DNA of 64,000 bases from Acidobacteriota bacterium (GTDB taxonomy: Bacteria > Acidobacteriota > Vicinamibacteria > Vicinamibacterales > SCN-69-37): contig JBDTNQ010000004.1 of NCBI GenBank assembly GCA_039933635.1, positions 31,880 through 95,879 on the forward strand, read 5' to 3'. The notes under the pieces were generated by a model. The model was not told the origin of the DNA. It did no database searches and saw nothing but the letters and a program-made list of their open reading frames with translations. Both the position numbers and the translations under genes were made by a program. Position 1 is the first letter of the stretch; every line of letters starts with the position of its first letter. Below are positions 1 to 64,000 of this stretch, piece after piece.

Positions 1-4
1 TCTC

Positions 5-2056
5 CTAACCATCAGCCCCGGGTCTTCGAGACGTCGCGACCCACGCACGCAGCACTTCGGCGACGCTCCAGGCCTGGGCGATGCACCCTCGCGGGGTGAA
101 GGGATCCTCAGCGTCGAAGACCTCGCTGATGGATCCGACCCCCGCGTGGCTCAGGTGGGACACGAAGCCCACCAGCATCGCCCGGGCCTCGAGGTGTCCG
201 GTCGGATGCACCTTGAGCCACGCGTCGACAAATGGTCCGATGAGCCACGCCCAGACCGTCCCTTGGTGATATGCCGCATCGCGCGATCGCAGGTCGCCGA
301 AATACCTGTGGTGATAGTCAGGGGAGCCGGACGCGAGTGATCGCAGTCCGACTGGGGTCAGCAGGGCCGTTCGCGTCGCCTCGAGCACTGCTTCCCACCG
401 CTCCGGCGCAAGGACGGGGAAGGGCAGCGAGATGGCGAGTACCTGATTGGGCCGGCTCAAGGGATCGTTTCCCGCCTCGCCATCCACCACGTCGAAGAGC
501 TGGCGTGTCTTGTCGTTCCAGAACCGCTGATTGAATGATCCGTATGCCGCATCGGCAGCCCGTGCGCATTTGTCTGCAGCGTCCGTGCGACCGGCGTCGC
601 GCATCCATTGTTCGGCGACGCGCAGCGCGTTGTACCAGAGCGCGTTGATCTCCACCGCCTTCCCGCGACGCGGGGTCACGACCCAGTCGCCGACCTTGGC
701 GTCCATCCATGTCAACTGATAGTGGTCCGCGCCCTGCGTCAGCAGCCCGTCCTTCTCGACGCGGATGCCAAAGCGCGTGCCGGCGAGATGGTGATCGATG
801 ATGTCGTCGATCGTCGGGAGCAACTCGGCGAGCATCGCGGCATCGCCCGAGGCACGCACGTAGCGATCGAGCGCATGAACGAACCAGAGCGTGGCATCGG
901 CCGTGTGATAGACCCCGGCCTGTTCGCCCTCGGGAAAGAAGTTCGGGATCAGGCCGTCGCGCACGTGATGGGCGAACGCGCGGAGAATGCCCGCCGCCTC
1001 CTGCGGTCGGCCCGTGCACAACGTGAGACCTTCCAGTGAGATCATCGAGTCCCGGCCCCAGTCGGTGAACCAGTGATAGCCGGCAATGATCGTGTGCACC
1101 GCCTCGCCGTGCGCCTGCGTCCGCGCCACTTCCACCATGCGGCTGACCGGGACGATGATGAATTGATCGGCCGCGAGAGCCAGTTCGGCCTCGAACGAAT
1201 CGTCGACGTCGCCTGCGCGTTGCAGCAGTTTCGCGCGGCGTTGCATTTCCGCGCTGCGAATGTCCGCGGCGCCGACGGCCTCCAGCCGCTCCCAGCTCTC
1301 CGTGGACACCACGAACACCGCCTCGCTGCCTTCGTGCAGCGTCAGCGATACGGTGCCGGGAATCCAGACCGAGCCGTTGTGCGCATAGCCGCGATCGCGC
1401 TCCATCAGGTACTCGAGGTGCGCCTCTTCCGGGTTGTCGAACGCGTGCCGCGCGTCGGCGCCCTGCACGTGCCAATGCATGTCGGGGATGCCGCCCGGAA
1501 TGGTGATGTCGTAGCCTTGCGGCACCTCAACGACGTGCATGCCTTCGGGCCGGACCTGGCCGACCTGTGCGTCGTGCGATCGAACCTGTAGCAACGGCTG
1601 GAGCCGAAGCTCGGCGCGAGCCGTGCCTTCGAGCGCATACGTGATGGCGGTGGTGTTGTGGCGATGCGCCATGAGCACGCGTTTTTCGACCACCACGTTG
1701 CCGGCCTCGTAGCGCCAGACCGGGAGGCCCGCATCGAGACGGAACTCGGCGAGGCGTAGGACGTTGCGCGCGGAGAGTGCGGACGTGTTCTCGTGGTCGA
1801 GCAGCCACTCGTGGCCGTCGATCGTGATCGTGGCGCGCAACTGACAGAGGTAGAGCATGCGGCCGAGCGGCGCCGGGAGGGCGGCGATCAGCAGGCCGTG
1901 ATACCGGCGAGTCAGGCCCCCGCCGACGGTCCCCGACGCGTAGCCCCCGAGACCGTTGGTGACCAGCCACTCGAGATCGAACGACGGCCGCGGTCCCTGG
2001 CTGGCGTCGAACGTCAAGCGCCTCGACGGCCACTCCCCCGGTGCTCTGACCGTCAC
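5..2056 (-). CDS. Glycogen debranching enzyme, amylo-alpha-1,6-glucosidase (GDE_N + GDE_C) family
   Basis: ORF 5..2119(-). N-terminal EWLVTNGLGGYASGTVGGGLTRRYHGLL motif and a long GDE_C-like C-terminal half. Start moved to GTG 2056, which forms a GTGA overlap with the treZ stop and has GGAGG about 6 nt upstream. ATG 2119 would overlap treZ by 67 nt. Confidence 0.8.
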   Translation of the reverse strand: MTVRAPGEWPSRRLTFDASQGPRPSFDLEWLVTNGLGGYASGTVGGGLTRRYHGLLIAALPAPLGRMLYLCQLRATITIDGHEWLLDHENTSALSARNVLRLAEFRLDAGLPVWRYEAGNVVVEKRVLMAHRHNTTAITYALEGTARAELRLQPLLQVRSHDAQVGQVRPEGMHVVEVPQGYDITIPGGIPDMHWHVQGADARHAFDNPEEAHLEYLMERDRGYAHNGSVWIPGTVSLTLHEGSEAVFVVSTESWERLEAVGAADIRSAEMQRRAKLLQRAGDVDDSFEAELALAADQFIIVPVSRMVEVARTQAHGEAVHTIIAGYHWFTDWGRDSMISLEGLTLCTGRPQEAAGILRAFAHHVRDGLIPNFFPEGEQAGVYHTADATLWFVHALDRYVRASGDAAMLAELLPTIDDIIDHHLAGTRFGIRVEKDGLLTQGADHYQLTWMDAKVGDWVVTPRRGKAVEINALWYNALRVAEQWMRDAGRTDAADKCARAADAAYGSFNQRFWNDKTRQLFDVVDGEAGNDPLSRPNQVLAISLPFPVLAPERWEAVLEATRTALLTPVGLRSLASGSPDYHHRYFGDLRSRDAAYHQGTVWAWLIGPFVDAWLKVHPTGHLEARAMLVGFVSHLSHAGVGSISEVFDAEDPFTPRGCIAQAWSVAEVLRAWVATSRRPGADG

Positions 2057-3927
2057 GATGGCCTCCAGGCGCCGGCCTGCGGCGCGAGGACGACCGCGCC
2101 CTCGGGCGGCAAACACCAACCCCCGAGTCGAACCACCGGGAAGACGCCTGGACCGCCGAATGCGGGATCATCACTGGACCAGATCGTGGACCAGCGATGG
2201 CCGGCCGGCGCCGCGAGCAGCGGTTCGGGCACGATGTTCATGTCGAGTTGTCCGCCGAGGTTCACGAGCAGCAGTCGATCATTTTCGAACCGCTCGGCGC
2301 TCCGTTCGAAGAAGCGCAGGACGAACGCCTGCGGGCCGAGCACCGCGCCATCGATGTCGTGGCGATCGTGCATGCGGAAGGCCGCTTCGGACGTGCGCAA
2401 CTGAAGCAGCGAGGCGTGCAGCGCCCGGATCGCCGAACGCTCGGGCGTCTCATCACGACGCAGCTTGCACCGCTCGAATGTGTCGCGGTCACAGGGATCG
2501 CTCATGATGCCCGAGCGCACGGCATCGGCAACGCTCGGAAACTGCCCGAGGAAATCCCGTCGTCCCGCTCGAATGAGGTCCGCCAACCCGCCGCCGTGAT
2601 CGGCGAAATAGAGGAACGGCACCGGCGCGGCGAACTCCTGCCCCTGAAACAGCATTGGAACCCATGGACCGAGGAGCAGCAGCGCGGTCAGCGCACGCAG
2701 CTTGCCGGCACTGGTCACGTCGTGCAGCCGAAATCCGTGAGACGAGTTCGCAATCTGATCGTGGTTCTGCAGGAACGCCACGAAGGCATCGGCGGGGTGA
2801 CGCAAGGCCGGGGTGCCGCGGCCCTTGTCCTGCCACGAGTACCACTGTCCCTGATACAGGAAGCCGTACTTGGCGGCCGAAATGAACTCCTGCGGCGAGC
2901 CTGCGTAGTCGGTGTAATAGGCTTCGCGCCGTCCCGTGGCCGCCACCATTGCCGCGTGGTGCAGGTCGTCGTTCCACAACGCATCGAGTCCCTGGCCGCC
3001 CGTGTCGATGCTCGAGGTCAACTCGCTGTCCTGCGGTTCGCTCTCACCGACCACCCACGTTGCTCGTCCGTCCGCGGCCTGCCGGACCGCGGCTGTGACC
3101 TCGGCGAGAATGTGCGGCGTCGATCGATCGTGGATGGCCTGGGTCGCATCGATGCGTAGTCCGTCCAGATGGAACTCGCGGATCCAGTACGCGGCGTTGG
3201 ATACGAAGAACTCACGAACCCCCGCGGACAACGGTCCGTCGAAGTTGATGCCCTGGCCCCATTCGTTGCCGTCGTCGCCAAAGTACGCGCGCGTGAACGG
3301 CGCCAGGTAGCAGCCGTCCGGTCCGAAGTGGTTGTAGACGACGTCGAGAATCACCCCGATGCCAAGGTGGTGGGCGGTGTCCACGAAGTCGCGGAAGTCG
3401 TCGGGCGCGCCGTAGAGGCGTGTCGGCGCGAAGAGGTTCACGCCGTCATATCCCCATCCGAAGTCACCGGCGAAATCAGCGACCGGCATGATCTCGACGC
3501 AGGTCACGCCCAGTTCGGCGAGTGCCGCGAGTTCCCGCGCGGCAGCTTGCCAGGTGCCGTCGGCGGTGAAGGTGCCGATGTGGATCTCATACACAACCAG
3601 CTCTGAACGACGGATGCCTGGCCACCCGTCATCCGTCCACCGATAGGTGCCGGGAGCGACGACCGCGGACGGGCCGTGCGGGCCGTCCGGCTGAAAGCGG
3701 GACGCGGGATCCGGCAACGGCGAGCTGTCATCCACCGTGATGCGATAACGATCGCCCGCCACCGAACCCTGGATCAGCCCTTCGAAGTAGCCATTGCCTT
3801 CCGACCGGAGGGCAATAGGCGGATCTGTCTCGATCTGAATCTCGACGCGTAGGTGGTTGGGCGCCCAGACCCGGAAGTGCACGCCCGCAGGCTGGATCTC
3901 GGCACCGACAGGGCACGCGCGGTGCAC
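2053..3927 (-). CDS. treZ: Malto-oligosyltrehalose trehalohydrolase
   Basis: ORF 2053..4029(-). GVHFRVWAP N-terminal domain followed by a GH13 catalytic core (VYEIHIGTFT, ILDVVYNHFGPDG, GLRIDA). GTG 3927 (AGAGG upstream) is preferred over TTG 4029, but the start is uncertain. Confidence 0.85.
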   Translation of the reverse strand: MHRACPVGAEIQPAGVHFRVWAPNHLRVEIQIETDPPIALRSEGNGYFEGLIQGSVAGDRYRITVDDSSPLPDPASRFQPDGPHGPSAVVAPGTYRWTDDGWPGIRRSELVVYEIHIGTFTADGTWQAAARELAALAELGVTCVEIMPVADFAGDFGWGYDGVNLFAPTRLYGAPDDFRDFVDTAHHLGIGVILDVVYNHFGPDGCYLAPFTRAYFGDDGNEWGQGINFDGPLSAGVREFFVSNAAYWIREFHLDGLRIDATQAIHDRSTPHILAEVTAAVRQAADGRATWVVGESEPQDSELTSSIDTGGQGLDALWNDDLHHAAMVAATGRREAYYTDYAGSPQEFISAAKYGFLYQGQWYSWQDKGRGTPALRHPADAFVAFLQNHDQIANSSHGFRLHDVTSAGKLRALTALLLLGPWVPMLFQGQEFAAPVPFLYFADHGGGLADLIRAGRRDFLGQFPSVADAVRSGIMSDPCDRDTFERCKLRRDETPERSAIRALHASLLQLRTSEAAFRMHDRHDIDGAVLGPQAFVLRFFERSAERFENDRLLLVNLGGQLDMNIVPEPLLAAPAGHRWSTIWSSDDPAFGGPGVFPVVRLGGWCLPPEGAVVLAPQAGAWRPS

Positions 3928-4089
3928 GGTGACCTCTGCTGTCGTGGCCGACAGGGCTCGTGGAGATGACAGTGGAGCCTCCTCGTCTTCTGCCCAGCAG
4001 GACGAAAGTGATTGTGAACGATGTGACAACGAACCGCCAGCTCACGCGTCGAGGCGTCAGCGGTCGATGACGCACGCTAGACACACGCA

Positions 4090-4119
4090 GGGAGGCACCG
4101 GCGTGAGCCGATGCCTCCC
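4090..4119 (-). terminator. Terminator-like GC-rich hairpin downstream of csbD
   Basis: GGGAGGCAC-CGGC/GTGA/GCCG-ATGCCTCCC forms a stem of about 13 bp with one mismatch, about 20 nt after the csbD stop. There is no clear U-tract. Confidence 0.35.
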
Positions 4120-4138
4120 CGTGACACGTTGCCGTTGT

Positions 4139-4363
4139 CTACCGCGCCGCCTTCGCGTCTTCGATGTCCTGACTGGCCAGGAAGCGGTCTACCTCTTCGC
4201 GGGCGCGCTCCTTGGCATAGCCATAGCGCTCCTGAACGAAGCCGGCCAACTTCTCTGCGTTGCCCTGCGCCTGTGTCAGTTCGTCATCGGTGAGCTTGCC
4301 CCACTGGGCTTTCGCCGCCCCCTTCCACTGACGGAACTTGCCTTCGATCTGATCGGTGTTCAT
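4139..4363 (-). CDS. csbD: CsbD-family general stress protein
   Basis: 74 aa. MNTDQIEGKFRQWKGAAKAQWGKLTDDELTQAQGNAEKLAGFVQERYGY is the typical CsbD repeat pattern. AGGAGA RBS upstream. Confidence 0.85.
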   Translation of the reverse strand: MNTDQIEGKFRQWKGAAKAQWGKLTDDELTQAQGNAEKLAGFVQERYGYAKERAREEVDRFLASQDIEDAKAAR

Positions 4364-4375
4364 GTTGTCTCCTGA

Positions 4376-4963
4376 CTACTTTTTCGGACCAATGGTGAGG
4401 TCGTTGACGACGCGCGTCACGCCCTCGGTGTCTTTTGCCAGAACTTCAGCGCGAGCCTTGCCGGCGCTCGACGGAACGGTGCCCTTGAGAGTGACCACGT
4501 TGTTCTTCGTGTCCACGTTGATGTCGCTGTCCTTCAGGGCGTCTTCGCCGAGGAAGAACCACTTCACTTTTGTCGTGATCCACGCGTCATCAATCTTGGC
4601 GCCAGTTTTATTGAGGCCGGCCTTCGTGCGATCCGTCAGGGTCTTGTCTGCGTCCGGCGTGACGGTGATGTCGCTCTCCACCCGACGGACGCCGGTGACC
4701 TGCGCCAGGCGCGCGGCTTCGGCCTTTTGCGCGGCTGTCGCCACCTGCCCGGACAGCATGGCGATGCCGTCGTCGACCTTGACCTTGAGGTCGTATTTCC
4801 GGACCGCGGCGTTCGTCTCGAGACGGAATGCGATGCGATCCGCCAGATTCGCGTCCGTAGGTTTTGCGGCGACGGTCTGAGCCGTGACGGCCGGCGGAAC
4901 GATCGCTGCCGCCGCGAAGACGGACAGCGCGGCGACGAACCCGATGTGCGTTCTCAGTGACAT
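4376..4963 (-). CDS. BON-domain (OsmY-like) periplasmic stress protein
   Basis: Signal peptide plus two BON-like modules (KVKVDDGIAMLSGQVATAAQKAEAARLAQVTGVRRV and DVDTKNNVVTLKGTVPSSAGKARAEVLAKDTEGVTRVVNDL). AGGAGG RBS upstream. Confidence 0.85.
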   Translation of the reverse strand: MSLRTHIGFVAALSVFAAAAIVPPAVTAQTVAAKPTDANLADRIAFRLETNAAVRKYDLKVKVDDGIAMLSGQVATAAQKAEAARLAQVTGVRRVESDITVTPDADKTLTDRTKAGLNKTGAKIDDAWITTKVKWFFLGEDALKDSDINVDTKNNVVTLKGTVPSSAGKARAEVLAKDTEGVTRVVNDLTIGPKK

Positions 4964-4972
4964 GCAGTCCTC

Positions 4973-5614
4973 CTATTTTTCCCGCGTAACGTTTTGAAGA
5001 CCGATCGGCTGGATGTCGTAGTTTTCCAGCACGACGTTGTTCGAGTCCTTGTCGAAGATCACCTTGGTCGCGACCGAGGCCTTACCCTCGCCCTTGCCGT
5101 CTGATCCGACGCGGAGTTCCACCAGGGTGAAGGGATAGTCGAGCGTGCGTGAGCCGCTTCGCATCTCCCAGATGCTCATGGGCCGGTCTGTGATCAACAC
5201 CACGCGCTCGGTGTTATTGGGTCCGAGGACGCGGCGCGCGAAATGAATCTCCTGGCCGATACTGCCAGCGGCCGCGATCGAGCCGGCGCGCGGCATGTCC
5301 TTCAGTTTGTCCAACACCGCGTCCGGACCCTTCTCGCGAAGCGCGTTCACCAGCGCGTCCCGCTCCGCATCGGTGGACCAGCGCGATATCACGATCGACA
5401 CCGGCGTCGTCGCGGGGGCCGCGCCGGCCGCGGACATGTTCACGGCCGTGGCGGTGAACCGCTCGGTCGCGGCCGCAGTGGCTTGCGCGGACTGCGGCGG
5501 GCGCGTCGCTTGCGTCGATTGAGCCGCTTGGACCCGACATACCAGGGCGACGGACGTGAGCGCACAGAGGGGAAGGACGAATAGCGAGATCAACGACGTT
5601 CGCTGCCGCATCAT
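4973..5614 (-). CDS. Secreted hypothetical protein, first gene of the stress operon
   Basis: ORF 4973..5800(-) trimmed to ATGATG at 5614, with AAGGAG at 5626..5621. The product begins MMRQRTSLISLFVLPLCALTSVALVCRVQAAQS, a signal peptide. No family recognised. Confidence 0.6.
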   Translation of the reverse strand: MMRQRTSLISLFVLPLCALTSVALVCRVQAAQSTQATRPPQSAQATAAATERFTATAVNMSAAGAAPATTPVSIVISRWSTDAERDALVNALREKGPDAVLDKLKDMPRAGSIAAAGSIGQEIHFARRVLGPNNTERVVLITDRPMSIWEMRSGSRTLDYPFTLVELRVGSDGKGEGKASVATKVIFDKDSNNVVLENYDIQPIGLQNVTREK

Positions 5615-5638
5615 TGGGGGCTCCTTGCCCTCTGGTTG

Positions 5639-5655
5639 AGCAAGAGCTGGGCCAA
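5639..5655 (-). promoter_or_regulatory. Sigma-54 (-24/-12) promoter candidate for the secreted-protein/BON/csbD operon
   Basis: Minus strand reads TGGCCCAGCTCTTGCT, with exact GG-N10-GC spacing against the consensus TGGCACG-N4-TTGCW. The -12 C lies 26 nt from the ATG at 5614, so the predicted TSS is just 5' of the SD. Confidence 0.55.
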
Positions 5656-5708
5656 TTGAAAAATGGCGGGTGATACGCAGCAACCACCGGAAGTCCAACG
5701 GGAGCCAT

Positions 5709-5734
5709 GGGCACCTCGATGCTAAGAAGTGCCC
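5709..5734. promoter_or_regulatory. Inverted repeat GGGCAC-N14-GTGCCC between divergent sigma-54 promoters (candidate activator site)
   Basis: Perfect 6-bp arms at 5709-5714 and 5729-5734. The centre is about 69 nt upstream of the -24 of the minus-strand promoter and about 55 nt upstream of the -24 of the treY promoter. Confidence 0.35.
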
Positions 5735-5774
5735 CGGTGATGCCCCGTGCGAATCGCTTGACGGGCGGTGCGCG

Positions 5775-5790
5775 TGGCCCATCTTCTGCA
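5775..5790 (+). promoter_or_regulatory. Sigma-54 promoter candidate for treY
   Basis: TGGCCCATCTTCTGCA with GG-N10-GC spacing and the same TGGCCCA -24 half as the divergent promoter. The -12 C lies 16 nt from ATG 5805, which implies a nearly leaderless mRNA. Confidence 0.4.
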
Positions 5791-5804
5791 GGGTCGTCAA
5801 GGCG

Positions 5805-8465
5805 ATGAATGCAGACGTCCCCGGCTATCCGAGCAGCACCTATCGTCTTCAAATGCGATCGGGCTTTGGGTTTCGCGACGCCCTCGCGGCCGTGCCGTAC
5901 CTGCACGCCTTGGGCATCTCCGATCTCTATCTATCTCCGATCGCAACGGCCAGGCAGGGCAGCGAGCACGGCTACGACGTCGGCGATCCGAACACGCCGG
6001 ATCCCGCTCTGGGCACGACTGACGAGTTCGAGGCGTTGGTCCAGGCTGTCCAGCAGCACGAAATGGGGCTGCTGCTCGATGTCGTCCCTAATCACCTGGC
6101 CGCAGACGAGCGGACCAATGTCTGGTGGAGGGACGTGCTCCAACGCGGCGCGGCATCGCCCTTCGCGCACTTCTTCGACATCGATTGGAACCCCACGCGC
6201 ACGGCCATGGCCGGGAAAGTGCTGTTGCCTGTTCTTGGCGCGCCCTACGGGGAGACCTTGGCCTCCGGCCAGCTGCAGGTCGTCACCGATGAGGACGGAT
6301 GGCGACTGGCTTACGGCGATCGCCGGTTTCCGCTAATCAATCCGCACGGCGAGGATCTCTCCGCGATTAACGGTATCGCGGGACATCCCGCGTCATTCGA
6401 TCGTCTGCACGGCTTGCTCGAGGCCCAGCACTACCGTCTGGCCGACTGGCGGACCGCGTCGCAAGAGATCAACTACCGCCGATTCTTCAACATCGAACAC
6501 CTCGTAGGGCTTCGCGTCGACGAGCAGGATGTGTTCGAGGCCTCTCACATGTGGCTTCGGCGTCTGCTGCGACGCCGCGCCATCACCGGCGTGCGGGTCG
6601 ATCATCCCGACGGTCTCGCCGACCCGGCCGAGTACCTGAGGCGGCTGTGCCGCCTGGGATCGGATGAGCTCGATGAACTGAACCAGGAGGTGATACCCGC
6701 GCGGCCCTATGTGGTGGTCGAGAAGATTCTCGTTCCGGGGGAACGGCTGCCCGAGTCGTGGCCGGTCGCCGGCACGACGGGGTACGAATTCCTGAATGTA
6801 CTCAACGGGCTGTTCATCGCGCGCCACCACATGCCGATGCTCGCACGCATTTACACCCGCTTTGCCGGTCGTCGCCCGTCGTTTGCAGAGACCGGGTACA
6901 TCGCCAAACGGCAGGTCATGGAGTCGACGTTCACCGCGGATCTGGATCGCCTGCTCGTGCTTCTCCATGCGATCGCGGAGGGCGACAGGGTGACGCGTGA
7001 CTTCACCCGGCATGGCCTTCGTCGCGGCCTCGTGGAGATCACGGCGGCGTTGGCTGTGTATCGGACCTACGTCACCTGTCAGGGCTGCTCTTCGGAAGAC
7101 CGGGCGTGGCTCCTCCAGGCCTGCCAGTCCGCTGACCAACGCAACCCCGATCTGGAGACCGCGTTGCTGATGTTCATCCGCGACACCATCGTCGAAGCCC
7201 AGGCGGACCCGGCCCGCCTGGAGTTCGCGGTCCGCTGGCAGCAGTTCACTGGGCCGGTGTTCGCCAAAGCCGTGGAAGACACGGCGTTCGTCCGCGACAG
7301 CATGCTGGTGTCGTTGAATGAAGTCGGCGGCGATCCGGCGCATCCGGGCACCGGCGTACGTGAGTTTCACACGCTCAATCAGGAACGCCGGGAGCGGACA
7401 CCATTCGGATTGCTGGCGACGACCACGCACGACACGAAGGTCAGCGAGGACGTGCGTGCGCGGCTCGATGTCCTGTCGGAATTGCCGGACGCGTGGGCGC
7501 AGGGTCTGGCGGAGTGGCGTCGTCTGAATCAGCGACACCGCGTCCTGACGCCGCAGGGCGCCGCACCAGACCGCCACGACGAATACCGGTTCTATCAACT
7601 GTTGGTCGGCCTCTGGCCAGCCGACGGTTCATCAGCGCCCGCATCGGTCGTCGAGCGATTGACGGCGGTCATGATCAAGAGCGCGCGCGAGGCCAAACGC
7701 CACACGAACTGGATTCGCCCGGATGCGACCTATGAGGACGCGCTGACCGCGTTCGTGCGCGACGCCATCGGCCGGGACCTCGCGTCCCCATTCATTCGAT
7801 CGCTCTCGGCATTCGCGCGATGCGTCGCGAAGGCCGGGATGGTCAACTCGCTGGCCCAGACAGTACTGAAGATCGGATCGCCAGGCGTGCCCGACTTCTA
7901 TCAGGGAACCGAGCTGTGGAGTCTTCGCCTGACCGACCCCGACAACCGCGCGGTGGTCGATCTCGAATACCGCCAGCGACTGCTGCAGGACCTGAACGGT
8001 GCCATGGCGACGGCGGGCGAGGCTGACCGGCCTGGTCTGGTCAGCGACCTTCTCAATCGATGGGAAGACGGCGTGGTCAAGATGTTCGCGATCACCGAAG
8101 CGCTGCGGCTCCGGAGATCCTGCCCGGCGCTGTTCACCACAGCCGAGTACCTCCCGCTCACCGCCCAGCTGGATCCCATCGTTCCCTCCGGCCCTCAGGT
8201 CGTCGCGTTCGTTCGGCGCATGTCGCGCCACGTCGCGTTGGTGGCCGTGCCCCGATTCACCGCCGCCATCGTGGACCAGGGCCGTTGGCCGATCGGAACG
8301 GACGTGTGGGGGGAGGCGATGCTGAGTCTGCCAGCCGGCTGCGAGAGCCTGACGTTCTCCAACGTCTTCACCGGGGAGAGGCTCGGCGCCGCCGATGGTG
8401 GTCTGCGCGTCGCCGCGCTACTCCGCCGATTTCCGGTCGCACTCGCCGTCGCGGGCCTCGAGTAA
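5805..8465 (+). CDS. treY: Malto-oligosyltrehalose synthase
   Basis: ORF 5670..8465 trimmed to ATG 5805. N-terminus STYRLQMRSGFGFRDALAAVPYLHALGISDLYLSPI and DVVPNHLA are typical of TreY. Confidence 0.9.
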   Translation: MNADVPGYPSSTYRLQMRSGFGFRDALAAVPYLHALGISDLYLSPIATARQGSEHGYDVGDPNTPDPALGTTDEFEALVQAVQQHEMGLLLDVVPNHLAADERTNVWWRDVLQRGAASPFAHFFDIDWNPTRTAMAGKVLLPVLGAPYGETLASGQLQVVTDEDGWRLAYGDRRFPLINPHGEDLSAINGIAGHPASFDRLHGLLEAQHYRLADWRTASQEINYRRFFNIEHLVGLRVDEQDVFEASHMWLRRLLRRRAITGVRVDHPDGLADPAEYLRRLCRLGSDELDELNQEVIPARPYVVVEKILVPGERLPESWPVAGTTGYEFLNVLNGLFIARHHMPMLARIYTRFAGRRPSFAETGYIAKRQVMESTFTADLDRLLVLLHAIAEGDRVTRDFTRHGLRRGLVEITAALAVYRTYVTCQGCSSEDRAWLLQACQSADQRNPDLETALLMFIRDTIVEAQADPARLEFAVRWQQFTGPVFAKAVEDTAFVRDSMLVSLNEVGGDPAHPGTGVREFHTLNQERRERTPFGLLATTTHDTKVSEDVRARLDVLSELPDAWAQGLAEWRRLNQRHRVLTPQGAAPDRHDEYRFYQLLVGLWPADGSSAPASVVERLTAVMIKSAREAKRHTNWIRPDATYEDALTAFVRDAIGRDLASPFIRSLSAFARCVAKAGMVNSLAQTVLKIGSPGVPDFYQGTELWSLRLTDPDNRAVVDLEYRQRLLQDLNGAMATAGEADRPGLVSDLLNRWEDGVVKMFAITEALRLRRSCPALFTTAEYLPLTAQLDPIVPSGPQVVAFVRRMSRHVALVAVPRFTAAIVDQGRWPIGTDVWGEAMLSLPAGCESLTFSNVFTGERLGAADGGLRVAALLRRFPVALAVAGLE

Positions 8466-8538
8466 ACGCGGCGACGCCACGCTGCCGAATTTGGTATCGT
8501 GACTTCGCATCCTGGACACGTCCTCCCACGGAGTCGAG

Positions 8539-9393
8539 ATGAACCTCGCGTCTGTACCGCTTCCCGGCCGCCGGGCTGCGCTCGTTGTGGGCCACCCAGG
8601 CCATGAACTTCGCGTGCATCGCTGGATCGAATTGGCGAAGCCGGAGACGTGCGTCTTGACCGACGGTTCCGGACGGACCGAGCGGTCGCGGCTGCCATCC
8701 ACTTCACGCGTGTTGATGTCTGCAGGCGCGCGCCCGGGCACCGTTTTTGGCTCGTTTGCCGATGCCGAAATCTACGATTTGATTCGCAGGGGCTCCCCGG
8801 CCCCGTTTGTCGAGGTCATGGCGATACTTGCGGACCGATGGATCGCCGCCGACGTCGACTACGTCGTCGCGGACGCCCTCGAGGGCTTCAATCCCAGCCA
8901 CGACATCTGCCGGTACTTGGTCAACGGCGCGGTGGCGCTCGTGCGGAAGCACACGGGACGCGTCGTGGCGAACTTCGATTTCCTGCTCGATGGCAGTCCC
9001 ACGTCGTGTCCGGACGATTTGAAATCCGCGGCCGTCGTTGTGAACCTGGACGATGAAGCGCTGGCTCGGAAGCTCGCGGCAGCGCGGGGATATCCCGAGC
9101 TGCAGGGCGAAACCGACGCGGCATTGGCGCGGTTCGGACCCGCGGCATTCGCGGTCGAAATGCTGCGACCCGTGTTGGATGTTCGCCAGGGCGTCGACGC
9201 GATCGATCCGGACCCACCGTTCTACGAGGCCTTTGGCGAGCGACAGGTTCGAGCGGGACACTACGACTCAGTGATCCGTTACCGTTCTGCCGTCCAGCCA
9301 CTTGTGCGGGCCATCTGGCATCAGGCCGGCCTGGAGTCCGCCGGGATGACGACCGACACCGTGACTTCGTCGGCAACGGGCGGCTGCAGGTAG
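8539..9393 (+). CDS. LmbE/PIG-L-like deacetylase-fold protein with variant motifs
   Basis: VVGHPGHE...LTDGSG...NPSHD resembles the PIG-L AHPDDE/TxG/HxDH pattern but with substitutions. The 3' end overlaps the convergent GT4 gene by 73 nt. Confidence 0.4.
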   Translation: MNLASVPLPGRRAALVVGHPGHELRVHRWIELAKPETCVLTDGSGRTERSRLPSTSRVLMSAGARPGTVFGSFADAEIYDLIRRGSPAPFVEVMAILADRWIAADVDYVVADALEGFNPSHDICRYLVNGAVALVRKHTGRVVANFDFLLDGSPTSCPDDLKSAAVVVNLDDEALARKLAAARGYPELQGETDAALARFGPAAFAVEMLRPVLDVRQGVDAIDPDPPFYEAFGERQVRAGHYDSVIRYRSAVQPLVRAIWHQAGLESAGMTTDTVTSSATGGCR

Positions 9394-10832
9394 TCCAGCC
9401 ACCGCAAGCCTTCCTGCACCAGCGCGATCCGCAGGCGGTAGATGCCCGGCTGCGTCGGCGCGGCGATCTGCATGGCTCTCTCGCAGTCCTCGCCCGCCGC
9501 AATCGAAGGCAGGGAGGTGCGTGCGCCTTCCGCGACAAGCGGCTCACCCGTGGCCGCGTCCAGCCAGCGATAGGACAAATCAACCGGATACGGGGGAAAC
9601 GTTCCGAGAGAGGTCGTCAGCCCGTTTCGCACCTCGGTCTCCACACGGAGTGTTGCAGCGGCGTTGACCGTCACCGGCGATTTGAGGATGCGGATGCGCA
9701 CCTTCGCGCATTCGTCGTCGGTCAACGCCTCCATGCGGAACGGACGTCGGTACTCTGCGAGCGCGGCTTCCACGGCGCTGAGGTGCTGGACCGCACGGGT
9801 GGCATAGTCGCGCACATCCTGCTCGAATCCGCGAACCGCCAGCGGGTTCGACAGGGCCGCGCGATATACGGCGAGATAGGAGTTGACCGCCGAGCCGAGT
9901 CCTGCGGTGTGGCGGACTACGCTGCTGACCTCACGGGCGTCGTCGGCATCGTAGCCCCGCACCGCGGCGACGATCGCGTGCACATCGAGCGGCGCGCGAA
10001 GGGTGCGACGGCCGAAGTTCCACCACCGGAGATCATCGACGTTCGCCGACGTCACCATGGGCCCGAGACCCGTCGCGTCGCAGAGCACGACCGCGCATCC
10101 GACCGCCATGGCTTCTATCGCACACCGCGCCTTCGCGAAGACGAGGTCATACGCGCCCAGCACGAGTTCCGGCGCCGCCTGCTCGTTGCCGACGCCGGAG
10201 CCCAGGACGTCGAGCGGCAGGCCCAGCCGGCCGCAGGCCTGCTGGGTCGGCTCAAGGTGGGTGCCCTGCTGCGCGTAGTTGCTGAAGATCGCGGCGCGGC
10301 GCGGATGGGGAGGCAGCGGGCCGCGTGGCCTGAAGCGATCCATCTCGATGGCATTGGGAATGACGGTCGTCAACGCCGTCGGGATGCCGTAGTCGGCGGT
10401 GAGGCGCTCCAGGCAGTTGAAGTCCACCGCCACGTACCGCTGGATGCGGTCGATTAACGGCGGGGCGGAGGCGACCGCCGAGCGGTCGTGACACACGAAC
10501 ACGGCGGCAGCCGCTGGAAAGGTGAGAAGTGCTGCCACCGTTTCCACATGGTGGTGACCGTGGATGATGTCAGGCGTCTTCGGCAACGCGTCCAACCTGT
10601 CAACCACGGGGATTCCGGCGGCGCGGAGGTCATCGGCGATGGCCCCGAGCGTCGGTGCGTACACCATCGGCGTATGGCCCGCGGCGAGTAGGCCGATGGC
10701 GAGGGCGCGCGTGGCCGTCTCGGTGCCGGTACGACCGGCGAGCGTGACGTTGGTGAGGAGAATCCGCCACGGGCGGTCAGGAGCGACGGAAGCAACGGGC
10801 GGGGATTCGTGCATCGCGCGGTACGATTGCAC
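9321..10832 (-). CDS. Glycosyltransferase family 4-like protein with an extra C-terminal beta-rich domain
   Basis: The N-terminus RILLTNVTLAGRTGTETATRALAIGLLAAGHTPMVY...IIHGHHH matches the GT4 N-domain pattern. The C-terminal ~150 aa were not recognised. Confidence 0.7.
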   Translation of the reverse strand: MQSYRAMHESPPVASVAPDRPWRILLTNVTLAGRTGTETATRALAIGLLAAGHTPMVYAPTLGAIADDLRAAGIPVVDRLDALPKTPDIIHGHHHVETVAALLTFPAAAAVFVCHDRSAVASAPPLIDRIQRYVAVDFNCLERLTADYGIPTALTTVIPNAIEMDRFRPRGPLPPHPRRAAIFSNYAQQGTHLEPTQQACGRLGLPLDVLGSGVGNEQAAPELVLGAYDLVFAKARCAIEAMAVGCAVVLCDATGLGPMVTSANVDDLRWWNFGRRTLRAPLDVHAIVAAVRGYDADDAREVSSVVRHTAGLGSAVNSYLAVYRAALSNPLAVRGFEQDVRDYATRAVQHLSAVEAALAEYRRPFRMEALTDDECAKVRIRILKSPVTVNAAATLRVETEVRNGLTTSLGTFPPYPVDLSYRWLDAATGEPLVAEGARTSLPSIAAGEDCERAMQIAAPTQPGIYRLRIALVQEGLRWLDYLQPPVADEVTVSVVIPADSRPA

Positions 10833-10866
10833 CGCGCGATGCGGGCGTCAATACGGGCCCTATCGA

Positions 10867-11172
10867 TCAGCGCACGAGCTGTCGCTGAGCGTCGCGATTG
10901 ATGGCGCGGGCGGCCCGTTCCGCGTCGCGACGCGATTCCTCGTCGCGCGCCGAGTTGCCAGACGCGGCGCTGGGCGGCAATCCCGGCGGGGGCGTGGCGG
11001 CCTCGGTTTGGAGCTGGGCCACCGCGTCGGCTTCCTCCCGTTCGGCCTCCAGCCAGTCCTCCACGTCGTATCCGTGAAGACCGCCGCGCGCCTCGAATCG
11101 CGCGAATGCGCGTGCCGTAATGCGTTGCTGTTGACCGCTGTCGTGTCGGTCCGGGTCGAGGTCGTTCTCCAT
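10867..11172 (-). CDS. DUF2934-domain protein
   Basis: ORF 10867..11433(-) trimmed to ATG 11172, with GGGAG at 11185..11181. ITARAFARFEARGGLHGYDVEDWLEAEREEA matches the DUF2934 signature. Confidence 0.7.
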   Translation of the reverse strand: MENDLDPDRHDSGQQQRITARAFARFEARGGLHGYDVEDWLEAEREEADAVAQLQTEAATPPPGLPPSAASGNSARDEESRRDAERAARAINRDAQRQLVR

Positions 11173-11196
11173 GGCACACACTCCCGCGCCCGACCG

Positions 11197-11212
11197 TGCA
11201 AGGGCGTTGCCA
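11197..11212 (-). promoter_or_regulatory. Sigma-54 promoter candidate for the DUF2934 gene (and possibly GT4)
   Basis: Minus strand reads TGGCAACGCCCTTGCA with GG-N10-GC spacing. The -12 C lies 26 nt from the ATG, the same geometry as the 5639..5655 promoter. The 14-bp palindrome TGCGGCGCGCCGCA sits at 11254..11267. Confidence 0.55.
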
Positions 11213-11315
11213 CGGGTCTCGCGTGCGCCGGTGCATGAACCCGCATGAGACCGTGCGGCGCGCCGCAACCGGGACGTAAAGACGTGCCGCGATTGGACAC
11301 GCTGGCGGCCACACC

Positions 11316-13457
<2,142 letters not shown>

Positions 13458-13497
13458 GCGGTTCCTTGGGGGCCGCGCGCGGTCATCGCGCGCAGAC

Positions 13498-15003
13498 TCA
13501 TCGCTCCAGCGGCGCATCAGGCGGGGCGCTGATGCCGCACTCCTTCATCTTATTCAGAAGCGTCTTGTAGCTGACGCCAAGTCGTTCGGCCGCCTTGCGC
13601 CGATTCCACCTGAAATAGTCGAGCGTGCGACGGATGGCCTCGCGTTCGGCCACCAACGCGGCTCGGCGTGCGAGGTCGGGAAGTGTCTCGTCCGCTTGCG
13701 CCGCGCGAGGCGCTGGCGGTGCCGCGACTGGCGAGGCGGCCGGCGGCGCGACGGGCGCCGGAGGGGCCATCCCTGGTGGCGTTGGTGGAGGTTCGGGCTG
13801 CGCCTCCGCGACCGGGCGAACGCGCATGACCTCCGAACGGACCAGCGATTCGTCCTGAAGAATGACAAACCGCTTGATCAGATTTTCGAGCTCGCGGATG
13901 TTGCCGGGCCATGCGTAGGCGCGCAGCGCATCACGCAAGGCCTGCGACGGCTTCAGCGCCGGCCGCCCATACCGCGCCGCGTATCGCAGCAGAAAGAACT
14001 CGACGAGCGGCAGAATTTCGTCCTGCCGCATGCGCAGCGGGGGCACGCGGATCTCGATGACCTGGAGGCGGTAGTACAGATCCTCGCGGAACGATCCCAG
14101 ACGGATCATCTGCTCCAGGTCGCGGTTGGTGGCGGCGATCACGCGGACGTCGACGGCGACGGGCCGGTTGCTGCCGAGCCGCGCGAATTCCTGATCCTGC
14201 AGCACGTGCAACAGTTTCGCTTGCAGGGACAGCGGCATTTCGCCGATCTCGTCGAGCATGATCGTCCCGCCGGTCGCGAACTCGAACTTGCCGATGCGCG
14301 ACTGCTGCGCACCGGTGAAGGCGCCGCGCTCGTGGCCGAACAGTTCGCTTTCCAGAAGCTCGGCCGGGAGCGCGGCGCAGTTCACCTTGACGAACGGTCT
14401 CATGCGCCGGCCTGACCGCCGGTGCAGCTCCCTCGCGATGACTTCCTTGCCGACGCCGCTCTCGCCGGACAGCAGCACAGTCACGTCACTGTCAGCGACG
14501 CGCTCCACCATCGTAAGGACGCGGCGCATCGCTTCGCCCGATCCCCAGCATGGCTGCGCGCCGTCCGGCTCCTCGGTGACCTGCGCGCGCAGGCGCGCCA
14601 CTTCGCTCGTGAGGTTCATTTTTTCGACCGCGTTGCGGATCGCGGCTTCGAGAGCGGCCTCCCCGAGACCTTCCGGATCGTCCGGCTTGACCACGTAGTC
14701 CACCGCGCCGAGGCGGACGGCGTCGACGATGGTGGCCGGCACTTGCGAGCCGGAAAGCATGATGACCTGTACGCCGGGGTGGGACTGACGCGCCGCACGG
14801 AGCGTCTCGAGCCCATCCATGCCCGGCATGAGGACGTCGAGCAACACCACATCAGGCGCCCACCCTCCGCGCGACAGCGTCTCGAGCAGATCGGCGCCGC
14901 TCGGGTGGGTGCGCACGTCGTAGCCGCGCGAACTCAGCAGCGCGGCGAGATAGTCGGCGAACGAGGGGTCGTCGTCGACAAGCGCGATGCGCGCGGCGTT
15001 CAT
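13498..15003 (-). CDS. Sigma-54-dependent response regulator (receiver + AAA+ GAFTGA + Fis-type HTH), paralog 1
   Basis: ORF trimmed to ATG 15003 (GGAGG RBS). MNAARIALVDDDPSF receiver, GESGVGKE Walker A, ERGAFTGA, and the C-terminal helix RWNRRKAAERLGVSYKTLLNKMKECGI. Confidence 0.9.
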   Translation of the reverse strand: MNAARIALVDDDPSFADYLAALLSSRGYDVRTHPSGADLLETLSRGGWAPDVVLLDVLMPGMDGLETLRAARQSHPGVQVIMLSGSQVPATIVDAVRLGAVDYVVKPDDPEGLGEAALEAAIRNAVEKMNLTSEVARLRAQVTEEPDGAQPCWGSGEAMRRVLTMVERVADSDVTVLLSGESGVGKEVIARELHRRSGRRMRPFVKVNCAALPAELLESELFGHERGAFTGAQQSRIGKFEFATGGTIMLDEIGEMPLSLQAKLLHVLQDQEFARLGSNRPVAVDVRVIAATNRDLEQMIRLGSFREDLYYRLQVIEIRVPPLRMRQDEILPLVEFFLLRYAARYGRPALKPSQALRDALRAYAWPGNIRELENLIKRFVILQDESLVRSEVMRVRPVAEAQPEPPPTPPGMAPPAPVAPPAASPVAAPPAPRAAQADETLPDLARRAALVAEREAIRRTLDYFRWNRRKAAERLGVSYKTLLNKMKECGISAPPDAPLER

Positions 15004-15070
15004 CGGACCTCCTGTGTCCACCGGCGTGTGTAGCTGGCAAGAACCGGTCGGCCCATCACATTGCCCACAA

Positions 15071-15088
15071 TGGGCAATCATCTTGCCA
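15071..15088 (-). promoter_or_regulatory. Sigma-54 promoter candidate upstream of activator paralog 1
   Basis: Minus strand reads TGGCAAGATGATTGCC with GG-N10-GC spacing, and the leader to ATG 15003 is about 60 nt. The -12 region overlaps the perfect palindrome ATTGCCCA-CAA-TGGGCAAT (15060..15078). Confidence 0.5.
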
Positions 15089-15318
15089 ACGACGCGGGAC
15101 GCGTCGTACGCCGTGTCCTGCGGTGCCGAACCTGGGCCGGTGGAACTTCCTCGCTGCGCATTGGCACGGCCGGTACTTCTTACGCACCGGTCCTTCCAAC
15201 ACTTTCCAGGCCTGGATTGCCTCAATTCATCGCGTCCGATCGTCGATTCGGCCACCGGCACGAAGCGTGCAGTAAACGACGCGACAGCCGGCGGCGGCCG
15301 GCGGGAGGATGGTGAACC

Positions 15319-15468
15319 ATGTTGATGACGATCTTCGTGCTGTTGTTGATTCTGTGGCTGCTGGGCATGGTCAGTTCGTACACGCTCGGGGGCTTCATCC
15401 ACCTCCTGCTCCTGATTGCGATCGCCGTCGTGCTGATCCGCATCATCCAGGGCCGGCGTCCGGTCTAA
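15319..15468 (+). CDS. lmo0937-family small membrane protein (49 aa), absent from the supplied ORF track
   Basis: Hand translation gives MLMTIFVLLLILWLLGMVSSYTLGGFIHLLLLIAIAVVLIRIIQGRRPV*. GGGAGG lies about 10 nt upstream. The stop is 5 nt before the tamA-like start. Confidence 0.7.
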   Translation: MLMTIFVLLLILWLLGMVSSYTLGGFIHLLLLIAIAVVLIRIIQGRRPV

Positions 15469-15473
15469 CCCCG

Positions 15474-17384
15474 ATGATCTGGTGCCGGACCCTCACGCGT
15501 CTGCTCGGTTGTGTCGCGTGGGTGATCATCGTGGCGGCGCAGGCCGAAGCCCAGAGCACCGTACGTTTGACGTCACTGGCGATTGACGGCGCACATGCTA
15601 TCCCCGCAAAAGAAATTCGTGCGGTGCTGGCCACCAAGCCTGGAGGGCGCTGGCCGTGGTCTGAGAAGACGCCATTCGATCAGCGGACGTTCGAGGCCGA
15701 CTTGGAGCGGGTCCGGCGTTTCTATCAGGACCGCGGTTATCCGGACGCCCGCATCGACAACGTGGACGTGGTGTTCAACGATGCCCGAGACGCGGTGAGG
15801 GTGACCATCACGATAGGTGAGGGGCAGCCGCTCCGTGTGGCGAGCGCATCGTTCGTGGGGTTCGAGGCCGTGAGCCCGGAGGTGCTGGCGGGGATCGATC
15901 GGTCGGTGGTCGAGCCCGACCGGATTCGCGACCGAGGCGCAGTGGCTGGCCTGCGGCAACGGCTGCTCGATGGCCTGCGCGATCACGGGTACGCGTACGC
16001 GAAGGTGAACGCCACCGAAGTGGAGGAGGCGGGCAACAACCGTGTCGCGCTGACATTCACCGCCGTTCCTGGGCCCCCGACGACCTTTGGTCCCATCACG
16101 GTGGTTGGCGCGCAGAAGATCGAGGATCGCATCATTCTTCGGCAGCTCGTTCTCCGGCCGGGCCAGCCATTCACCGAGCGGCAGATCACCCAGAGCCAGC
16201 GACGGCTGACGAGCCTCGAGATCCTGAAGTTCGCAAATGTCGACGCGAAGCCGCCGGCTGAAAGTCAGCCGACAGCGATTCCCGTCACCGTGACGGTTGC
16301 CGAAGACAAGACGCATCGTCTTGAACTGGGTGTCGGCTACGGGACCGAGGATCGGGTGCGAGCCTCGGTTGACTGGTCCCATCTGAACTTTCTGGGTGAT
16401 GCGCGGCGGTTGACGTTGTCCGGGAAATTTTCCTCGATAGATCGCGGCGGCCGCGTGAGCTTCTCGCAGCCCTACTTTCTGGGACGTGGCTTGTCGCTCG
16501 ACGCGAGCGCGGTCGACTGGTGGACGGGCGAAAACGTCTACACGTCCACGACCTACGGCGGGCGTACGGGCGTGACCTATCGGTTTCGCGGTCGCGGACG
16601 GACCGAAGGGCGCGGTGCCGGTGGTGGCCGACCCGGGGACAGCCTGCGCGTGGCGTACGTCTACGAGTTCCTGCGCTACACCGTACGACCGGCGGTGTTG
16701 GCTGACCTGAGCAACGTGGGGCAATTGCTGGCCTTGGGCTTGAACCCCGTGACCGGTGCCGGAAGCGGCACGAAGTCGGCCGTTGCTGCCGACTTCACTC
16801 ACAGTGCCACTGACAACGTGGCCGATCCCCGTGCGGGTTGGACCACATCCCTGCACGGGGAAGTCGCGAGCCCGGCCCTGGGCGGCACGTTTCGGTACCG
16901 GGAGGCGGTGGCCGAGACGCGTGCGTACTTGCCGTTGGGCCCGGCTGTCCTGGCGACCCGGCTGCACGCGGGATCGATCGCCGCCCGTTCGGATGCAGAC
17001 TTCCCGTTTTCGGATCGCTTCTTTCTCGGAGGGGCGTCGAGTCTCCGAGGTTGGTCACGCTACGAAGTGGCGCCGCTCACCGACGGCGTACCGATCGGGG
17101 GGCGCACGATGATGGAGATGTCCGTTGAGTTGCGCGTGCCGCTGCGTGGCCCGATCGGGGTCGTCGGCTTTGTGGATACGGGCAACGTGTGGGCGCGGAG
17201 CTTCGCAGCGACCACCGGCGGGTTTCGCTCCGATGCCGGCATCGGCCTGCGGTATCGCACGCCGGTCGGACTTCTGCGCGGCGACGCCGCGTTTCAGCTG
17301 AACCCGATTCCCGGGCTTCTCGTGGACGGCGTCCCTCAGTCCCGCACGTGGCGCATTCATGTGAGCATCGGGCAGGCTTTCTGA
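15474..17384 (+). CDS. Omp85-family outer-membrane assembly protein (TamA/BamA-like)
   Basis: ORF trimmed to ATG 15474. Signal peptide, POTRA-like repeats (EADLERVRRFYQDRGYPDARI) and a C-terminal beta-barrel ending in F. It lies directly upstream of a TamB-like gene. Confidence 0.8.
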   Translation: MIWCRTLTRLLGCVAWVIIVAAQAEAQSTVRLTSLAIDGAHAIPAKEIRAVLATKPGGRWPWSEKTPFDQRTFEADLERVRRFYQDRGYPDARIDNVDVVFNDARDAVRVTITIGEGQPLRVASASFVGFEAVSPEVLAGIDRSVVEPDRIRDRGAVAGLRQRLLDGLRDHGYAYAKVNATEVEEAGNNRVALTFTAVPGPPTTFGPITVVGAQKIEDRIILRQLVLRPGQPFTERQITQSQRRLTSLEILKFANVDAKPPAESQPTAIPVTVTVAEDKTHRLELGVGYGTEDRVRASVDWSHLNFLGDARRLTLSGKFSSIDRGGRVSFSQPYFLGRGLSLDASAVDWWTGENVYTSTTYGGRTGVTYRFRGRGRTEGRGAGGGRPGDSLRVAYVYEFLRYTVRPAVLADLSNVGQLLALGLNPVTGAGSGTKSAVAADFTHSATDNVADPRAGWTTSLHGEVASPALGGTFRYREAVAETRAYLPLGPAVLATRLHAGSIAARSDADFPFSDRFFLGGASSLRGWSRYEVAPLTDGVPIGGRTMMEMSVELRVPLRGPIGVVGFVDTGNVWARSFAATTGGFRSDAGIGLRYRTPVGLLRGDAAFQLNPIPGLLVDGVPQSRTWRIHVSIGQAF

Positions 17385-17395
17385 AAGGTACGTTC

Positions 17396-20300
17396 ATGCG
17401 GTGGTTTCGCCTGCGCACGCTCGCGGTTGCCCTCGCGGCCCTGCTCGTGCTGCTCGTCGTCGGTGGACTGATCACGCTGCGCAGCGACTGGTTGCGCCGC
17501 TGGCTTCGCCAGCAGGCGGTGACCCGGTTGGCGGCGGTGATCGATGGTGATGTCGAGATTGGCAGCCTCTCGGGTTCGTTGCTGCGCGACATCACGATCC
17601 AGAAGTTCGCGATTCGGCAACAGGGGCAGCCGGTCGTCCTGGCGGACAGAGTCGACGTGCAATACAGCCTCGTCCAGTTGCTGCGTGGCCAACTCGTGTT
17701 GAGCGACGTGCACCTCACGAATCCGTTCGTGCACGTGGCGTTCACGAGCCAGGGGTGGAACCTCGCCCATCTCACGAAGCCGCAGGATGGCCCGACTGCC
17801 GGTCCCTGGGCACTCACATTGCAGCACGTTCGACTGACCAATGGACGCGTCGTGCTCGACATGTCAGACCGTCCGACGCTCAGGCTGGCTGAGGTGGCGA
17901 TTGATGGGCGCGTCCTCCTTGATTCGTCGGGGGCCGACGTCACCTTGAATCAGGGATCATTTCGTGAAGAGGGCACGGGTACGGCGATATCGCGTCTGGC
18001 GGGCCACATTGCGTCGGATGGGGAGGGCGTGGCCTTCAAGGGATTTCAATTGGCCGCCCCCGGCCTAGACGCGCGTGCCGACGCTCAGGTGCAGGGCGGA
18101 CGCGTCAGCGGAGTCGATGCGCAGGTGACGCTCGCGAAATGGCAGGGGGCGACGCTGCAGGGCTTTCTGCCGTGGCTTGGCCAGGTCCCCGTTCTCTCCG
18201 GTACGGTCGGTGCGAAGGGCGCGGGTGATGCGCTGGGCGCGTCGTGGTCACTCGAGTTCGAAGATGGTGGAAGCTCACAAGGAGATGTGCGCGTCGACCT
18301 GACACGCGCGGTCATACCCCTGAAGGGGCAGATTCGCGCCGTTCGACTCAACCCGGCCTTGCTGGTCCACGACCCGCAGTGGCGCGGACGAGTGAGTGGG
18401 GATGTCCAGATCGACGGCACGATCGACCCCGCTCGGATCCGCGCGTCGTCTGCCTCCTTCGTCACCGACAACCTCGCCGTGACGTTGCTTGGCTACGCGG
18501 TGGAGCGCGCGCGCTTGAAGGGCAGCTATCGGGCCACTCGCGTCAACGCCGCAGGAGATGTGGCGGCCTATGGTGCGACGGCGTCCGTGCGGGCGGTCGT
18601 CGATCTGCCGGAGTCGCCTCGGCCGGTCCATTTGAACGCCACCGGCTTCGTCTCGCACCTCGACGTCTCGCGTCTGCCGGTCGAAGTCACGTCGTCGATT
18701 CCATCGGACGTGACGGGCGACTATGCGGTGACGTACAGCGATCCGACCTGGCGCGCGAGCCTGACGTCGCGGGAGTCTCGCGTCAAAGGCGTGACGCTGC
18801 GCAGCGGAACCATCGCCAGCGCCGAGGGGCGCGGCAATCAGGTCAAGGCGGCGATTCGCGGAGAGGTGGCCGACCTGCCGGCGTCAATGCTCGGCGCGCC
18901 TGCGGCCGCAGATTACACGCTCGCGGGACGCGTCGACGGGTGGGTGGTGATTCCGAACCGGACCGCGCCCTTCACGCTCGATTCGATCGAGGGCGCGTTG
19001 CAGGGGACGATCGCGGGCGAGTCGTCGACCAATCAACCCTCAGCGACCGCTGATGTCGATGCATCTCTGAGCCACGGGCTCATCCAGGTTCGCAAACTAG
19101 ACGTGCAGTCGCCCGTGGCGACCGTCACCGCCAAGGGGCAACTGGCGCTTGCCAGCGCCGAAGGTACGGAATCGCAGCTTCAGTATCAGTTGGACGCGCA
19201 CGACCTCGCGGTGTTCGAGGCGCTCGGCGCCCCTGCGCTGGGCGGCGCCGCGCATTCCGAGGGTACGGTAACCGGTCCGGCTGGTACCTGGAACGTCGCG
19301 GGCACGTTCGGCGGTCATCAACTCGCCTACGCGGACAAGGCCACGGCCTTGACAATCAACGGCACGTTCGACGGCACCATGCCCGCCGCCGATCCGGCAA
19401 AGGCCACGGGGAAGGTGTCGCTCGACGGCAGCTTCATCAACGTGGGCGACTACGAAATCCTCAGGGCGAAGGTTGACGCCACGTACCGCGGCGAGCAGGC
19501 CGACGGCCGTCAGATCGATCTCGTCGGCAAGCTCGAACAGCAGCAGCGCGCGATCGAGTTCGACACGGGCGTGATTCTGCACACCGATCACCGGGAGCTG
19601 CACCTGCGTCAGCTCACGCTCGGTGGCCTCGGGGAGCCATGGCGCCTGCTGCCGACCGATCAGGCCGTGGTGCGCTACAGCCCGCGCGAGCTCGAACTCA
19701 AGGGCGTGGCTCTCACGCGTGGACAGGAGCGCTTTGAAGCCAACGGCACCGTCGCGCTCGATGCCTCCAGTGCCTCGTCCTCGAGTCTGGAGGTCAAAGC
19801 CACGCAGATCAACATCGGCGATGTCTACCAACTCACGACCGGCACGCCGAGAATCGCGGGCACGCTCGACGGCCACGTCGTACTGACTGGTGTCGTGTCG
19901 GACCCGAACGTGACCGCGGACATCAGCGTGACCGGGGGCAAGATTGTCGACGTGCCTTTCTCGTCGATCAAAGCCACCGCCACGATGAAGTCGAAGATGG
20001 TCGATCTCAACGCGCGGCTCATCGAGCAGAACGGCGCCGCGTTCGATGTCTCCGGCACCGTGCCCGCGTCGACCACCGAAGGTGAGGCGGATCTTCACGT
20101 GGTGGGAGCGGGCATCAGCCTCGGCGTCATTCAGGCGGCCACGACGGCTGTAACCGAGGTGCAGGGCATCGCTGGCGTCGACGCCAGGGTACACGGCCCC
20201 CTGAAGGACATCCGGATCAACGGTCAGGTGCAGATTGGTAACGCGGCGTTCCGCGTCGCCGCGTCGGGCGTGAAGTATCAGGATCTCAACACCGAGATCC

Positions 20301-21601
20301 GGTTCGATGACGAATGGGCCGTCATCGATCGCATGACGCTGACGGACGATGACGGACACGCGCTGACAATGTCGGGCCGGACGGGGATTCGCGCCACCGA
20401 ATCGGGCCGCGCCGTCGAGGCGAGCATTACGGCCGATAGTATTCACGTCCTCCACAACGAACTCGGCGACGTGCAGGTGAGCGCCGACCTCAAGATGACC
20501 GGGGCGATCTCTGCGCCCAAGGTGGCCGGGCGCGTCGTGGCGACAAAAGCGCGCGTCGAGGTCGACGAACTGCTGCGCCGGCTCGCCGGGCCCGCGGCGC
20601 CCACCCCGCAGCAGCAGGCCGCCGCCCCCGGCTCCCAGGAAGCCCGCGCGCTCACGCCGTCGGCTCCCGACAGTGAGGCGCCCAGCACCGAGGCGCCCGG
20701 CAACGCGGTGCCGACGGACTCGAAGGGCGCGGTGGCGACCGCCATCGAACCTGGCATCGCACCGCCCGTGAGGACAACGCCGTCCTCGGTTTCGATTGGC
20801 TCGAATCCCTGGGCGCAGGCATCGCTCGATATCGAGATCAGTCTTCCGGACAACGTGGTGCTGCGCGGCCGGAACTTGAAGGTGGGCAGCGGCACGATGG
20901 GACTGGGCGACATCAACCTGACCATCGGGGGCAATGTGTCGTTCCGCAAGGATCCGAACGGCGAGCCGTTGGTCGTCGGTGCTGTCGAGGCCGTGCGTGG
21001 CTTCTACGACTTCCAGGGGCGCCGCTTCACCGTCGTGCGTGGTAGCGCCGTGACGTTCCGCGGCCCGCAACCGAGCAACCCGTCACTCAGCATCACGGGT
21101 GAGCGCGAAGTCTCCGGCGTCACGGCCCAGGTGCGCGTCACCGGCACCGCACGCCGGCCGCAAATCGCGCTGTCGAGTCAGCCGCCGCTGGACGAGGCGG
21201 ATGTGCTGGCGCTCATCGTGTTCAACCAGCCCCTGAACCAATTGGGCGACTCGCAGCAGGTGGACCTCCTTCAGCGCGCGGGCGACATGGCCCTTGGCGC
21301 CATCGCGTCCTCGTTGACCTCGTCGATCGGCCGATCATTGGATGTCGATCTCTTCGAAGTGCGAGCACCGACGACGGGCAAGGCCGGCGAATTGGAGCTC
21401 GGCAGACAGGTCGGCGAGCGCGTGTTCGTGGGATTTCGTCAGCAGTTCGGGTCGGGCGAGGCCAGTCGGCTCTCGATCGAGTACCGCCTGACCGAAGCGC
21501 TGCGGCTCCTGACGTCCTTCGGTCAGGGCGCCGACCGCAATGCCGATACGCGGGACCGCGAAACCGCCGGCGCCGACCTGGTCTACACGATTCGCTACTG
21601 A
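17396..21601 (+). CDS. Translocation and assembly module protein TamB-like (DUF490 C-terminus)
   Basis: ORF trimmed to ATG 17396. N-terminal TM anchor, a very long beta-rich body, and a C-terminal DUF490-like region (PQIALSSQPPLDEADVLALIVFNQP...LSIEYRL). Confidence 0.8.
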   Translation: MRWFRLRTLAVALAALLVLLVVGGLITLRSDWLRRWLRQQAVTRLAAVIDGDVEIGSLSGSLLRDITIQKFAIRQQGQPVVLADRVDVQYSLVQLLRGQLVLSDVHLTNPFVHVAFTSQGWNLAHLTKPQDGPTAGPWALTLQHVRLTNGRVVLDMSDRPTLRLAEVAIDGRVLLDSSGADVTLNQGSFREEGTGTAISRLAGHIASDGEGVAFKGFQLAAPGLDARADAQVQGGRVSGVDAQVTLAKWQGATLQGFLPWLGQVPVLSGTVGAKGAGDALGASWSLEFEDGGSSQGDVRVDLTRAVIPLKGQIRAVRLNPALLVHDPQWRGRVSGDVQIDGTIDPARIRASSASFVTDNLAVTLLGYAVERARLKGSYRATRVNAAGDVAAYGATASVRAVVDLPESPRPVHLNATGFVSHLDVSRLPVEVTSSIPSDVTGDYAVTYSDPTWRASLTSRESRVKGVTLRSGTIASAEGRGNQVKAAIRGEVADLPASMLGAPAAADYTLAGRVDGWVVIPNRTAPFTLDSIEGALQGTIAGESSTNQPSATADVDASLSHGLIQVRKLDVQSPVATVTAKGQLALASAEGTESQLQYQLDAHDLAVFEALGAPALGGAAHSEGTVTGPAGTWNVAGTFGGHQLAYADKATALTINGTFDGTMPAADPAKATGKVSLDGSFINVGDYEILRAKVDATYRGEQADGRQIDLVGKLEQQQRAIEFDTGVILHTDHRELHLRQLTLGGLGEPWRLLPTDQAVVRYSPRELELKGVALTRGQERFEANGTVALDASSASSSSLEVKATQINIGDVYQLTTGTPRIAGTLDGHVVLTGVVSDPNVTADISVTGGKIVDVPFSSIKATATMKSKMVDLNARLIEQNGAAFDVSGTVPASTTEGEADLHVVGAGISLGVIQAATTAVTEVQGIAGVDARVHGPLKDIRINGQVQIGNAAFRVAASGVKYQDLNTEIRFDDEWAVIDRMTLTDDDGHALTMSGRTGIRATESGRAVEASITADSIHVLHNELGDVQVSADLKMTGAISAPKVAGRVVATKARVEVDELLRRLAGPAAPTPQQQAAAPGSQEARALTPSAPDSEAPSTEAPGNAVPTDSKGAVATAIEPGIAPPVRTTPSSVSIGSNPWAQASLDIEISLPDNVVLRGRNLKVGSGTMGLGDINLTIGGNVSFRKDPNGEPLVVGAVEAVRGFYDFQGRRFTVVRGSAVTFRGPQPSNPSLSITGEREVSGVTAQVRVTGTARRPQIALSSQPPLDEADVLALIVFNQPLNQLGDSQQVDLLQRAGDMALGAIASSLTSSIGRSLDVDLFEVRAPTTGKAGELELGRQVGERVFVGFRQQFGSGEASRLSIEYRLTEALRLLTSFGQGADRNADTRDRETAGADLVYTIRY

Positions 21602-22773
21602 TTACTTGCGCGCGCGTCCATGACGCCCAGGACCTGATGCCAGAACGACAGCAGGCGCCACGCGTCGCCGACAGCGGCGGCGCCACCGAGGTTGGCGTGC
21701 GAAAGCAGCGGCGTGAGCAACCAACGGACGCGCGTGTTGCCTCGACGCGCGTAGTCCGCCGCCACGAGTGGCGTCTCCGACGACGGGATCACGTTGTCGT
21801 CTCGCCCATGAATGAGGAAGACCGGCGCGTCCGTCACCGGCGATCGATCCGGGGACAACGCCGCGTCCTGGCCCAATTCGTCGAGCAATGGGAGCAACAT
21901 GGCCCCGACGCGGACAACGTTGCGATCGAGGATATCCGTCAGGATGCTGCGAGCCGGTTCGGGCATGCCGAGGGCAGCCCCGCGAGCGGCGGCAAGCAAA
22001 GGGCCCGCGCGTTCGCCAGTCGGAGTGTCATCGAGCGACGCTTCCAGGAATGTGCGGATGCCGCCCTCGAGCACGTTGACCTGAGCGGCCGGCACCAGGC
22101 GCGGGACCGCCGCGAGAGCGATGACGGCCAGACCGTAGTCGTGCGGTGTCCGCACTGTGCCGTCGGGCAGTTGACCCGTGCAGAGATAGCGGAGCGCGCG
22201 CGGGAGATCGCCGTAGCCGCCGACCGAGAGCACGACGTCGAGGTGGTGACGCAGGCTGTCGCGTCCGGCCGCCACCAGCGCGAGGCCACCCGAGAAGCTG
22301 ACCCCGACAAGCGCGACGCGTCGGCTGGGTGCGAGAAGGGCCTGTGAGATGACCCAGTTCGTGACGTCTTCGATCGCGTCGGTCGACCGGCTGGTGATAC
22401 GGAACTCGCGCAGTTCCGGCAGCGGTGTGCAAACCACTGTCAGCCCTGTGGAGGCGAGGCGTCCGCAGAAGAGCGCCAGGCGCGGTTCGTCAACACCGCC
22501 GCCGTGCACCCCCGGAAACACGACCGCGGTCCGCGTGTGGCGCCCGTCTGGCGTGTACACGCGCGTTGCGATGGGACCCCAGCGGGTCGTCACCGTCCGA
22601 TCGGACGTGGTGAACGTCGCGGGCTTGACGGGCAGCAGGGTCCGTATCGATCCGCGATAGCCCGCGAGGTCCATCAGAAAGGCCAGCGCCGGCGCATACA
22701 CGGCGAGCGCGACGCCGACCGCGACAAGCGCGAAGGCCATGGCGGTCAGGAGGCGCTTCCCGCGAAGGCTCAT
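21595..22773 (-). CDS. Alpha/beta-hydrolase-fold protein with an N-terminal TM segment
   Basis: VGVSFSGG nucleophile-elbow-like motif and LIHGRDDNVIP near the C-terminus. Start set at ATG 22773 to avoid overlap with divergent cmk. Confidence 0.6.
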   Translation of the reverse strand: MSLRGKRLLTAMAFALVAVGVALAVYAPALAFLMDLAGYRGSIRTLLPVKPATFTTSDRTVTTRWGPIATRVYTPDGRHTRTAVVFPGVHGGGVDEPRLALFCGRLASTGLTVVCTPLPELREFRITSRSTDAIEDVTNWVISQALLAPSRRVALVGVSFSGGLALVAAGRDSLRHHLDVVLSVGGYGDLPRALRYLCTGQLPDGTVRTPHDYGLAVIALAAVPRLVPAAQVNVLEGGIRTFLEASLDDTPTGERAGPLLAAARGAALGMPEPARSILTDILDRNVVRVGAMLLPLLDELGQDAALSPDRSPVTDAPVFLIHGRDDNVIPSSETPLVAADYARRGNTRVRWLLTPLLSHANLGGAAAVGDAWRLLSFWHQVLGVMDARASNQ

Positions 22774-22796
22774 CCCGGGAATAATAGTGGACGCGT

Positions 22797-23483
22797 ATGT
22801 CGACGCGTGTGCTGGTGATTGCAATCGACGGTCCGTCCGGAGCGGGGAAGGGCACGGTGTCGCGAACGGTCGCCGACGCGCTGGCCTACCGGCACATCGA
22901 TACCGGAGCCATGTACCGCGCCGTGGCCTGGCTGGCCCGGCACGTCGGGCTGGATCTCACGGATGCCGGTGCCGTGGCGGCACTGGCGCGGACGGCCTCG
23001 ATCGATCTCGGCCCATCCATTGTCATCGACGGGCACGATGTGACGGCGGCGATCCGCACCGCGGAAATGGATCGTGCCGCGGCGATCGTCGCCCAGCATT
23101 CGCCGGTGCGGAAGGTGCTCGTCGATCGCCAGCGAGCGTATGGCGAAGCCGGCGGGGTTGTCATGGAGGGCCGCGATATCGGCAGCGTCGTCTTTCCGTC
23201 CGCGGATGTGAAGGTCTACCTCGACGCGTCGCCCGAAGAGCGGGCCCGGCGCCGGACGCTTGATGCGGCCCACGCGGCAAGTCGCGAGATGCAGGTCCAG
23301 GGCGTCGCCGACGCGCTGGCGGCTCGGGATCAAGCGGATCGCACGCGGACCGTTTCACCGCTCACCATTCCCGACGGCGCCGTGTACATCGACACGACCG
23401 GGCTGTCGATCGACGCGGTGGTCTCACGGGTGATGGCGCTCGTGCACGCGCGCCAAGCGTCGATCAGTCCGGTGGCGCCGTAA
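22797..23483 (+). CDS. cmk: Cytidylate kinase
   Basis: IAIDGPSGAGKGTVSRTVADALAYRHIDTGAMYRA is the canonical Cmk N-terminus. Confidence 0.9.
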   Translation: MSTRVLVIAIDGPSGAGKGTVSRTVADALAYRHIDTGAMYRAVAWLARHVGLDLTDAGAVAALARTASIDLGPSIVIDGHDVTAAIRTAEMDRAAAIVAQHSPVRKVLVDRQRAYGEAGGVVMEGRDIGSVVFPSADVKVYLDASPEERARRRTLDAAHAASREMQVQGVADALAARDQADRTRTVSPLTIPDGAVYIDTTGLSIDAVVSRVMALVHARQASISPVAP

Positions 23484-24933
23484 TCCCGCACTCCTTCATC
23501 TTGTTCAACAGCGTCTTGTAGCTCACGCCCAGCGCTTGGGCGGCCTTGCGCCGGTTCCACCGGAGGCGATCGAGCACGTCCTGAATCGCCGCACGCTCCG
23601 CGGCCAGCGAGGCGCGACGCGCCACTTCGGGCAGCGATGCGATCGCGCCATCGGTCAGCGGTTCATCCGGTTCGGACCGGGCCGGTCGGCTGGCGCGTGA
23701 CGCAGGTTCTGCGCGCAGCGGAGGCTCGTCGACCGCCGCGTCGCCGCCGCGGTGACGCTGGAGCTCACCGAGCACCATGTCCTCGTCTTGCAGGATGACG
23801 AACCGCTTGACGACGTTCTCGAGTTCGCGCACGTTCCCGGGCCACGCGTACCCCAGGAACGCCTCGCGCAATCGCGCCGATGGCCGCACCGTTGGACGCC
23901 CGTATCGCGCCGCGTACTTGATGAGGAAGAACTCCGCGAGCGCGAGGATTTCGTCGCGGCGCTCGCGCAGAGGCGGCACGCGGATTTCGATGACCTGGAG
24001 GCGGTAGTACAGATCCTCGCGGAACTGCCCCGCGCGGATCATCTGATCGAGCTCGCGATTCGTAGCGGCAATGACACGCACGTCGACCGAGACGGGACGG
24101 TTGCTGCCCAGGCGGCTGAACTCGCGGTCCTGCAGCACGTGCAGGAGCTTGGCCTGCAGCGCGAGAGGCATCTCGCCGATCTCGTCGAGCATGATTGTGC
24201 CCTGATGGGCGTACTCGAATTTGCCGACGCGCAGCAGCTGTGCGCCCGTGAACGCACCGCGCTCGTGTCCGAACAGCTCGCTTTCGAGCAGTTCGGCCGG
24301 CAGCGCCGCGCAGTTGACCTTGATGAACTGTCGCGTGCGTCGCGCCGAGCGCCGATGGAGTTCACGCGCAATGACCTCTTTGCCGACGCCGCTCTCTCCG
24401 GACAGGAGCACGCTGACGTCGCTGTCGGCCACGCGCTCGACCATCGTGAGCACGTTGCGCATCGGGATGCCCGATCCCCAGCAGGGCTGCGCGCCATCGG
24501 GATCGTCGGTCACATGCGCGCGGAGGCGCGCGACCTCGCTCGTCAGCCGCACCTTCTCGACCGCGTTCCGGATCGCCACCTCCAGCGCGGCTTCCCCAAG
24601 ACCTTCGGGGTCATCCGGTTTGACGACGTAGTCGACGGCACCGAAGCGCACGGCATCCACGATTGTCGCGGGCACCTGCGTGCCGGACAGCATGATGACC
24701 TGCAAAGCGGGGTGCGCCGACCGGGCCGCCCGCAGTGTCTCGAGTCCGTCCATCTGCGGCATCAGGACGTCGAGCAAGACCACATCCGGCGGCGTGCCAC
24801 TGCCCAGCGCGCGGAGCAGCTCGGGCCCGCTCGAGAACGCGCTCACCTGATAGCCGCGATCGGTCAGCAGCGTGGACAGGTACTGCGAGAAGGTCGAGTC
24901 ATCATCGACGATGGCGACACGGGCGGCGGTCAT
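23464..24933 (-). CDS. Sigma-54-dependent response regulator, paralog 2
   Basis: Same three-domain architecture as paralog 1, with long identical peptide runs (VPATIVDAVR, AVDYVVKPDDPEGLGEAALE, KVNCAALPAELLESELFGHERGAFTGAQ). The start forms an ATGA overlap with the upstream kinase-like gene. Confidence 0.9.
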   Translation of the reverse strand: MTAARVAIVDDDSTFSQYLSTLLTDRGYQVSAFSSGPELLRALGSGTPPDVVLLDVLMPQMDGLETLRAARSAHPALQVIMLSGTQVPATIVDAVRFGAVDYVVKPDDPEGLGEAALEVAIRNAVEKVRLTSEVARLRAHVTDDPDGAQPCWGSGIPMRNVLTMVERVADSDVSVLLSGESGVGKEVIARELHRRSARRTRQFIKVNCAALPAELLESELFGHERGAFTGAQLLRVGKFEYAHQGTIMLDEIGEMPLALQAKLLHVLQDREFSRLGSNRPVSVDVRVIAATNRELDQMIRAGQFREDLYYRLQVIEIRVPPLRERRDEILALAEFFLIKYAARYGRPTVRPSARLREAFLGYAWPGNVRELENVVKRFVILQDEDMVLGELQRHRGGDAAVDEPPLRAEPASRASRPARSEPDEPLTDGAIASLPEVARRASLAAERAAIQDVLDRLRWNRRKAAQALGVSYKTLLNKMKECGITAPPD

Positions 24934-25589
24934 GGACGCGCCCTCCCGCGGCCGATGCGAACGTCGATGTGCGCGAGGTCGGACGTCGCGGTTGCCGTGG
25001 CCTCATGCGTGGCCAGGACGTAGGACGCCAGGCAGAGCGAGAGCCCGAGGCCCCCGCGATTGAACGGCACGGGCTCCGTCGTGGCCGGTAATGTTCCGCC
25101 GGCCTCGAGGGTAGCCGCGTCCGGCGTGACCGCAATCACCACCCGCAGCGCCCCGTCATCGTCTGGACGAACGGCGATGGCGGCCGCGCTCTGGCGTGTT
25201 TCGCGCATCGCCAGCTCCGCCAACGCGCCGATGGATTGCGCGAGTGCCTGCACATCGGCGACGTGGAACGCCCGGTGAGTCATGTCATCTGGTACCGGCG
25301 CGAGGGTGGCTCCGGCCGGCGCGTGCGAGGCGATGGCATGCGTGAACGCCGCGACGTCGGTCGTCGTGCCTGGTTCATCCCTCCGCGCCCAGACCGCGAG
25401 ATCGGAGGATTGTCGTCCGAGGGTGGCCAGTCGACTTGTGGCTGTGAGCATGGCGGTCAGCATGGCGGACTCCGGGTCCGCCGCGTCCCGTTTGCGCTGG
25501 AGGAGCCGGATGTATCCTTGAAGCACACTGAGCGGGCTGCGCAGTTCGTGTGCAAGGACCGAAAGAACGTCAGACAGGTCGGTGCTCAT
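24930..25589 (-). CDS. Small cytoplasmic histidine-kinase-like protein (HisKA/DHp plus a degenerate catalytic domain)
   Basis: ORF trimmed to ATG 25589. H-box LAHELRSPLSVLQGY. The C-terminus has a G2-like GGLGLSL but no recognisable N-box Asn or DxGxG G1 box, and there is no sensor domain. Confidence 0.6.
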   Translation of the reverse strand: MSTDLSDVLSVLAHELRSPLSVLQGYIRLLQRKRDAADPESAMLTAMLTATSRLATLGRQSSDLAVWARRDEPGTTTDVAAFTHAIASHAPAGATLAPVPDDMTHRAFHVADVQALAQSIGALAELAMRETRQSAAAIAVRPDDDGALRVVIAVTPDAATLEAGGTLPATTEPVPFNRGGLGLSLCLASYVLATHEATATATSDLAHIDVRIGRGRARP

Positions 25590-25631
25590 GTCTAGCCACT
25601 TTCGGGTGATCTTCGCATGGGCGCCAGCCGG

Positions 25632-25646
25632 TGGCACAGTCCTTGT
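25632..25646 (+). promoter_or_regulatory. Weak sigma-54-like promoter candidate upstream of the receiver gene
   Basis: TGGCACAGTCCTTGT has a perfect -24 TGGCAC and correct spacing, but the -12 is GT rather than GC. The implied leader to ATG 25679 is about 21 nt. Confidence 0.25.
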
Positions 25647-25678
25647 AGCGCATCGCACGCATTCTATCCGGGGTAGGC

Positions 25679-26107
25679 ATGACCGACCAGCGCAGACGCA
25701 TCCTCATCGTGGACGATTATGTCGACTCTCTTGAGAGTTGGGCGCTGTATTTCAACATGTGCGGGTTTGAGGTGTTTACCGCCGTCGACGGCGAAGCGGC
25801 CGTGCGTGTGGCGCTGGCCAGTCGTCCGGACATCGCGCTCCTCGATCTCGACTTGCCCATCATGACCGGTGTCGAGGTGGCCCGTCAGCTTCGTGCCACT
25901 CCAGAAACGCGCCTGCTGCCGCTTATCGCCACCACGGGCTACTCCGGGGGCTCCCGGTTTCAGGACGCCGAGTCCGCCGGCTTCGATCGCATCATGGTCA
26001 AGCCCTGTGATCCGGCGAAACTGCTCGCCGAGATAGAGCGGTTGCTTGGGGAAAAAAAGGGCCCGGACGGTACTGGTGATGGGCAGACGCCTGCCATTCC
26101 TCAGTAA
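25679..26107 (+). CDS. Single-domain response regulator receiver (CheY-like)
   Basis: ILIVDDYVDS...DIALLDLDLPIMTG...PLIATTGY...KP is the receiver-domain pattern. No output domain. Confidence 0.85.
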   Translation: MTDQRRRILIVDDYVDSLESWALYFNMCGFEVFTAVDGEAAVRVALASRPDIALLDLDLPIMTGVEVARQLRATPETRLLPLIATTGYSGGSRFQDAESAGFDRIMVKPCDPAKLLAEIERLLGEKKGPDGTGDGQTPAIPQ

Positions 26108-26219
26108 TCTCACCTCGGGATTCCGCCAATTACACATCTGAATGCCGACAGGGCCGTGCCCGCGACGGGCATGCCCCATGCATAGTCACGCCTCACGGCG
26201 CGCTCACGGCGGACCGGAT

Positions 26220-26241
26220 GGGGCACTTCTTTCCCGGTGCC
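26220..26241. promoter_or_regulatory. Inverted repeat GGGGCAC-N10-GTGCC (candidate activator site)
   Basis: Same GGGCAC/GTGCC half-sites as the repeat at 5709..5734. The centre is about 68 nt upstream of the -24 GG at 26299-26300. Confidence 0.3.
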
Positions 26242-26297
26242 AAATGACCGCGCCCGCGTCGGGACGTGTCAGTTCCCTTGAAGCGCGCTCCGGTCGG

Positions 26298-26312
26298 TGG
26301 CACGTGGATTGA
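26298..26312 (+). promoter_or_regulatory. Sigma-54-like promoter candidate upstream of the ytxG/ytxH-like pair
   Basis: TGGCACGTGGATTGA has a perfect -24 TGGCACG and correct spacing, but the -12 is GA rather than GC. It lies 15 nt from ATG 26327, which implies a nearly leaderless mRNA, as for treY. Confidence 0.3.
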
Positions 26313-26326
26313 ACACACGACGAGAC

Positions 26327-26782
26327 ATGACGGACAACTCGGCGACGCTTACGTGGCTGGTGATCATCGGCATCTGCAGCCTCACTCAAACCCTGGTCCT
26401 GATTGGGGTGCTGGCCGTGGTCTGGCGTCGGATGCAGGCCGCGGAGGCTCGGATCCATGCCGTCGAGCGCGACATCATCGCGCCAACGCTGGCGCGGGTC
26501 GAGTTGACTCTGCGGGACTTGCAGGACGCGGCTGAGCGCCTTCGGAGCGCGGACGACGCGGTGCGCGAGTGGGTGGCGCGCGGGAAGGATGTCGTATCGC
26601 TGGCAGTAAGCCAGGCGGAGACCCACGTGCGCCCGGTGCTCGGCCTCGTAAAGGGGATGCGGGCCGCGGCGCGTGTGTGGGCGCGCGGACGTTCAGGGCC
26701 CGTGGCTGTTGATCGATCCCGCGTCACCGCGATGCCGGATCCAATGAAGGAAGGAGAACACGCACATGTATGGACAAAGTGA
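26327..26782 (+). CDS. Membrane-anchored coiled-coil protein, DUF948/YtxG-like by architecture
   Basis: ORF 26297..26782 trimmed to ATG 26327. One N-terminal TM segment (LTWLVIIGICSLTQTLVLIGVLAVVW) is followed by a helical region. It overlaps the ytxH-like start by 17 nt. Confidence 0.45.
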   Translation: MTDNSATLTWLVIIGICSLTQTLVLIGVLAVVWRRMQAAEARIHAVERDIIAPTLARVELTLRDLQDAAERLRSADDAVREWVARGKDVVSLAVSQAETHVRPVLGLVKGMRAAARVWARGRSGPVAVDRSRVTAMPDPMKEGEHAHVWTK

Positions 26783-27095
26783 ACTGCGCGACCGCTCAGG
26801 CTCTCATCGAAGCGGGGATTTCCTGGCAGGCGTGATTTGTGGGGCGGCGATCGGTGCCGCTGTCGGCCTGCTGCTGGCGACGAAGCCAGGCGAAGAACTG
26901 CGGGAACAGATTACGGATTCGGCCAAGAGATTCCGTCGGAAGGTCGGAGACACCTACGGACAGGCCGCCGATGGCGTGAACGACGTGCTCGACCGGAGCC
27001 GTGAGGCGGTCCGCCGTGGACGGGAAGAATTCAAGGATTTCGTCGACGAGAAGGTCTCGCAGGCGAAGGACGCGTCGAACGTAAACGCATTCTAA
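26766..27095 (+). CDS. YtxH-domain general stress protein
   Basis: FLAGVICGAAIGAAVGLLLATKPGEELREQI is the typical YtxH N-terminal motif. Confidence 0.75.
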   Translation: MYGQSELRDRSGSHRSGDFLAGVICGAAIGAAVGLLLATKPGEELREQITDSAKRFRRKVGDTYGQAADGVNDVLDRSREAVRRGREEFKDFVDEKVSQAKDASNVNAF

Positions 27096-27098
27096 AGA

Positions 27099-27129
27099 CG
27101 GGGACCGTGTGCGCGGCACACGGTCCCCG
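27099..27129 (+). terminator. Perfect GC-rich hairpin after the ytxH-like gene
   Basis: CGGGGACCGTGTGC-GCG-GCACACGGTCCCCG, about 14 bp of stem, begins 4 nt after the stop. There is no U-tract on the plus strand. Confidence 0.4.
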
Positions 27130-27618
27130 CGCTGCCACCCCTGGGACAGTCATGAATCCGCATCAGCGCGCGACGGACGCCCTCTTTCTCCGGGAGCGCT
27201 GGTAGCCAGTGTCCTTGGTGCGCTCGGCGTCCCATACTTCTACGTCGTTGGCCTCGTGGCTGCCCTCGGCGAGGCCGTACCGATGGTCGGGTCCCTCTTC
27301 GCTGGCGTTGTCGCCACGGTCGTGGCTCTGACCGTCTCGCCCGAATTGGCCCTCATGGTCGGCGCCCTCTTCATCGTGATCCACGAGGTCGAGGCGAATG
27401 TCCTCGTACCTAAAATCATGGAGGATCGGGTCGGCATCGGCGCGATTGCGGTGATGTGCGGGCTGCTCATGGGCTGGGAGCTGACCGGCGTCGTCGGCGC
27501 CGTGGTGGCCATACCGACCGTGGCGATCTTCACGGTAATCGCCGATCAATTTGGACCGCGCCAGCGGTTCGTGCGGCGCTCCGCAGAGAAGCCCTCACTC
27601 CAAGCCGAAGCCGGCTGA
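27109..27618 (+). pseudogene. C-terminal remnant of an AI-2E (PerM/UPF0118) family transporter
   Basis: LGALGVPYFYVVGLVAALGEAVPMVGS...HEVEANVLVPKIMEDRVGI...GVVGAVVAIPTVAI matches only the last ~130 aa of a family that is usually ~350 aa. No N-terminal half is present in any frame upstream. Confidence 0.55.
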
Positions 27619-27686
27619 CGGCGGCCATTGCCCAGCGGAGACGTCCGCCGTCGTCCCTGCGGCGGATGGTCGCTCCGTTGCCGCTG

Positions 27687-27706
27687 GTGGGTAGCGTACT
27701 ACCCAC
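27687..27706. promoter_or_regulatory. Perfect inverted repeat GTGGGTAG-CGTA-CTACCCAC (candidate activator site)
   Basis: 8-bp arms. The centre is about 59 nt upstream of the -24 GG of the promoter at 27754..27769. Confidence 0.35.
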
Positions 27707-27753
27707 GTCCTTCGCTTCGGACGACTGTGCAGAATCGAGGTGTATTCGCGCCG

Positions 27754-27769
27754 TGGCATCCCTCTTGCC
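27754..27769 (+). promoter_or_regulatory. Sigma-54 promoter candidate for the hypothetical/receiver/MEDS-HisKA operon
   Basis: TGGCATCCCTCTTGCC with GG-N10-GC spacing. The leader to ATG 27815 is about 35 nt and contains a GAGGTG RBS. Confidence 0.55.
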
Positions 27770-27814
27770 CGTTACTGGTGTGCAAGCCGGTTGTTGGGCG
27801 TTGAGGTGCTGACG

Positions 27815-28255
27815 ATGGGACGGGCGATCACTGCGGCGTTACTGGGGATTTCCGGCGGAGGGGCGAGTGTTCTTGCCGGCGAGTCGCTCTGGATCGGGGT
27901 CGGCGGTGCGTGTCTCATTGGATTTGGGCTGTGGCAGCTGACCGGCTGCCGGCATCCCCGGCCATTGGCTCTTCTGCCCCCGCTACGCGACGGCGTGGGT
28001 GAGCAGCGTGCTCACTGGTTCTGCGCGGCCTGCGGCGCGCGCTGGCCCGCGCAGTTCGAACACACGAGCCGGCCAACGCTGCGGTTCTCGGGACATGACG
28101 AGTCCAAGGCCAAGGACGCAGCGCGTCGCGCGGCCATGCTCGAGGTCCGCAGCCGTGAGCTGGCGGTGCAACGGGCCGGCATGGATCGTCCGGTCATGAA
28201 GGTACGTCGCCGTTCCGGGCCGGTACCCATTCAGTCGGGACGGGCAGCAGGGTAG
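27815..28255 (+). CDS. Hypothetical membrane protein
   Basis: ORF 27740..28255 trimmed to ATG 27815. Two predicted TM segments are followed by a basic cytoplasmic tail containing one CxxC (FCAACG). No family recognised. Confidence 0.45.
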   Translation: MGRAITAALLGISGGGASVLAGESLWIGVGGACLIGFGLWQLTGCRHPRPLALLPPLRDGVGEQRAHWFCAACGARWPAQFEHTSRPTLRFSGHDESKAKDAARRAAMLEVRSRELAVQRAGMDRPVMKVRRRSGPVPIQSGRAAG

Positions 28256-28256
28256 T

Positions 28257-28649
28257 GTGAACGGACCTGCCGCGACCACCTGTGGCAACGTCCTCATCGT
28301 GGATGACGACGTCGACGGCGTGGACGCCCTGAAGTACCTGCTGGAATCGCACGGATACCACGTCGACAGCGCGGGGAACGGCCGGGAGGCCCTGGAGTAC
28401 TTGCGCACGGGAGCCCGCCCATGCGTGGTCATTCTCGACCTGGCGATGCCGGTGATGAATGGCTGGCAGTTTCTGGCGGCCCGCCAAAGCGACGAGGCTC
28501 TCGCGAGCATCCCCGTGATCGTGGTGACTGCCAGTCAACCGGCGCCCGGTGCAGAGTCGGAACTGGTGATGACCAAGCCCGTCGACCTGGACGACCTGCT
28601 TGCACGCGTTGGCGCCGCCTGCGCCGTCACGGAGCGACGGCATTCGTGA
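28257..28649 (+). CDS. Single-domain response regulator receiver
   Basis: VLIVDDDVDG...VVILDLAMPVMNG...PVIVVTAS...KP. GTG start 1 nt after the upstream stop. Confidence 0.85.
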   Translation: MNGPAATTCGNVLIVDDDVDGVDALKYLLESHGYHVDSAGNGREALEYLRTGARPCVVILDLAMPVMNGWQFLAARQSDEALASIPVIVVTASQPAPGAESELVMTKPVDLDDLLARVGAACAVTERRHS

Positions 28650-28661
28650 ACGCCGGACACA

Positions 28662-29573
28662 GTGAGTGTGACGATGCTGAGGAGCGAAACCACTGGCGTA
28701 TCCGCGACGGGTGCCCACGCTGTCCAGTTCTACGAGGACGACGAGTTCCTCGCAACGGTCGTCGCCGATTTTCTCGCGACCGGACTGCGACTGGGTCGGC
28801 CGTGCGTGGTCATCGCCACGCTGGAACACCGGACCGCGATCGAAGCCGCCCTCCGTCACAACCATGCCGTCGACGTCGACGATGTGCTGTACCTCGACGC
28901 GCGCGAAACGCTCACCCAGTTCATGTTCGACGGACGGCCCGATAGGGCTCGGTTTGCCGAGTCCGTTGGGCGGCTGGTGGCCGACATCGCGGTGAGCGCC
29001 CCGGAGAAGGTGATTCACGCGTTCGGGGAGATGGTGAATGTGCTGTGCGCTGATCGAATGGTCGGCGCGGCCATCGAACTCGAGGGGTTGTGGAACGATC
29101 TCATCGCGCGCTACGCGGTCCACCTGCTGTGTGCCTATCAAACCTCGGTGCTTCGAAATGCGGACGGCGGCGCAACGTTCGACCACCTGTGCGGCTGCCA
29201 CATTGACGTGCTGTCGACGCAGCGGCTGGCGATGCAGCCTGACGAAGCGGCACGTCTCCGGCACATTGCCCGGTTGGAGCACAGGGTGCGGGATTTCGAG
29301 CCAGCCTCGGTCGACGAGAGGGGCTTCCCGGCGCTCGTCGAGACCGAGTCCGCGGCTCGAGTCCGGTTCGTGTCAGTTGCATCGCACGAGTTGAGGAACC
29401 CTGTCCACGTGCTTCGTTTGCAGTTGCAGGCGGCGCTCCGCGCGCTGTCCATCGACGAAGTACCGGACCTGAGCGGTCTTCGCGCGCGGATTGAGCGCGC
29501 GGATGCGCAGGCAGTCAAGGTGTCGCAGATCCTCGACGATATGTTGATGCAGCTGCGACATAGCGAAAATTGA
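28662..29573 (+). CDS. MEDS sensory domain fused to a HisKA/DHp domain, with no HATPase_c domain
   Basis: HAVQFYEDDEFLATVVADFLATGL...VIHAFGEMV...LLCAY matches the MEDS pattern. It is followed by the H-box ASHELRNPVHVLRLQLQ. The protein ends about 60 aa after the H-box. Confidence 0.7.
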   Translation: MSVTMLRSETTGVSATGAHAVQFYEDDEFLATVVADFLATGLRLGRPCVVIATLEHRTAIEAALRHNHAVDVDDVLYLDARETLTQFMFDGRPDRARFAESVGRLVADIAVSAPEKVIHAFGEMVNVLCADRMVGAAIELEGLWNDLIARYAVHLLCAYQTSVLRNADGGATFDHLCGCHIDVLSTQRLAMQPDEAARLRHIARLEHRVRDFEPASVDERGFPALVETESAARVRFVSVASHELRNPVHVLRLQLQAALRALSIDEVPDLSGLRARIERADAQAVKVSQILDDMLMQLRHSEN

Positions 29574-29680
29574 CGTGGACCGGGCTTCCCCTGCGCCCAG
29601 ACAGGTCGAGGACGTCAACCGCCGGAAGGTCAAGCGCTATGCACGTCACCCCAGGGCCGGGCGCGCCGTGTCTGCGTGCT

Positions 29681-31156
29681 TCATGCGCCGAATCCCTCAG
29701 CTGGGGGTGCTGGAGTCGTGAGGCCACAGGCCTTCATCTTGTTCAACAGGGTCTTATAGCTCACCCCGAGCGTACGAGCGGCCTGGCGCCGATTCCAGCG
29801 CGTGCTCGAGAGGGCCTGCTCGATCGCCGTCCGCTCGGCCGTCATCGACGCCTCTCGCGACAAAGCCGTCAGGTTGGCCCCATCATCGGTCCGGGCCGCC
29901 GGCGCGGCAGGCACCGATGAGACCGTCTGGTGCAACGCCGGAGTCGCCTCGGCGGCCGGGACGACGGCGGCCGAGACCTTGAGCGCGGCTTCGAGCAAGG
30001 CCTCGTCCTGCAGAATCACGTGACGCTTGACGACGTTCTCCAGTTCGCGCACGTTGCCCGGCCAATCGTAGTGGGCCAGGAGCTCACGCAACCGCGGCGA
30101 GAAGGGGGCGACCTTACGCGTGTACTGCCGTGAGTAGGTCGTCAGGAACTGCTCCGCAAGCGGCAGGATCTCGTCCCGGCGTTCCCGAAGCGGCGGCACC
30201 CAAATCTCGATGACCTGCAGGCGGTAATACAGATCTTCCCGGAACTGACGCGCCGCGATCATCTCCGCCATCGATCGGTTAGTGGCCGCGATGATGCGGG
30301 TGTCGACTCGGACAGGCCGGTTGTTTCCGAGTTTGGTGACGGTACCGTCCTGGAGCACGTGCAGCAGCTTTGGCTGAAGCTGCAACGGCATCTCGCCGAT
30401 CTCGTCCAGAAAGATCGTTCCGCCCGACGCATGTTCGAACTTGCCAATCCGGTGTGTGTTCGCGCCGGTGAAGGCGCCGCGCTCGTGGCCGAACAGCTCG
30501 CTCTCGAGCAATTCGGCGGGCAGGGCGGCGCAGTTCACTTTCACGAACGGCCGCGCGCGCCGCGCCGAACGCTTGTGCAGTTCGCGGGCGACGACCTCTT
30601 TCCCGGCGCCGCTCTCGCCGGTGATGAGCACGCTCACGTCGCTGTCTGCGACCTTGTCGATGGTTCCCAGCACCTGCCGCATGGCTGGATTGCGTCGCCA
30701 GGACATCGGCGAGTCGGCGCTGCCGACGTCCCCGGCGTCGACATCATCCCGCGTCGCCTGATCCTCGCGCGCGGATTCGAGGTTGGCCTCGATCATCTGC
30801 TCCAGCGCGGCTTCTCCCACGCCTTCGGCGTCATCAGGCTTCACCACGTAGTCGAGAGCGCCGGCGCGGATGGACTCAACGATCGCCGATGGCATCTGAT
30901 GGCCGGACAGCATCACGACACGAGTGCCGGGCATGGCTTCACGGGCGGCGCGCAAGGTTTCGAGTCCGCTCAACCCAGGCATCTGCACGTCGAGCAGCAC
31001 GATGTCGTGGCTCGCGCCGCGCGAAAAAGCTTCTAGCAGCTGAGCGCCGCCCGCGTAGGTCTGAACATCGTACCCACGTTCCTGCAGGAGAATCTGCAGG
31101 TACTGGCGGAACGACGGATCATCATCGACGATGGCGAGTCTGCCTCGGGTGCTCAT
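29681..31156 (-). CDS. Sigma-54-dependent response regulator, paralog 3
   Basis: ORF trimmed to ATG 31156. Contains [27 protein letters not shown] and the C-terminal [27 protein letters not shown]. More diverged than paralogs 1 and 2. Confidence 0.9.
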   Translation of the reverse strand: [491 protein letters not shown]

Positions 31157-31458
31157 AATGTCGAGCACGGGCTTACATAATTCATGCCAGTTCTGCTGCG
31201 GTGGGACCTTCTCACTAGCCTGTCGATCGCCTGGTTTACGCCAAGAAATCGGGACATCTCGCCGCCGCGGTTGACGGCGTTTGCGCACGCTCTACGGGAC
31301 CCGAGCGTCGTTGGAGATGTGCGGTCGTTGGCTACACTTTGTGTGTAAGGCGTTGCCCTCTTACGCGAGGTCGTTGCCGAAGCGCACCGTGGCGGCACGC
31401 ACGTGGTGAGGGACAGTGGCCTGCTGCCCCCATTGATGCCGGGGTTCTCTGCGCGGGC

Positions 31459-32238
31459 TTACTTGTCGTGAGGCCAGTCGTCGGACGACGCGGGGTCGAG
31501 CTCCCAGCGGTGGCGGTCTCGCTCGATGATCTTGTCGCTGCCCTGGAGTTCTTCGTTGTCGTCGTAGGTGACGCCGAGTGCCTTGCCGATGTCATCGACC
31601 CGATCCTGATCCGGCGTCGGGTTGTCCCCACCGGGCGCTTCGTCGCCAACGGCGTACGCGTCTTCCCATTTCGCGTCGAGGTCGCCAGCGGTCAAGGCCG
31701 GGCTCGCCTCGGTGTGCTGGCCCAGACGGTGCTGGAGTTCTTCGCCGCCGGACCGCGCTGCCGCGAAGATGCCTTCGTCAGCGACTGCGCGCTCGATACC
31801 CTCGGCTTCTGGCAGGATGCGCCTCGCGCGGTCAAGTGACGGGCGCGGCGACCGCGTCCGGGTGGGAGCGGATTGGCGGGCGGGCTTCGGCGGGGTTGGG
31901 CGCCGGATTGCGGCCCTCGCGGCAGGCTTTGCTGGTGCTGCGGCACGCGTTCTCGTCTTTGGCTTGGTCTTGACGGCGGTCGCGGGCCGGCGCGGGGGCG
32001 CCACCTTCTTGTTGACCCTCGTCTTCTTCTTATTCTTATTGGCGACGCGCGTGGGCTGGACCCTCTTCGAGGGTCTTTGACGCTTCTTGACCGCTGGCCG
32101 GGTCCGTTTGACGGATTTCGCCGCGCTGGTACGTTTGGCGAGCGGTTTCGACCGGCGCACTGGACGCGATTTCGCCTGCGGCCGGCGGGTTTTGGCGGCT
32201 GTTCTCGTCGTTCGGCGGGGGGCTTTCCTGGCGGCCAT
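31459..32238 (-). CDS. Two-part protein: Lys/Arg/Ala/Pro-rich histone-H1-like N-terminal half plus an acidic conserved C-terminal domain
   Basis: ATG 32238 (AAAGGGA RBS) preferred over TTG 32256. The N-terminal ~150 aa are almost entirely K/R/A/P/T. The C-terminus (GDLDAKWEDAYAVGDEAPGGDNPTPDQDRVDDIGKALGV) resembles DUF6335-type modules from memory (unverified). Confidence 0.55.
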   Translation of the reverse strand: MAARKAPRRTTRTAAKTRRPQAKSRPVRRSKPLAKRTSAAKSVKRTRPAVKKRQRPSKRVQPTRVANKNKKKTRVNKKVAPPRRPATAVKTKPKTRTRAAAPAKPAARAAIRRPTPPKPARQSAPTRTRSPRPSLDRARRILPEAEGIERAVADEGIFAAARSGGEELQHRLGQHTEASPALTAGDLDAKWEDAYAVGDEAPGGDNPTPDQDRVDDIGKALGVTYDDNEELQGSDKIIERDRHRWELDPASSDDWPHDK

Positions 32239-32260
32239 GGCGTGTGTCCCTTTCAACGGG

Positions 32261-32290
32261 TTGACCCGAGCCTCCTAAGTACCGGATAAT
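32261..32290 (+). promoter_or_regulatory. Sigma-70-type promoter candidate for rpsA
   Basis: TTGACC-N18-GATAAT, about 95 nt upstream of ATG 32386. Confidence 0.4.
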
Positions 32291-32385
32291 CCACTGCTTA
32301 TCGCATTTCCTGCGAAGCTATCCTACAGCCCGCCGAAGCTGCAATTCGGCAATCAAGTGCGAACTTGAGGAGGACCCGAAACGAA

Positions 32386-34140
32386 ATGGGCAACGCTGAT
32401 CTGACCAAAAAAAGAGAGAACACACAAGGAGGTGTGAAAATTCCCTCGGGCTTCTCGACCTTCTCGCAAGACGGAGACTCCGACCCGCAGGAATATGCAC
32501 GCCTGCTCGAGCTGTACGATACCAGCTTCCGCAACCTCGCGGAAGGTGAAGTCGTCAAGGGCACGGTCGTGAAAGTGACGCCGACGGAAGTCATTGTCGA
32601 CGTTGGTTTCAAATCCGAAGGCATCATCCCGATCGAGGAGTTCATCGACGAGACCGGCGCGGTCAGTGCGCAGCCGGGCGACTCTGTCGATGTGCTGCTC
32701 GAACGCACCGAAGACCGCGAAGGCTATGTCGTCCTCTCGCGCGAAAAAGCCGAGAAGATGAAGATCTGGGACGAGGTCGAGAAGGCCTACCAGGATCGCA
32801 AGGTCGTCATCGGCCGCGTCATCGAACGCATCAAGGGCGGGCTCGCCGTCGACATCGGCGTGCGGGCGTTCCTGCCAGGCTCGCAGATCGATGTGCGCCC
32901 CGTGCGCAACCTCGACGCGCTGCGCGGCCAGGAACTGCGGATGCGCGTCATCAAGGTGAACAAGAAGCGCGGCAACATCGTGCTCTCGCGCAAGGTCCTC
33001 CTCGAAGAGGAGAACGCCGAGAAGAAGAAGCACACGCTCGAGACGTTGTCCGAGGGCAAGGTGCTCACCGGCGTGGTCAAGAACATCACCGACTACGGCG
33101 CGTTCATCGACCTCGGCGGCATCGACGGCCTGCTGCACATCACCGACATGTCCTGGGGACGGGTGACGCATCCGTCCGAGGTCGTGCGCGTGGGCGACGA
33201 GATCGACGTCATCGTCCTCAAGTACGACGCCGGCACCGAGCGCGTGTCGCTCGGCCACAAGCAACTCGTGCCCGATCCGTGGAGTAACGTCATCGAGCGG
33301 TACCCGGTCGGTATCCGGGTGTCCGGCAAGGTGGTGAGCCTCACCGACTACGGCGCGTTCATCGAACTGGAACCCGGGGTCGAGGGCTTGATCCATGTGT
33401 CCGAGATGTCGTGGAGCAAGCGGGTCAAGCACCCGTCGAAGATTCTGAACGTCGGCGACATGGTGGAAGCCATGGTGCTCGGTGTGGATCCGGGGGCACG
33501 GCGGATTTCCCTCGGCCTCAAGCAGGTCGAGAGCAATCCATGGCATGAGCTGTCGGGCAAGTACCCGATCGGCACGACGATCACCGGCAAGGTGCGCAAC
33601 CTGACCGAGTTCGGCGCCTTCGTGGAAGTGGAGGAGGGCATCGACGGCCTCATTCACATCTCCGACATGTCCTGGAGCAAGGTCAAGCATCCGTCCGAAG
33701 TGCTGAAGAAGGGCGATACGGTCGAGGCGCAGGTGCTCAGCATCGACGCCGACAACCAGCGGCTGTCGCTCGGACTCAAGCAACTGCAGACGGGCATCTG
33801 GAAGGAATTCTTCGACAAGCATCACGTCAGCGACATCGTCGAGGGGAAGGTCGTTCGTTTGACCAACTTCGGCGCGTTCGTCGAGCTGGCGGATGGCATC
33901 GAAGGGCTCATCCACGTTTCCGAGTTCGATTCGGCGCAGGGCGCCGAAAAGCTCGAGCTGCGTGCGGGTGAGAACTACCAGATGAAGATCATTCGGCTCG
34001 TGCCCGAGGAGCGGAAGATCGGCCTCAGCATTCGCGCACTGAAGGACGCTGAATACCGCGCCGACTGGGAAGCGTATGCCGAGCAGAACAGCGGACGTCC
34101 GGAAGTGACCCTGGGCGATCACTTCAAGAATCTCAAGTAG
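32386..34140 (+). CDS. rpsA: 30S ribosomal protein S1
   Basis: Repeated S1 domains (GEVVKGTVVKVT..., VIGRVIERIKGGLAVDIG, LTGVVKNITDYGAFIDLGGIDGLLHITDMSW...). ATG 32386 with GAGGAGG about 13 nt upstream. Confidence 0.95.
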   Translation: MGNADLTKKRENTQGGVKIPSGFSTFSQDGDSDPQEYARLLELYDTSFRNLAEGEVVKGTVVKVTPTEVIVDVGFKSEGIIPIEEFIDETGAVSAQPGDSVDVLLERTEDREGYVVLSREKAEKMKIWDEVEKAYQDRKVVIGRVIERIKGGLAVDIGVRAFLPGSQIDVRPVRNLDALRGQELRMRVIKVNKKRGNIVLSRKVLLEEENAEKKKHTLETLSEGKVLTGVVKNITDYGAFIDLGGIDGLLHITDMSWGRVTHPSEVVRVGDEIDVIVLKYDAGTERVSLGHKQLVPDPWSNVIERYPVGIRVSGKVVSLTDYGAFIELEPGVEGLIHVSEMSWSKRVKHPSKILNVGDMVEAMVLGVDPGARRISLGLKQVESNPWHELSGKYPIGTTITGKVRNLTEFGAFVEVEEGIDGLIHISDMSWSKVKHPSEVLKKGDTVEAQVLSIDADNQRLSLGLKQLQTGIWKEFFDKHHVSDIVEGKVVRLTNFGAFVELADGIEGLIHVSEFDSAQGAEKLELRAGENYQMKIIRLVPEERKIGLSIRALKDAEYRADWEAYAEQNSGRPEVTLGDHFKNLK

Positions 34141-34144
34141 ACAC

Positions 34145-34288
34145 GGTTTCGGGTTCAGGGTTCCGCGGTTCCGGGGTGGATTCCGGGTTCAGAGTGCTGA
34201 CGTGTCAGCCTCCGGGCCCGGAGGGCCTCGGGACCGGGACCTTGAACTGAACCTCGGCACCTTGGAACTTCGGAATCCAGAACCTTCG
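34145..34288. repeat. Intergenic element of tandem GGTTC(C) units mirrored by GAACC units (long imperfect inverted repeat)
   Basis: The left arm has five GGTTC/GATTC units and the right arm has GAACT/GAACC/GGAAC/GAATC/GAACC units. The centre holds palindromes GCTGAC-GT-GTCAGC and CTCCGGGCCCGGAG. Confidence 0.5.
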
Positions 34289-34290
34289 CG

Positions 34291-34632
34291 ATGACCAAAG
34301 CCGAACTCGTCGAAGAAGTGTCGCGCGTGTCCGATCTCACGAAGAAGCACTCGGAGGTCATCGTCGACACGGTCTTCCAGAGCATCGTCGATGCGCTGCA
34401 CCGGGGCGAGAAGATAGAACTCCGCGGATTCGGCAGCTTCCGGCTGCGCCGCCGAGAACCGCGCAAGGGCCGCAACCCGAAGACCGGTGACAAGGTCGAC
34501 GTCCCACCGAAGCAGGTCCCGTACTTCAAGCCTGGTAAAGAGCTCAAGGACCTGATCAATAAGGCGGCCGAGGAAGCCGAGGCCCAGGCCCCCGCCCCTG
34601 TCCCCGCGCCGACGACCCCGACCGAGGGGTAA
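34291..34632 (+). CDS. ihfB: Integration host factor beta-like / HU-family DNA-binding protein
   Basis: IELRGFGSFRLRRREPRKGRNPKTGDKVDVPPKQVPYFKPGKELKD closely follows the IHF-beta pattern. The rpsA-ihfB order is as in E. coli. It has an extra Ala/Pro-rich tail. Confidence 0.8.
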   Translation: MTKAELVEEVSRVSDLTKKHSEVIVDTVFQSIVDALHRGEKIELRGFGSFRLRRREPRKGRNPKTGDKVDVPPKQVPYFKPGKELKDLINKAAEEAEAQAPAPVPAPTTPTEG

Positions 34633-34702
34633 CCGCAGATCTTTAGGGCCACACGCGACGGTTCAACGGACGGGTGGGGCCGGATAGCTGTAATCTGTCG
34701 CC

Positions 34703-35215
34703 GTGGAGCGACTGTGGACGCCATGGAGACTGGCCTACGTGAGTGACGCCAGCAAGACCGCGCCGGCGGGGTGCATCTTCTGCACGGCGCTCGAAGTGCC
34801 GGAACAGGAATCCCTCGTCGTGTGCCGCGGGACCCGCGCGTTCGTCATCCTGAACAAGTTTCCCTACAACAACGGCCACGTGATGGTCGTACCGACGCGC
34901 CACGTTGCACGGCTGGCCGATCTCGACGTCGACGATCTGGCGGAGCTCATGAGCCTGGCGCAGATGGCGGAGCGCGCGCTCACACAGGTGTACCAGCCGC
35001 ATGGCTTCAACATGGGCATCAACCTCGGGCGCCCGGCGGGAGCCGGCATCCTCGATCACCTGCACCTGCACGTCGTGCCGCGATGGAACGGAGACACCAG
35101 TTTCATGACGGTCTTCGACGATACCCGCGTGCTCCCCGAGGAGCTCCCCCAAACCGCACGTCGGCTTCGCGTCGTGTTTGCGGACCTCCAGCCGGCCGTG
35201 TCGCCGGTGGCCTGA
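34703..35215 (+). CDS. HIT-family nucleotide hydrolase/transferase
   Basis: ERLWTPWRLAYV N-terminus and the histidine triad HLHLHVVPR. GTG start. Confidence 0.8.
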   Translation: MERLWTPWRLAYVSDASKTAPAGCIFCTALEVPEQESLVVCRGTRAFVILNKFPYNNGHVMVVPTRHVARLADLDVDDLAELMSLAQMAERALTQVYQPHGFNMGINLGRPAGAGILDHLHLHVVPRWNGDTSFMTVFDDTRVLPEELPQTARRLRVVFADLQPAVSPVA

Positions 35216-35232
35216 CGCACGCCCCCCGTCGC

Positions 35233-36387
35233 ATGGACTTCGGACTTTCACCTGATCAGGTCGCGTTCGTCGAGGGCGCCCGCAAGTTCGCGCGTGACGT
35301 GGTCGCCGAGTGCGCGGCGGAGATTGACGACACCGCCCGCTTTCCGCGCGCCCTGGTGACTGCGGCGGGCGAGGCGGGGTTGTGCGGCATGACCGTTCCC
35401 GCATCGGCCGGAGGCGCCGGGCGCGACTACGTCTCGTACGCGTTGGCGATGGAGGAGATCGCCGCGGCAAGCGCGACCCTCGCCGTGATTCTGACCGTTA
35501 ACACCTCGCTCGTCGCGGAGCCGATCGCGCTGCACGGCACCGAGGAGCAGCGAGGCGAGTGGCTGCCGGGACTGATCGACGGTACGCGCGTCGGTGCGTT
35601 TGCGTTGTCCGAGGCCGGGGCCGGATCGGACGCGGCCAACCAGCAAACGCTCGCCGTGTCGGACGATGACGGCTATCTCCTGAGCGGGCGCAAAGTGTGG
35701 GTGGCGAATGCCGAGGCGGCGGACGTGGCCATCGTGCTCGCGGCGACAAACCCGGCGAAACCCGGGCGCGGGATCACCGCCTTTCTCGTGCCCTTGGACT
35801 CGTCCGGCATCGAGTGCGAGCCCTGCGACTCCCTCGGCGTGCGTGGGCTCGGCTGCATGGATATGACGCTGACCGACGTGCGAGTGCCGGCGACCGCCGT
35901 TCTCGGCGGGGCCGGCCGGGGTCTCGCGATTGCGTTTCGCGCCCTCGAGCGTGGTCGTGTCGCGATTGCGGCGCAGGCGCTGGGCGTTGGATTCGCGGCG
36001 CTGGACGAGGCGCTTGCGTACGCGCGGCAGCACGAGGCGTTCGGACAGCCCATCGGACAGTTTCAGGCGATTCAGTTTCAACTCGCCGATCTGGCGGCGG
36101 ACCTCGAAGCGGCGCGGCTCCTCACCTGGCGCGCGGCGGACGCGCACGACCGGGCGACGCGGGCGGGCGTCGAAGCCGCCATGGCGAAGCTTCAGGCCTC
36201 CGAAGCCGCGCATCGCGCCGCCGATCGCGCGATGCAGATCCTTGCCTCGGCGGGCTATCGACGCGGATCCCGGATCGAACGTCTCTTGCGGGACATCCGC
36301 GCGGCCGAGATTTATCAAGGCACATCGGAAGTGCAGCGGATGATCATCGCCGAGCAAGTCGTGCGCGGCAACCGCGGCATCGCGTAA
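35233..36387 (+). CDS. Acyl-CoA dehydrogenase
   Basis: ORF 34771..36387 trimmed to ATG 35233 (MDFGLSPDQVAFVEGARKFA). The C-terminus IYQGTSEVQRMIIAEQV is typical of ACADs. Confidence 0.9.
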   Translation: MDFGLSPDQVAFVEGARKFARDVVAECAAEIDDTARFPRALVTAAGEAGLCGMTVPASAGGAGRDYVSYALAMEEIAAASATLAVILTVNTSLVAEPIALHGTEEQRGEWLPGLIDGTRVGAFALSEAGAGSDAANQQTLAVSDDDGYLLSGRKVWVANAEAADVAIVLAATNPAKPGRGITAFLVPLDSSGIECEPCDSLGVRGLGCMDMTLTDVRVPATAVLGGAGRGLAIAFRALERGRVAIAAQALGVGFAALDEALAYARQHEAFGQPIGQFQAIQFQLADLAADLEAARLLTWRAADAHDRATRAGVEAAMAKLQASEAAHRAADRAMQILASAGYRRGSRIERLLRDIRAAEIYQGTSEVQRMIIAEQVVRGNRGIA

Positions 36388-36399
36388 GAGCCTGGCCGG

Positions 36400-37596
36400 C
36401 TAGCTCTTCAGGAGTTCCTTCGCGATCGTCTGCAATTGCATGTTGGACGTGCCCTCGTAGATCTGGCCGATCTTCGCGTCGCGATAGAACTTCTCCACCG
36501 GTGAGCCCTTCACGAAGCCTGTTCCACCGCACAGATTGACGGCGAGCGACGCTGCGCGCTCCGCGACTTCGGAGGCGTGCAGCTTGGCCATGGCGGCCGC
36601 GGCGAGGAAGGGCGCACCGCGATCGCGCAGCCGCGCGGCGTTGTACACGAGCAATCGCGCAGACTCGATCTCCATCGCGGCGCGTGCCAGCTGGAATTGC
36701 ACGGCCTGGAATTCGACCACCGCCCTCCCGAACTGGTGTCGCTCCCGCGTGTGCCGCAAGGCTGCGTCGAGCGCGCCCGCTGCAAGGCCCACCATCTGCG
36801 CGCCGATGCCGATGCGCCCCTCGTTCAACGTTTCGATGGCGACTCGGTAGCCGCGCCCGACCTCGCCGAGGACTGCCGCTGGCGTGACGCGACAGTCGTC
36901 CAGCACGACCTCCGCCGTGCTCGAGGCGCGAATGCCCATCTTGTCTTCCTTGTGGCCAATGCTCAGTCCCGGCGTCTCGCGTGGGACCACGAATGCCGTG
37001 ACGCCACGATGGCCAGCGTCGGGATCGATCGTCGCGAACACGATGAAGACGGTGGCCTCGACGGCGTTCGTGATCCACAGCTTGCGACCGCTGATCCGGA
37101 ACGTGCCGCCGTCGGTGACGGCCCGCGTCTGCAATGCGAACGCATCGCTGCCCGAGCCCGCCTCGGACAACGCGTAGGCCCCGATGTCTCGCGTGGCGAG
37201 CGACGGCAGGTATCGCGCACGCATCTCAGGCGTGCCCCAGCGGTCCAGCGCCGTGCCAACGAGCGTGTTCTGCACGTCGACCAGGACGCCGACCGACGGA
37301 TCGACACGCGACAACTCCTCAACGGCAATCACGCTGTGGAAGAGACGCCCGCCTGCGCCACCGAAGGCCTCGGGAATCATGATCCCCATGACGCCCAAGG
37401 CGAAAAGTTCGTCGATGAGCGTGCGGGGCAGCGCGGCCTGCCGGTCCATGTCCGCGACCAGCGGACGAACCGCCCGGTCGGCAAACTCCCGCACCGTCTG
37501 TCGAAGTACCAGCTCGTCCGGCGTCAGCGTCGTCAGTGCTTCCGGTGCGTCGTCGTCCGAGGGACCTCGCATCGGGCCGATGCTATCATTGGGCAT
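36400..37596 (-). CDS. Acyl-CoA dehydrogenase
   Basis: C-terminal portion of ORF 36400..39066(-). Contains YALSEAGSGSDAFAL and IYEGTSNMQLQTIAKELL. The start could be ATG 37596, 37617 or 37572. Confidence 0.85.
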   Translation of the reverse strand: MPNDSIGPMRGPSDDDAPEALTTLTPDELVLRQTVREFADRAVRPLVADMDRQAALPRTLIDELFALGVMGIMIPEAFGGAGGRLFHSVIAVEELSRVDPSVGVLVDVQNTLVGTALDRWGTPEMRARYLPSLATRDIGAYALSEAGSGSDAFALQTRAVTDGGTFRISGRKLWITNAVEATVFIVFATIDPDAGHRGVTAFVVPRETPGLSIGHKEDKMGIRASSTAEVVLDDCRVTPAAVLGEVGRGYRVAIETLNEGRIGIGAQMVGLAAGALDAALRHTRERHQFGRAVVEFQAVQFQLARAAMEIESARLLVYNAARLRDRGAPFLAAAAMAKLHASEVAERAASLAVNLCGGTGFVKGSPVEKFYRDAKIGQIYEGTSNMQLQTIAKELLKS

Positions 37597-37638
37597 TCGC
37601 CTGTCCTGCGGGAGCATGCTGCTCCGAAGGTAGAGCCC

Positions 37639-39636
37639 GTGCGCATTTCTCGAGTCGTCCGGTTCGGTCTGCCGTTGCTGTTCGCGACCGTCGCCGCGCT
37701 CGTGCCCTCGCGCGCGCAGGAGCCGGCTTCGCCTGCCGATCAGCGGCCGACCTTCAAGTCCGGCGTCGATTCCGTGACGGTGGACGTGACCGTCACCGAC
37801 AAGCAGGGACGTCCCGTCACCGATCTCAAGGCCGACGACTTCGAGATCCGCGAGGGCGGGAAGGTGCAGGCGATCGACACCTTCAAGCTCATCAAGACCG
37901 ACGACGGGCTGGACGATCCGAGCGCGGCGCGCGAGATCCTGTCGACGTCCGATCAGGATCGCGAGGTCGCCCGCGACGAGAATCGCCTCTTCGTCGTGTT
38001 CCTCGACGACTACCACGTCCGTCGAGGCAACGGCATGGTCGTTCGCGAACAGGTGGCCAAGTTCCTCCGAAACCTGTCGCGACACGATCTCGTGGCCATC
38101 GCCACGCCGCTGAGCACGGTGGCGGGCCTCACGTTCTCGCGCAACCCCGACGTGACGGCGGCGAACGTCATGGGCTTCGTCGGCCGCAAGTACGAGTACA
38201 CGCCGATGAACGCGCTCGAGCAGCGCTATCAGGATCTGCCGCCCGAGCAGATCGAGCAGATGCGCAATAACATCGTCATTTCGGCGCTGTCGAACGTCTG
38301 CCAGTTTCTCGGCAGCATGCGCGACGGCCGGAAGTCGATCTTGTATGTCAGTGAGGGCATGAGCGGATCGATGCCGGTGGGCGTCAGAACGACGGGATCG
38401 TTCACCCCCAACGTGGGCGGCGCGCGCAGTGCATCGCAGACCTTCTTCGACAACTCGAGCCTGTTGCTCGACATGCAGTCGAAGGTGTTCCGGGAAGCCA
38501 CGCGAAACAATGTCGCCATCTACACGCTCGACCCGCGGGGCCTCACGAATTTCGAGTTCGATGTCGGTGAGAACGTGACGGCGCAGGACGATCGCCGCAT
38601 CGTGCAGGAATCCGTGGACTTGCTGCGCGTCGTCGCGGAGCAGACCGACGGCCGCGCGATCGTCAACCGGAACGACCCCATCCCAGCGCTTCAGCAGATG
38701 GTGCGCGACAGCAGCGCGTACTACCTCTTGTCCTACACCTCGACGCTGGCTCCGCGCGATGGCAAGTTCCACGAGATTCAGGTGCGCCTCAAACGGCGCG
38801 ACGTCGAGGTGCGCGCGCGCAAGGGCTACTGGGCCTACAGCCCCGAAGAGCTCGCCGCGGCGACGGCCACCCCGAAGGCCGGTCCGCCTGCCGACGTGTC
38901 GGGCGCGCTGGATGATCTGGCTTCCGCGACCGGCGGATCTGGACGCGGGCGGGCGGTGTCGGTGTGGCTCGGCGCGGAGCGCGGCCCGACAGAGAAGGCT
39001 CGCGTGACGCTTGCCTGGGAGGTGCCGGGTCCCGCCGCGGCGGATCCGATGGATGCGGTCGATCACATCACGATCGTGGCCAGCGCCGTCACGGGCGATG
39101 AAATCTTCCGGGGACCGGTCGCGCGAGATCCTCAGGCGGCGCGGACGGGCGGACTCGTTGCGTTCGACGCGCCGGCGGGCGAGGTGCGCGTGCGCATCAG
39201 CGCCGAAAACGCCCGCGGCAATCGCCTCGACACGTCGGATGCGTCAATCACGGTGCCCGACTTCACGACGCCGGGCCCGGTCGTGACGACGCCGTTCCTC
39301 TATCGCGGTCGCACGGCTCGCGATCTCCAGCAGGTGCGCGCGGCCACGTCGCCGACCCCCGTGGTCGCCCCCGTCTTTTCCCGGAGCGAGCGGCTCCTCA
39401 TTCGATTCAGCGCATATGGCCCGGCTGGAACGACGCCGGTAGTCACTGTGCGGTGGCTCAATCAGGCGGGCAGTCAGATCGCGATGTTGCCCGCCCCCAC
39501 GAACGCCGGCGGCAATCTCTTCGAGAGCGAGTTGGGGCTCGGGTCGTTTCCGCCGGGTGACTACCTCGTCGAGATCGTCGCCCAGTCCGGGGAGCAGACG
39601 ACGAAGCGGTTGCTCGCGGTTCGCGTGACGGGCTGA
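37639..39636 (+). CDS. VWFA-related secreted protein (acidobacterial TIGR03436-like N-terminus)
   Basis: GTG 37639 (GAAGG RBS) followed by a signal peptide. FKSGVDSVTVDVTVTDKQGRPVTDLKADDFEIREGGKVQAIDTF is the characteristic TIGR03436 opening, as recalled from memory. Confidence 0.7.
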   Translation: MRISRVVRFGLPLLFATVAALVPSRAQEPASPADQRPTFKSGVDSVTVDVTVTDKQGRPVTDLKADDFEIREGGKVQAIDTFKLIKTDDGLDDPSAAREILSTSDQDREVARDENRLFVVFLDDYHVRRGNGMVVREQVAKFLRNLSRHDLVAIATPLSTVAGLTFSRNPDVTAANVMGFVGRKYEYTPMNALEQRYQDLPPEQIEQMRNNIVISALSNVCQFLGSMRDGRKSILYVSEGMSGSMPVGVRTTGSFTPNVGGARSASQTFFDNSSLLLDMQSKVFREATRNNVAIYTLDPRGLTNFEFDVGENVTAQDDRRIVQESVDLLRVVAEQTDGRAIVNRNDPIPALQQMVRDSSAYYLLSYTSTLAPRDGKFHEIQVRLKRRDVEVRARKGYWAYSPEELAAATATPKAGPPADVSGALDDLASATGGSGRGRAVSVWLGAERGPTEKARVTLAWEVPGPAAADPMDAVDHITIVASAVTGDEIFRGPVARDPQAARTGGLVAFDAPAGEVRVRISAENARGNRLDTSDASITVPDFTTPGPVVTTPFLYRGRTARDLQQVRAATSPTPVVAPVFSRSERLLIRFSAYGPAGTTPVVTVRWLNQAGSQIAMLPAPTNAGGNLFESELGLGSFPPGDYLVEIVAQSGEQTTKRLLAVRVTG

Positions 39637-39889
39637 CCGCCGCGGGATCGGGAGCGTGCGCACATGTGCATGGTCCTGCGCCGCCGCTTCGCCGGTAGAG
39701 GCGATGGTGATCGACTGACGTTCTGGTGGCCTTGGCTGCCAATAGTGATACGGCGCGGGCGGTCAGATGCAAAAGCGTCGGTCGGCTGTGCGGCGCTGTT
39801 CGGGCAATATCCATTCGGTCGCGGGCCCACCGAGCGGGCATACGCCTTGCAAGAGACTGGCGCCTTGAACGCCGCCGGAGGCTGTGGGA

Positions 39890-40297
39890 ATGCGGAAGAC
39901 GCGAGTGATCATCGCCAAGCCCGGACTGGACGGCCACGATCGGGGCGCCAAGATCATCGCGCGGGCGTTGAGGGATGCGGGGATGGAGGTCATCTATACC
40001 GGACTCCGTCAGACGCCCGAGCAGATTGTGTCCGCGGCGCTTCAGGAAGATGCGGACGTCATTGGATTGTCGATTCTGAGCGGCGCGCACATGCACATTT
40101 GCCCACGTATCATGACGTTGCTGCACGATCAGGGCCTGGATCACATCCGGGTTGTGCTGGGCGGCATCATTCCGGACGGTGACCTCGCCCCGTTGAAGGC
40201 GCTGGGAATCGACGGCGTGTTCCTCCCGGGCCGGCCCATGCAGGACATTGTCGAATTCATCCACCAAACCGCGCAGCCGCGAGTCGAAGCGCTCTAG
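39890..40297 (+). CDS. Cobalamin-binding domain protein (methylmalonyl-CoA mutase small/C-terminal subunit type)
   Basis: [43 protein letters not shown]...[12 protein letters not shown] contains the DxHxxG B12-binding motif. ATG 39890 is preferred because GGAGG lies 8 nt upstream. Confidence 0.85.
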
Positions 40298-40306
40298 AAG
40301 ACCACG

Positions 40307-41188
40307 ATGCCGAAGACACTTCTGCTTGCCGACGACAGCGTCACCATTCAGCGGGTGATCGAACTGACCTTCGCGCACGAGGACGTGCGGGTCGTCTCCG
40401 TCAGCGACGGCCGCCGCGCCGTTCAATGGCTCGAGAGCGAGTGGCCCGACATCGTGCTCGCCGATGTGGATGTCCCCGAAGTGGATGGCTACGAACTGAC
40501 GAGCTACGTGAAGTCGTCGCCGCGCCTGAAGGACGTGCCCGTCCTACTGCTGGCCGGGGCCTTCGAGCCCATCGATCAGGAACGCGTGCAGGCGTTGCGG
40601 TGCGACGGGGTGCTCGTCAAGCCGTTCGAGCCGCAGCAGTTGATCAGCCGCGTGAAAGCGCTGCTCGACGCGCGGGTCGAGCAACCGGTGGGTGCGGCGG
40701 CGGGATCGGCGGATCGCATGGAGTACGGACGTGAACACGGCCGTCGCGGTGAGGCCGAGCCGGCCACCATCACACCGTTCCCGGTGCCCTCGCCCACGAT
40801 GCGCATGACGCACGGCGGCGCCGATCCAGCGACGGTGCCCGAGACACTCGAGCCCCCTGCCCGTCCCGTCTGGGAACTCGGGCTTCCCGACCCGGTGGGC
40901 TACCGGCCCGCCGACGCCCCAACCGCACCGGCCGCCGCGGTGGCAGCGGCGTCGGCGACGGCCCCGAAGGTATCCCTCGTCTCCGCATTTTCCGCGCTGC
41001 TGGCAGCCGAACAGTCGACCTCGGCTGCGCCCGTCTCCGCCGCCCCAATCACGGAGGCGACCGTCGAGGATGCCGTCCGCCGCGTGCTCGTCCGGATGAC
41101 GGACGACCTCGTTCGCCGCATCGTCCTCGAAACAGCCGAGCGGCTCATCCGCGAAGAGATCGAGAAGATCAAAGCGAATCCAGAGTAA
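40307..41188 (+). CDS. Response regulator receiver protein with a Pro/Ala-rich linker and a short conserved C-terminal helix
   Basis: LLLADDSVTIQ...IVLADVDVPEVDG...VLLLAGAFEP...KPF is the receiver pattern. No recognised output domain. Confidence 0.75.
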   Translation: MPKTLLLADDSVTIQRVIELTFAHEDVRVVSVSDGRRAVQWLESEWPDIVLADVDVPEVDGYELTSYVKSSPRLKDVPVLLLAGAFEPIDQERVQALRCDGVLVKPFEPQQLISRVKALLDARVEQPVGAAAGSADRMEYGREHGRRGEAEPATITPFPVPSPTMRMTHGGADPATVPETLEPPARPVWELGLPDPVGYRPADAPTAPAAAVAAASATAPKVSLVSAFSALLAAEQSTSAAPVSAAPITEATVEDAVRRVLVRMTDDLVRRIVLETAERLIREEIEKIKANPE

Positions 41189-41195
41189 AGTTTCA

Positions 41196-41258
41196 GGGAA
41201 CTGACGCGTCGGGTTCCACCGTTCCGAGAGGGAACTTCGGACCTGGCCCCCCGGAACC
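41196..41258. repeat. GGAACC/GGTTCC-rich intergenic element upstream of valS
   Basis: GGGAAC...GGGTTCC..GTTCC-GAGAG-GGAAC...CGGAACCC. Same motif family as the elements at 34145..34288 and 55776..55822. Confidence 0.4.
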
Positions 41259-41266
41259 CTGTACCC

Positions 41267-43813
41267 GTGTCCACTCCCGAAAAGCCCGCCCTGGAAGGTC
41301 TCGAAGACAAGTGGAAATCGCGTTGGGAAACTGACGGCACGTACCGCTTCGATCGGTCGGCCTCGCGGTCCCAGGTTTACTCGATCGATACGCCGCCGCC
41401 GACCGTGAGCGGGTCGCTGCACGTCGGCCATGTCTTCTCCTACACGCACACCGATATCGTTGCCCGCTACCAGCGGATGCGCGGCAAGGCCGTCTTCTAT
41501 CCGATGGGATGGGACGACAACGGCCTGCCGACCGAGCGGCGCGTGCAGAACTACTACGGCGTGCGGTGCGATCCCTCCCTCCTGTACGATCCGTCGTTCA
41601 CGCCTCCAGAGAAGCCGGACAAACAGCCGATCGCGATCTCGCGACCGAACTTTGTCGAGCTGTGCGTGCGTCTCACACACGAGGATGAACGGGCGTTCGA
41701 GCAGTTGTGGCGATATCTCGGGATGTCCGTGGACTGGTCGATGACGTACGCCACGATCAGCCGCGATGCGCAGCGCGTGTCGCAGTTGGCGTTCCTCCAC
41801 GAACTCGACCGCGGTCAGGCCTACCAGCTCGAGGCGCCGACCCTCTGGGACATCGATTTCCGCACGGCCGTCGCCCAGGCGGAACTCGAAGATCGGGAAA
41901 TGCCCGGTGCGTACCACCGGTTGCGCTTTGCCCACGCGGGGGGCGAGGGCGCCGTCGAAATCGATACGACGCGGCCGGAGTTGATTCCCGCGTGCGTGGC
42001 CCTGGTCGCGCATCCGGATGATCCTCGGTACCAACCCCTGTTCGGACAACACGTCATTACGCCGTTGTTCGGCGTCCCGGTGCCGGTACGTCCGCATCCG
42101 CTCGCCGATCCCGAAAAGGGGACCGGCATTGCGATGATCTGCACGTTCGGTGACGTCACTGACGTGATCTGGTGGCGGGAGCTGTCTCTGCCCGTACGCG
42201 CGGTGATCCAGACCAATGGCGCCCTGCGTCCCGTGACCTGGGGCAGCGAGGGCTGGGAGTCGAACGACGCGGCCACCGCCCAGCGTCATTACGACAGCAT
42301 CGTTGGGCTATCGGCCTCGAAGGCGCGCGCGCGGGTTGTCGAACTTCTGCGTGAGAGCGGCGATCTGACTGGCGATCCGCGCCCGATCACCCACCACGTC
42401 AAGTTCTTCGAAAAAGGGGATCGCCCGCTCGAGATTGTGACCAGCCGCCAGTGGTTCATCAGGACGATGGACAACCGCGAGGCCCTGCTCGCGCGTGGCC
42501 GCGAATTGAAATGGGTGCCGCACCACATGGTGGCGCGGTACGAGAACTGGGTGAACGGTCTCAACGGTGACTGGTGCGTGAGCCGGCAACGCTTCTTCGG
42601 CGTGCCCTTTCCCCTCTGGTACCGCGTGGGCGCCGATGGCGCCATCGACTATCGTCAGCCGCTGTTGCCGGACGCGGCTCAATTGCCGATCGATCCGTCG
42701 ACGGAGGTGCCGGCCGGGTATCGCGCTGACCAGCGCGGCGTGCCAGGCGGGTTCGCTGGTGATCCCGACGTCATGGACACCTGGGCCACGTCGTCGCTCA
42801 CGCCCTTCATCGTGTGCGGATGGGAGCGCGATCCCGATCTGTTCCAGCGCACGTTCCCGATGGACCTGCGGCCGCAGGCTCACGACATCATCCGGACGTG
42901 GCTGTTCTCGACGGTCTTGCGCGCCCATCTCGAAGAGGACGCGCTGCCCTGGGCCAACACCGCGATTTCCGGCTGGGTGCTCGATCCCGATCGCAAGAAG
43001 ATGTCGAAGTCCAAGGGCAACGTCGTCACGCCCATGGGATTACTCGAAGAGCATGGATCGGATGCCGTCAGGTACTGGGCGGCCAAGGGCGGGCCTGGAG
43101 TCGACACCGCGTTCGACGCCGGGCAGATGAAGGTGGGTCGCCGGTTGGCGATCAAGCTCCTCAACGCGTCGAAGTTCGTGTTGGCGAAGTCTTGCGACAC
43201 CGGGCCCGTCACGGCGTCGCTCGATCGTGGCATGTTGTGGAAACTGGGCCGGCTGGTGGAACACGTCGGGCGGCACCTCGACGGATACGACTACGCCTCA
43301 GCGCTCCGCGAGATCGAAGAATTCTTCTGGTGGTTCTGCGACGACTACATCGAGCTCGTGAAACGTCGGCGCGCGAGCGACGATCCGGCCGGCGTGTCGG
43401 CCACGGTGGCGTCAGCGCGCGCGCTGTCGGTGATGCTCCGCCTGTTCGCACCGTTCCTGCCCTTCGTGACCGAGGAAGTGTGGTCATGGTCGCGCGACGG
43501 CTCGGTGCACCGCGGCCCATGGCCGACCCCTGCCGAAGTCACGATGGGCCTGTCGGCCGAGACCGAGCAGTCAGACAGCGCGGCGAGCCGCGTGGCGTCG
43601 GAAGTCACGGCTCGGATCCGTCAGGAGCGGTCCGCGCGCAAGCTCGGCTTCAGTGTGCCGGCGCGGCTGATGCTGACCACGCCGGATGACGATCGCGCGC
43701 CATGGGATCTCGTTGCCTCAGACGTGATCGCGGGCAACAACATCACGAGCGCACAGGTGTCCGGCAGTGGTGATCTGGCGGTCTCGATCGATCCGCAGCC
43801 TGTCGATGTCTGA
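41267..43813 (+). CDS. valS: Valine--tRNA ligase
   Basis: PPPTVSGSLHVGHVFSYTHTD (HIGH region), KMSKSKGN, and editing-domain length consistent with ValRS. GTG start. Confidence 0.95.
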   Translation: MSTPEKPALEGLEDKWKSRWETDGTYRFDRSASRSQVYSIDTPPPTVSGSLHVGHVFSYTHTDIVARYQRMRGKAVFYPMGWDDNGLPTERRVQNYYGVRCDPSLLYDPSFTPPEKPDKQPIAISRPNFVELCVRLTHEDERAFEQLWRYLGMSVDWSMTYATISRDAQRVSQLAFLHELDRGQAYQLEAPTLWDIDFRTAVAQAELEDREMPGAYHRLRFAHAGGEGAVEIDTTRPELIPACVALVAHPDDPRYQPLFGQHVITPLFGVPVPVRPHPLADPEKGTGIAMICTFGDVTDVIWWRELSLPVRAVIQTNGALRPVTWGSEGWESNDAATAQRHYDSIVGLSASKARARVVELLRESGDLTGDPRPITHHVKFFEKGDRPLEIVTSRQWFIRTMDNREALLARGRELKWVPHHMVARYENWVNGLNGDWCVSRQRFFGVPFPLWYRVGADGAIDYRQPLLPDAAQLPIDPSTEVPAGYRADQRGVPGGFAGDPDVMDTWATSSLTPFIVCGWERDPDLFQRTFPMDLRPQAHDIIRTWLFSTVLRAHLEEDALPWANTAISGWVLDPDRKKMSKSKGNVVTPMGLLEEHGSDAVRYWAAKGGPGVDTAFDAGQMKVGRRLAIKLLNASKFVLAKSCDTGPVTASLDRGMLWKLGRLVEHVGRHLDGYDYASALREIEEFFWWFCDDYIELVKRRRASDDPAGVSATVASARALSVMLRLFAPFLPFVTEEVWSWSRDGSVHRGPWPTPAEVTMGLSAETEQSDSAASRVASEVTARIRQERSARKLGFSVPARLMLTTPDDDRAPWDLVASDVIAGNNITSAQVSGSGDLAVSIDPQPVDV

Positions 43814-44648
43814 GTCCCTCGATCCGGCCACCTACCGTGAGCTCGTTCGGCGAGCGCTGGCGGAGGACGTGGCGACAGGTGACGTCACTACTGAGGCGAT
43901 CGTTCCGCACGATCGACCGGGTCTCGGGGTGTTGGTCGCCAAAGCCCCGATTGTGCTGGCCGGCCTGGACGTGGCTCGTCATGTCTTTCTGGAAGTCGAC
44001 CCGGACATCTCGTTCCAGGCTCTCCGGAACGACGGCGACCCGTGCGAGAACGGCGCGCGTCTGGCCGAAGTTCGCGGCCGGGCGGCTTCGTTGCTGGTCG
44101 CCGAACGCACCGCGTTGAATCTGCTACAGGGCCTCTCGGGCATTGCGACGCTGACACGGAGCTACGTCGCGGCCGCGGCCGGACGAATTCGCGTCATCGA
44201 TACGCGCAAGACCGCTCCAATGCAGCGCGCGCTGGCCAAATATGCCGTGCGTTGCGGGGGGGGATTCAACCACCGCACGGGTCTGTTTGACGGCGTGTTG
44301 ATCAAGGACAACCACATTCGCGTGGCAGGGAGTGTGGCAGAGGCCGTCAGGCGCGTGCGGGCCACGACCGCTGGCGCGATGCCGGTCGAAGTCGAGACCC
44401 AGACCCTCGCGCAGGTCGACGAGGCGGTGGCGGCCGGGGCGGACGTCGTCATGCTGGACAACATGGATGACTCGACGACGGCCGTCGCGATTGCGCGTAT
44501 TGCCGGTCGGGCCCGCGTCGAGCTGAGCGGGACCATGACGCTCGAGCGCGTCCGTCGGCTCGCATCCTCCGGCGCCGATGACGTCTCGGTGGGCGCGCTG
44601 ACACACTCGGCTCCCGCCGCGGACATCAGCTTCGAAATCGATCTCTAG
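43806..44648 (+). CDS. nadC: Nicotinate-nucleotide diphosphorylase (carboxylating)
   Basis: ORF trimmed to ATG 43806, which overlaps the valS stop by 8 nt. Contains LAEDVATGDVTT, ERTALNLLQ, DTRKT and MLDNM. Confidence 0.9.
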   Translation: MSESLDPATYRELVRRALAEDVATGDVTTEAIVPHDRPGLGVLVAKAPIVLAGLDVARHVFLEVDPDISFQALRNDGDPCENGARLAEVRGRAASLLVAERTALNLLQGLSGIATLTRSYVAAAAGRIRVIDTRKTAPMQRALAKYAVRCGGGFNHRTGLFDGVLIKDNHIRVAGSVAEAVRRVRATTAGAMPVEVETQTLAQVDEAVAAGADVVMLDNMDDSTTAVAIARIAGRARVELSGTMTLERVRRLASSGADDVSVGALTHSAPAADISFEIDL

Positions 44649-44658
44649 TCGAGGCCGC

Positions 44659-45465
44659 ATGTTCGAGCCGCAGCCTGACGACGTCGCGACGAGCCTGGCC
44701 CGGGCCGAGACGGCGCTCGGACCGTACGCGGCCCTCCGGTATTGCGCGGAAATCGGATCGACGAACGATGCCGCGATGGGGTTGGCGCTGGCCGGTGCGC
44801 CCGAAGGCACCTCGGTTCTCGCGGACCGGCAGACGACCGGGCGCGGCCGGCGCGGGCACTCCTGGTTTTCGCCGCCGGAATCGGGAATCTACCTTTCCGT
44901 GATCGTGCGTCCTCGCCTGCCGGCGGATGTGCTGCCCGTGCTGACGCTGGCCGCCGGAGTGGCGGTCGCCGAAGCCATCCGCGAGGTGACCGGTCTTGTG
45001 GTGGAACTGAAGTGGCCCAACGACGTGGTCATTGGCCGGCCATGGCGCAAGCTCGCCGGTGTGCTGTGCGAGGGCGCGAGCGCGGGGGCGACGATCGAGG
45101 CTGTCGTGGTCGGGATCGGGCTCAACGTGCTGGCCACGAGCTATCCGCCCGCGCTGGCCTCGGTTGCGAGTTCGCTCGAGACAGAGCTGGGTCGACCCGT
45201 CGACCGCGCACCGATGGTCGTTGCGCTGCTCGGACGGTTGCGTGCGATCATGGGGCACTTGCGCCGTGACGGACGAGAGTCGATCGGCGCGGCGTGGCGC
45301 GACTTCGGGCGCACGGGCTTTGCGGCGGCCAGGGTCCGATGGCGCGACGCCAGCGGCGATCGGCACGGCCGGCCGCTGGACATCGACATCGACGGCGCCC
45401 TGTTGGTCGACGTGCGGGGACGGGTTGAACGTGTCATCGCGGGCGACGTGATGTGGGAGCGGTAA
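44659..45465 (+). CDS. birA: Biotin--[acetyl-CoA-carboxylase] ligase (no N-terminal HTH)
   Basis: STNDAA...ADRQTTGRGRRGHSWFSPPESGIYLS...KWPNDV are canonical BPL motifs. Confidence 0.85.
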   Translation: MFEPQPDDVATSLARAETALGPYAALRYCAEIGSTNDAAMGLALAGAPEGTSVLADRQTTGRGRRGHSWFSPPESGIYLSVIVRPRLPADVLPVLTLAAGVAVAEAIREVTGLVVELKWPNDVVIGRPWRKLAGVLCEGASAGATIEAVVVGIGLNVLATSYPPALASVASSLETELGRPVDRAPMVVALLGRLRAIMGHLRRDGRESIGAAWRDFGRTGFAAARVRWRDASGDRHGRPLDIDIDGALLVDVRGRVERVIAGDVMWER

Positions 45466-45469
45466 GCCC

Positions 45470-46195
45470 GTGCGAGACTTCGTGACAGTCAACGACGATG
45501 TGGACGTGGGCGAGTATTGCCGCCGGGTCGAAGAGCATCTCTCGCGCGTCAACCAGGGGCATCTCGTGCGGATCGTGGGCTCGGGGTTCGAGCTGGTTCG
45601 GCAGTGGGCGATGGACGGCGTGCCGTTCAGCGTGGTCTGCCGCGCGATCGACATGAAGGCCGAACGTCACCGCGCGGGCCGATCCACGCGGCCGCTCCGG
45701 ATCGAGTTCTGCGAGAGCGACGTTCGCGCGGTGTTTCAGGATTGGAAGCGCGCGGTTGGCGTGACCGGATCCGCGCGGCCTGCGGAGGAAGAACGGGCGG
45801 ATGATGCGAAGCCGCCGTCTCTGTCGAAGCACCTCGATCGGGTGGTCGCCGCATTGACACGGGCGGCCGGCCGACTCGAAGTGCCCGCGTCATTCCGCGA
45901 CGAACTCACCAGGATTCTCGAGGGCGTCGTCGAGTTGCGGGAGTCCACGCGGGGGCGTCGAGGCGCGGGACGAGAGGGCGTGAGCGCATCCCTGGCGCGC
46001 TGGGACGGCGAGTTGGTGGGTGCGGCGCGCGCGTCGGTCGGCCCCGGAGCGCTCGCGGCCATGAGGCAAGAGGCCGCTGGCGAGTTGCACGCCTATCGAA
46101 CGCGGATGCCGCTGGACGTGTGGGAGCGCAGTCTCGATGTCGCGACCGATCGCCTGGTCCGCGAACGGCTGAATCTTCCGACGATCGAGTTGTGA
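45470..46195 (+). CDS. Hypothetical protein
   Basis: Uninterrupted ORF tightly packed after birA. GTG start. No family recognised. Confidence 0.45.
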   Translation: MRDFVTVNDDVDVGEYCRRVEEHLSRVNQGHLVRIVGSGFELVRQWAMDGVPFSVVCRAIDMKAERHRAGRSTRPLRIEFCESDVRAVFQDWKRAVGVTGSARPAEEERADDAKPPSLSKHLDRVVAALTRAAGRLEVPASFRDELTRILEGVVELRESTRGRRGAGREGVSASLARWDGELVGAARASVGPGALAAMRQEAAGELHAYRTRMPLDVWERSLDVATDRLVRERLNLPTIEL

Positions 46196-46242
46196 TCCAG
46201 TCGCGCGTGTCGGGCGACATCGTTACCCGGGAGGCAGCGAGC

Positions 46243-46713
46243 ATGACAACCCACACGGTCCGGATTCAGCAACTCGCCAGTGTCCCGCTTGCCGTCATCC
46301 GACGCGAGGTCGCCGCTGCCGAACTCGCTCGCGTGGTGCCGGAGTGCTGTGGCGTGGTGTGGAACGTGGTGCGTGCCCAGCGCGGGAAGGCCGGCCGCCA
46401 TGTGGCGATCTATTGGGATGACCGTATTCGGCTCGAGGTTGGAGTCGAGCTCGATGGACCATTTGCGGAGGATGACGGGGTCGTGCGGTCGGCCACTCCC
46501 GCCGGCGCGGTGGCGTCGACAACATACTTCGGGCCTTATCGCGGTCTTGGCGCCGCGCACGACGCGGTGCGCCGGTGGTGTGAGGCCAACAATCAGCGGC
46601 TCGCGGGACCCAATTGGGAAGTCTACGGCCACTGGGAATCCGAGTGGGACGCTGATCCGTCGAAGATTCGGACGGACGTCTACTATCTCCTCTCGAGCGG
46701 CTCGGATCGTTGA
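46243..46713 (+). CDS. GyrI-like small-molecule-binding domain protein
   Basis: ORF trimmed to ATG 46243 (GGGAGG RBS). A ~155-aa protein with the pattern ...GPYRGLGAAHDAVRRWCEANN...GPNWEVY, typical of GyrI-like/AraC effector-binding folds. Confidence 0.55.
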   Translation: MTTHTVRIQQLASVPLAVIRREVAAAELARVVPECCGVVWNVVRAQRGKAGRHVAIYWDDRIRLEVGVELDGPFAEDDGVVRSATPAGAVASTTYFGPYRGLGAAHDAVRRWCEANNQRLAGPNWEVYGHWESEWDADPSKIRTDVYYLLSSGSDR

Positions 46714-46749
46714 GCCGGTCAGTATCGGACACGTGCAACGAGCGACTTC

Positions 46750-48015
46750 ATGGCCGACGACATCCTCGAACTGACCGTTGAAAAGCCCGTCGCGGGAGGC
46801 CGCATGCTGGCGCGCCACGAGGGGCGGATCGTGCTCGTGGCTGGCGCGATTCCCGGCGAGCGCGTGCGCGCCCGTGTCGAACGCCGCGTCAAACAGACCC
46901 TCTTCGCCGCCGTGTCCGAGGTCCTCGAAGCCAGCCCGCACCGGCGCGAACCGTTCTGCAATCCGCGATGCGGCGGCCTGACCTACGCGCACGTGGCGAT
47001 CGCGTACCAGCCGGTGCTCAAGGCCGACGTCGTGTCCGACGCATTCAGGCGCATTGCCGGCGTGACGGTTGCGCCGCCGATCGTGTGGCCATCGCCCGAG
47101 GAGGGCTACCGCCTGCGCGCCCGGCTGCATCTGCAGGGTGGCCAGGCCGGATTCCTGCTCGAGGGTTCGCACAGCCTGTGCGATGCCGCCGCGACCCGGC
47201 AGTTGCGAGATGCGGTTCTCCCTGCCGTGGAGGCGCTACTGAGCGCGCTTGGGCCCGCGCGCAGCCTCTGCGACGCTGTCACCGTGTCTGAGAACGTGAA
47301 CGGCAGCGAGTGCGTGTGCCATCTCGAACTGAGGGAAGGGGCGCGGCTCGGTCACGTGGACGTGGTCCTTCCGGCGGGTGTGACGGGCGTGACCGCGCAA
47401 ACAGGCCGTCGCGTGAGCGTCGTCGCTGGACAGCCGACGATCACCGAGCGTGCGTCCGGTCTGTTTCCCCGCGGGAGTCCGATCGCTCCGTCGACGCAGT
47501 GGACGCGATCGGCCGCGGCGTTCTTTCAGGGCAATCGGTTTCTCACCGGTGATCTGGTCGCGCTCGTCCTGTCGCAGGCGCAGGGGGGGCGCGCTATCGA
47601 TGCCTATGCCGGCGTCGGGCTCTTTGCCGTGGCGCTCGCGGCGCGCGGGCTGGCCGTGACGGCAGTCGAAGGCGACGCGATCAGTGGTGAAGACCTCGAG
47701 TCGAATGCGTCGAGTTCAGTCACCGGTTTCCAGGTCGTGAGAGCCTCGGTCGAGGAGGCCTTGCCGACGATGGGCCCGGGCACGGTCGACACGCTGGTGC
47801 TCGATCCGCCGCGCACCGGCGCATCGCCCGAAGCGCTTACGGCCGTCGTGCGACTCAACGCGCCGCGGCTGGTCTACGTGTCGTGCGATCCGGCCACGCT
47901 GGCGCGCGATGCCAAGGGACTTCTCGGTGCGGGTTACCGGCTGAAATCGGTCACGGGTTTCGATCTCTTTCCCAACACGCCCCACATCGAGTCGGTCGCG
48001 GTGTTCGACCGCTAG
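46750..48015 (+). CDS. TRAM-domain class I SAM-dependent RNA (uracil-5) methyltransferase, RumA/RlmD-like
   Basis: N-terminal TRAM-like region (GGRMLARHEGRIVLVAGAIPGERV), a Cys cluster, DAYAGVGLF, DPPRTG and YVSCDPATLARD. Confidence 0.8.
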   Translation: MADDILELTVEKPVAGGRMLARHEGRIVLVAGAIPGERVRARVERRVKQTLFAAVSEVLEASPHRREPFCNPRCGGLTYAHVAIAYQPVLKADVVSDAFRRIAGVTVAPPIVWPSPEEGYRLRARLHLQGGQAGFLLEGSHSLCDAAATRQLRDAVLPAVEALLSALGPARSLCDAVTVSENVNGSECVCHLELREGARLGHVDVVLPAGVTGVTAQTGRRVSVVAGQPTITERASGLFPRGSPIAPSTQWTRSAAAFFQGNRFLTGDLVALVLSQAQGGRAIDAYAGVGLFAVALAARGLAVTAVEGDAISGEDLESNASSSVTGFQVVRASVEEALPTMGPGTVDTLVLDPPRTGASPEALTAVVRLNAPRLVYVSCDPATLARDAKGLLGAGYRLKSVTGFDLFPNTPHIESVAVFDR

Positions 48016-48020
48016 CACCC

Positions 48021-48704
48021 TCAACGGGCCGCGCGGCGCTTTGCGGCGTCCACGAGCCCCGTGAACATCGAGGAGAACTCCCCGGTCTCCCAGAAGTTCT
48101 CGGGATGCCACTGCACACCCACGCAGAAGCAGGCGCCCGGGCGCTCGATCCCTTCGACGACGCCGTCGGGCGCCATCGCAGAGACCACGAATCCGGGCGC
48201 AACACGATCGACCGACTGGTGATGGCGGCTGTTGACGGCGACGTCATGCGCGGCCCGCGGCCCGATCAGGGTGGCGAGCGCCGATCCTCCCTGAATGCGC
48301 ACGGTGTGTGGCGTGCTGGTGGCGGGCTCTCGCTGACCGTGCACGATGTCGCTCGGACGATGAGTGGGAAGATCCTGCACGAGGGTGCCGCCAGCGGCGA
48401 CGTTCAGCAGCTGGACTCCGCGGCAGATGGCGAGCAACGGCATGTCGCGAGCGATGGCCTCGCGCGCCAGGACGATCTCGTACGCGTCGCGCACGGCATC
48501 GAGCTTCAACGCGGGGTGGCGATCCTCCGCGCCGTAGTGGACGGGATCGACGTCGGCGCCGCCGGTCAGCAGCACGCCATCGCACTCGTCGAGGACATCG
48601 GGTACGCGATCAACGGCGGGATTGAGGACACGCGGGGTGGCGCCGGCGCGCTCGAGGGACGTCAGGTAGTCTGGCTGAGGCCAGGCAACCGCGATGCGTG
48701 GCAT
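48021..48704 (-). CDS. Gamma-glutamyl-gamma-aminobutyrate hydrolase family (class I glutamine amidotransferase-like, peptidase C26)
   Basis: ORF trimmed to ATG 48704. Contains GVLLTGGADVDP, LLAICRGVQLLN and VQWHPE. Confidence 0.8.
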   Translation of the reverse strand: MPRIAVAWPQPDYLTSLERAGATPRVLNPAVDRVPDVLDECDGVLLTGGADVDPVHYGAEDRHPALKLDAVRDAYEIVLAREAIARDMPLLAICRGVQLLNVAAGGTLVQDLPTHRPSDIVHGQREPATSTPHTVRIQGGSALATLIGPRAAHDVAVNSRHHQSVDRVAPGFVVSAMAPDGVVEGIERPGACFCVGVQWHPENFWETGEFSSMFTGLVDAAKRRAAR

Positions 48705-48706
48705 GG

Positions 48707-50710
48707 CTACATTCTGCCGGGAACCCGGCACCCCATCAAATCGAGCGCGACGGTGAGCTGGCGACGCGCGTAGACGACGGCGGCCGCGCGCCACAGTCGC
48801 GGGTCCTCGCGTTCCTCCTTGAGGATCTGTTGGCGATGGTAGAACGCGTTGAAGGTCTGGGCGAGACTGAACGCGTGCTTGGCGACGAGCGACAATTCCA
48901 GCGAGCGGATGGCGGTATCGACGATGTCGTCGAGGCGCGCGGCCTCGAGCACGAGGCCCCAAAGCTCGTCGGCGTCCTCGCCTGTGTTGATCGCCGCGCG
49001 ATCCAGGGGCGCCAGACGATCGGCGATGGAGTCGGGATCGACGTGATCGCGATCCTTCAGCTTCGCGAGGATGTTGCCGGCGCGCACGGTCGCGTACTGG
49101 ATGTACGGGCCGGTCTCGCCCTCGAAGCTGAGCGCCTCATCGATATCGAACGCGATGATCTTGGTCCGCGTGAACTTCACCAGAAAGTAGCGCACGGCGG
49201 CGATCGCGATGGCCTCCGCGGTGCGTCGTCGCTCCTCGGGGGCGAGGTCGGGATTGCGCGCCGTCACTTCCTTTAGCGCGGAGTCGACGAGCCGGTCGAT
49301 CAGGTCGTCAGCCTTGACGCCGAGCCCCTTGCGGCCGGAAACCTCGACGAACGGCTTGCCGCTGCTTTCGTCCGCCTGATAGCCCAGCGCCCGAGCCGTG
49401 GCGTGCGTGAGGGCGACCATTTCATAGGAGAAGTGGGTTGAACCTTCAGCTTCCTTCGGGAAGCCAATGGTCGTCAGCGCCTGCTTCAGGAGTTGTTGAA
49501 GATAGGCCTGGCGGGAATCGATGACGTTGTAGACGGCCGACGCGCGGCCAAAGGGCGGCGCTCCGGCATCCTGCCCCGGCGTTGACGTCGTCGCCCAGAG
49601 CGGTCGTCCATCAGGGCGCATCGTGAACACGCGGTAGTGGAAGTCCTTGCCGAGCAGGCCGAACTTCCAGAACTGGTTTGCGATGTCCTTGCCGACGTAT
49701 GTCACCGTGCCGTTGGAGCGGACGATGACTTTTTCCTTTTGTTCCGGATCGTCTTCCGAACCCTCGTCGGAATCGGGGGAGCCGCTGGCGCCTTCGATTG
49801 GCATGACCCAGCAGCCGGCGAGCCGCCCCTCGGTCTGGCGTGACACCGCCCCGCGCGCCTTGAGCTGTTCGAAGGCGGTCGCCCAGAATTGCAGGCGCAG
49901 GATGTCGCCCTCCCAGGTGAGGAGATCGTAGTCAACGTTCATCCGCGCCATCGTCCGCAGGTGGCAGCGGACAACGCAATCGGCGACGACCGCGCCCATC
50001 GCCGCCAGGTCGTTCCCGCCGTGCTCGATGGCGTGCATGGTCTGGCCGCGGATCTCGAGGCGGGCCTTGTCGGCGGCGTACCACTCGGTCACCTTGGCGT
50101 AGAGATCCCAGCAGTAGTAGTCGAAACGCACGGCGGGATCGGCGGCCAGCGCGGTCACGGATTCGAGCGTGCGTCCTTCCAGGTGGATGAAGCCGGCCAC
50201 GACGTCGGCGACCTGGACGCCCGTGTCGTCGATGTAGTTCTGGACTTCGACCGTCTTCTGCTGGAAGCGCAGGAGACGGACCAACGTGTCGCCCAGCGCC
50301 GAGTTTCGGAGGTGGCCGACGTGCGCTGCCTTGTTCGGGTTGATGGCCGTGTGCTCGACGATGACCTTCGGGCCTGTGGCCGACGGATCAACGGGCGGCG
50401 TGGTCAGCCACTGCGTGAGAAAGGCGGGCCGATCCAGGAAGATGTTCAGGTATCCGTTCGGCGCCGCGTCGACGCGCGTCACGCCCTCGATGGCGCCCAG
50501 GGCGCCCGCGAGCTCCTGGGCGATGGCGCGCGGGGCCTTTCGCAGTCGTCGCGCGAGTTCGAATGCGACGGGCATGGCGGCATCGCCGAGCGCCCGTCGG
50601 GGCGGCGTCTCGATGACCAGCGTCGGAAGATCAGCGCCGGTCAACCCGAACTGTACGGACAGAACCTGCGTGACGGCGGTGCGAAGACGTGCGTAAACCG
50701 GGAGGATCAT
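48707..50710 (-). CDS. argS: Arginine--tRNA ligase (long form)
   Basis: INPNKAAHVGHLRNSALGD (HIGH region), an N-terminal Arg-tRNA-binding-type domain and a C-terminal DALR-like anticodon-binding region. ATGA overlap with the mobA stop. Confidence 0.9.
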   Translation of the reverse strand: MILPVYARLRTAVTQVLSVQFGLTGADLPTLVIETPPRRALGDAAMPVAFELARRLRKAPRAIAQELAGALGAIEGVTRVDAAPNGYLNIFLDRPAFLTQWLTTPPVDPSATGPKVIVEHTAINPNKAAHVGHLRNSALGDTLVRLLRFQQKTVEVQNYIDDTGVQVADVVAGFIHLEGRTLESVTALAADPAVRFDYYCWDLYAKVTEWYAADKARLEIRGQTMHAIEHGGNDLAAMGAVVADCVVRCHLRTMARMNVDYDLLTWEGDILRLQFWATAFEQLKARGAVSRQTEGRLAGCWVMPIEGASGSPDSDEGSEDDPEQKEKVIVRSNGTVTYVGKDIANQFWKFGLLGKDFHYRVFTMRPDGRPLWATTSTPGQDAGAPPFGRASAVYNVIDSRQAYLQQLLKQALTTIGFPKEAEGSTHFSYEMVALTHATARALGYQADESSGKPFVEVSGRKGLGVKADDLIDRLVDSALKEVTARNPDLAPEERRRTAEAIAIAAVRYFLVKFTRTKIIAFDIDEALSFEGETGPYIQYATVRAGNILAKLKDRDHVDPDSIADRLAPLDRAAINTGEDADELWGLVLEAARLDDIVDTAIRSLELSLVAKHAFSLAQTFNAFYHRQQILKEEREDPRLWRAAAVVYARRQLTVALDLMGCRVPGRM

Positions 50711-51357
50711 GAACCGCCGTATTGTACTCGGGCGTAGTCGTCGGGCGAGTTCAGGTTGGCCAGCAGTCGCTCCGGTGGACCGTACGTTGCCACGTCCGCA
50801 AGCGACATCTCCGCCATGTTCAACACGCTGCGCAGGTCGGTGGCTTTCAGCCGCCCGGCATCAATCTCGCCGCGAAGGATCGGTGCGGCGTGGCGGCGAT
50901 AGCAGGCCAGCAGGGGATCGACGCCGCGCGGCGTGCGCACCCACGCGCCATCATGCCCCGCGCTCAGTTCGACGAGCCCTTGGAGCAGGCCGCTTTCGAG
51001 AAAGGGCATGTCGCAGCCAACGACAATGACCGTGTCAGGGCCGTCGACGGTGAGTGCGGTATAGATGCCGCCCATCACGCCAGCGCCCGTGACGACGTCG
51101 GCGTAGACCGGCAACGGGAGATCGGCGAAGCGCCCCGGATCGTGTCCGACGACGAACACCGGATGTGCCACACGTTGCAGAACCTCGACCTGACGAACGA
51201 TGATGGTGCGTCCCTCGACGACGAGGCGACTTTTGTCCTGACCGGCAAAGCGACGGGCACGGCCGCCCGCCACGATTGCGGCAGCCGTCGTTGAGGCCTC
51301 CACGAGCCGATCATGACAGAGGTCCCTCTTGCACGTCTGCTGCCTGCGAGCCTGCAT
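50707..51357 (-). CDS. mobA: Molybdenum cofactor guanylyltransferase
   Basis: AAIVAGGRARRFAGQDKS...VVGCDMPF pattern. The start is uncertain: ATG 51357 overlaps the divergent gene, and GTG 51303 is an alternative. Confidence 0.7.
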   Translation of the reverse strand: MQARRQQTCKRDLCHDRLVEASTTAAAIVAGGRARRFAGQDKSRLVVEGRTIIVRQVEVLQRVAHPVFVVGHDPGRFADLPLPVYADVVTGAGVMGGIYTALTVDGPDTVIVVGCDMPFLESGLLQGLVELSAGHDGAWVRTPRGVDPLLACYRRHAAPILRGEIDAGRLKATDLRSVLNMAEMSLADVATYGPPERLLANLNSPDDYARVQYGGS

Positions 51358-51918
51358 CAGGCGATTGCTGACGAGCTGCCCCAGCGCCTGGATTTCTATG
51401 AGAACTGGTTGACCGGTGAGGGTCTCCGTGACGGATCGATTGGGCTGGCGCCCATGATGGCCGTTGTCAGCTTCTTGCGGACGGAAGGCGTGGTCTACGA
51501 CGCCGTGATGTCCCGAGCGGGTCTACTGGCGGCCGACTGGACACTCGAGTCGCTGCCGCCACTGCGGAAGCGGTATATCGCGTGGTTGCCGCGGGGGCTT
51601 CGCACGCGCGCCGCGGTGCGCCTTGCGGCGGAGATCGCACGGTCGGTGAGCCGGCTGAGTCGCGTCTCGGCGCGGCTTCGCGGTAAGACAGCGAGGGTCG
51701 AAGTGAAGTCGTCGGTCTTCTGCTCTGTGCGTGAGACCCACGCGACGCCCTTGTGTGGGTTCTACGTCGCGTTGACCGCCCGGGTCCTGAGCCACTTCGG
51801 GATTGCCGCCACGGCCAGCGTGGAGCAGTGCCAGGCCGTGAGCGGCGGACCTTCGTGCATCATCGCCATCGACCTCGGTGCCAGTGGGTCCGCGCCCGTA
51901 CCGGCTATCGCCGCATGA
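51313..51918 (+). CDS. Hypothetical protein
   Basis: Intact ORF with an ATGA-type overlap to the downstream TPR gene. No family recognised with confidence. Confidence 0.45.
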   Translation: MTEVPLARLLPASLHQAIADELPQRLDFYENWLTGEGLRDGSIGLAPMMAVVSFLRTEGVVYDAVMSRAGLLAADWTLESLPPLRKRYIAWLPRGLRTRAAVRLAAEIARSVSRLSRVSARLRGKTARVEVKSSVFCSVRETHATPLCGFYVALTARVLSHFGIAATASVEQCQAVSGGPSCIIAIDLGASGSAPVPAIAA

Positions 51919-53564
51919 TGAGCGTCTCTGCTCTTGTGCCTCGTCTCACCGTTCAAGCGCTGCTGCTGGCCGCCTCCGTGGCGTGGCCCTCGATTGTTTT
52001 CGCCCAGGGCACGCCGGGTTCACGTGTTCTGGTGATGCCTTTCGCGGCCGATGTCGACCCGAAGGCGCCGGGCGGCAGTGGGGCGGCGCTTTGGCTGGGC
52101 GAGGCTGCGTCGATTCTGATCACTGAGGGACTCTCAACCGTAGGGGTTGGCGCACTCTCCCGGGAAGAACGTCTCGCGGCGTTCGATGAGCTCAACCTGC
52201 CGATGACCCCGGCGCTGACACACGCCACGATGATTCGGGTGGCCGAGCTCATCGGGGCGTCCGAGATCGTCTTTGGCGAGGTCCATCTGGGAACGAATCT
52301 GCAGGTGCACACGCGCATCATCCGGCTGGCGGCTGGTCGTGAGACGCCCGCGGTCAACGAGGACGGTCCGATGACGGACATCTTCGAACTATTCGCCCGG
52401 GTCGCCGGCCGCGTGGCCGCGCAGACCGGACGGTCGCGTCCAACGGCCACGGCGCAGGCGCGGCCACTGCCGCTCGACGCCTTCGAGAGCTACATGAAGG
52501 GGCTGGTGGCGGCCACGCCCGCCGTGCAGCAGCGGTTTCTCGAAAGCGCCGCGCGGCAGGCGCCGACCGATCCGCGAATCCTCATGGCGCTGTGGAACGT
52601 GTATTCGGCGCAGGCGCTCCACGAAAAGGCGCTGGGGGCGGCCAGCGCCGTGGCCGGTGAGACGGCACTTGTTCGCCGGGCGCGGTTTGCGGTCGCGCTC
52701 TCGATGATCGAGCTCAAGCGCTACGATGGCGCGTTCCAAGCCCTCACGACGCTCTACGCAGGTGGACACGCCGCGGCCATTTCCAACGCGATCGGCATCG
52801 TGCAGCTTCGTCGGGGGACCCCGCCCGGCGCCGGGGCGCCGGCCACGTTCTTCAAGCGCGCCGTAGACGAGCAGCCCGAGAACGCGGACTACCTGTTCAA
52901 TCTGGGTTACGCGCAGGCTCTTGCGCAGAACGGGACCGACGCCCTGACTTCGCTGCGGGAGGCGGTGCGATTCGATGCTGCGGATGGGGACGCCCACCTG
53001 GTCATGAGCGCGGTGCTCGCGGGCGCGGGACGCGCGGCGGAGGCGCAGCGCGAGTTCGACCTCGCCAAGCTCCTCGGCGCGGAACCGGATCCGGCAGCGC
53101 GGGCGCCCGGTACGCGAATTCCAAGCTCGCTCGAGCGTGTGCCGTCGTCGCCCGACGTCAATCCGCCGCTGCCGCTGCGAACGATGGTGGCCAACCCCGG
53201 ACAGCGGGACCAACAGCAGACCGCGTCATTTCATCTGGCGCAAGGCCGGGCGTTACTGGCGGCCGATCGGGATCGTGAAGCGACCAACGAACTGCGCCGC
53301 GCGATCTATCTGGCGCCGTACGAAGATGAGCCGCACCTCCTGCTGGGGCAGCTGTACCAGCGTTCGGGACGGCTGACCGAAGCGATCGATGAGTTCAAGG
53401 TGGCGCTCTGGTGCCGTGAGACGCTGGCCGGCCGGCTGGCGCTCGGCGCGGCGTTGTTCGAGTCGGGCAATCGGAACGCGGCGAGGCAGGAAGCAAGCCG
53501 CGCGCTGATCCTGGCGCCCGGCTCGGCGGAAGCACAGGCCTTGATGAGGCGAATCGGCGGCTGA
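51915..53564 (+). CDS. Secreted TPR-repeat protein
   Basis: ORF 51753..53564 trimmed to ATG 51915. Signal peptide, an N-terminal globular domain, then several TPR-like repeats (YLFNLGYAQALAQNG..., LLLGQLYQRSGRLTEAIDEFKVAL). Confidence 0.7.
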   Translation: MMSVSALVPRLTVQALLLAASVAWPSIVFAQGTPGSRVLVMPFAADVDPKAPGGSGAALWLGEAASILITEGLSTVGVGALSREERLAAFDELNLPMTPALTHATMIRVAELIGASEIVFGEVHLGTNLQVHTRIIRLAAGRETPAVNEDGPMTDIFELFARVAGRVAAQTGRSRPTATAQARPLPLDAFESYMKGLVAATPAVQQRFLESAARQAPTDPRILMALWNVYSAQALHEKALGAASAVAGETALVRRARFAVALSMIELKRYDGAFQALTTLYAGGHAAAISNAIGIVQLRRGTPPGAGAPATFFKRAVDEQPENADYLFNLGYAQALAQNGTDALTSLREAVRFDAADGDAHLVMSAVLAGAGRAAEAQREFDLAKLLGAEPDPAARAPGTRIPSSLERVPSSPDVNPPLPLRTMVANPGQRDQQQTASFHLAQGRALLAADRDREATNELRRAIYLAPYEDEPHLLLGQLYQRSGRLTEAIDEFKVALWCRETLAGRLALGAALFESGNRNAARQEASRALILAPGSAEAQALMRRIGG

Positions 53565-53569
53565 TCGCC

Positions 53570-54274
53570 GTGCTAACATCTCGCCACGCGATCATGGCGA
53601 ATCCAAATATTCGCGAAATCCAGGTGAGTGCGAAGCAACTCGTCTTCCTCTTCATGGCGTCGGTCGTCCTCGCCGTGGCAGTGTTCCTGCTCGGCGTCTC
53701 CGTCGGACGCGGCGTGCGCGACAAGACGGGTGGCGCGCCGACTCCCATGACCGAGTCCGCGGCGAACGCGACACCGTCCGCGCCCTTGGGACCGGTGCCG
53801 CCCCCGACCGAAATGCCGCCACTCAAATATCCGGAGCTGTCGAAGGGTGATGGCTCCACGGTCGGCGGTAGCAGCGCCAAGGCCGAAACGCCCCAGGGGC
53901 TGCCGCCATCGGCCGACGTGCCGGATGTCAGCGAACCAGCGGCGCCGGTGGCAAAGGAACCCAAGGCTGCCACGCCGGCTCCGGTCGTGCCCAAGCCTGA
54001 TACGGCGAAACCCGTTGCGAAGCCGGCCGAACTGCCCGCGTCTCCGAAATCCGGATCGGGTTGGAGTGTGCAAATCAACGCGTTCCGATCGCGCGAGAAT
54101 GCCGACAAGCAGGTCGCGGCGCTCAAGACCAAAGGCTACCCGGCGTTCGTCGCACCGGCGCAGACGGGCGGTCTGTTTCGCGTCCGGGTCGGTCCCTATC
54201 CCGAACGCGCCGAAGCGGATCGCACCGCCGGGAAGTTGAAGCAAGAAGGGTTCACGCCGTCGGTTATCCGCTAG
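53570..54274 (+). CDS. SPOR-domain peptidoglycan-binding protein
   Basis: TM anchor, a Pro/Ala-rich linker and a C-terminal SPOR domain (WSVQINAFRSRENADKQVAALKTKGYPAFV...FRVRVGPYPERAEADRTAGKLK). The start is GTG 53570 or ATG 53594. Confidence 0.8.
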   Translation: MLTSRHAIMANPNIREIQVSAKQLVFLFMASVVLAVAVFLLGVSVGRGVRDKTGGAPTPMTESAANATPSAPLGPVPPPTEMPPLKYPELSKGDGSTVGGSSAKAETPQGLPPSADVPDVSEPAAPVAKEPKAATPAPVVPKPDTAKPVAKPAELPASPKSGSGWSVQINAFRSRENADKQVAALKTKGYPAFVAPAQTGGLFRVRVGPYPERAEADRTAGKLKQEGFTPSVIR

Positions 54275-55770
54275 TTCTCCTGTCCGGTCTTCTGTTCGCG
54301 GCGAGCTTCCCGAAGTTCGGTTACCCTGCGTTCGCCTGGATTGCGTTGGCGCCTGCGATCGTCGCCATCGCCACGTCCGCGACGTCCAGCACGGGGAGTC
54401 GCGCCGCGGCCCTGGGCTTTGCGATGGGGCTCGTCTACTTTGGGGGCACCGTCTACTGGGTCGCCGAAGTCATGCACCGGTACGGCGATCTGTCCTGGCC
54501 GCTGGCTGCACCGATCGGTCTACTGCTCGTCAGCTATCTGGCCATCTTTCCCGCGGTCTGGGCCGTGCTCCTCAGATGGGCTGTCCGAAGGCTCGGGGTC
54601 GCTGGCGTCTGGCTCGCCCCCGTCTTCTGGGTGGCCACCGAGTGGGTGAGGGCATCGTTCAGTGGATTCCCCTGGGCACTTCTGGGATCGTCGCAGTCGA
54701 CCGTCGTACCCATTGTCCAGCTGGCCAGTGTCACCGGCGGCTTCGGGCTATCGGCGCTCGTGGCGCTCGTGGGCACGGCGGCGGCGGTGCTCAGCCTGAC
54801 ACAGCGCCGCGGGCACCGCGCGGCCGTGGGCGCCGTGGCCCTGCTCGTCGCGGTCGTCGCGACCGCCGGTGCGTTCCGCGTGTCACGCGGTCGGTTGATC
54901 AGCAGCGGCGAGCAGATTCGCATTGGCCTGGTGCAGGGGTCAGTCGAACAGGATCAGAAATACGACCCCGCGTTTCGCGACGCGATCCTTAGTCGGTACC
55001 TGACACTCTCGCGCGAGGCGATTGCGGCTGGTGCGAACGTCGTGTTCTGGCCCGAGGCGTCGACGCCGGGCTACTTCGACATCGACGACGCCTTGGCGCT
55101 CCCGATTCGACGGCTCGCTGCCGAGACACGGACGCCGTTCATTCTTGGCGCCGACGCCTACCAGCCGCCGATCGACGGCCATCCGGAACAGTTCTTCAAT
55201 GCCGCGGTGCTCGTCGGGTCCGATGGTCGATCCAAACAGACATACAAGAAGATTCACCTCGTACCCTTCGGCGAGTTCGTGCCGTTCAAGTCGTTGTTCT
55301 TCTTCGCGAAGCCCTTGGTCGAGGCCGTCAGCGATTTCAGTCCCGGCACCGAGCCGATCGTGTTCGACGTGGACGGGCGCCGAATCAGCGTTGCGATCTG
55401 CTACGAGGCCATCTACCCGGGTCTCGCTCGAGACTTCGTGGCCAATGGCAGCCAGCTCCTGGCGACCATCACCAACGATGCCTGGTTCGGTCGCTCGTCG
55501 GCGGCCTACCAGCACTTCGAGCAGGCCGGTCTGCGGGCCGTGGAAGAGGGCCGCTACGTCGTCCGAGCCGCCAACACGGGCATCAGCGGGGCGGTCGATC
55601 CGTACGGGCGCACGCTGGTCAGCACGCCTCTCTTCGAGCCCGTTTCCTTGACAGTTGACGTGAGGCTCCTGACTGATCGTACGATCTACAGTCGCACGGG
55701 CGACCTGATCGCCTGGCTCTCGCTGGCCATGACCGCTGGTTTCATCGTGACGGCCTCCCGTCGTCGGTAG
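54061..55770 (+). CDS. lnt: Apolipoprotein N-acyltransferase
   Basis: LLSGLLFAASFPKFGYPAFAWIALAP N-terminus and a C-terminal CN-hydrolase domain (VVFWPE, KIHLVPFGEFVP, ICYE). The coordinates are the full ORF. The first ~65 codons overlap the SPOR gene and look non-coding, so the real start is probably near 54260-54280 with no ATG/GTG/TTG available. Confidence 0.8.
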   Translation: MECANQRVPIARECRQAGRGAQDQRLPGVRRTGADGRSVSRPGRSLSRTRRSGSHRREVEARRVHAVGYPLVLLSGLLFAASFPKFGYPAFAWIALAPAIVAIATSATSSTGSRAAALGFAMGLVYFGGTVYWVAEVMHRYGDLSWPLAAPIGLLLVSYLAIFPAVWAVLLRWAVRRLGVAGVWLAPVFWVATEWVRASFSGFPWALLGSSQSTVVPIVQLASVTGGFGLSALVALVGTAAAVLSLTQRRGHRAAVGAVALLVAVVATAGAFRVSRGRLISSGEQIRIGLVQGSVEQDQKYDPAFRDAILSRYLTLSREAIAAGANVVFWPEASTPGYFDIDDALALPIRRLAAETRTPFILGADAYQPPIDGHPEQFFNAAVLVGSDGRSKQTYKKIHLVPFGEFVPFKSLFFFAKPLVEAVSDFSPGTEPIVFDVDGRRISVAICYEAIYPGLARDFVANGSQLLATITNDAWFGRSSAAYQHFEQAGLRAVEEGRYVVRAANTGISGAVDPYGRTLVSTPLFEPVSLTVDVRLLTDRTIYSRTGDLIAWLSLAMTAGFIVTASRRR

Positions 55771-55775
55771 TGCGC

Positions 55776-55822
55776 CAGAACTCTGGAACCTCAGAACCTC
55801 AGAACCCGGAACCCGGAACCCC
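55776..55822. repeat. Tandem heptamer/octamer repeats (C/T)(C/A)GAAC(C/T), six copies
   Basis: CAGAACT-CTGGAACC-TCAGAACC-TCAGAACC-CGGAACC-CGGAACC, between the lnt stop and the prfB start. Confidence 0.5.
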
Positions 55823-55832
55823 TTTTGTGTCC

Positions 55833-56961
55833 ATGACCCTCGACGAACTCACGCGCAGCTACACCGATTTGTCCGCCCGTGCCTCCGACCTGCGGAGGGG
55901 GCTTTGACGAAGCCCGTCTCGACCGGGAGCTGATGGAGCTCGACGGGGCCGCCTCGGCTCCGGATTTCTGGAAGGACCAGGCGGGGGCGCAGAAGGTCCA
56001 GCAGCGGCGCCGCAAGGTTGAGGATGATCGCACGCTGGCGCAGTCGCTCACGCGTCAGACCGAGGATCTGTCGGTGCTCTTCGATTGGGCGCGCCAGGGT
56101 GAGGACGTGCTGGGCGACCTGGAACGCGGCATCGAGACGTATGGGCGCGATGTCGAGTCCGGCGAGATTCGCACGATGCTCTCGGGCGAACTCGACCGCA
56201 AGAACGCGATCATCACCATCCACCCGGGCGCGGGCGGCACCGAGTCCCAGGATTGGGCGCAGATGCTGGTGCGGATGTACCTCCGCTGGATCGAACGACG
56301 CGGATTCAAGCGGGAGATCATGGACATGCAGCCGGGCGACGAGGCCGGCATCAAGAGCGTCACGCTGCTCGTCACAGGCGACTATGCCTACGGTCTGCTG
56401 ACAGCCGAGGCCGGCGTGCACCGTCTCGTGCGCATCTCGCCGTTCGATCAGGCGGCTCGTCGACACACGTCGTTCGCGTCGTTGTACGTCTGGCCGGAGT
56501 TGCCGGACGATATTGATATCGAGATCGAGGACAAAGACCTGCGCATCGACACGTTCCGCTCCAGCGGCGCCGGCGGTCAGCACGTCAACGTGACGGATTC
56601 GGCCGTGCGCATCACGCACCTGCCGACGGGCATCGTCGTCTCCTGTCAGAACGAGCGGTCGCAGCACAAGAACCGCGCGTCAGGTATGAAGGTGCTGAAG
56701 GCGCGGTTGTACGACCTCAGGCTGAAGGAACAGCAGGCCAAGATGGAACAGCTGGGCGGGGAGAAGAAGGACATCGCCTTCGGCAGTCAGATTCGCAGCT
56801 ACGTCCTGCATCCGTACCAGATGGTGAAGGATCACCGCACGAAGTATCAGGTGGGCGACGTGACGCGTGTGCTCGACGGCGACCTCGATGACTTCATCAA
56901 GGCCTATTTGATGAAGCGTGCGTTGGGCAAGCTCGAGACTGCGGACAGCGACGACGTGTAG
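55833..56961 (+). CDS. prfB: Peptide chain release factor 2 (programmed +1 frameshift)
   Basis: Frame 0 runs from ATG 55833 to CTT 55902-55904 and then meets an in-frame TGA at 55905-55907. A +1 shift joins ORF 55879..56961. AGGGGG (55896-55901) lies upstream of CTT TGA C. SPF and GGQ motifs are present downstream. Confidence 0.9.
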
Positions 56962-57000
56962 CCGAAGGCCCCAAGCTGAGGCGTGCCGCCCGCAGATTGG

Positions 57001-59235
57001 CTAATTCCCCTTGGCGCCCGGCTCCGTTCCGGCAATGAAGACTTCCGGGCCGTTGACGGTCGACACGACAACCACGTTGCCCGGCCGTTCGAACTCCGGC
57101 GGGTCACCGCCAGCAGCACGGCGACGCTCCACCCAGCTCTTCATGATCTCGGTCCAAATCGGCAGGGCGGCGACGGCGCCTGTCTGATTCGAGCCGATCG
57201 GGCGCTTCTGATCGAAGCCCACCCACACGCCGACCGTGATGTCCGGATCGAAGCCGACGAACCACGCGTCCGTGTAGTCGTCGGTCGTGCCGGTCTTGCC
57301 ACCGAGCGGCCAGCCGAGCGAACTCGCGGTCGCGGCCGTGCCACGCTGCACGACACCTTCGAGCAGGTTCGTCATGATGTACGCAGTGTCGGCGCGGATG
57401 GCCTCATGCGGTTCTGTCCGGTGTTGCTCGAGCATGTTGCCGTCGCGATCGACGACATCGAGAATCGAGAGGGGCGACATGCGGACGCCCTGATTCGGGA
57501 ACGCGGAGTACGCCGACGTCATTTCCATCAACGAGTCCTCGGCCGATCCGATGGCGATGGAGAGGTACTCCGGCAAGGGCGCAGTGACGCCGAGCTGTCG
57601 GGCGTAGTGAATGACTTCCTTCGGGCCCAGCGCGGCCATCAGTCGTACCGTAGGCACGTTGCGCGAGTCCTCGAGGGCACGTCTCAAGGTGACGGCGCCC
57701 TCGTATTTGCGATCGTAGTTTTTCGGTTCGTACAGCGGCTGGTTCGGGCCGACCTCGTAGCTGGCCGGCGTGTCGTCGAGCATCGACAGAGCGGTGTATC
57801 CACGATCGATCGCCGCGGTGTAGACGAACGGTTTGAACAGGGACCCGACCTGACGCATCGCCTGCGTCGCGCGATTGAACTGGCTGCGTTCGAAGTTCTG
57901 GCCGCCAGACATCGCGAGCACCTGCCCGCTGCGGTTGTCGATCGCGAGAAACGCCCCCTCGAGCAGTGGCGTCTGGTCCAGCGCCGCGATGCACGTGCCG
58001 GCCTGGGCATCGATCTTGGTGAGGCGCACGTCGACGACGTCCCCCTGCTTGACGAGATCCTGCGGCTTCTTGCGCGTCCACTCGTACCCGGGGCGCCCAA
58101 TCACGCCCGAAAATCGCCCCACGCGTACGCGGATGTCGGCCGGCTCGACGGCTATCACGATTGCCGAGGTCACGTCGCCTTCGACGGGATCGCGCGTCCA
58201 CCGGGGCAGTCTGAAGGTCTCCAACGAGCGGTGTTCCGCCAGGAGATTCCGCGCCGGCTTGCGGAAGCCACGAAGTTTGTCGATTCGCCGGAGGCCGCGA
58301 TCCAGCGCGATGTCCGCTGCCTGCTGCAGTGCCGCATCCAGGCCCGTGTGCACCACGAGACCGCTCTCGTAAAGAGCCTTCGCCCCGTAGGTATCCTCGA
58401 GGCGATCGCGAATCAACTCCACGAAATACGGCGCGATCGAAGCCGGCCGCGTCGGCTGGCCACGGGTGACGATGGGCTGAGCCTTGGTGGAGGAGGCTTC
58501 CGCGGTCGTGATGTAACCCTCTTCCGCCATGCGATCAAGGGTGTAGTTCCGTCGCGACAGCGCGCCCTTCATGTTGCTGTACGGATTCAGACGCTGTGGC
58601 GCCGGCAGCATGCCGGCAATCGTTGCGGCCTCGTTCAGCGTGAGCTCCTTCGCGGGTTTGCCGAAGTACAGGAGCGACGCGGACTCGACGCCGTAGGTGC
58701 CGTATCCCCACGCGACCTTGTTGCAGTACATCGTGAAGATCTCACGCTTCGTGTACCGTTTCTCGATCTGCAACGCAACGAGGGCTTCCTTGATCTTCCG
58801 CTCGGGGGTGCGATCGAAACCGATCGTGTCGGGAAAGATCTGTCGCGCGAGTTGTTGCGTGATGGTGCTGCGCCCGGGACGTCGCAGGCGGAAGACCTTG
58901 TCCTGAATGAAGGCCCAGGCCATCCGTTCGGCCCGGATGCCGCCGTGCGTCATGAACTCGTCGTCTTCGGCGGAGATGATCGCGTTGCGCAGCACGGCCG
59001 GAATGTCGTCGTAGCTGACGATCTGACGGCGCTCGGTCGCCAGTTCACCGATGACCTTGCCGTCACGGCCGAGGACGCGGGTGATGGTGCCGGGCGAGTA
59101 GTCGTCGAGCGCCGAAATCTGCGGCAGGTCGCCGACGAACGCGAACAGCACCCCGCCGACCGTACCCGCGATCGCCGTGAACACGAAGAGCGCGATCACG
59201 CCGAATGTGCGGGCGAATCTGGGGAGCTTCAGCAT
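57001..59235 (-). CDS. mrcA: Penicillin-binding protein 1A (bifunctional transglycosylase/transpeptidase)
   Basis: ORF trimmed to ATG 59235. TM anchor, GT51 motifs (AIISAEDDEF, GRSTITQQLAR, RKIKE) and transpeptidase motifs (SLFKP, KTGTT). Confidence 0.9.
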   Translation of the reverse strand: MLKLPRFARTFGVIALFVFTAIAGTVGGVLFAFVGDLPQISALDDYSPGTITRVLGRDGKVIGELATERRQIVSYDDIPAVLRNAIISAEDDEFMTHGGIRAERMAWAFIQDKVFRLRRPGRSTITQQLARQIFPDTIGFDRTPERKIKEALVALQIEKRYTKREIFTMYCNKVAWGYGTYGVESASLLYFGKPAKELTLNEAATIAGMLPAPQRLNPYSNMKGALSRRNYTLDRMAEEGYITTAEASSTKAQPIVTRGQPTRPASIAPYFVELIRDRLEDTYGAKALYESGLVVHTGLDAALQQAADIALDRGLRRIDKLRGFRKPARNLLAEHRSLETFRLPRWTRDPVEGDVTSAIVIAVEPADIRVRVGRFSGVIGRPGYEWTRKKPQDLVKQGDVVDVRLTKIDAQAGTCIAALDQTPLLEGAFLAIDNRSGQVLAMSGGQNFERSQFNRATQAMRQVGSLFKPFVYTAAIDRGYTALSMLDDTPASYEVGPNQPLYEPKNYDRKYEGAVTLRRALEDSRNVPTVRLMAALGPKEVIHYARQLGVTAPLPEYLSIAIGSAEDSLMEMTSAYSAFPNQGVRMSPLSILDVVDRDGNMLEQHRTEPHEAIRADTAYIMTNLLEGVVQRGTAATASSLGWPLGGKTGTTDDYTDAWFVGFDPDITVGVWVGFDQKRPIGSNQTGAVAALPIWTEIMKSWVERRRAAGGDPPEFERPGNVVVVSTVNGPEVFIAGTEPGAKGN

Positions 59236-59250
59236 GAGCTCTTCACTGTA

Positions 59251-59292
59251 CAAGAAACGCCCCCGGGTGTTGCACGGCAACACCCGGGGGCG
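59251..59292 (-). terminator. Intrinsic terminator after the DUF6600-like gene
   Basis: Perfect 15-bp stem CGCCCCCGGGTGTTG/CAACACCCGGGGGCG (59258..59292) with a 5-nt loop. On the minus strand it is followed by TTTCTTG. It ends only about 16 nt upstream of the PBP1A start. Confidence 0.6.
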
Positions 59293-59310
59293 CGATGACT
59301 GCCGCGCGGC

Positions 59311-61329
59311 CTATCGGCGGCTGCGCGCGCGATCGCCGCCTGAGGACTCTGCGGGCGCTGAGCGTCCCGACGAACGCTCGGTCTGCTGCCGCGGAGCTTC
59401 GGTCCGTGGCTCGTTCCGTGACGGTGCCGACCGCGGCGATCCCGTGCGGGGAGATTCCTGGCGCGCCTGTGGCTGTGGCTGCGGCTCGGGGCGGGCGCGC
59501 GGCGCGTCGACCGGTGCCGGACGGGAAGGCATACCCCCGCCTGGCGCGCGGCCATAGGCGCGCGGCGCGTCAGGGCCGGGATCGGACCGAGGTGCCTGCG
59601 GCACCTCGGTCGAGGTCCGGCCGCGGTTCCAGGGCGAGGCCTGCGGCGCCCCGCCGGTGGCCGGCGCCGCGGGCGCGCGGCGGAACCCACGGCCCGCGGT
59701 GTTGTCGGGCTGCGGGCCAGGTGTGATGATCGTGCCCTGCGGCTGACGGCCGTGGGCGGAACGATCGACGACGCCCGATCCGGTCGTCGGAGGAGGCGCG
59801 GAGGTCGGACTGACCGGCGCGCCGGCGCGCGGGTCAGTCCGGCCCGCGCTGCGGCTGTAGACAGTGCCCGCTGGCGTGCCGGCCGAGCGGACATCGTCGC
59901 GCGCCGGCTGGCCGGCGCGCGAGGGGGCGCGATCGTCGATGCCGCTGCGGCGATTGTCGCCCGCGCTCATGACGCGGCCGTTGTCGCCGTTCATCGGATT
60001 GCGCACCGCCGCGCGCGTCACCGCTGACGTGCCGCTGTTGCCGCTACCGCGGAAGCCGGGCGATCGCAACGGTTCCGCGTTCCCCCGCGCCAACACCGGC
60101 CGGAAGGGCGCACTGCGGCGTTCGACAAACCGCGCGCTTGATGGCACCGAATACGCGCGGCTTCGGGAGTTGACGATGATCCGGTTACTGAAGCGACTGA
60201 GCGGAACGGCCGTCCACGCGCGCCATGGTGAGGATGAATAGCCGATGTTGATCGAAATCAGCGGGCGGTTGTTGTATCCGAGCGGGCACCAGCTCAAGTA
60301 ACCTGGCGCGCTCGCCCAGGAAACCCACGCGGGACCCCAACGCCGATCGGGAATCCAGTACCACCGCGTCCCGGTCACGCCCCAGCGCCCGTAGTGGTGT
60401 GTCGGCCAGGACCAGCGATCGCTACCAATCCAGAACCAGCCATAACTGCCGACGTACGACCACTCGCCCTGATAGTACGGACGCCAGCCCGTGTCGACGC
60501 GCGGATACCAGACGTAGCCGTAGGAGGAGTCGTACTGCCAGTCGCCGTAGCGATCGAAGAGGCCTCCGTACGACCGGACTTCGGTTGGCAGATAACGCGC
60601 CGAGGCTGCGCTCGCCCGGTCATCGCGCAAGTTCTCGGCCCACAGATCGAAGCCGTCCGATGATGCTGAACTAGCCACGTAGGGAGCCGACGGTGCGGAC
60701 CGCCCGGACGCCGCCGCTTCATATCCGGGACGAATCAGCGTGCGCCCGAAAGGCGAGCCGATCTCTGCGCTGCCGCGGGTCACGGCAACGAGTACCTCCG
60801 GGTCGGTCCGCGAGAGACCCTGGAGGCTGACGCGATACTCGCCGCCGGGGCGGAGCATGACGGTCGTGCCCGCCGCGTCCACCCGGTAGTCGGACGAATC
60901 GGTTCCCCGAGCCAGGCTGAGGCGCAAGCGCCCGCTCTGTAGCCGGATAAGGGAATCGGAGAGCAGGTCGACGGTCGTGTTCTCGTCCAGGGCCAGCGCG
61001 CTGCCGTCATCGAACAGGACCTCCACCCGGCCCCGGGCGGTGCGCAGCCGGTCGCCGGCGAGCAGGGGCACGTTCTCGACGGCCACGTCCTCGCCGTTGT
61101 CGCGCCCGAGCCACGCCGAGCCGTCCACCACCGCTACATGCGCCGGGACGTCGTCTGACCAATCCACGGCATCCGGGCTCTGGTCATCGTCAATGGTCCA
61201 ATTCGCCGGGGCTGGCGGCGGCGCGTCGGACTGGGCGAGGAGCAAGGCCGTAGGGGAGGGGCTGGTCAACAGCGCGCCGACGGCTGCGGCGGGCAATAGA
61301 AACAGCCTGACTCGATGAAACCGGGTCAT
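59311..61329 (-). CDS. Secreted FecR-like/DUF6600-like protein with a long Arg/Pro/Ala/Gly/Ser-rich tail
   Basis: Signal peptide, a FecR-like beta region and a Trp/Tyr/Gly-rich block (YGDWQYDSSYGYVWYP...WRPYYQGEWSYVGSYGWFWIG...HYGRWG) typical of DUF6600 (from memory). The C-terminal ~290 aa are low complexity. Confidence 0.6.
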   Translation of the reverse strand: MTRFHRVRLFLLPAAAVGALLTSPSPTALLLAQSDAPPPAPANWTIDDDQSPDAVDWSDDVPAHVAVVDGSAWLGRDNGEDVAVENVPLLAGDRLRTARGRVEVLFDDGSALALDENTTVDLLSDSLIRLQSGRLRLSLARGTDSSDYRVDAAGTTVMLRPGGEYRVSLQGLSRTDPEVLVAVTRGSAEIGSPFGRTLIRPGYEAAASGRSAPSAPYVASSASSDGFDLWAENLRDDRASAASARYLPTEVRSYGGLFDRYGDWQYDSSYGYVWYPRVDTGWRPYYQGEWSYVGSYGWFWIGSDRWSWPTHHYGRWGVTGTRWYWIPDRRWGPAWVSWASAPGYLSWCPLGYNNRPLISINIGYSSSPWRAWTAVPLSRFSNRIIVNSRSRAYSVPSSARFVERRSAPFRPVLARGNAEPLRSPGFRGSGNSGTSAVTRAAVRNPMNGDNGRVMSAGDNRRSGIDDRAPSRAGQPARDDVRSAGTPAGTVYSRSAGRTDPRAGAPVSPTSAPPPTTGSGVVDRSAHGRQPQGTIITPGPQPDNTAGRGFRRAPAAPATGGAPQASPWNRGRTSTEVPQAPRSDPGPDAPRAYGRAPGGGMPSRPAPVDAPRARPEPQPQPQARQESPRTGSPRSAPSRNEPRTEAPRQQTERSSGRSAPAESSGGDRARSRR

Positions 61330-61434
61330 AAACGCACCCTCAAAGTGTCAGACAGGCTAGGCAATTTCGATACTAGCCCGTCAGTCGATGCAAATCTAGA
61401 GAGTATTGGGAAAGGCAAGTTGGACCGCGGTGAG

Positions 61435-61564
61435 GAGACCGGGTTGCTTAAGAGACCCGGTCTTTGACACCCCGAACCTGGGCCGTCCAGGTTTTAGTTA
61501 GGGATTTCGGCCGACAGCATGAGACCGGGACTTCCGAGACCCGGTCTCCTAAGGGACCCGGTCT
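61435..61564. repeat. Array of five GAGACC(C/G)GGTCTC-type palindromic sites forming two similar hairpin units
   Basis: GAGACCGGGT (61435-44), AGACCCGGTCT (61453-63), GAGACCGGG (61521-29), GAGACCCGGTCTC (61536-48) and GACCCGGTCT (61555-64). A further hairpin AACCTGG-GCCGT-CCAGGTT lies at 61474-61492. Confidence 0.5.
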
Positions 61565-61596
61565 GTCTGGGGGCGCTTGGACTTACGTCTTTATAT

Positions 61597-61626
61597 TTGA
61601 CATTCAGTCACTCAGCTTTCTATAAT
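61597..61626 (+). promoter_or_regulatory. Consensus sigma-70-type promoter for dnaK
   Basis: TTGACA-N18-TATAAT, about 40 nt upstream of ATG 61668. GAAGGGGAG RBS. Confidence 0.55.
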
Positions 61627-61667
61627 CACTGACACTAAAGTTTTTCACCTGAAGGGGAGCGTTTCAT

Positions 61668-63575
61668 ATGAGCAAGATCATCGGGATCGACCTGGGCACC
61701 ACCAATTCTGTCGTGGCTGTGATGGAGGGCGGGGAGCCGGTCGTGATCACCAATTCCGAGGGCGGTCGTATCACGCCGTCCGTTGTGGGCTTCGCCAAGT
61801 CGGGCGAGCGTCTCGTGGGCCAGGTGGCCAAGCGCCAGGCCATTACCAACCCCGAAAACACCGTCTTTTCGATTAAGCGATTCATGGGGCGGCGTTTCGA
61901 CGAGGTCGGGGAAGAACTGAAGATGGTGCCGTACCGCGTCGTGACGGATGGCGACCGTGTCGTGGTTGGCCTCTCCCACGATCAGGACAACAAGAAATAC
62001 TCGCCACCCGAGATCTCCGCGATGATCCTGCAGAAACTCAAGCAGTCCGCGGAGGACTACCTCGGACAGCCGGTGAGCAAGGCGGTCATCACCGTGCCGG
62101 CGTATTTCAACGACGCGCAACGCCAGGCGACCAAGGATGCCGGCAAGATCGCGGGTCTCGAAGTGCTTCGCATCGTGAACGAACCCACCGCGGCGGCCCT
62201 GGCGTACGGCCTCGACAAGAAGAAGGACGAAACGATCGCCGTCTATGACTTCGGTGGCGGCACGTTCGACATTTCGATCCTCGAGGTCGGCGAGGGCGTC
62301 GTCGAGGTCAAGTCCACCAACGGCGACACGCACCTCGGCGGCGACAACCTCGATCAGCGCATCATCGACTGGATCGTCAGCGAGTTCCGGAAGCAGGAGG
62401 GCATCGACCTCTCGAAGGATCGCATGGCGCTGCAGCGGCTGCGCGAGGCGGCGGAGAAGGCGAAGATGGAGCTCTCCACGGTCATGGAAACGGAGATCAA
62501 CCTGCCGTTCGTTTCCGCCGATCAGACCGGTCCGAAGCACCTCGCGATGAAGCTCACACGCGCCAAGTTCGAAGGGCTCGTCGAAGATCTGCTCCAGAAG
62601 AGCGTCGGGCCGTGCAAGCAGGCGCTGACCGATGCTGGTGTGACGGCGGCGAAGATTGATGAGGTCGTGCTCGTGGGCGGATCAACGCGCATTCCCCGCG
62701 TCCAGCAGATCGTCAAGGAGCTCTTCGGTAAGGAACCGCACAAGGGCGTGAATCCGGACGAGGTCGTCGCGGTTGGCGCGGCCATTCAGGCAGGCGTGCT
62801 TTCGGGCGAGGTCAAGGATCTCCTGCTCCTCGACGTCACCCCGCTCTCGCTCGGCATCGAAACACTGGGCGGGGTCATGACCACGCTCATTGCGCGAAAC
62901 ACCACCATTCCGACGAAGAAGAGCGAGGTTTTCTCGACGGCCGCCGATGGCCAGACCAGCGTTGAAGTCCACGTGATGCAGGGTGAGCGGCCGATGGCGC
63001 GAGACAACCGCACGCTCGGCAAGTTCCATCTCGACGGCATTCCGCCCGCGCCGCGCGGCGTGCCTCAGGTCGAAGTGACGTTCGACATCGACGCGAACGG
63101 CATCGTGAACGTGCAGGCGAAGGATCGCGGCACGGGCAAGGAACAGAAGATCACCATCACCTCGTCGAGTGGTCTTTCGAAGGACGAAGTCGACAAGATG
63201 ATGCGCGACGCGGAAGCGCACGCGGCCGAAGACCAGCAGCGGCGTGACGAAGTCGAGACGCGGAACAAAGCTGATCAGGCGGTCTACGCGGCGGAGAAGT
63301 TCGTGAAGGACTCCGGCGACAAACTCGACCCGTCCGATCGGATGGCCATCGAGTCGGCGACCAACGACGTCAAGAAGGCGCTCGAGTCGAACGACGCGAC
63401 CGCCATCACCCGCACGCTGGATGCGCTGATGCAGGCGCAACAGAAGGCGGCCGAGCAACTCTACAAGAACGCTGGCCCGGCGGGCGACGCCGGTGGCGCG
63501 CCTGGTGGAGCTCCGCACGGGAACGGTCAGGCCGACGACGTGATCGACGCGGAAGTGGTGGAAGACAAGAAGTAG
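61668..63575 (+). CDS. dnaK: Molecular chaperone DnaK (Hsp70)
   Basis: [22 protein letters not shown]..., [12 protein letters not shown] and [14 protein letters not shown] are canonical Hsp70 motifs. Confidence 0.97.
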
Positions 63576-63578
63576 GTC

Positions 63579-64000
63579 ATGTCCCTTTACTCGCTCCTGG
63601 GTCTCTCGTCATCCGCGACCGGCGCCGAAATCGAGCGGGCATACCGCCGATTGGCACGGCGCTTTCATCCGGGCATCAATCCGGGCGATCGCGCGGCCGA
63701 GCAGATGTACGGGCAGATCCAGGAGGCGTACCGCGTGCTTGGCAGTCCGGAGTTGAGGCGCGAGTACGACCGTGGCGCATCGATGCCGGCGGCGCGAATC
63801 GAAGCCACCGCGGCCGCGTTCGAGGGATTCGATTTCACGGCGCCAGCCGAAGGGGCGAGCGCGGCGACGTTCGCGGAACTCTTTGCGGACGTTTTTCAAC
63901 AAGCGGCGCGTGACGCGGTGTCGCCCATCCGCGGGGCCGACGTGTCGATGTCGGTGACCGTGCCGTTTGCCAACGCGATGCGCGGTGGTGTCGTGACCGT
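63579..64000 (+). CDS. J-domain co-chaperone (DnaJ/CbpA-like), 3' end beyond the window, with HPG in place of HPD
   Basis: Hand translation gives MSLYSLLGLSSSATGAEIERAYRRLARRFHPGINPGDRAAEQMYGQIQEAYRVLGSPELRREYDRG..., then RGADVSMSVTVPF (start of a CTD-I-like region). The frame is open to the window end. Not in the ORF track because no stop is present. Confidence 0.75.
   Translation, partial: MSLYSLLGLSSSATGAEIERAYRRLARRFHPGINPGDRAAEQMYGQIQEAYRVLGSPELRREYDRGASMPAARIEATAAAFEGFDFTAPAEGASAATFAELFADVFQQAARDAVSPIRGADVSMSVTVPFANAMRGGVVT

Follow-up and report, generated by a model that had tools for sequence, protein, structure and literature searches.

The 190 nt that separate treY from a divergently transcribed stress operon in the DNA analysed here (the window, a 64,000-nucleotide stretch from a Vicinamibacterales-type acidobacterium) contain two outward-facing promoters of the sigma-54 type with an enhancer-like element between them. 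Our reading, to which we give a probability of about 0.72, is that both promoters are sigma-54-dependent, are activated by an NtrC-family protein and are part of a trehalose/stress regulon. Sequence comparison supports the original prediction that sigma-54 controls treY and the secreted-protein/BON/CsbD operon through an enhancer lying between them, and the system would be one of a known kind in which the target set and the lineage are new. The features of the region are as follows:

4090-4119, minus strand: GC-rich hairpin GGGAGGCA-N14-TGCCTCCC, directly following the CsbD stop codon
4139-4363, minus strand: CsbD-like gene, last of the short operon (Pfam CsbD, 7.3e-20)
4376-4963, minus strand: BON-domain protein gene, 9 nt downstream of the secreted-protein gene (Pfam BON, 2.9e-34)
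4973-5614, minus strand: secreted-protein gene, first of the stress operon (213 aa, signal peptide)
5639-5654, minus strand: P_sec, sigma-54-type promoter TGGCCCAGCTCTTGCT (GG 5653-5652, GC 5641-5640)
5708-5747, no strand assigned: enhancer-like element (TGGGCA 5708-5713; core TAAGAAGTGCC 5723-5733 on the plus strand)
5775-5790, plus strand: P_treY, sigma-54-type promoter TGGCCCATCTTCTGCA (GG 5776-5777, GC 5788-5789)
5805-8465, plus strand: treY, maltooligosyl-trehalose synthase (Alpha-amylase domain)

Family searches confirmed the identities claimed for treY and for the CsbD, BON and secreted-protein genes. The 213 aa secreted protein has no Pfam or NCBIfam match and has 371 homologues, of which those with a source name are from Vicinamibacterales or Acidobacteria; its AlphaFold model (pLDDT 77) had no significant match in the PDB. 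The hairpin at 4090-4119 may mark the end of the operon ahead of treZ; it lacks the T run that the terminator scan demands, and the scan did not list it. P_sec faces the secreted-protein gene (ATG at 5614, AAGGAG ribosome-binding site at 5626-5621), and its predicted start, at about 5628, falls immediately before the AAGGAG. For P_treY the predicted start is at about 5801, which leaves only 4 nt to the treY ATG (5805); there is no ribosome-binding site for treY, and the mRNA would be nearly leaderless. Such mRNAs are unusual for sigma-54 promoters, which counts against the sigma-54 reading of P_treY. The GG-N10-GC spacing is exact at both promoters, each of which is oriented to its own gene, and between them a GGGCAC-N14-GTGCCC inverted repeat occupies 5709-5734 (arms 5709-5714 and 5729-5734, 14 nt spacer), its centre 69.0 nt from the GG of P_sec and 55.0 nt from that of P_treY; the motifs, repeat, spacing, orientation and distances that had been claimed are thus all present in the DNA. 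The element also contains the direct repeat TGCCCCG (5730-5736 and 5741-5747).

How much of this could be chance? The pattern TGGCNCNNNNNYTGCW has two matches on both strands of the 64 kb window, P_sec and P_treY alone, where 0.65 is expected, and 14 of 100 shuffles gave at least two; we estimate that for two random matches to fall within 152 nt on opposite strands and face outward is a further factor of ~1e-3. A sigma-54 weight-matrix scan of the window, which had been suggested as a check, gave no overall excess over a Markov null. With a lineage matrix built without the window, P_sec scored 17.3 (the top match of the window) and P_treY 11.0, and the second-best match was the promoter P_DUF2934 described below. 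By our own count P_sec agrees with 12 and P_treY with about 10 of the 14 specified positions of the extended consensus YTGGCACGrNNNTTGCW. The canonical sigma-54 consensus, reportedly compiled by Barrios et al. in 1999, is TGGCAC-N5-TTGCW; like it, the sites here have an invariant GG and GC 10 nt apart, a T before the GG and TTGCT or CTGCA at -12, but this lineage favours TGGCCC/TGGCGC or TGGA at -24, and some related promoters have TTGAA at -12 (that at 26298-26313, that of locus L132 and those of 33 of 74 homologue loci). The GGGCAC/GTGCCC repeat alone is unremarkable, since 13 inverted pairs with arms of at least 6 nt occur within 221 nt around the spacer, and looser copies of it are at chance level in the window (8 found, 7.4 expected). 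It is through conservation in relatives that P_sec, P_treY and the central element are clearly non-random.

The divergent layout of treY and the secreted protein-BON-CsbD genes is common to six other genomes or metagenome contigs, in which the secreted protein is 55-57% (L001 and L002) or 70-71% (L111, L112, L124 and L125) identical to that of the window; TreY identity is 34-62% in the genome contigs and rises to 75-81% in L111, L112 and L124, which are metagenome loci, and the TreY N-terminus, ...STYRLQ, aligns across the loci. Conservation of the two -24/-12 motifs in orthologous spacers, another proposed check, was borne out in all six: both motifs are in register and nearly invariant in these independent loci, and the GG-N10-GC spacing is unchanged at every orthologous site. 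Mean pairwise identity over the seven loci is 0.88 for P_sec, 0.75 for P_treY and 0.44 for the remaining spacer. P_treY is kept as TGGC[CG]C-N4-TTCTGCA in the six, and P_sec as TTGGC[CG]C-N4-TCTTGCT in the same six and in L030, L110 and L118. In five of seven loci GCA and the treY ATG are separated by exactly 14 nt, and TTGCT is 11-17 nt from AAGGAG across the P_sec loci. Among 74 metagenomic loci with secreted-protein homologues, 21 have TGG-N9-TGC on the coding strand no more than 100 nt from the start, and matrix scores of at least 12 were found at 19 loci on the coding strand, none on the reverse strand and none inside the gene. Locus L003 lacks both the promoters and the candidate activator bEBP1 (below).

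The predicted pair does not stand alone but forms part of a set that, in this window, comprises at least six promoters of the sigma-54 type and three copies of the element. The remaining members and the genes they precede are:

10867-11172: DUF2934 gene (101 aa, Pfam DUF2934)
11197-11212, minus strand: P_DUF2934, sigma-54-type promoter TGGCAACGCCCTTGCA, upstream of the DUF2934 gene
15073-15088, minus strand: P_bEBP1, sigma-54-type promoter TGGCAAGATGATTGCC, 70 nt upstream of the bEBP1 ATG
15163-15198, minus strand: element copy 2, TGGAAGGACCGGTGCG-TAAGAAGTACC-GGCCG-TGCC (core 15172-15182)
15256-15271, plus strand: P_DUF5670, sigma-54-type promoter CGGCACGAAGCGTGCA, divergent from P_bEBP1
15319-15468: DUF5670 gene (49 aa, Pfam DUF5670, 1.1e-12)
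26220-26241, plus strand: element copy 3, GGGGCACTTCTTT-CCCG-GTGCC (core AAAGAAGTGCC on the minus strand)
26298-26313, plus strand: sigma-54-like promoter TGGCACGTGGATTGAA (-24 perfect; GA for GC at -12)

P_DUF2934 has an orthologous site, TGGCAATGCCCTTGCA, at 9168-9183 of L001 with unrelated flanks. P_bEBP1 is identical in L127 and L128 and is TGGCAAAAGGATTGCC in L001, and P_DUF5670 is identical in the window, L127 and L128 (0.03 expected by chance); downstream of the DUF5670 gene are Omp85/TamA and then TamB genes. The promoter at 26298 precedes genes for a 151 aa membrane protein and a YtxH-like protein (26766-27095); the ATG at 26327 follows it by 13 nt with no ribosome-binding site, and its L132 orthologue, TGGCACACGACTTGAA, is likewise 13 nt from the ATG.

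Relatives show that the conserved unit between P_sec and P_treY is the asymmetric TGGGCA-N6-TGCT[GA]AGAAGTGCCC and not the perfect repeat. Over the seven loci identity is 1.00 for TGGGCA, 0.33 for the N6 spacer and 0.86 for TGCT plus core, and the element centre is 69 nt from P_sec in five loci despite the diverged spacer. Relatives retain partial GGGCA/TGCCC arms beside TGCT[GA]AGAAG, an inner block that is asymmetric, and an element of about 40 bp with the core TRAGAAGTRCC is therefore the better description of the functional unit. The repeat is conserved only in part: its arms match at 5/6 in relatives, the perfect GGGCAC-N14-GTGCCC is found only in this genome, and the spacer between the arms varies among the three copies (14, 7 and 10 nt). 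At the treY locus of L001 and L002 the core is degraded (TGAGATTGGGCC) and the promoters are intact. The 11 nt core recurs in the window at 15172-15182, and a further copy at 26222-26232 differs from it at one position; the treY-locus form TRAGAAGTGCC, allowing up to one mismatch, has five matches against 1.05 expected (0 of 100 shuffles reach five), three of them 78-86 nt upstream of sigma-54-type promoters, measured to the TGG of P_sec and of the 26298 promoter and to the CGG of P_DUF5670. For P_treY and P_bEBP1 the corresponding distances are 52 and 94 nt; in copy 2, GTAAGAAGTACCG is invariant in the window, L127, L128 and L001 and lies exactly 94 nt upstream of the P_bEBP1 TGG in the window and L001. 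Copy 3, whose arms are GGCAC-N10-GTGCC, begins 78 nt before the 26298 promoter, and no copy was found upstream of P_DUF2934. Upstream activating sequences are expected to be conserved, to lie some 70-150 bp before the start and to serve several promoters of one regulon, a description that the element fits.

Three NtrC-family proteins with an intact GAFTGA are encoded in the window, and we know of no role for GAFTGA besides contacting sigma-54. Two of them are candidate activators of the treY and stress promoters:

13498-15003, minus strand: bEBP1, NtrC-family response regulator (REC, AAA+ sigma-54 interaction domain, HTH_8)
23464-24933: bEBP2, a bEBP1 paralogue with the same recognition helix

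The receiver, GAFTGA AAA+ domain and C-terminal Fis-type HTH of bEBP1 are those of the NtrC family (Pfam Response_reg, Sigma54_activat (6e-72) and HTH_8; GAFTGA at about 14325), and its best NCBIfam matches, ntrC and atoC, both fall short of their equivalog cut-offs. The bEBP1 gene and the glgX start overlap by 20 nt, and the L001 orthologue of bEBP1 (73% identity) also adjoins glgX. One of the three GAFTGA proteins is syntenic with the treY cluster in a relative with 62% TreY identity. bEBP1 is the most likely activator, and it probably also activates its own gene; as activators the two proteins are indistinguishable by their recognition helix, since LGVSYKTLLNKMKECGI is identical in both. 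In the L132 locus, which has the YtxH-type promoter, the bEBP2 orthologue is the only one of the activators in view. No RpoN-box was found in a six-frame translation of the 64 kb window, and hence no rpoN gene lies within it.

Could the central element instead be a third, tandem sigma-54 promoter (TGGGCA-N6-TGCT, directed toward treY from about 5733), with the enhancer elsewhere or absent? Its plus strand does read TGG-N9-TGCT with GG-N10-GC kept in seven of seven loci, the conserved blocks flank a variable N6 as in a promoter (1.00, 0.33 and, from TGCT onward, 0.86), and the copy at the bEBP1 locus is also TGG-N9-TGC in the window, L127 and L128. We nevertheless consider this unlikely. A G directly after TGG occurs in 0 of the 22 lineage sites and a T precedes TGC in 19 of them, so the central element, with its G and with an A before TGC, falls under the listing threshold of the lineage matrix. 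The TGG is offset from the shared core by 15, 16 and 10 nt in the three copies and so has no fixed -24/-12 register; in the bEBP1-locus copy of L001 the TGG is shifted by one and the GC has become GT with the core invariant; and in every case the element precedes a better promoter by 52-94 nt, as would be expected of an enhancer.

Still less probable is that the blocks are ordinary transcription-factor operators, or a promoter for another sigma factor, that resemble -24/-12 elements by coincidence, with the genes transcribed by a holoenzyme of the sigma-70 family. GG-N10-GC is common in DNA of 66% GC, and the matrix scan alone is not significant; in other bacteria CsbD, YtxH and trehalose genes belong to the classic regulons of sigma-B, sigma-S or EcfG (CsbD and trehalose genes in Bacillus, E. 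coli or alphaproteobacteria); in Sinorhizobium, RpoE2 is said to be linked with trehalose. Against this, six promoters show the pattern, each suitably placed relative to a start codon; to our knowledge, a pair of conserved blocks with GG and GC invariant, separated by 4-5 nt of variable spacer, is known only for sigma-54; GAFTGA activators are encoded in the cluster; and 5600-5820 has no match to a sigma-70-like promoter (TTGACA-N17-TATAAT) or an EcfG-type motif (GGAAC-N16/17-CGTT). Least probable of all, in our judgement, is that the P_sec motif is an RNA element in a longer 5' leader, an anti-Shine-Dalgarno CTCTTGC pairing with GCAAGGAG. The window sequence GCTCTTGC could pair with GCAAG-GAGC around the ribosome-binding site, and many distant homologue loci have AACCT, complementary to GGAGGTT, about 40 nt upstream; relatives, however, could pair only 3-4 bp (CTTG/CAAG, both partners invariant), the conserved TGGC half, the treY-side motif and the other four promoters would be left unexplained, and no Rfam family was found in the spacer, where all matches were far from gathering scores.

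If sigma-54 acts here as we propose, P_sec would drive the secreted protein-BON-CsbD operon and P_treY would drive treY. An NtrC-family response regulator, phosphorylated by a kinase in response to what may be water or osmotic stress, would bind the element between the promoters, assemble on it and loop to sigma-54 holoenzyme at both; the holoenzyme would wait at P_sec and P_treY in a closed complex that ATP hydrolysis opens. The module of element plus promoter would be reused upstream of bEBP1, with the divergent DUF5670 gene, and upstream of the YtxH-like operon, and the DUF2934 gene would join the regulon through a further promoter of the sigma-54 type. A wider proposal is tentative: that in the Vicinamibacterales sigma-54 and one or two paralogous NtrC-type regulators may be the master regulator of a general-stress/desiccation regulon, in the role played elsewhere by sigma-B, sigma-S or EcfG. 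Its targets would be trehalose synthesis, CsbD, BON, YtxH, DUF5670, DUF2934 and a YdaD-like dehydrogenase, and it would be marked by an enhancer specific to the lineage (core TRAGAAGTRCC), by transcripts that are nearly leaderless and by a promoter subclass with TTGAA for TTGCA at -12.

Divergent sigma-54 promoters that share sites in their spacer are known from hyc/hyp with FhlA, from Klebsiella nifHDK/nifJ with NifA and from E. coli zraP/zraSR, where the promoters are ZraR-dependent and the activator gene is one of the two divergent units. The divergent sigma-54-type pair with a shared element resembles zraP/zraSR, and the bEBP1/DUF5670 pair likewise includes an activator gene; unlike these systems, the targets here are trehalose synthase, CsbD, BON, DUF2934, DUF5670 and YtxH-type genes of Acidobacteriota, and the asymmetric element with its TRAGAAGTRCC core is unrelated to ZraR, FhlA and NifA sites. 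For sigma-54 and trehalose as such there is a precedent: an rpoN mutant of P. fluorescens is reported to have lower expression of treY, treZ, treS and glg genes, with the same dependence of trehalose/glycogen genes on rpoN in a P. aeruginosa kinB background (PMC8202526). According to the relevant passage, treY, treZ, treS, glgX, glgA and related genes are positively sigma-54-dependent there, with a trehalose/glycogen clustering similar to that seen here, but the data are a transcriptome comparison and that passage gives no promoter upstream of treY (PMC8202526). Here, in another phylum and with other co-regulated stress proteins, the promoter motifs read from the sequence are directly upstream of treY; these candidate promoters would extend the RpoN-glycogen/trehalose link of Pseudomonas to that phylum.

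Soil-preferring Acidobacteriota, Vicinamibacteria among them, are abundant in soils, and trehalose biosynthesis genes are enriched in them (PMC11245096). If our reading is true, drought and osmotic protection would be switched on by an ATPase activator that depends on phosphorylation and works through sigma-54, and not by a stress sigma factor; control would be tightly off or on, and there would be a definite signalling protein to investigate. The promoter and enhancer motifs are themselves testable and can serve to annotate stress regulons in Acidobacteriota metagenomes. The data suggest that a little-studied lineage may run a general-stress-like gene set via sigma-54 and a dedicated response regulator. 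CsbD, YtxH-like, lmo0937-type DUF5670 and BON/OsmY-like proteins, compatible-solute synthesis and, in L001, a short-chain dehydrogenase that resembles the Bacillus general stress protein YdaD strikingly recall the sigma-B regulon of Bacillus and Listeria and its sigma-S and EcfG analogues, a likeness of functional analogy only; the promoters here are of the -24/-12 type that needs an ATPase activator and not sigma-70-family promoters under partner switching or anti-sigma control.

Inspection of the window sequence confirmed the arrangement given in the original prediction for the spacer between treY and the divergently transcribed secreted-protein gene: the minus-strand motif TGGCCCAGCTCTTGCT runs from 5654 to 5639 and the plus-strand motif TGGCCCATCTTCTGCA lies at 5775-5790, each shows GG-N10-GC spacing and points toward its gene, the arms of the inverted repeat between them are GGGCAC at 5709-5714 and GTGCCC at 5729-5734, and the two GG doublets are 69 and 55 nt away from the repeat center, as had been noted. 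We call the two outer motifs P_sec and P_treY, respectively. The genes concerned are as follows:

Genes predicted to be served by P_sec and P_treY
4139-4363: CsbD gene (Pfam)
4376-4963: BON gene (Pfam)
ATG at 5614, minus strand: secreted-protein gene, with an AAGGAG ribosome-binding site upstream and an encoded signal peptide
ATG at 5805, plus strand: treY

Pfam also confirms TreY, TreZ, the glycogen debranching enzyme and GlgX in the window. A GC-rich hairpin (4090-4119) is present 3' of CsbD, and the short secreted protein-BON-CsbD operon probably ends there, which may put treZ and the gene for the debranching enzyme under separate control. A weak terminator-like hairpin plus T run on the minus strand at 5669-5688 (GGTGGTTGCTGCGTATCACC CGCCATTTTT) lies immediately upstream of the -24 element of P_sec and is not conserved in relatives.

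A scan with a lineage weight matrix found no excess of sigma-54-type matches over a Markov null across the whole window, so matrix density alone cannot settle the sigma-54 case. The pattern TGGCNCNNNNNYTGCW has two matches in the window, P_sec and P_treY, where 0.65 are expected. Taken alone, the GGGCAC-N14-GTGCCC repeat is unremarkable; the 221 nt around the spacer contain 13 inverted pairs, and additional copies of the repeat with up to two mismatches occur in the window at chance level. This search pattern is too narrow, and the inner core is the informative part (below).

Are these motifs conserved? By its TreY relatives, the window belongs to the Acidobacteriota, near metagenome-assembled genomes labelled Vicinamibacterales or Solibacteraceae. 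The secreted protein (213 aa; 4973-5614) has 371 homologues at E ≤ 1e-3, whose few named sources are Vicinamibacterales/Acidobacteria, and this large family is matched by no Pfam or NCBIfam model. Its AlphaFold model (pLDDT 77) consists mainly of beta strands, shows two helices that follow the signal peptide, and has no significant neighbor in the PDB (best match E 0.08, TM < 0.37); with these values its function is unassignable. The homologues led to 80 metagenome loci and several closer contigs, and the divergent treY and secreted protein/CsbD layout is common to six independent loci of relatives (L001, L002, L111, L112, L124 and L125, where L112 stands for the near-identical L113-L117), with BON between the secreted-protein gene and CsbD in all except L001 and L002. 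TreY is 62% identical to that of the window in L001 and L002, and the secreted protein is 70-71% identical in the other four.

Both promoter motifs are kept in all six relatives and in register, P_sec as TTGGC[CG]C-N4-TCTTGCT and P_treY as TGGC[CG]C-N4-TTCTGCA, but the perfect repeat of the original prediction is found in the window genome only, its relatives keeping GGGCA/TGCCC arms (5/6 positions). Mean pairwise identity is 0.88 for P_sec, 0.75 for P_treY (a value that includes one locus misaligned by an insertion) and 0.44 for the other 126 spacer columns. Spacing relative to the genes is constrained: on the P_sec side TTGCT is 11-17 nt from the ribosome-binding site, and on the other side GCA is exactly 14 nt from the treY ATG in five of seven loci, so the predicted treY transcript would be almost leaderless; in the window (5790-5807) its leader would measure about 4 nt, and a ribosome-binding site is absent. 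TTGGC..GCGTCTTGCT is also kept at two secreted-protein homologues, L110 and L118, whose genomic contexts differ. TGG-N9-TGC occurs within 100 nt of the start in 21 of the 74 metagenome loci with enough upstream sequence, and at a matrix score of at least 12 the tally for the 74 loci is 19 on the coding strand, with none on the reverse strand or within the gene.

A pair of conserved blocks separated by only 4-5 nt, in which GG and GC are invariant, marks sigma-54 promoters and is known for no other sigma factor. A sigma-70 promoter scan of 4300-6300 and 3800-4400 gave no match, the EcfG-type pattern GGAAC-N15-18-CGTT does not occur in the region and is no commoner across the window than chance predicts, and Rfam at a permissive E-value returned two sub-threshold chance matches only. 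No conserved -24/-12 motif was found upstream of treY in 26 more distant loci (L003-L029, other phyla), which makes the treY promoter clade-specific. In one of these, L003 (53% TreY identity), treZ, treY and glgX are present, and the treY promoter motif, the secreted-protein operon and bEBP1 (below) are missing.

The enhancer-like element between the two promoters (5708-5747) is asymmetric, and its arm spacing is variable. Read in the treY direction, it comprises TGGGCA (identity 1.00), N6 (0.33) and TGCT[GA]AGAAGTGCCC (0.86), and it lies exactly 69 nt from P_sec in five loci despite diverged sequence between them; its core is degraded in the treY loci of L001 and L002. A search for the core derived from the treY loci, TRAGAAGTGCC with at most one mismatch, gave five matches (1.05 expected), a number that no shuffle reaches. 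Two one-mismatch copies in coding regions, at 57675-57700 and 10523-10533 (GGGCACGTCTCAAGGTGACGGCGCCC and TGAGAAGTGCT), have no promoter-like site near them and are probably chance matches. The further intergenic features are as follows:

Further promoter-type sites and intergenic core copy
11197-11212: TGGCAACGCCCTTGCA, P_DUF2934, which precedes the DUF2934 gene; conserved in L001
15073-15088, minus strand: TGGCAAGATGATTGCC, bEBP1 promoter-type site; identical in L127 and L128, two spacer differences in L001
15256-15271, plus strand: CGGCACGAAGCGTGCA, DUF5670 promoter-type site; identical in three genomes, 0.03 matches expected
26220: GGGGCACTTCTTT, third intergenic core copy, 78 nt upstream of TGGCACGTGGATTGAA
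26298-26313: TGGCACGTGGATTGAA, promoter-like site of the YtxH-like operon; perfect -24 (TGGCAC), TTGAA at -12

The CGGCACGAAGCGTGCA site points away from TGGCAAGATGATTGCC and lies ahead of a DUF5670 gene (49 aa), after which come the TamA and TamB genes. Between these two sites is GTAAGAAGTACCG, which is the treY/secreted-gene element core with one change, is invariant in four genomes and, in the window and L001 alike, is separated from the TGG of the bEBP1 promoter by exactly 94 nt. No element common to the window and L001 was found upstream of P_DUF2934.

Because the plus strand of the central element reads TGG-N9-TGCT, we considered whether it is itself a third promoter. It scores below the listing threshold of the sigma-54 matrix built from the relatives' sites, however, and it has a G after TGG, as do none of the 22 lineage sites. 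The offset of TGG from the common core also varies among the three copies (15, 16 and 10 nt), and in L001 the copy at the bEBP1 locus no longer has the GG-N10-GC register but keeps an intact core; all of this argues against a third promoter.

Three NtrC-family proteins whose GAFTGA loop is intact are encoded in the window, and no rpoN gene lies within it. The activator nearest to the treY and secreted-gene promoters is the response regulator bEBP1 (13498-15003), whose 73% identical orthologue adjoins glgX in L001. The bEBP1 stop and glgX start overlap by 20 nt (13498-13517), which makes co-transcription of bEBP1 and the glycogen debranching gene probable. Its paralogue bEBP2 shares the helix LGVSYKTLLNKMKECGI with it; a histidine kinase gene adjoins bEBP2, and none is near bEBP1.

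Read most economically, these comparisons point to a sigma-54 regulon that covers trehalose synthesis and proteins of the general-stress type, in which the two promoters of a divergent pair would share an activator site and the activator gene itself would lie inside the regulon. Either bEBP1 or bEBP2, with their identical helix, could bind the element. Sigma-54 binding, activator binding and transcription starts are predicted here from comparative evidence alone, and we infer the inducing signal solely from gene content.

The architecture matches the classic divergent sigma-54 pairs zraP/zraSR, hyc/hyp and nifH/nifJ. At the transcriptome level, sigma-54 is reported to influence trehalose and glycogen genes in Pseudomonas (PMC8202526), a broad comparative sigma-54 study makes no mention of trehalose, glycogen or Acidobacteria (PMC3162934), and our literature search found no paper tying sigma-54 to CsbD or describing sigma-54 in Acidobacteria. 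Thus the predicted machinery is ordinary, its target set is new, and the phylum has been little studied. Genes for trehalose biosynthesis are reported to be enriched in the classes of Acidobacteriota that prefer soil (PMC11245096).

Several observations concern the bEBP loci. The long ORF at 15309-17384 (Omp85/TamA) extends too far in the 5' direction, and its first part overlaps the real DUF5670 gene (15319-15468) in another frame. A 7-bp inverted repeat, TTGCCCA-TTG-TGGGCAA (15060-15078), overlaps the -12 element of the bEBP1 promoter; L127 and L128 keep part of it, and it may be an autoregulatory operator. At this locus the palindrome GGAAGTTCC (15142-15150; GGAACTTCC in L127 and L128), some 30 nt downstream of the core, resembles a second copy of GAAGTNCC. 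At 23464-26107, bEBP2 (75% identical to bEBP1) adjoins HisKA-domain and single-domain receiver genes, and in L132 this trio is beside TamA/TamB without a trehalose cluster, so the trehalose/bEBP1 block may be an insertion or duplication product. The L132 protein P0141, tried as a bEBP1 orthologue, was rejected and is the bEBP2 orthologue.

Variants of the -12 element were also seen. An ATG 13 nt after TGGCACGTGGATTGAA, with no ribosome-binding site, opens a 151-aa membrane protein gene that is followed by the YtxH-like gene, and in L132 TGGCACACGACTTGAA stands equally far from the ATG of the orthologue (147 aa; 1751-2194), which suggests leaderless transcripts from a -12 variant at both sites. 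TGG-N9-TTGCA occurs at 853-868 (minus strand) in L001, upstream of a short-chain dehydrogenase gene (YdaD-like by our reading), and at 3019-3034 (plus strand) in L003, where the downstream gene encodes a YihY/BrkB-family membrane protein; both genes adjoin the trehalose clusters of their loci. Finally, CGGC[GC]CGAACCTTG[AT]A is conserved in 33 of 74 loci (L030-L109; for example L041, L048, L049, L060, L082 and L106). It lies 38-44 nt ahead of the start of the secreted-protein homologue, where a short gap separates this gene from a preceding co-directional one that ends in ...ETMLTPAARK. The motif has the sigma-54-motif register with GA or GT in place of GC at -12, and it may represent a non-canonical -12 promoter class, comparable with the 26298-26313 site, a site for another protein or an anti-Shine-Dalgarno stretch.
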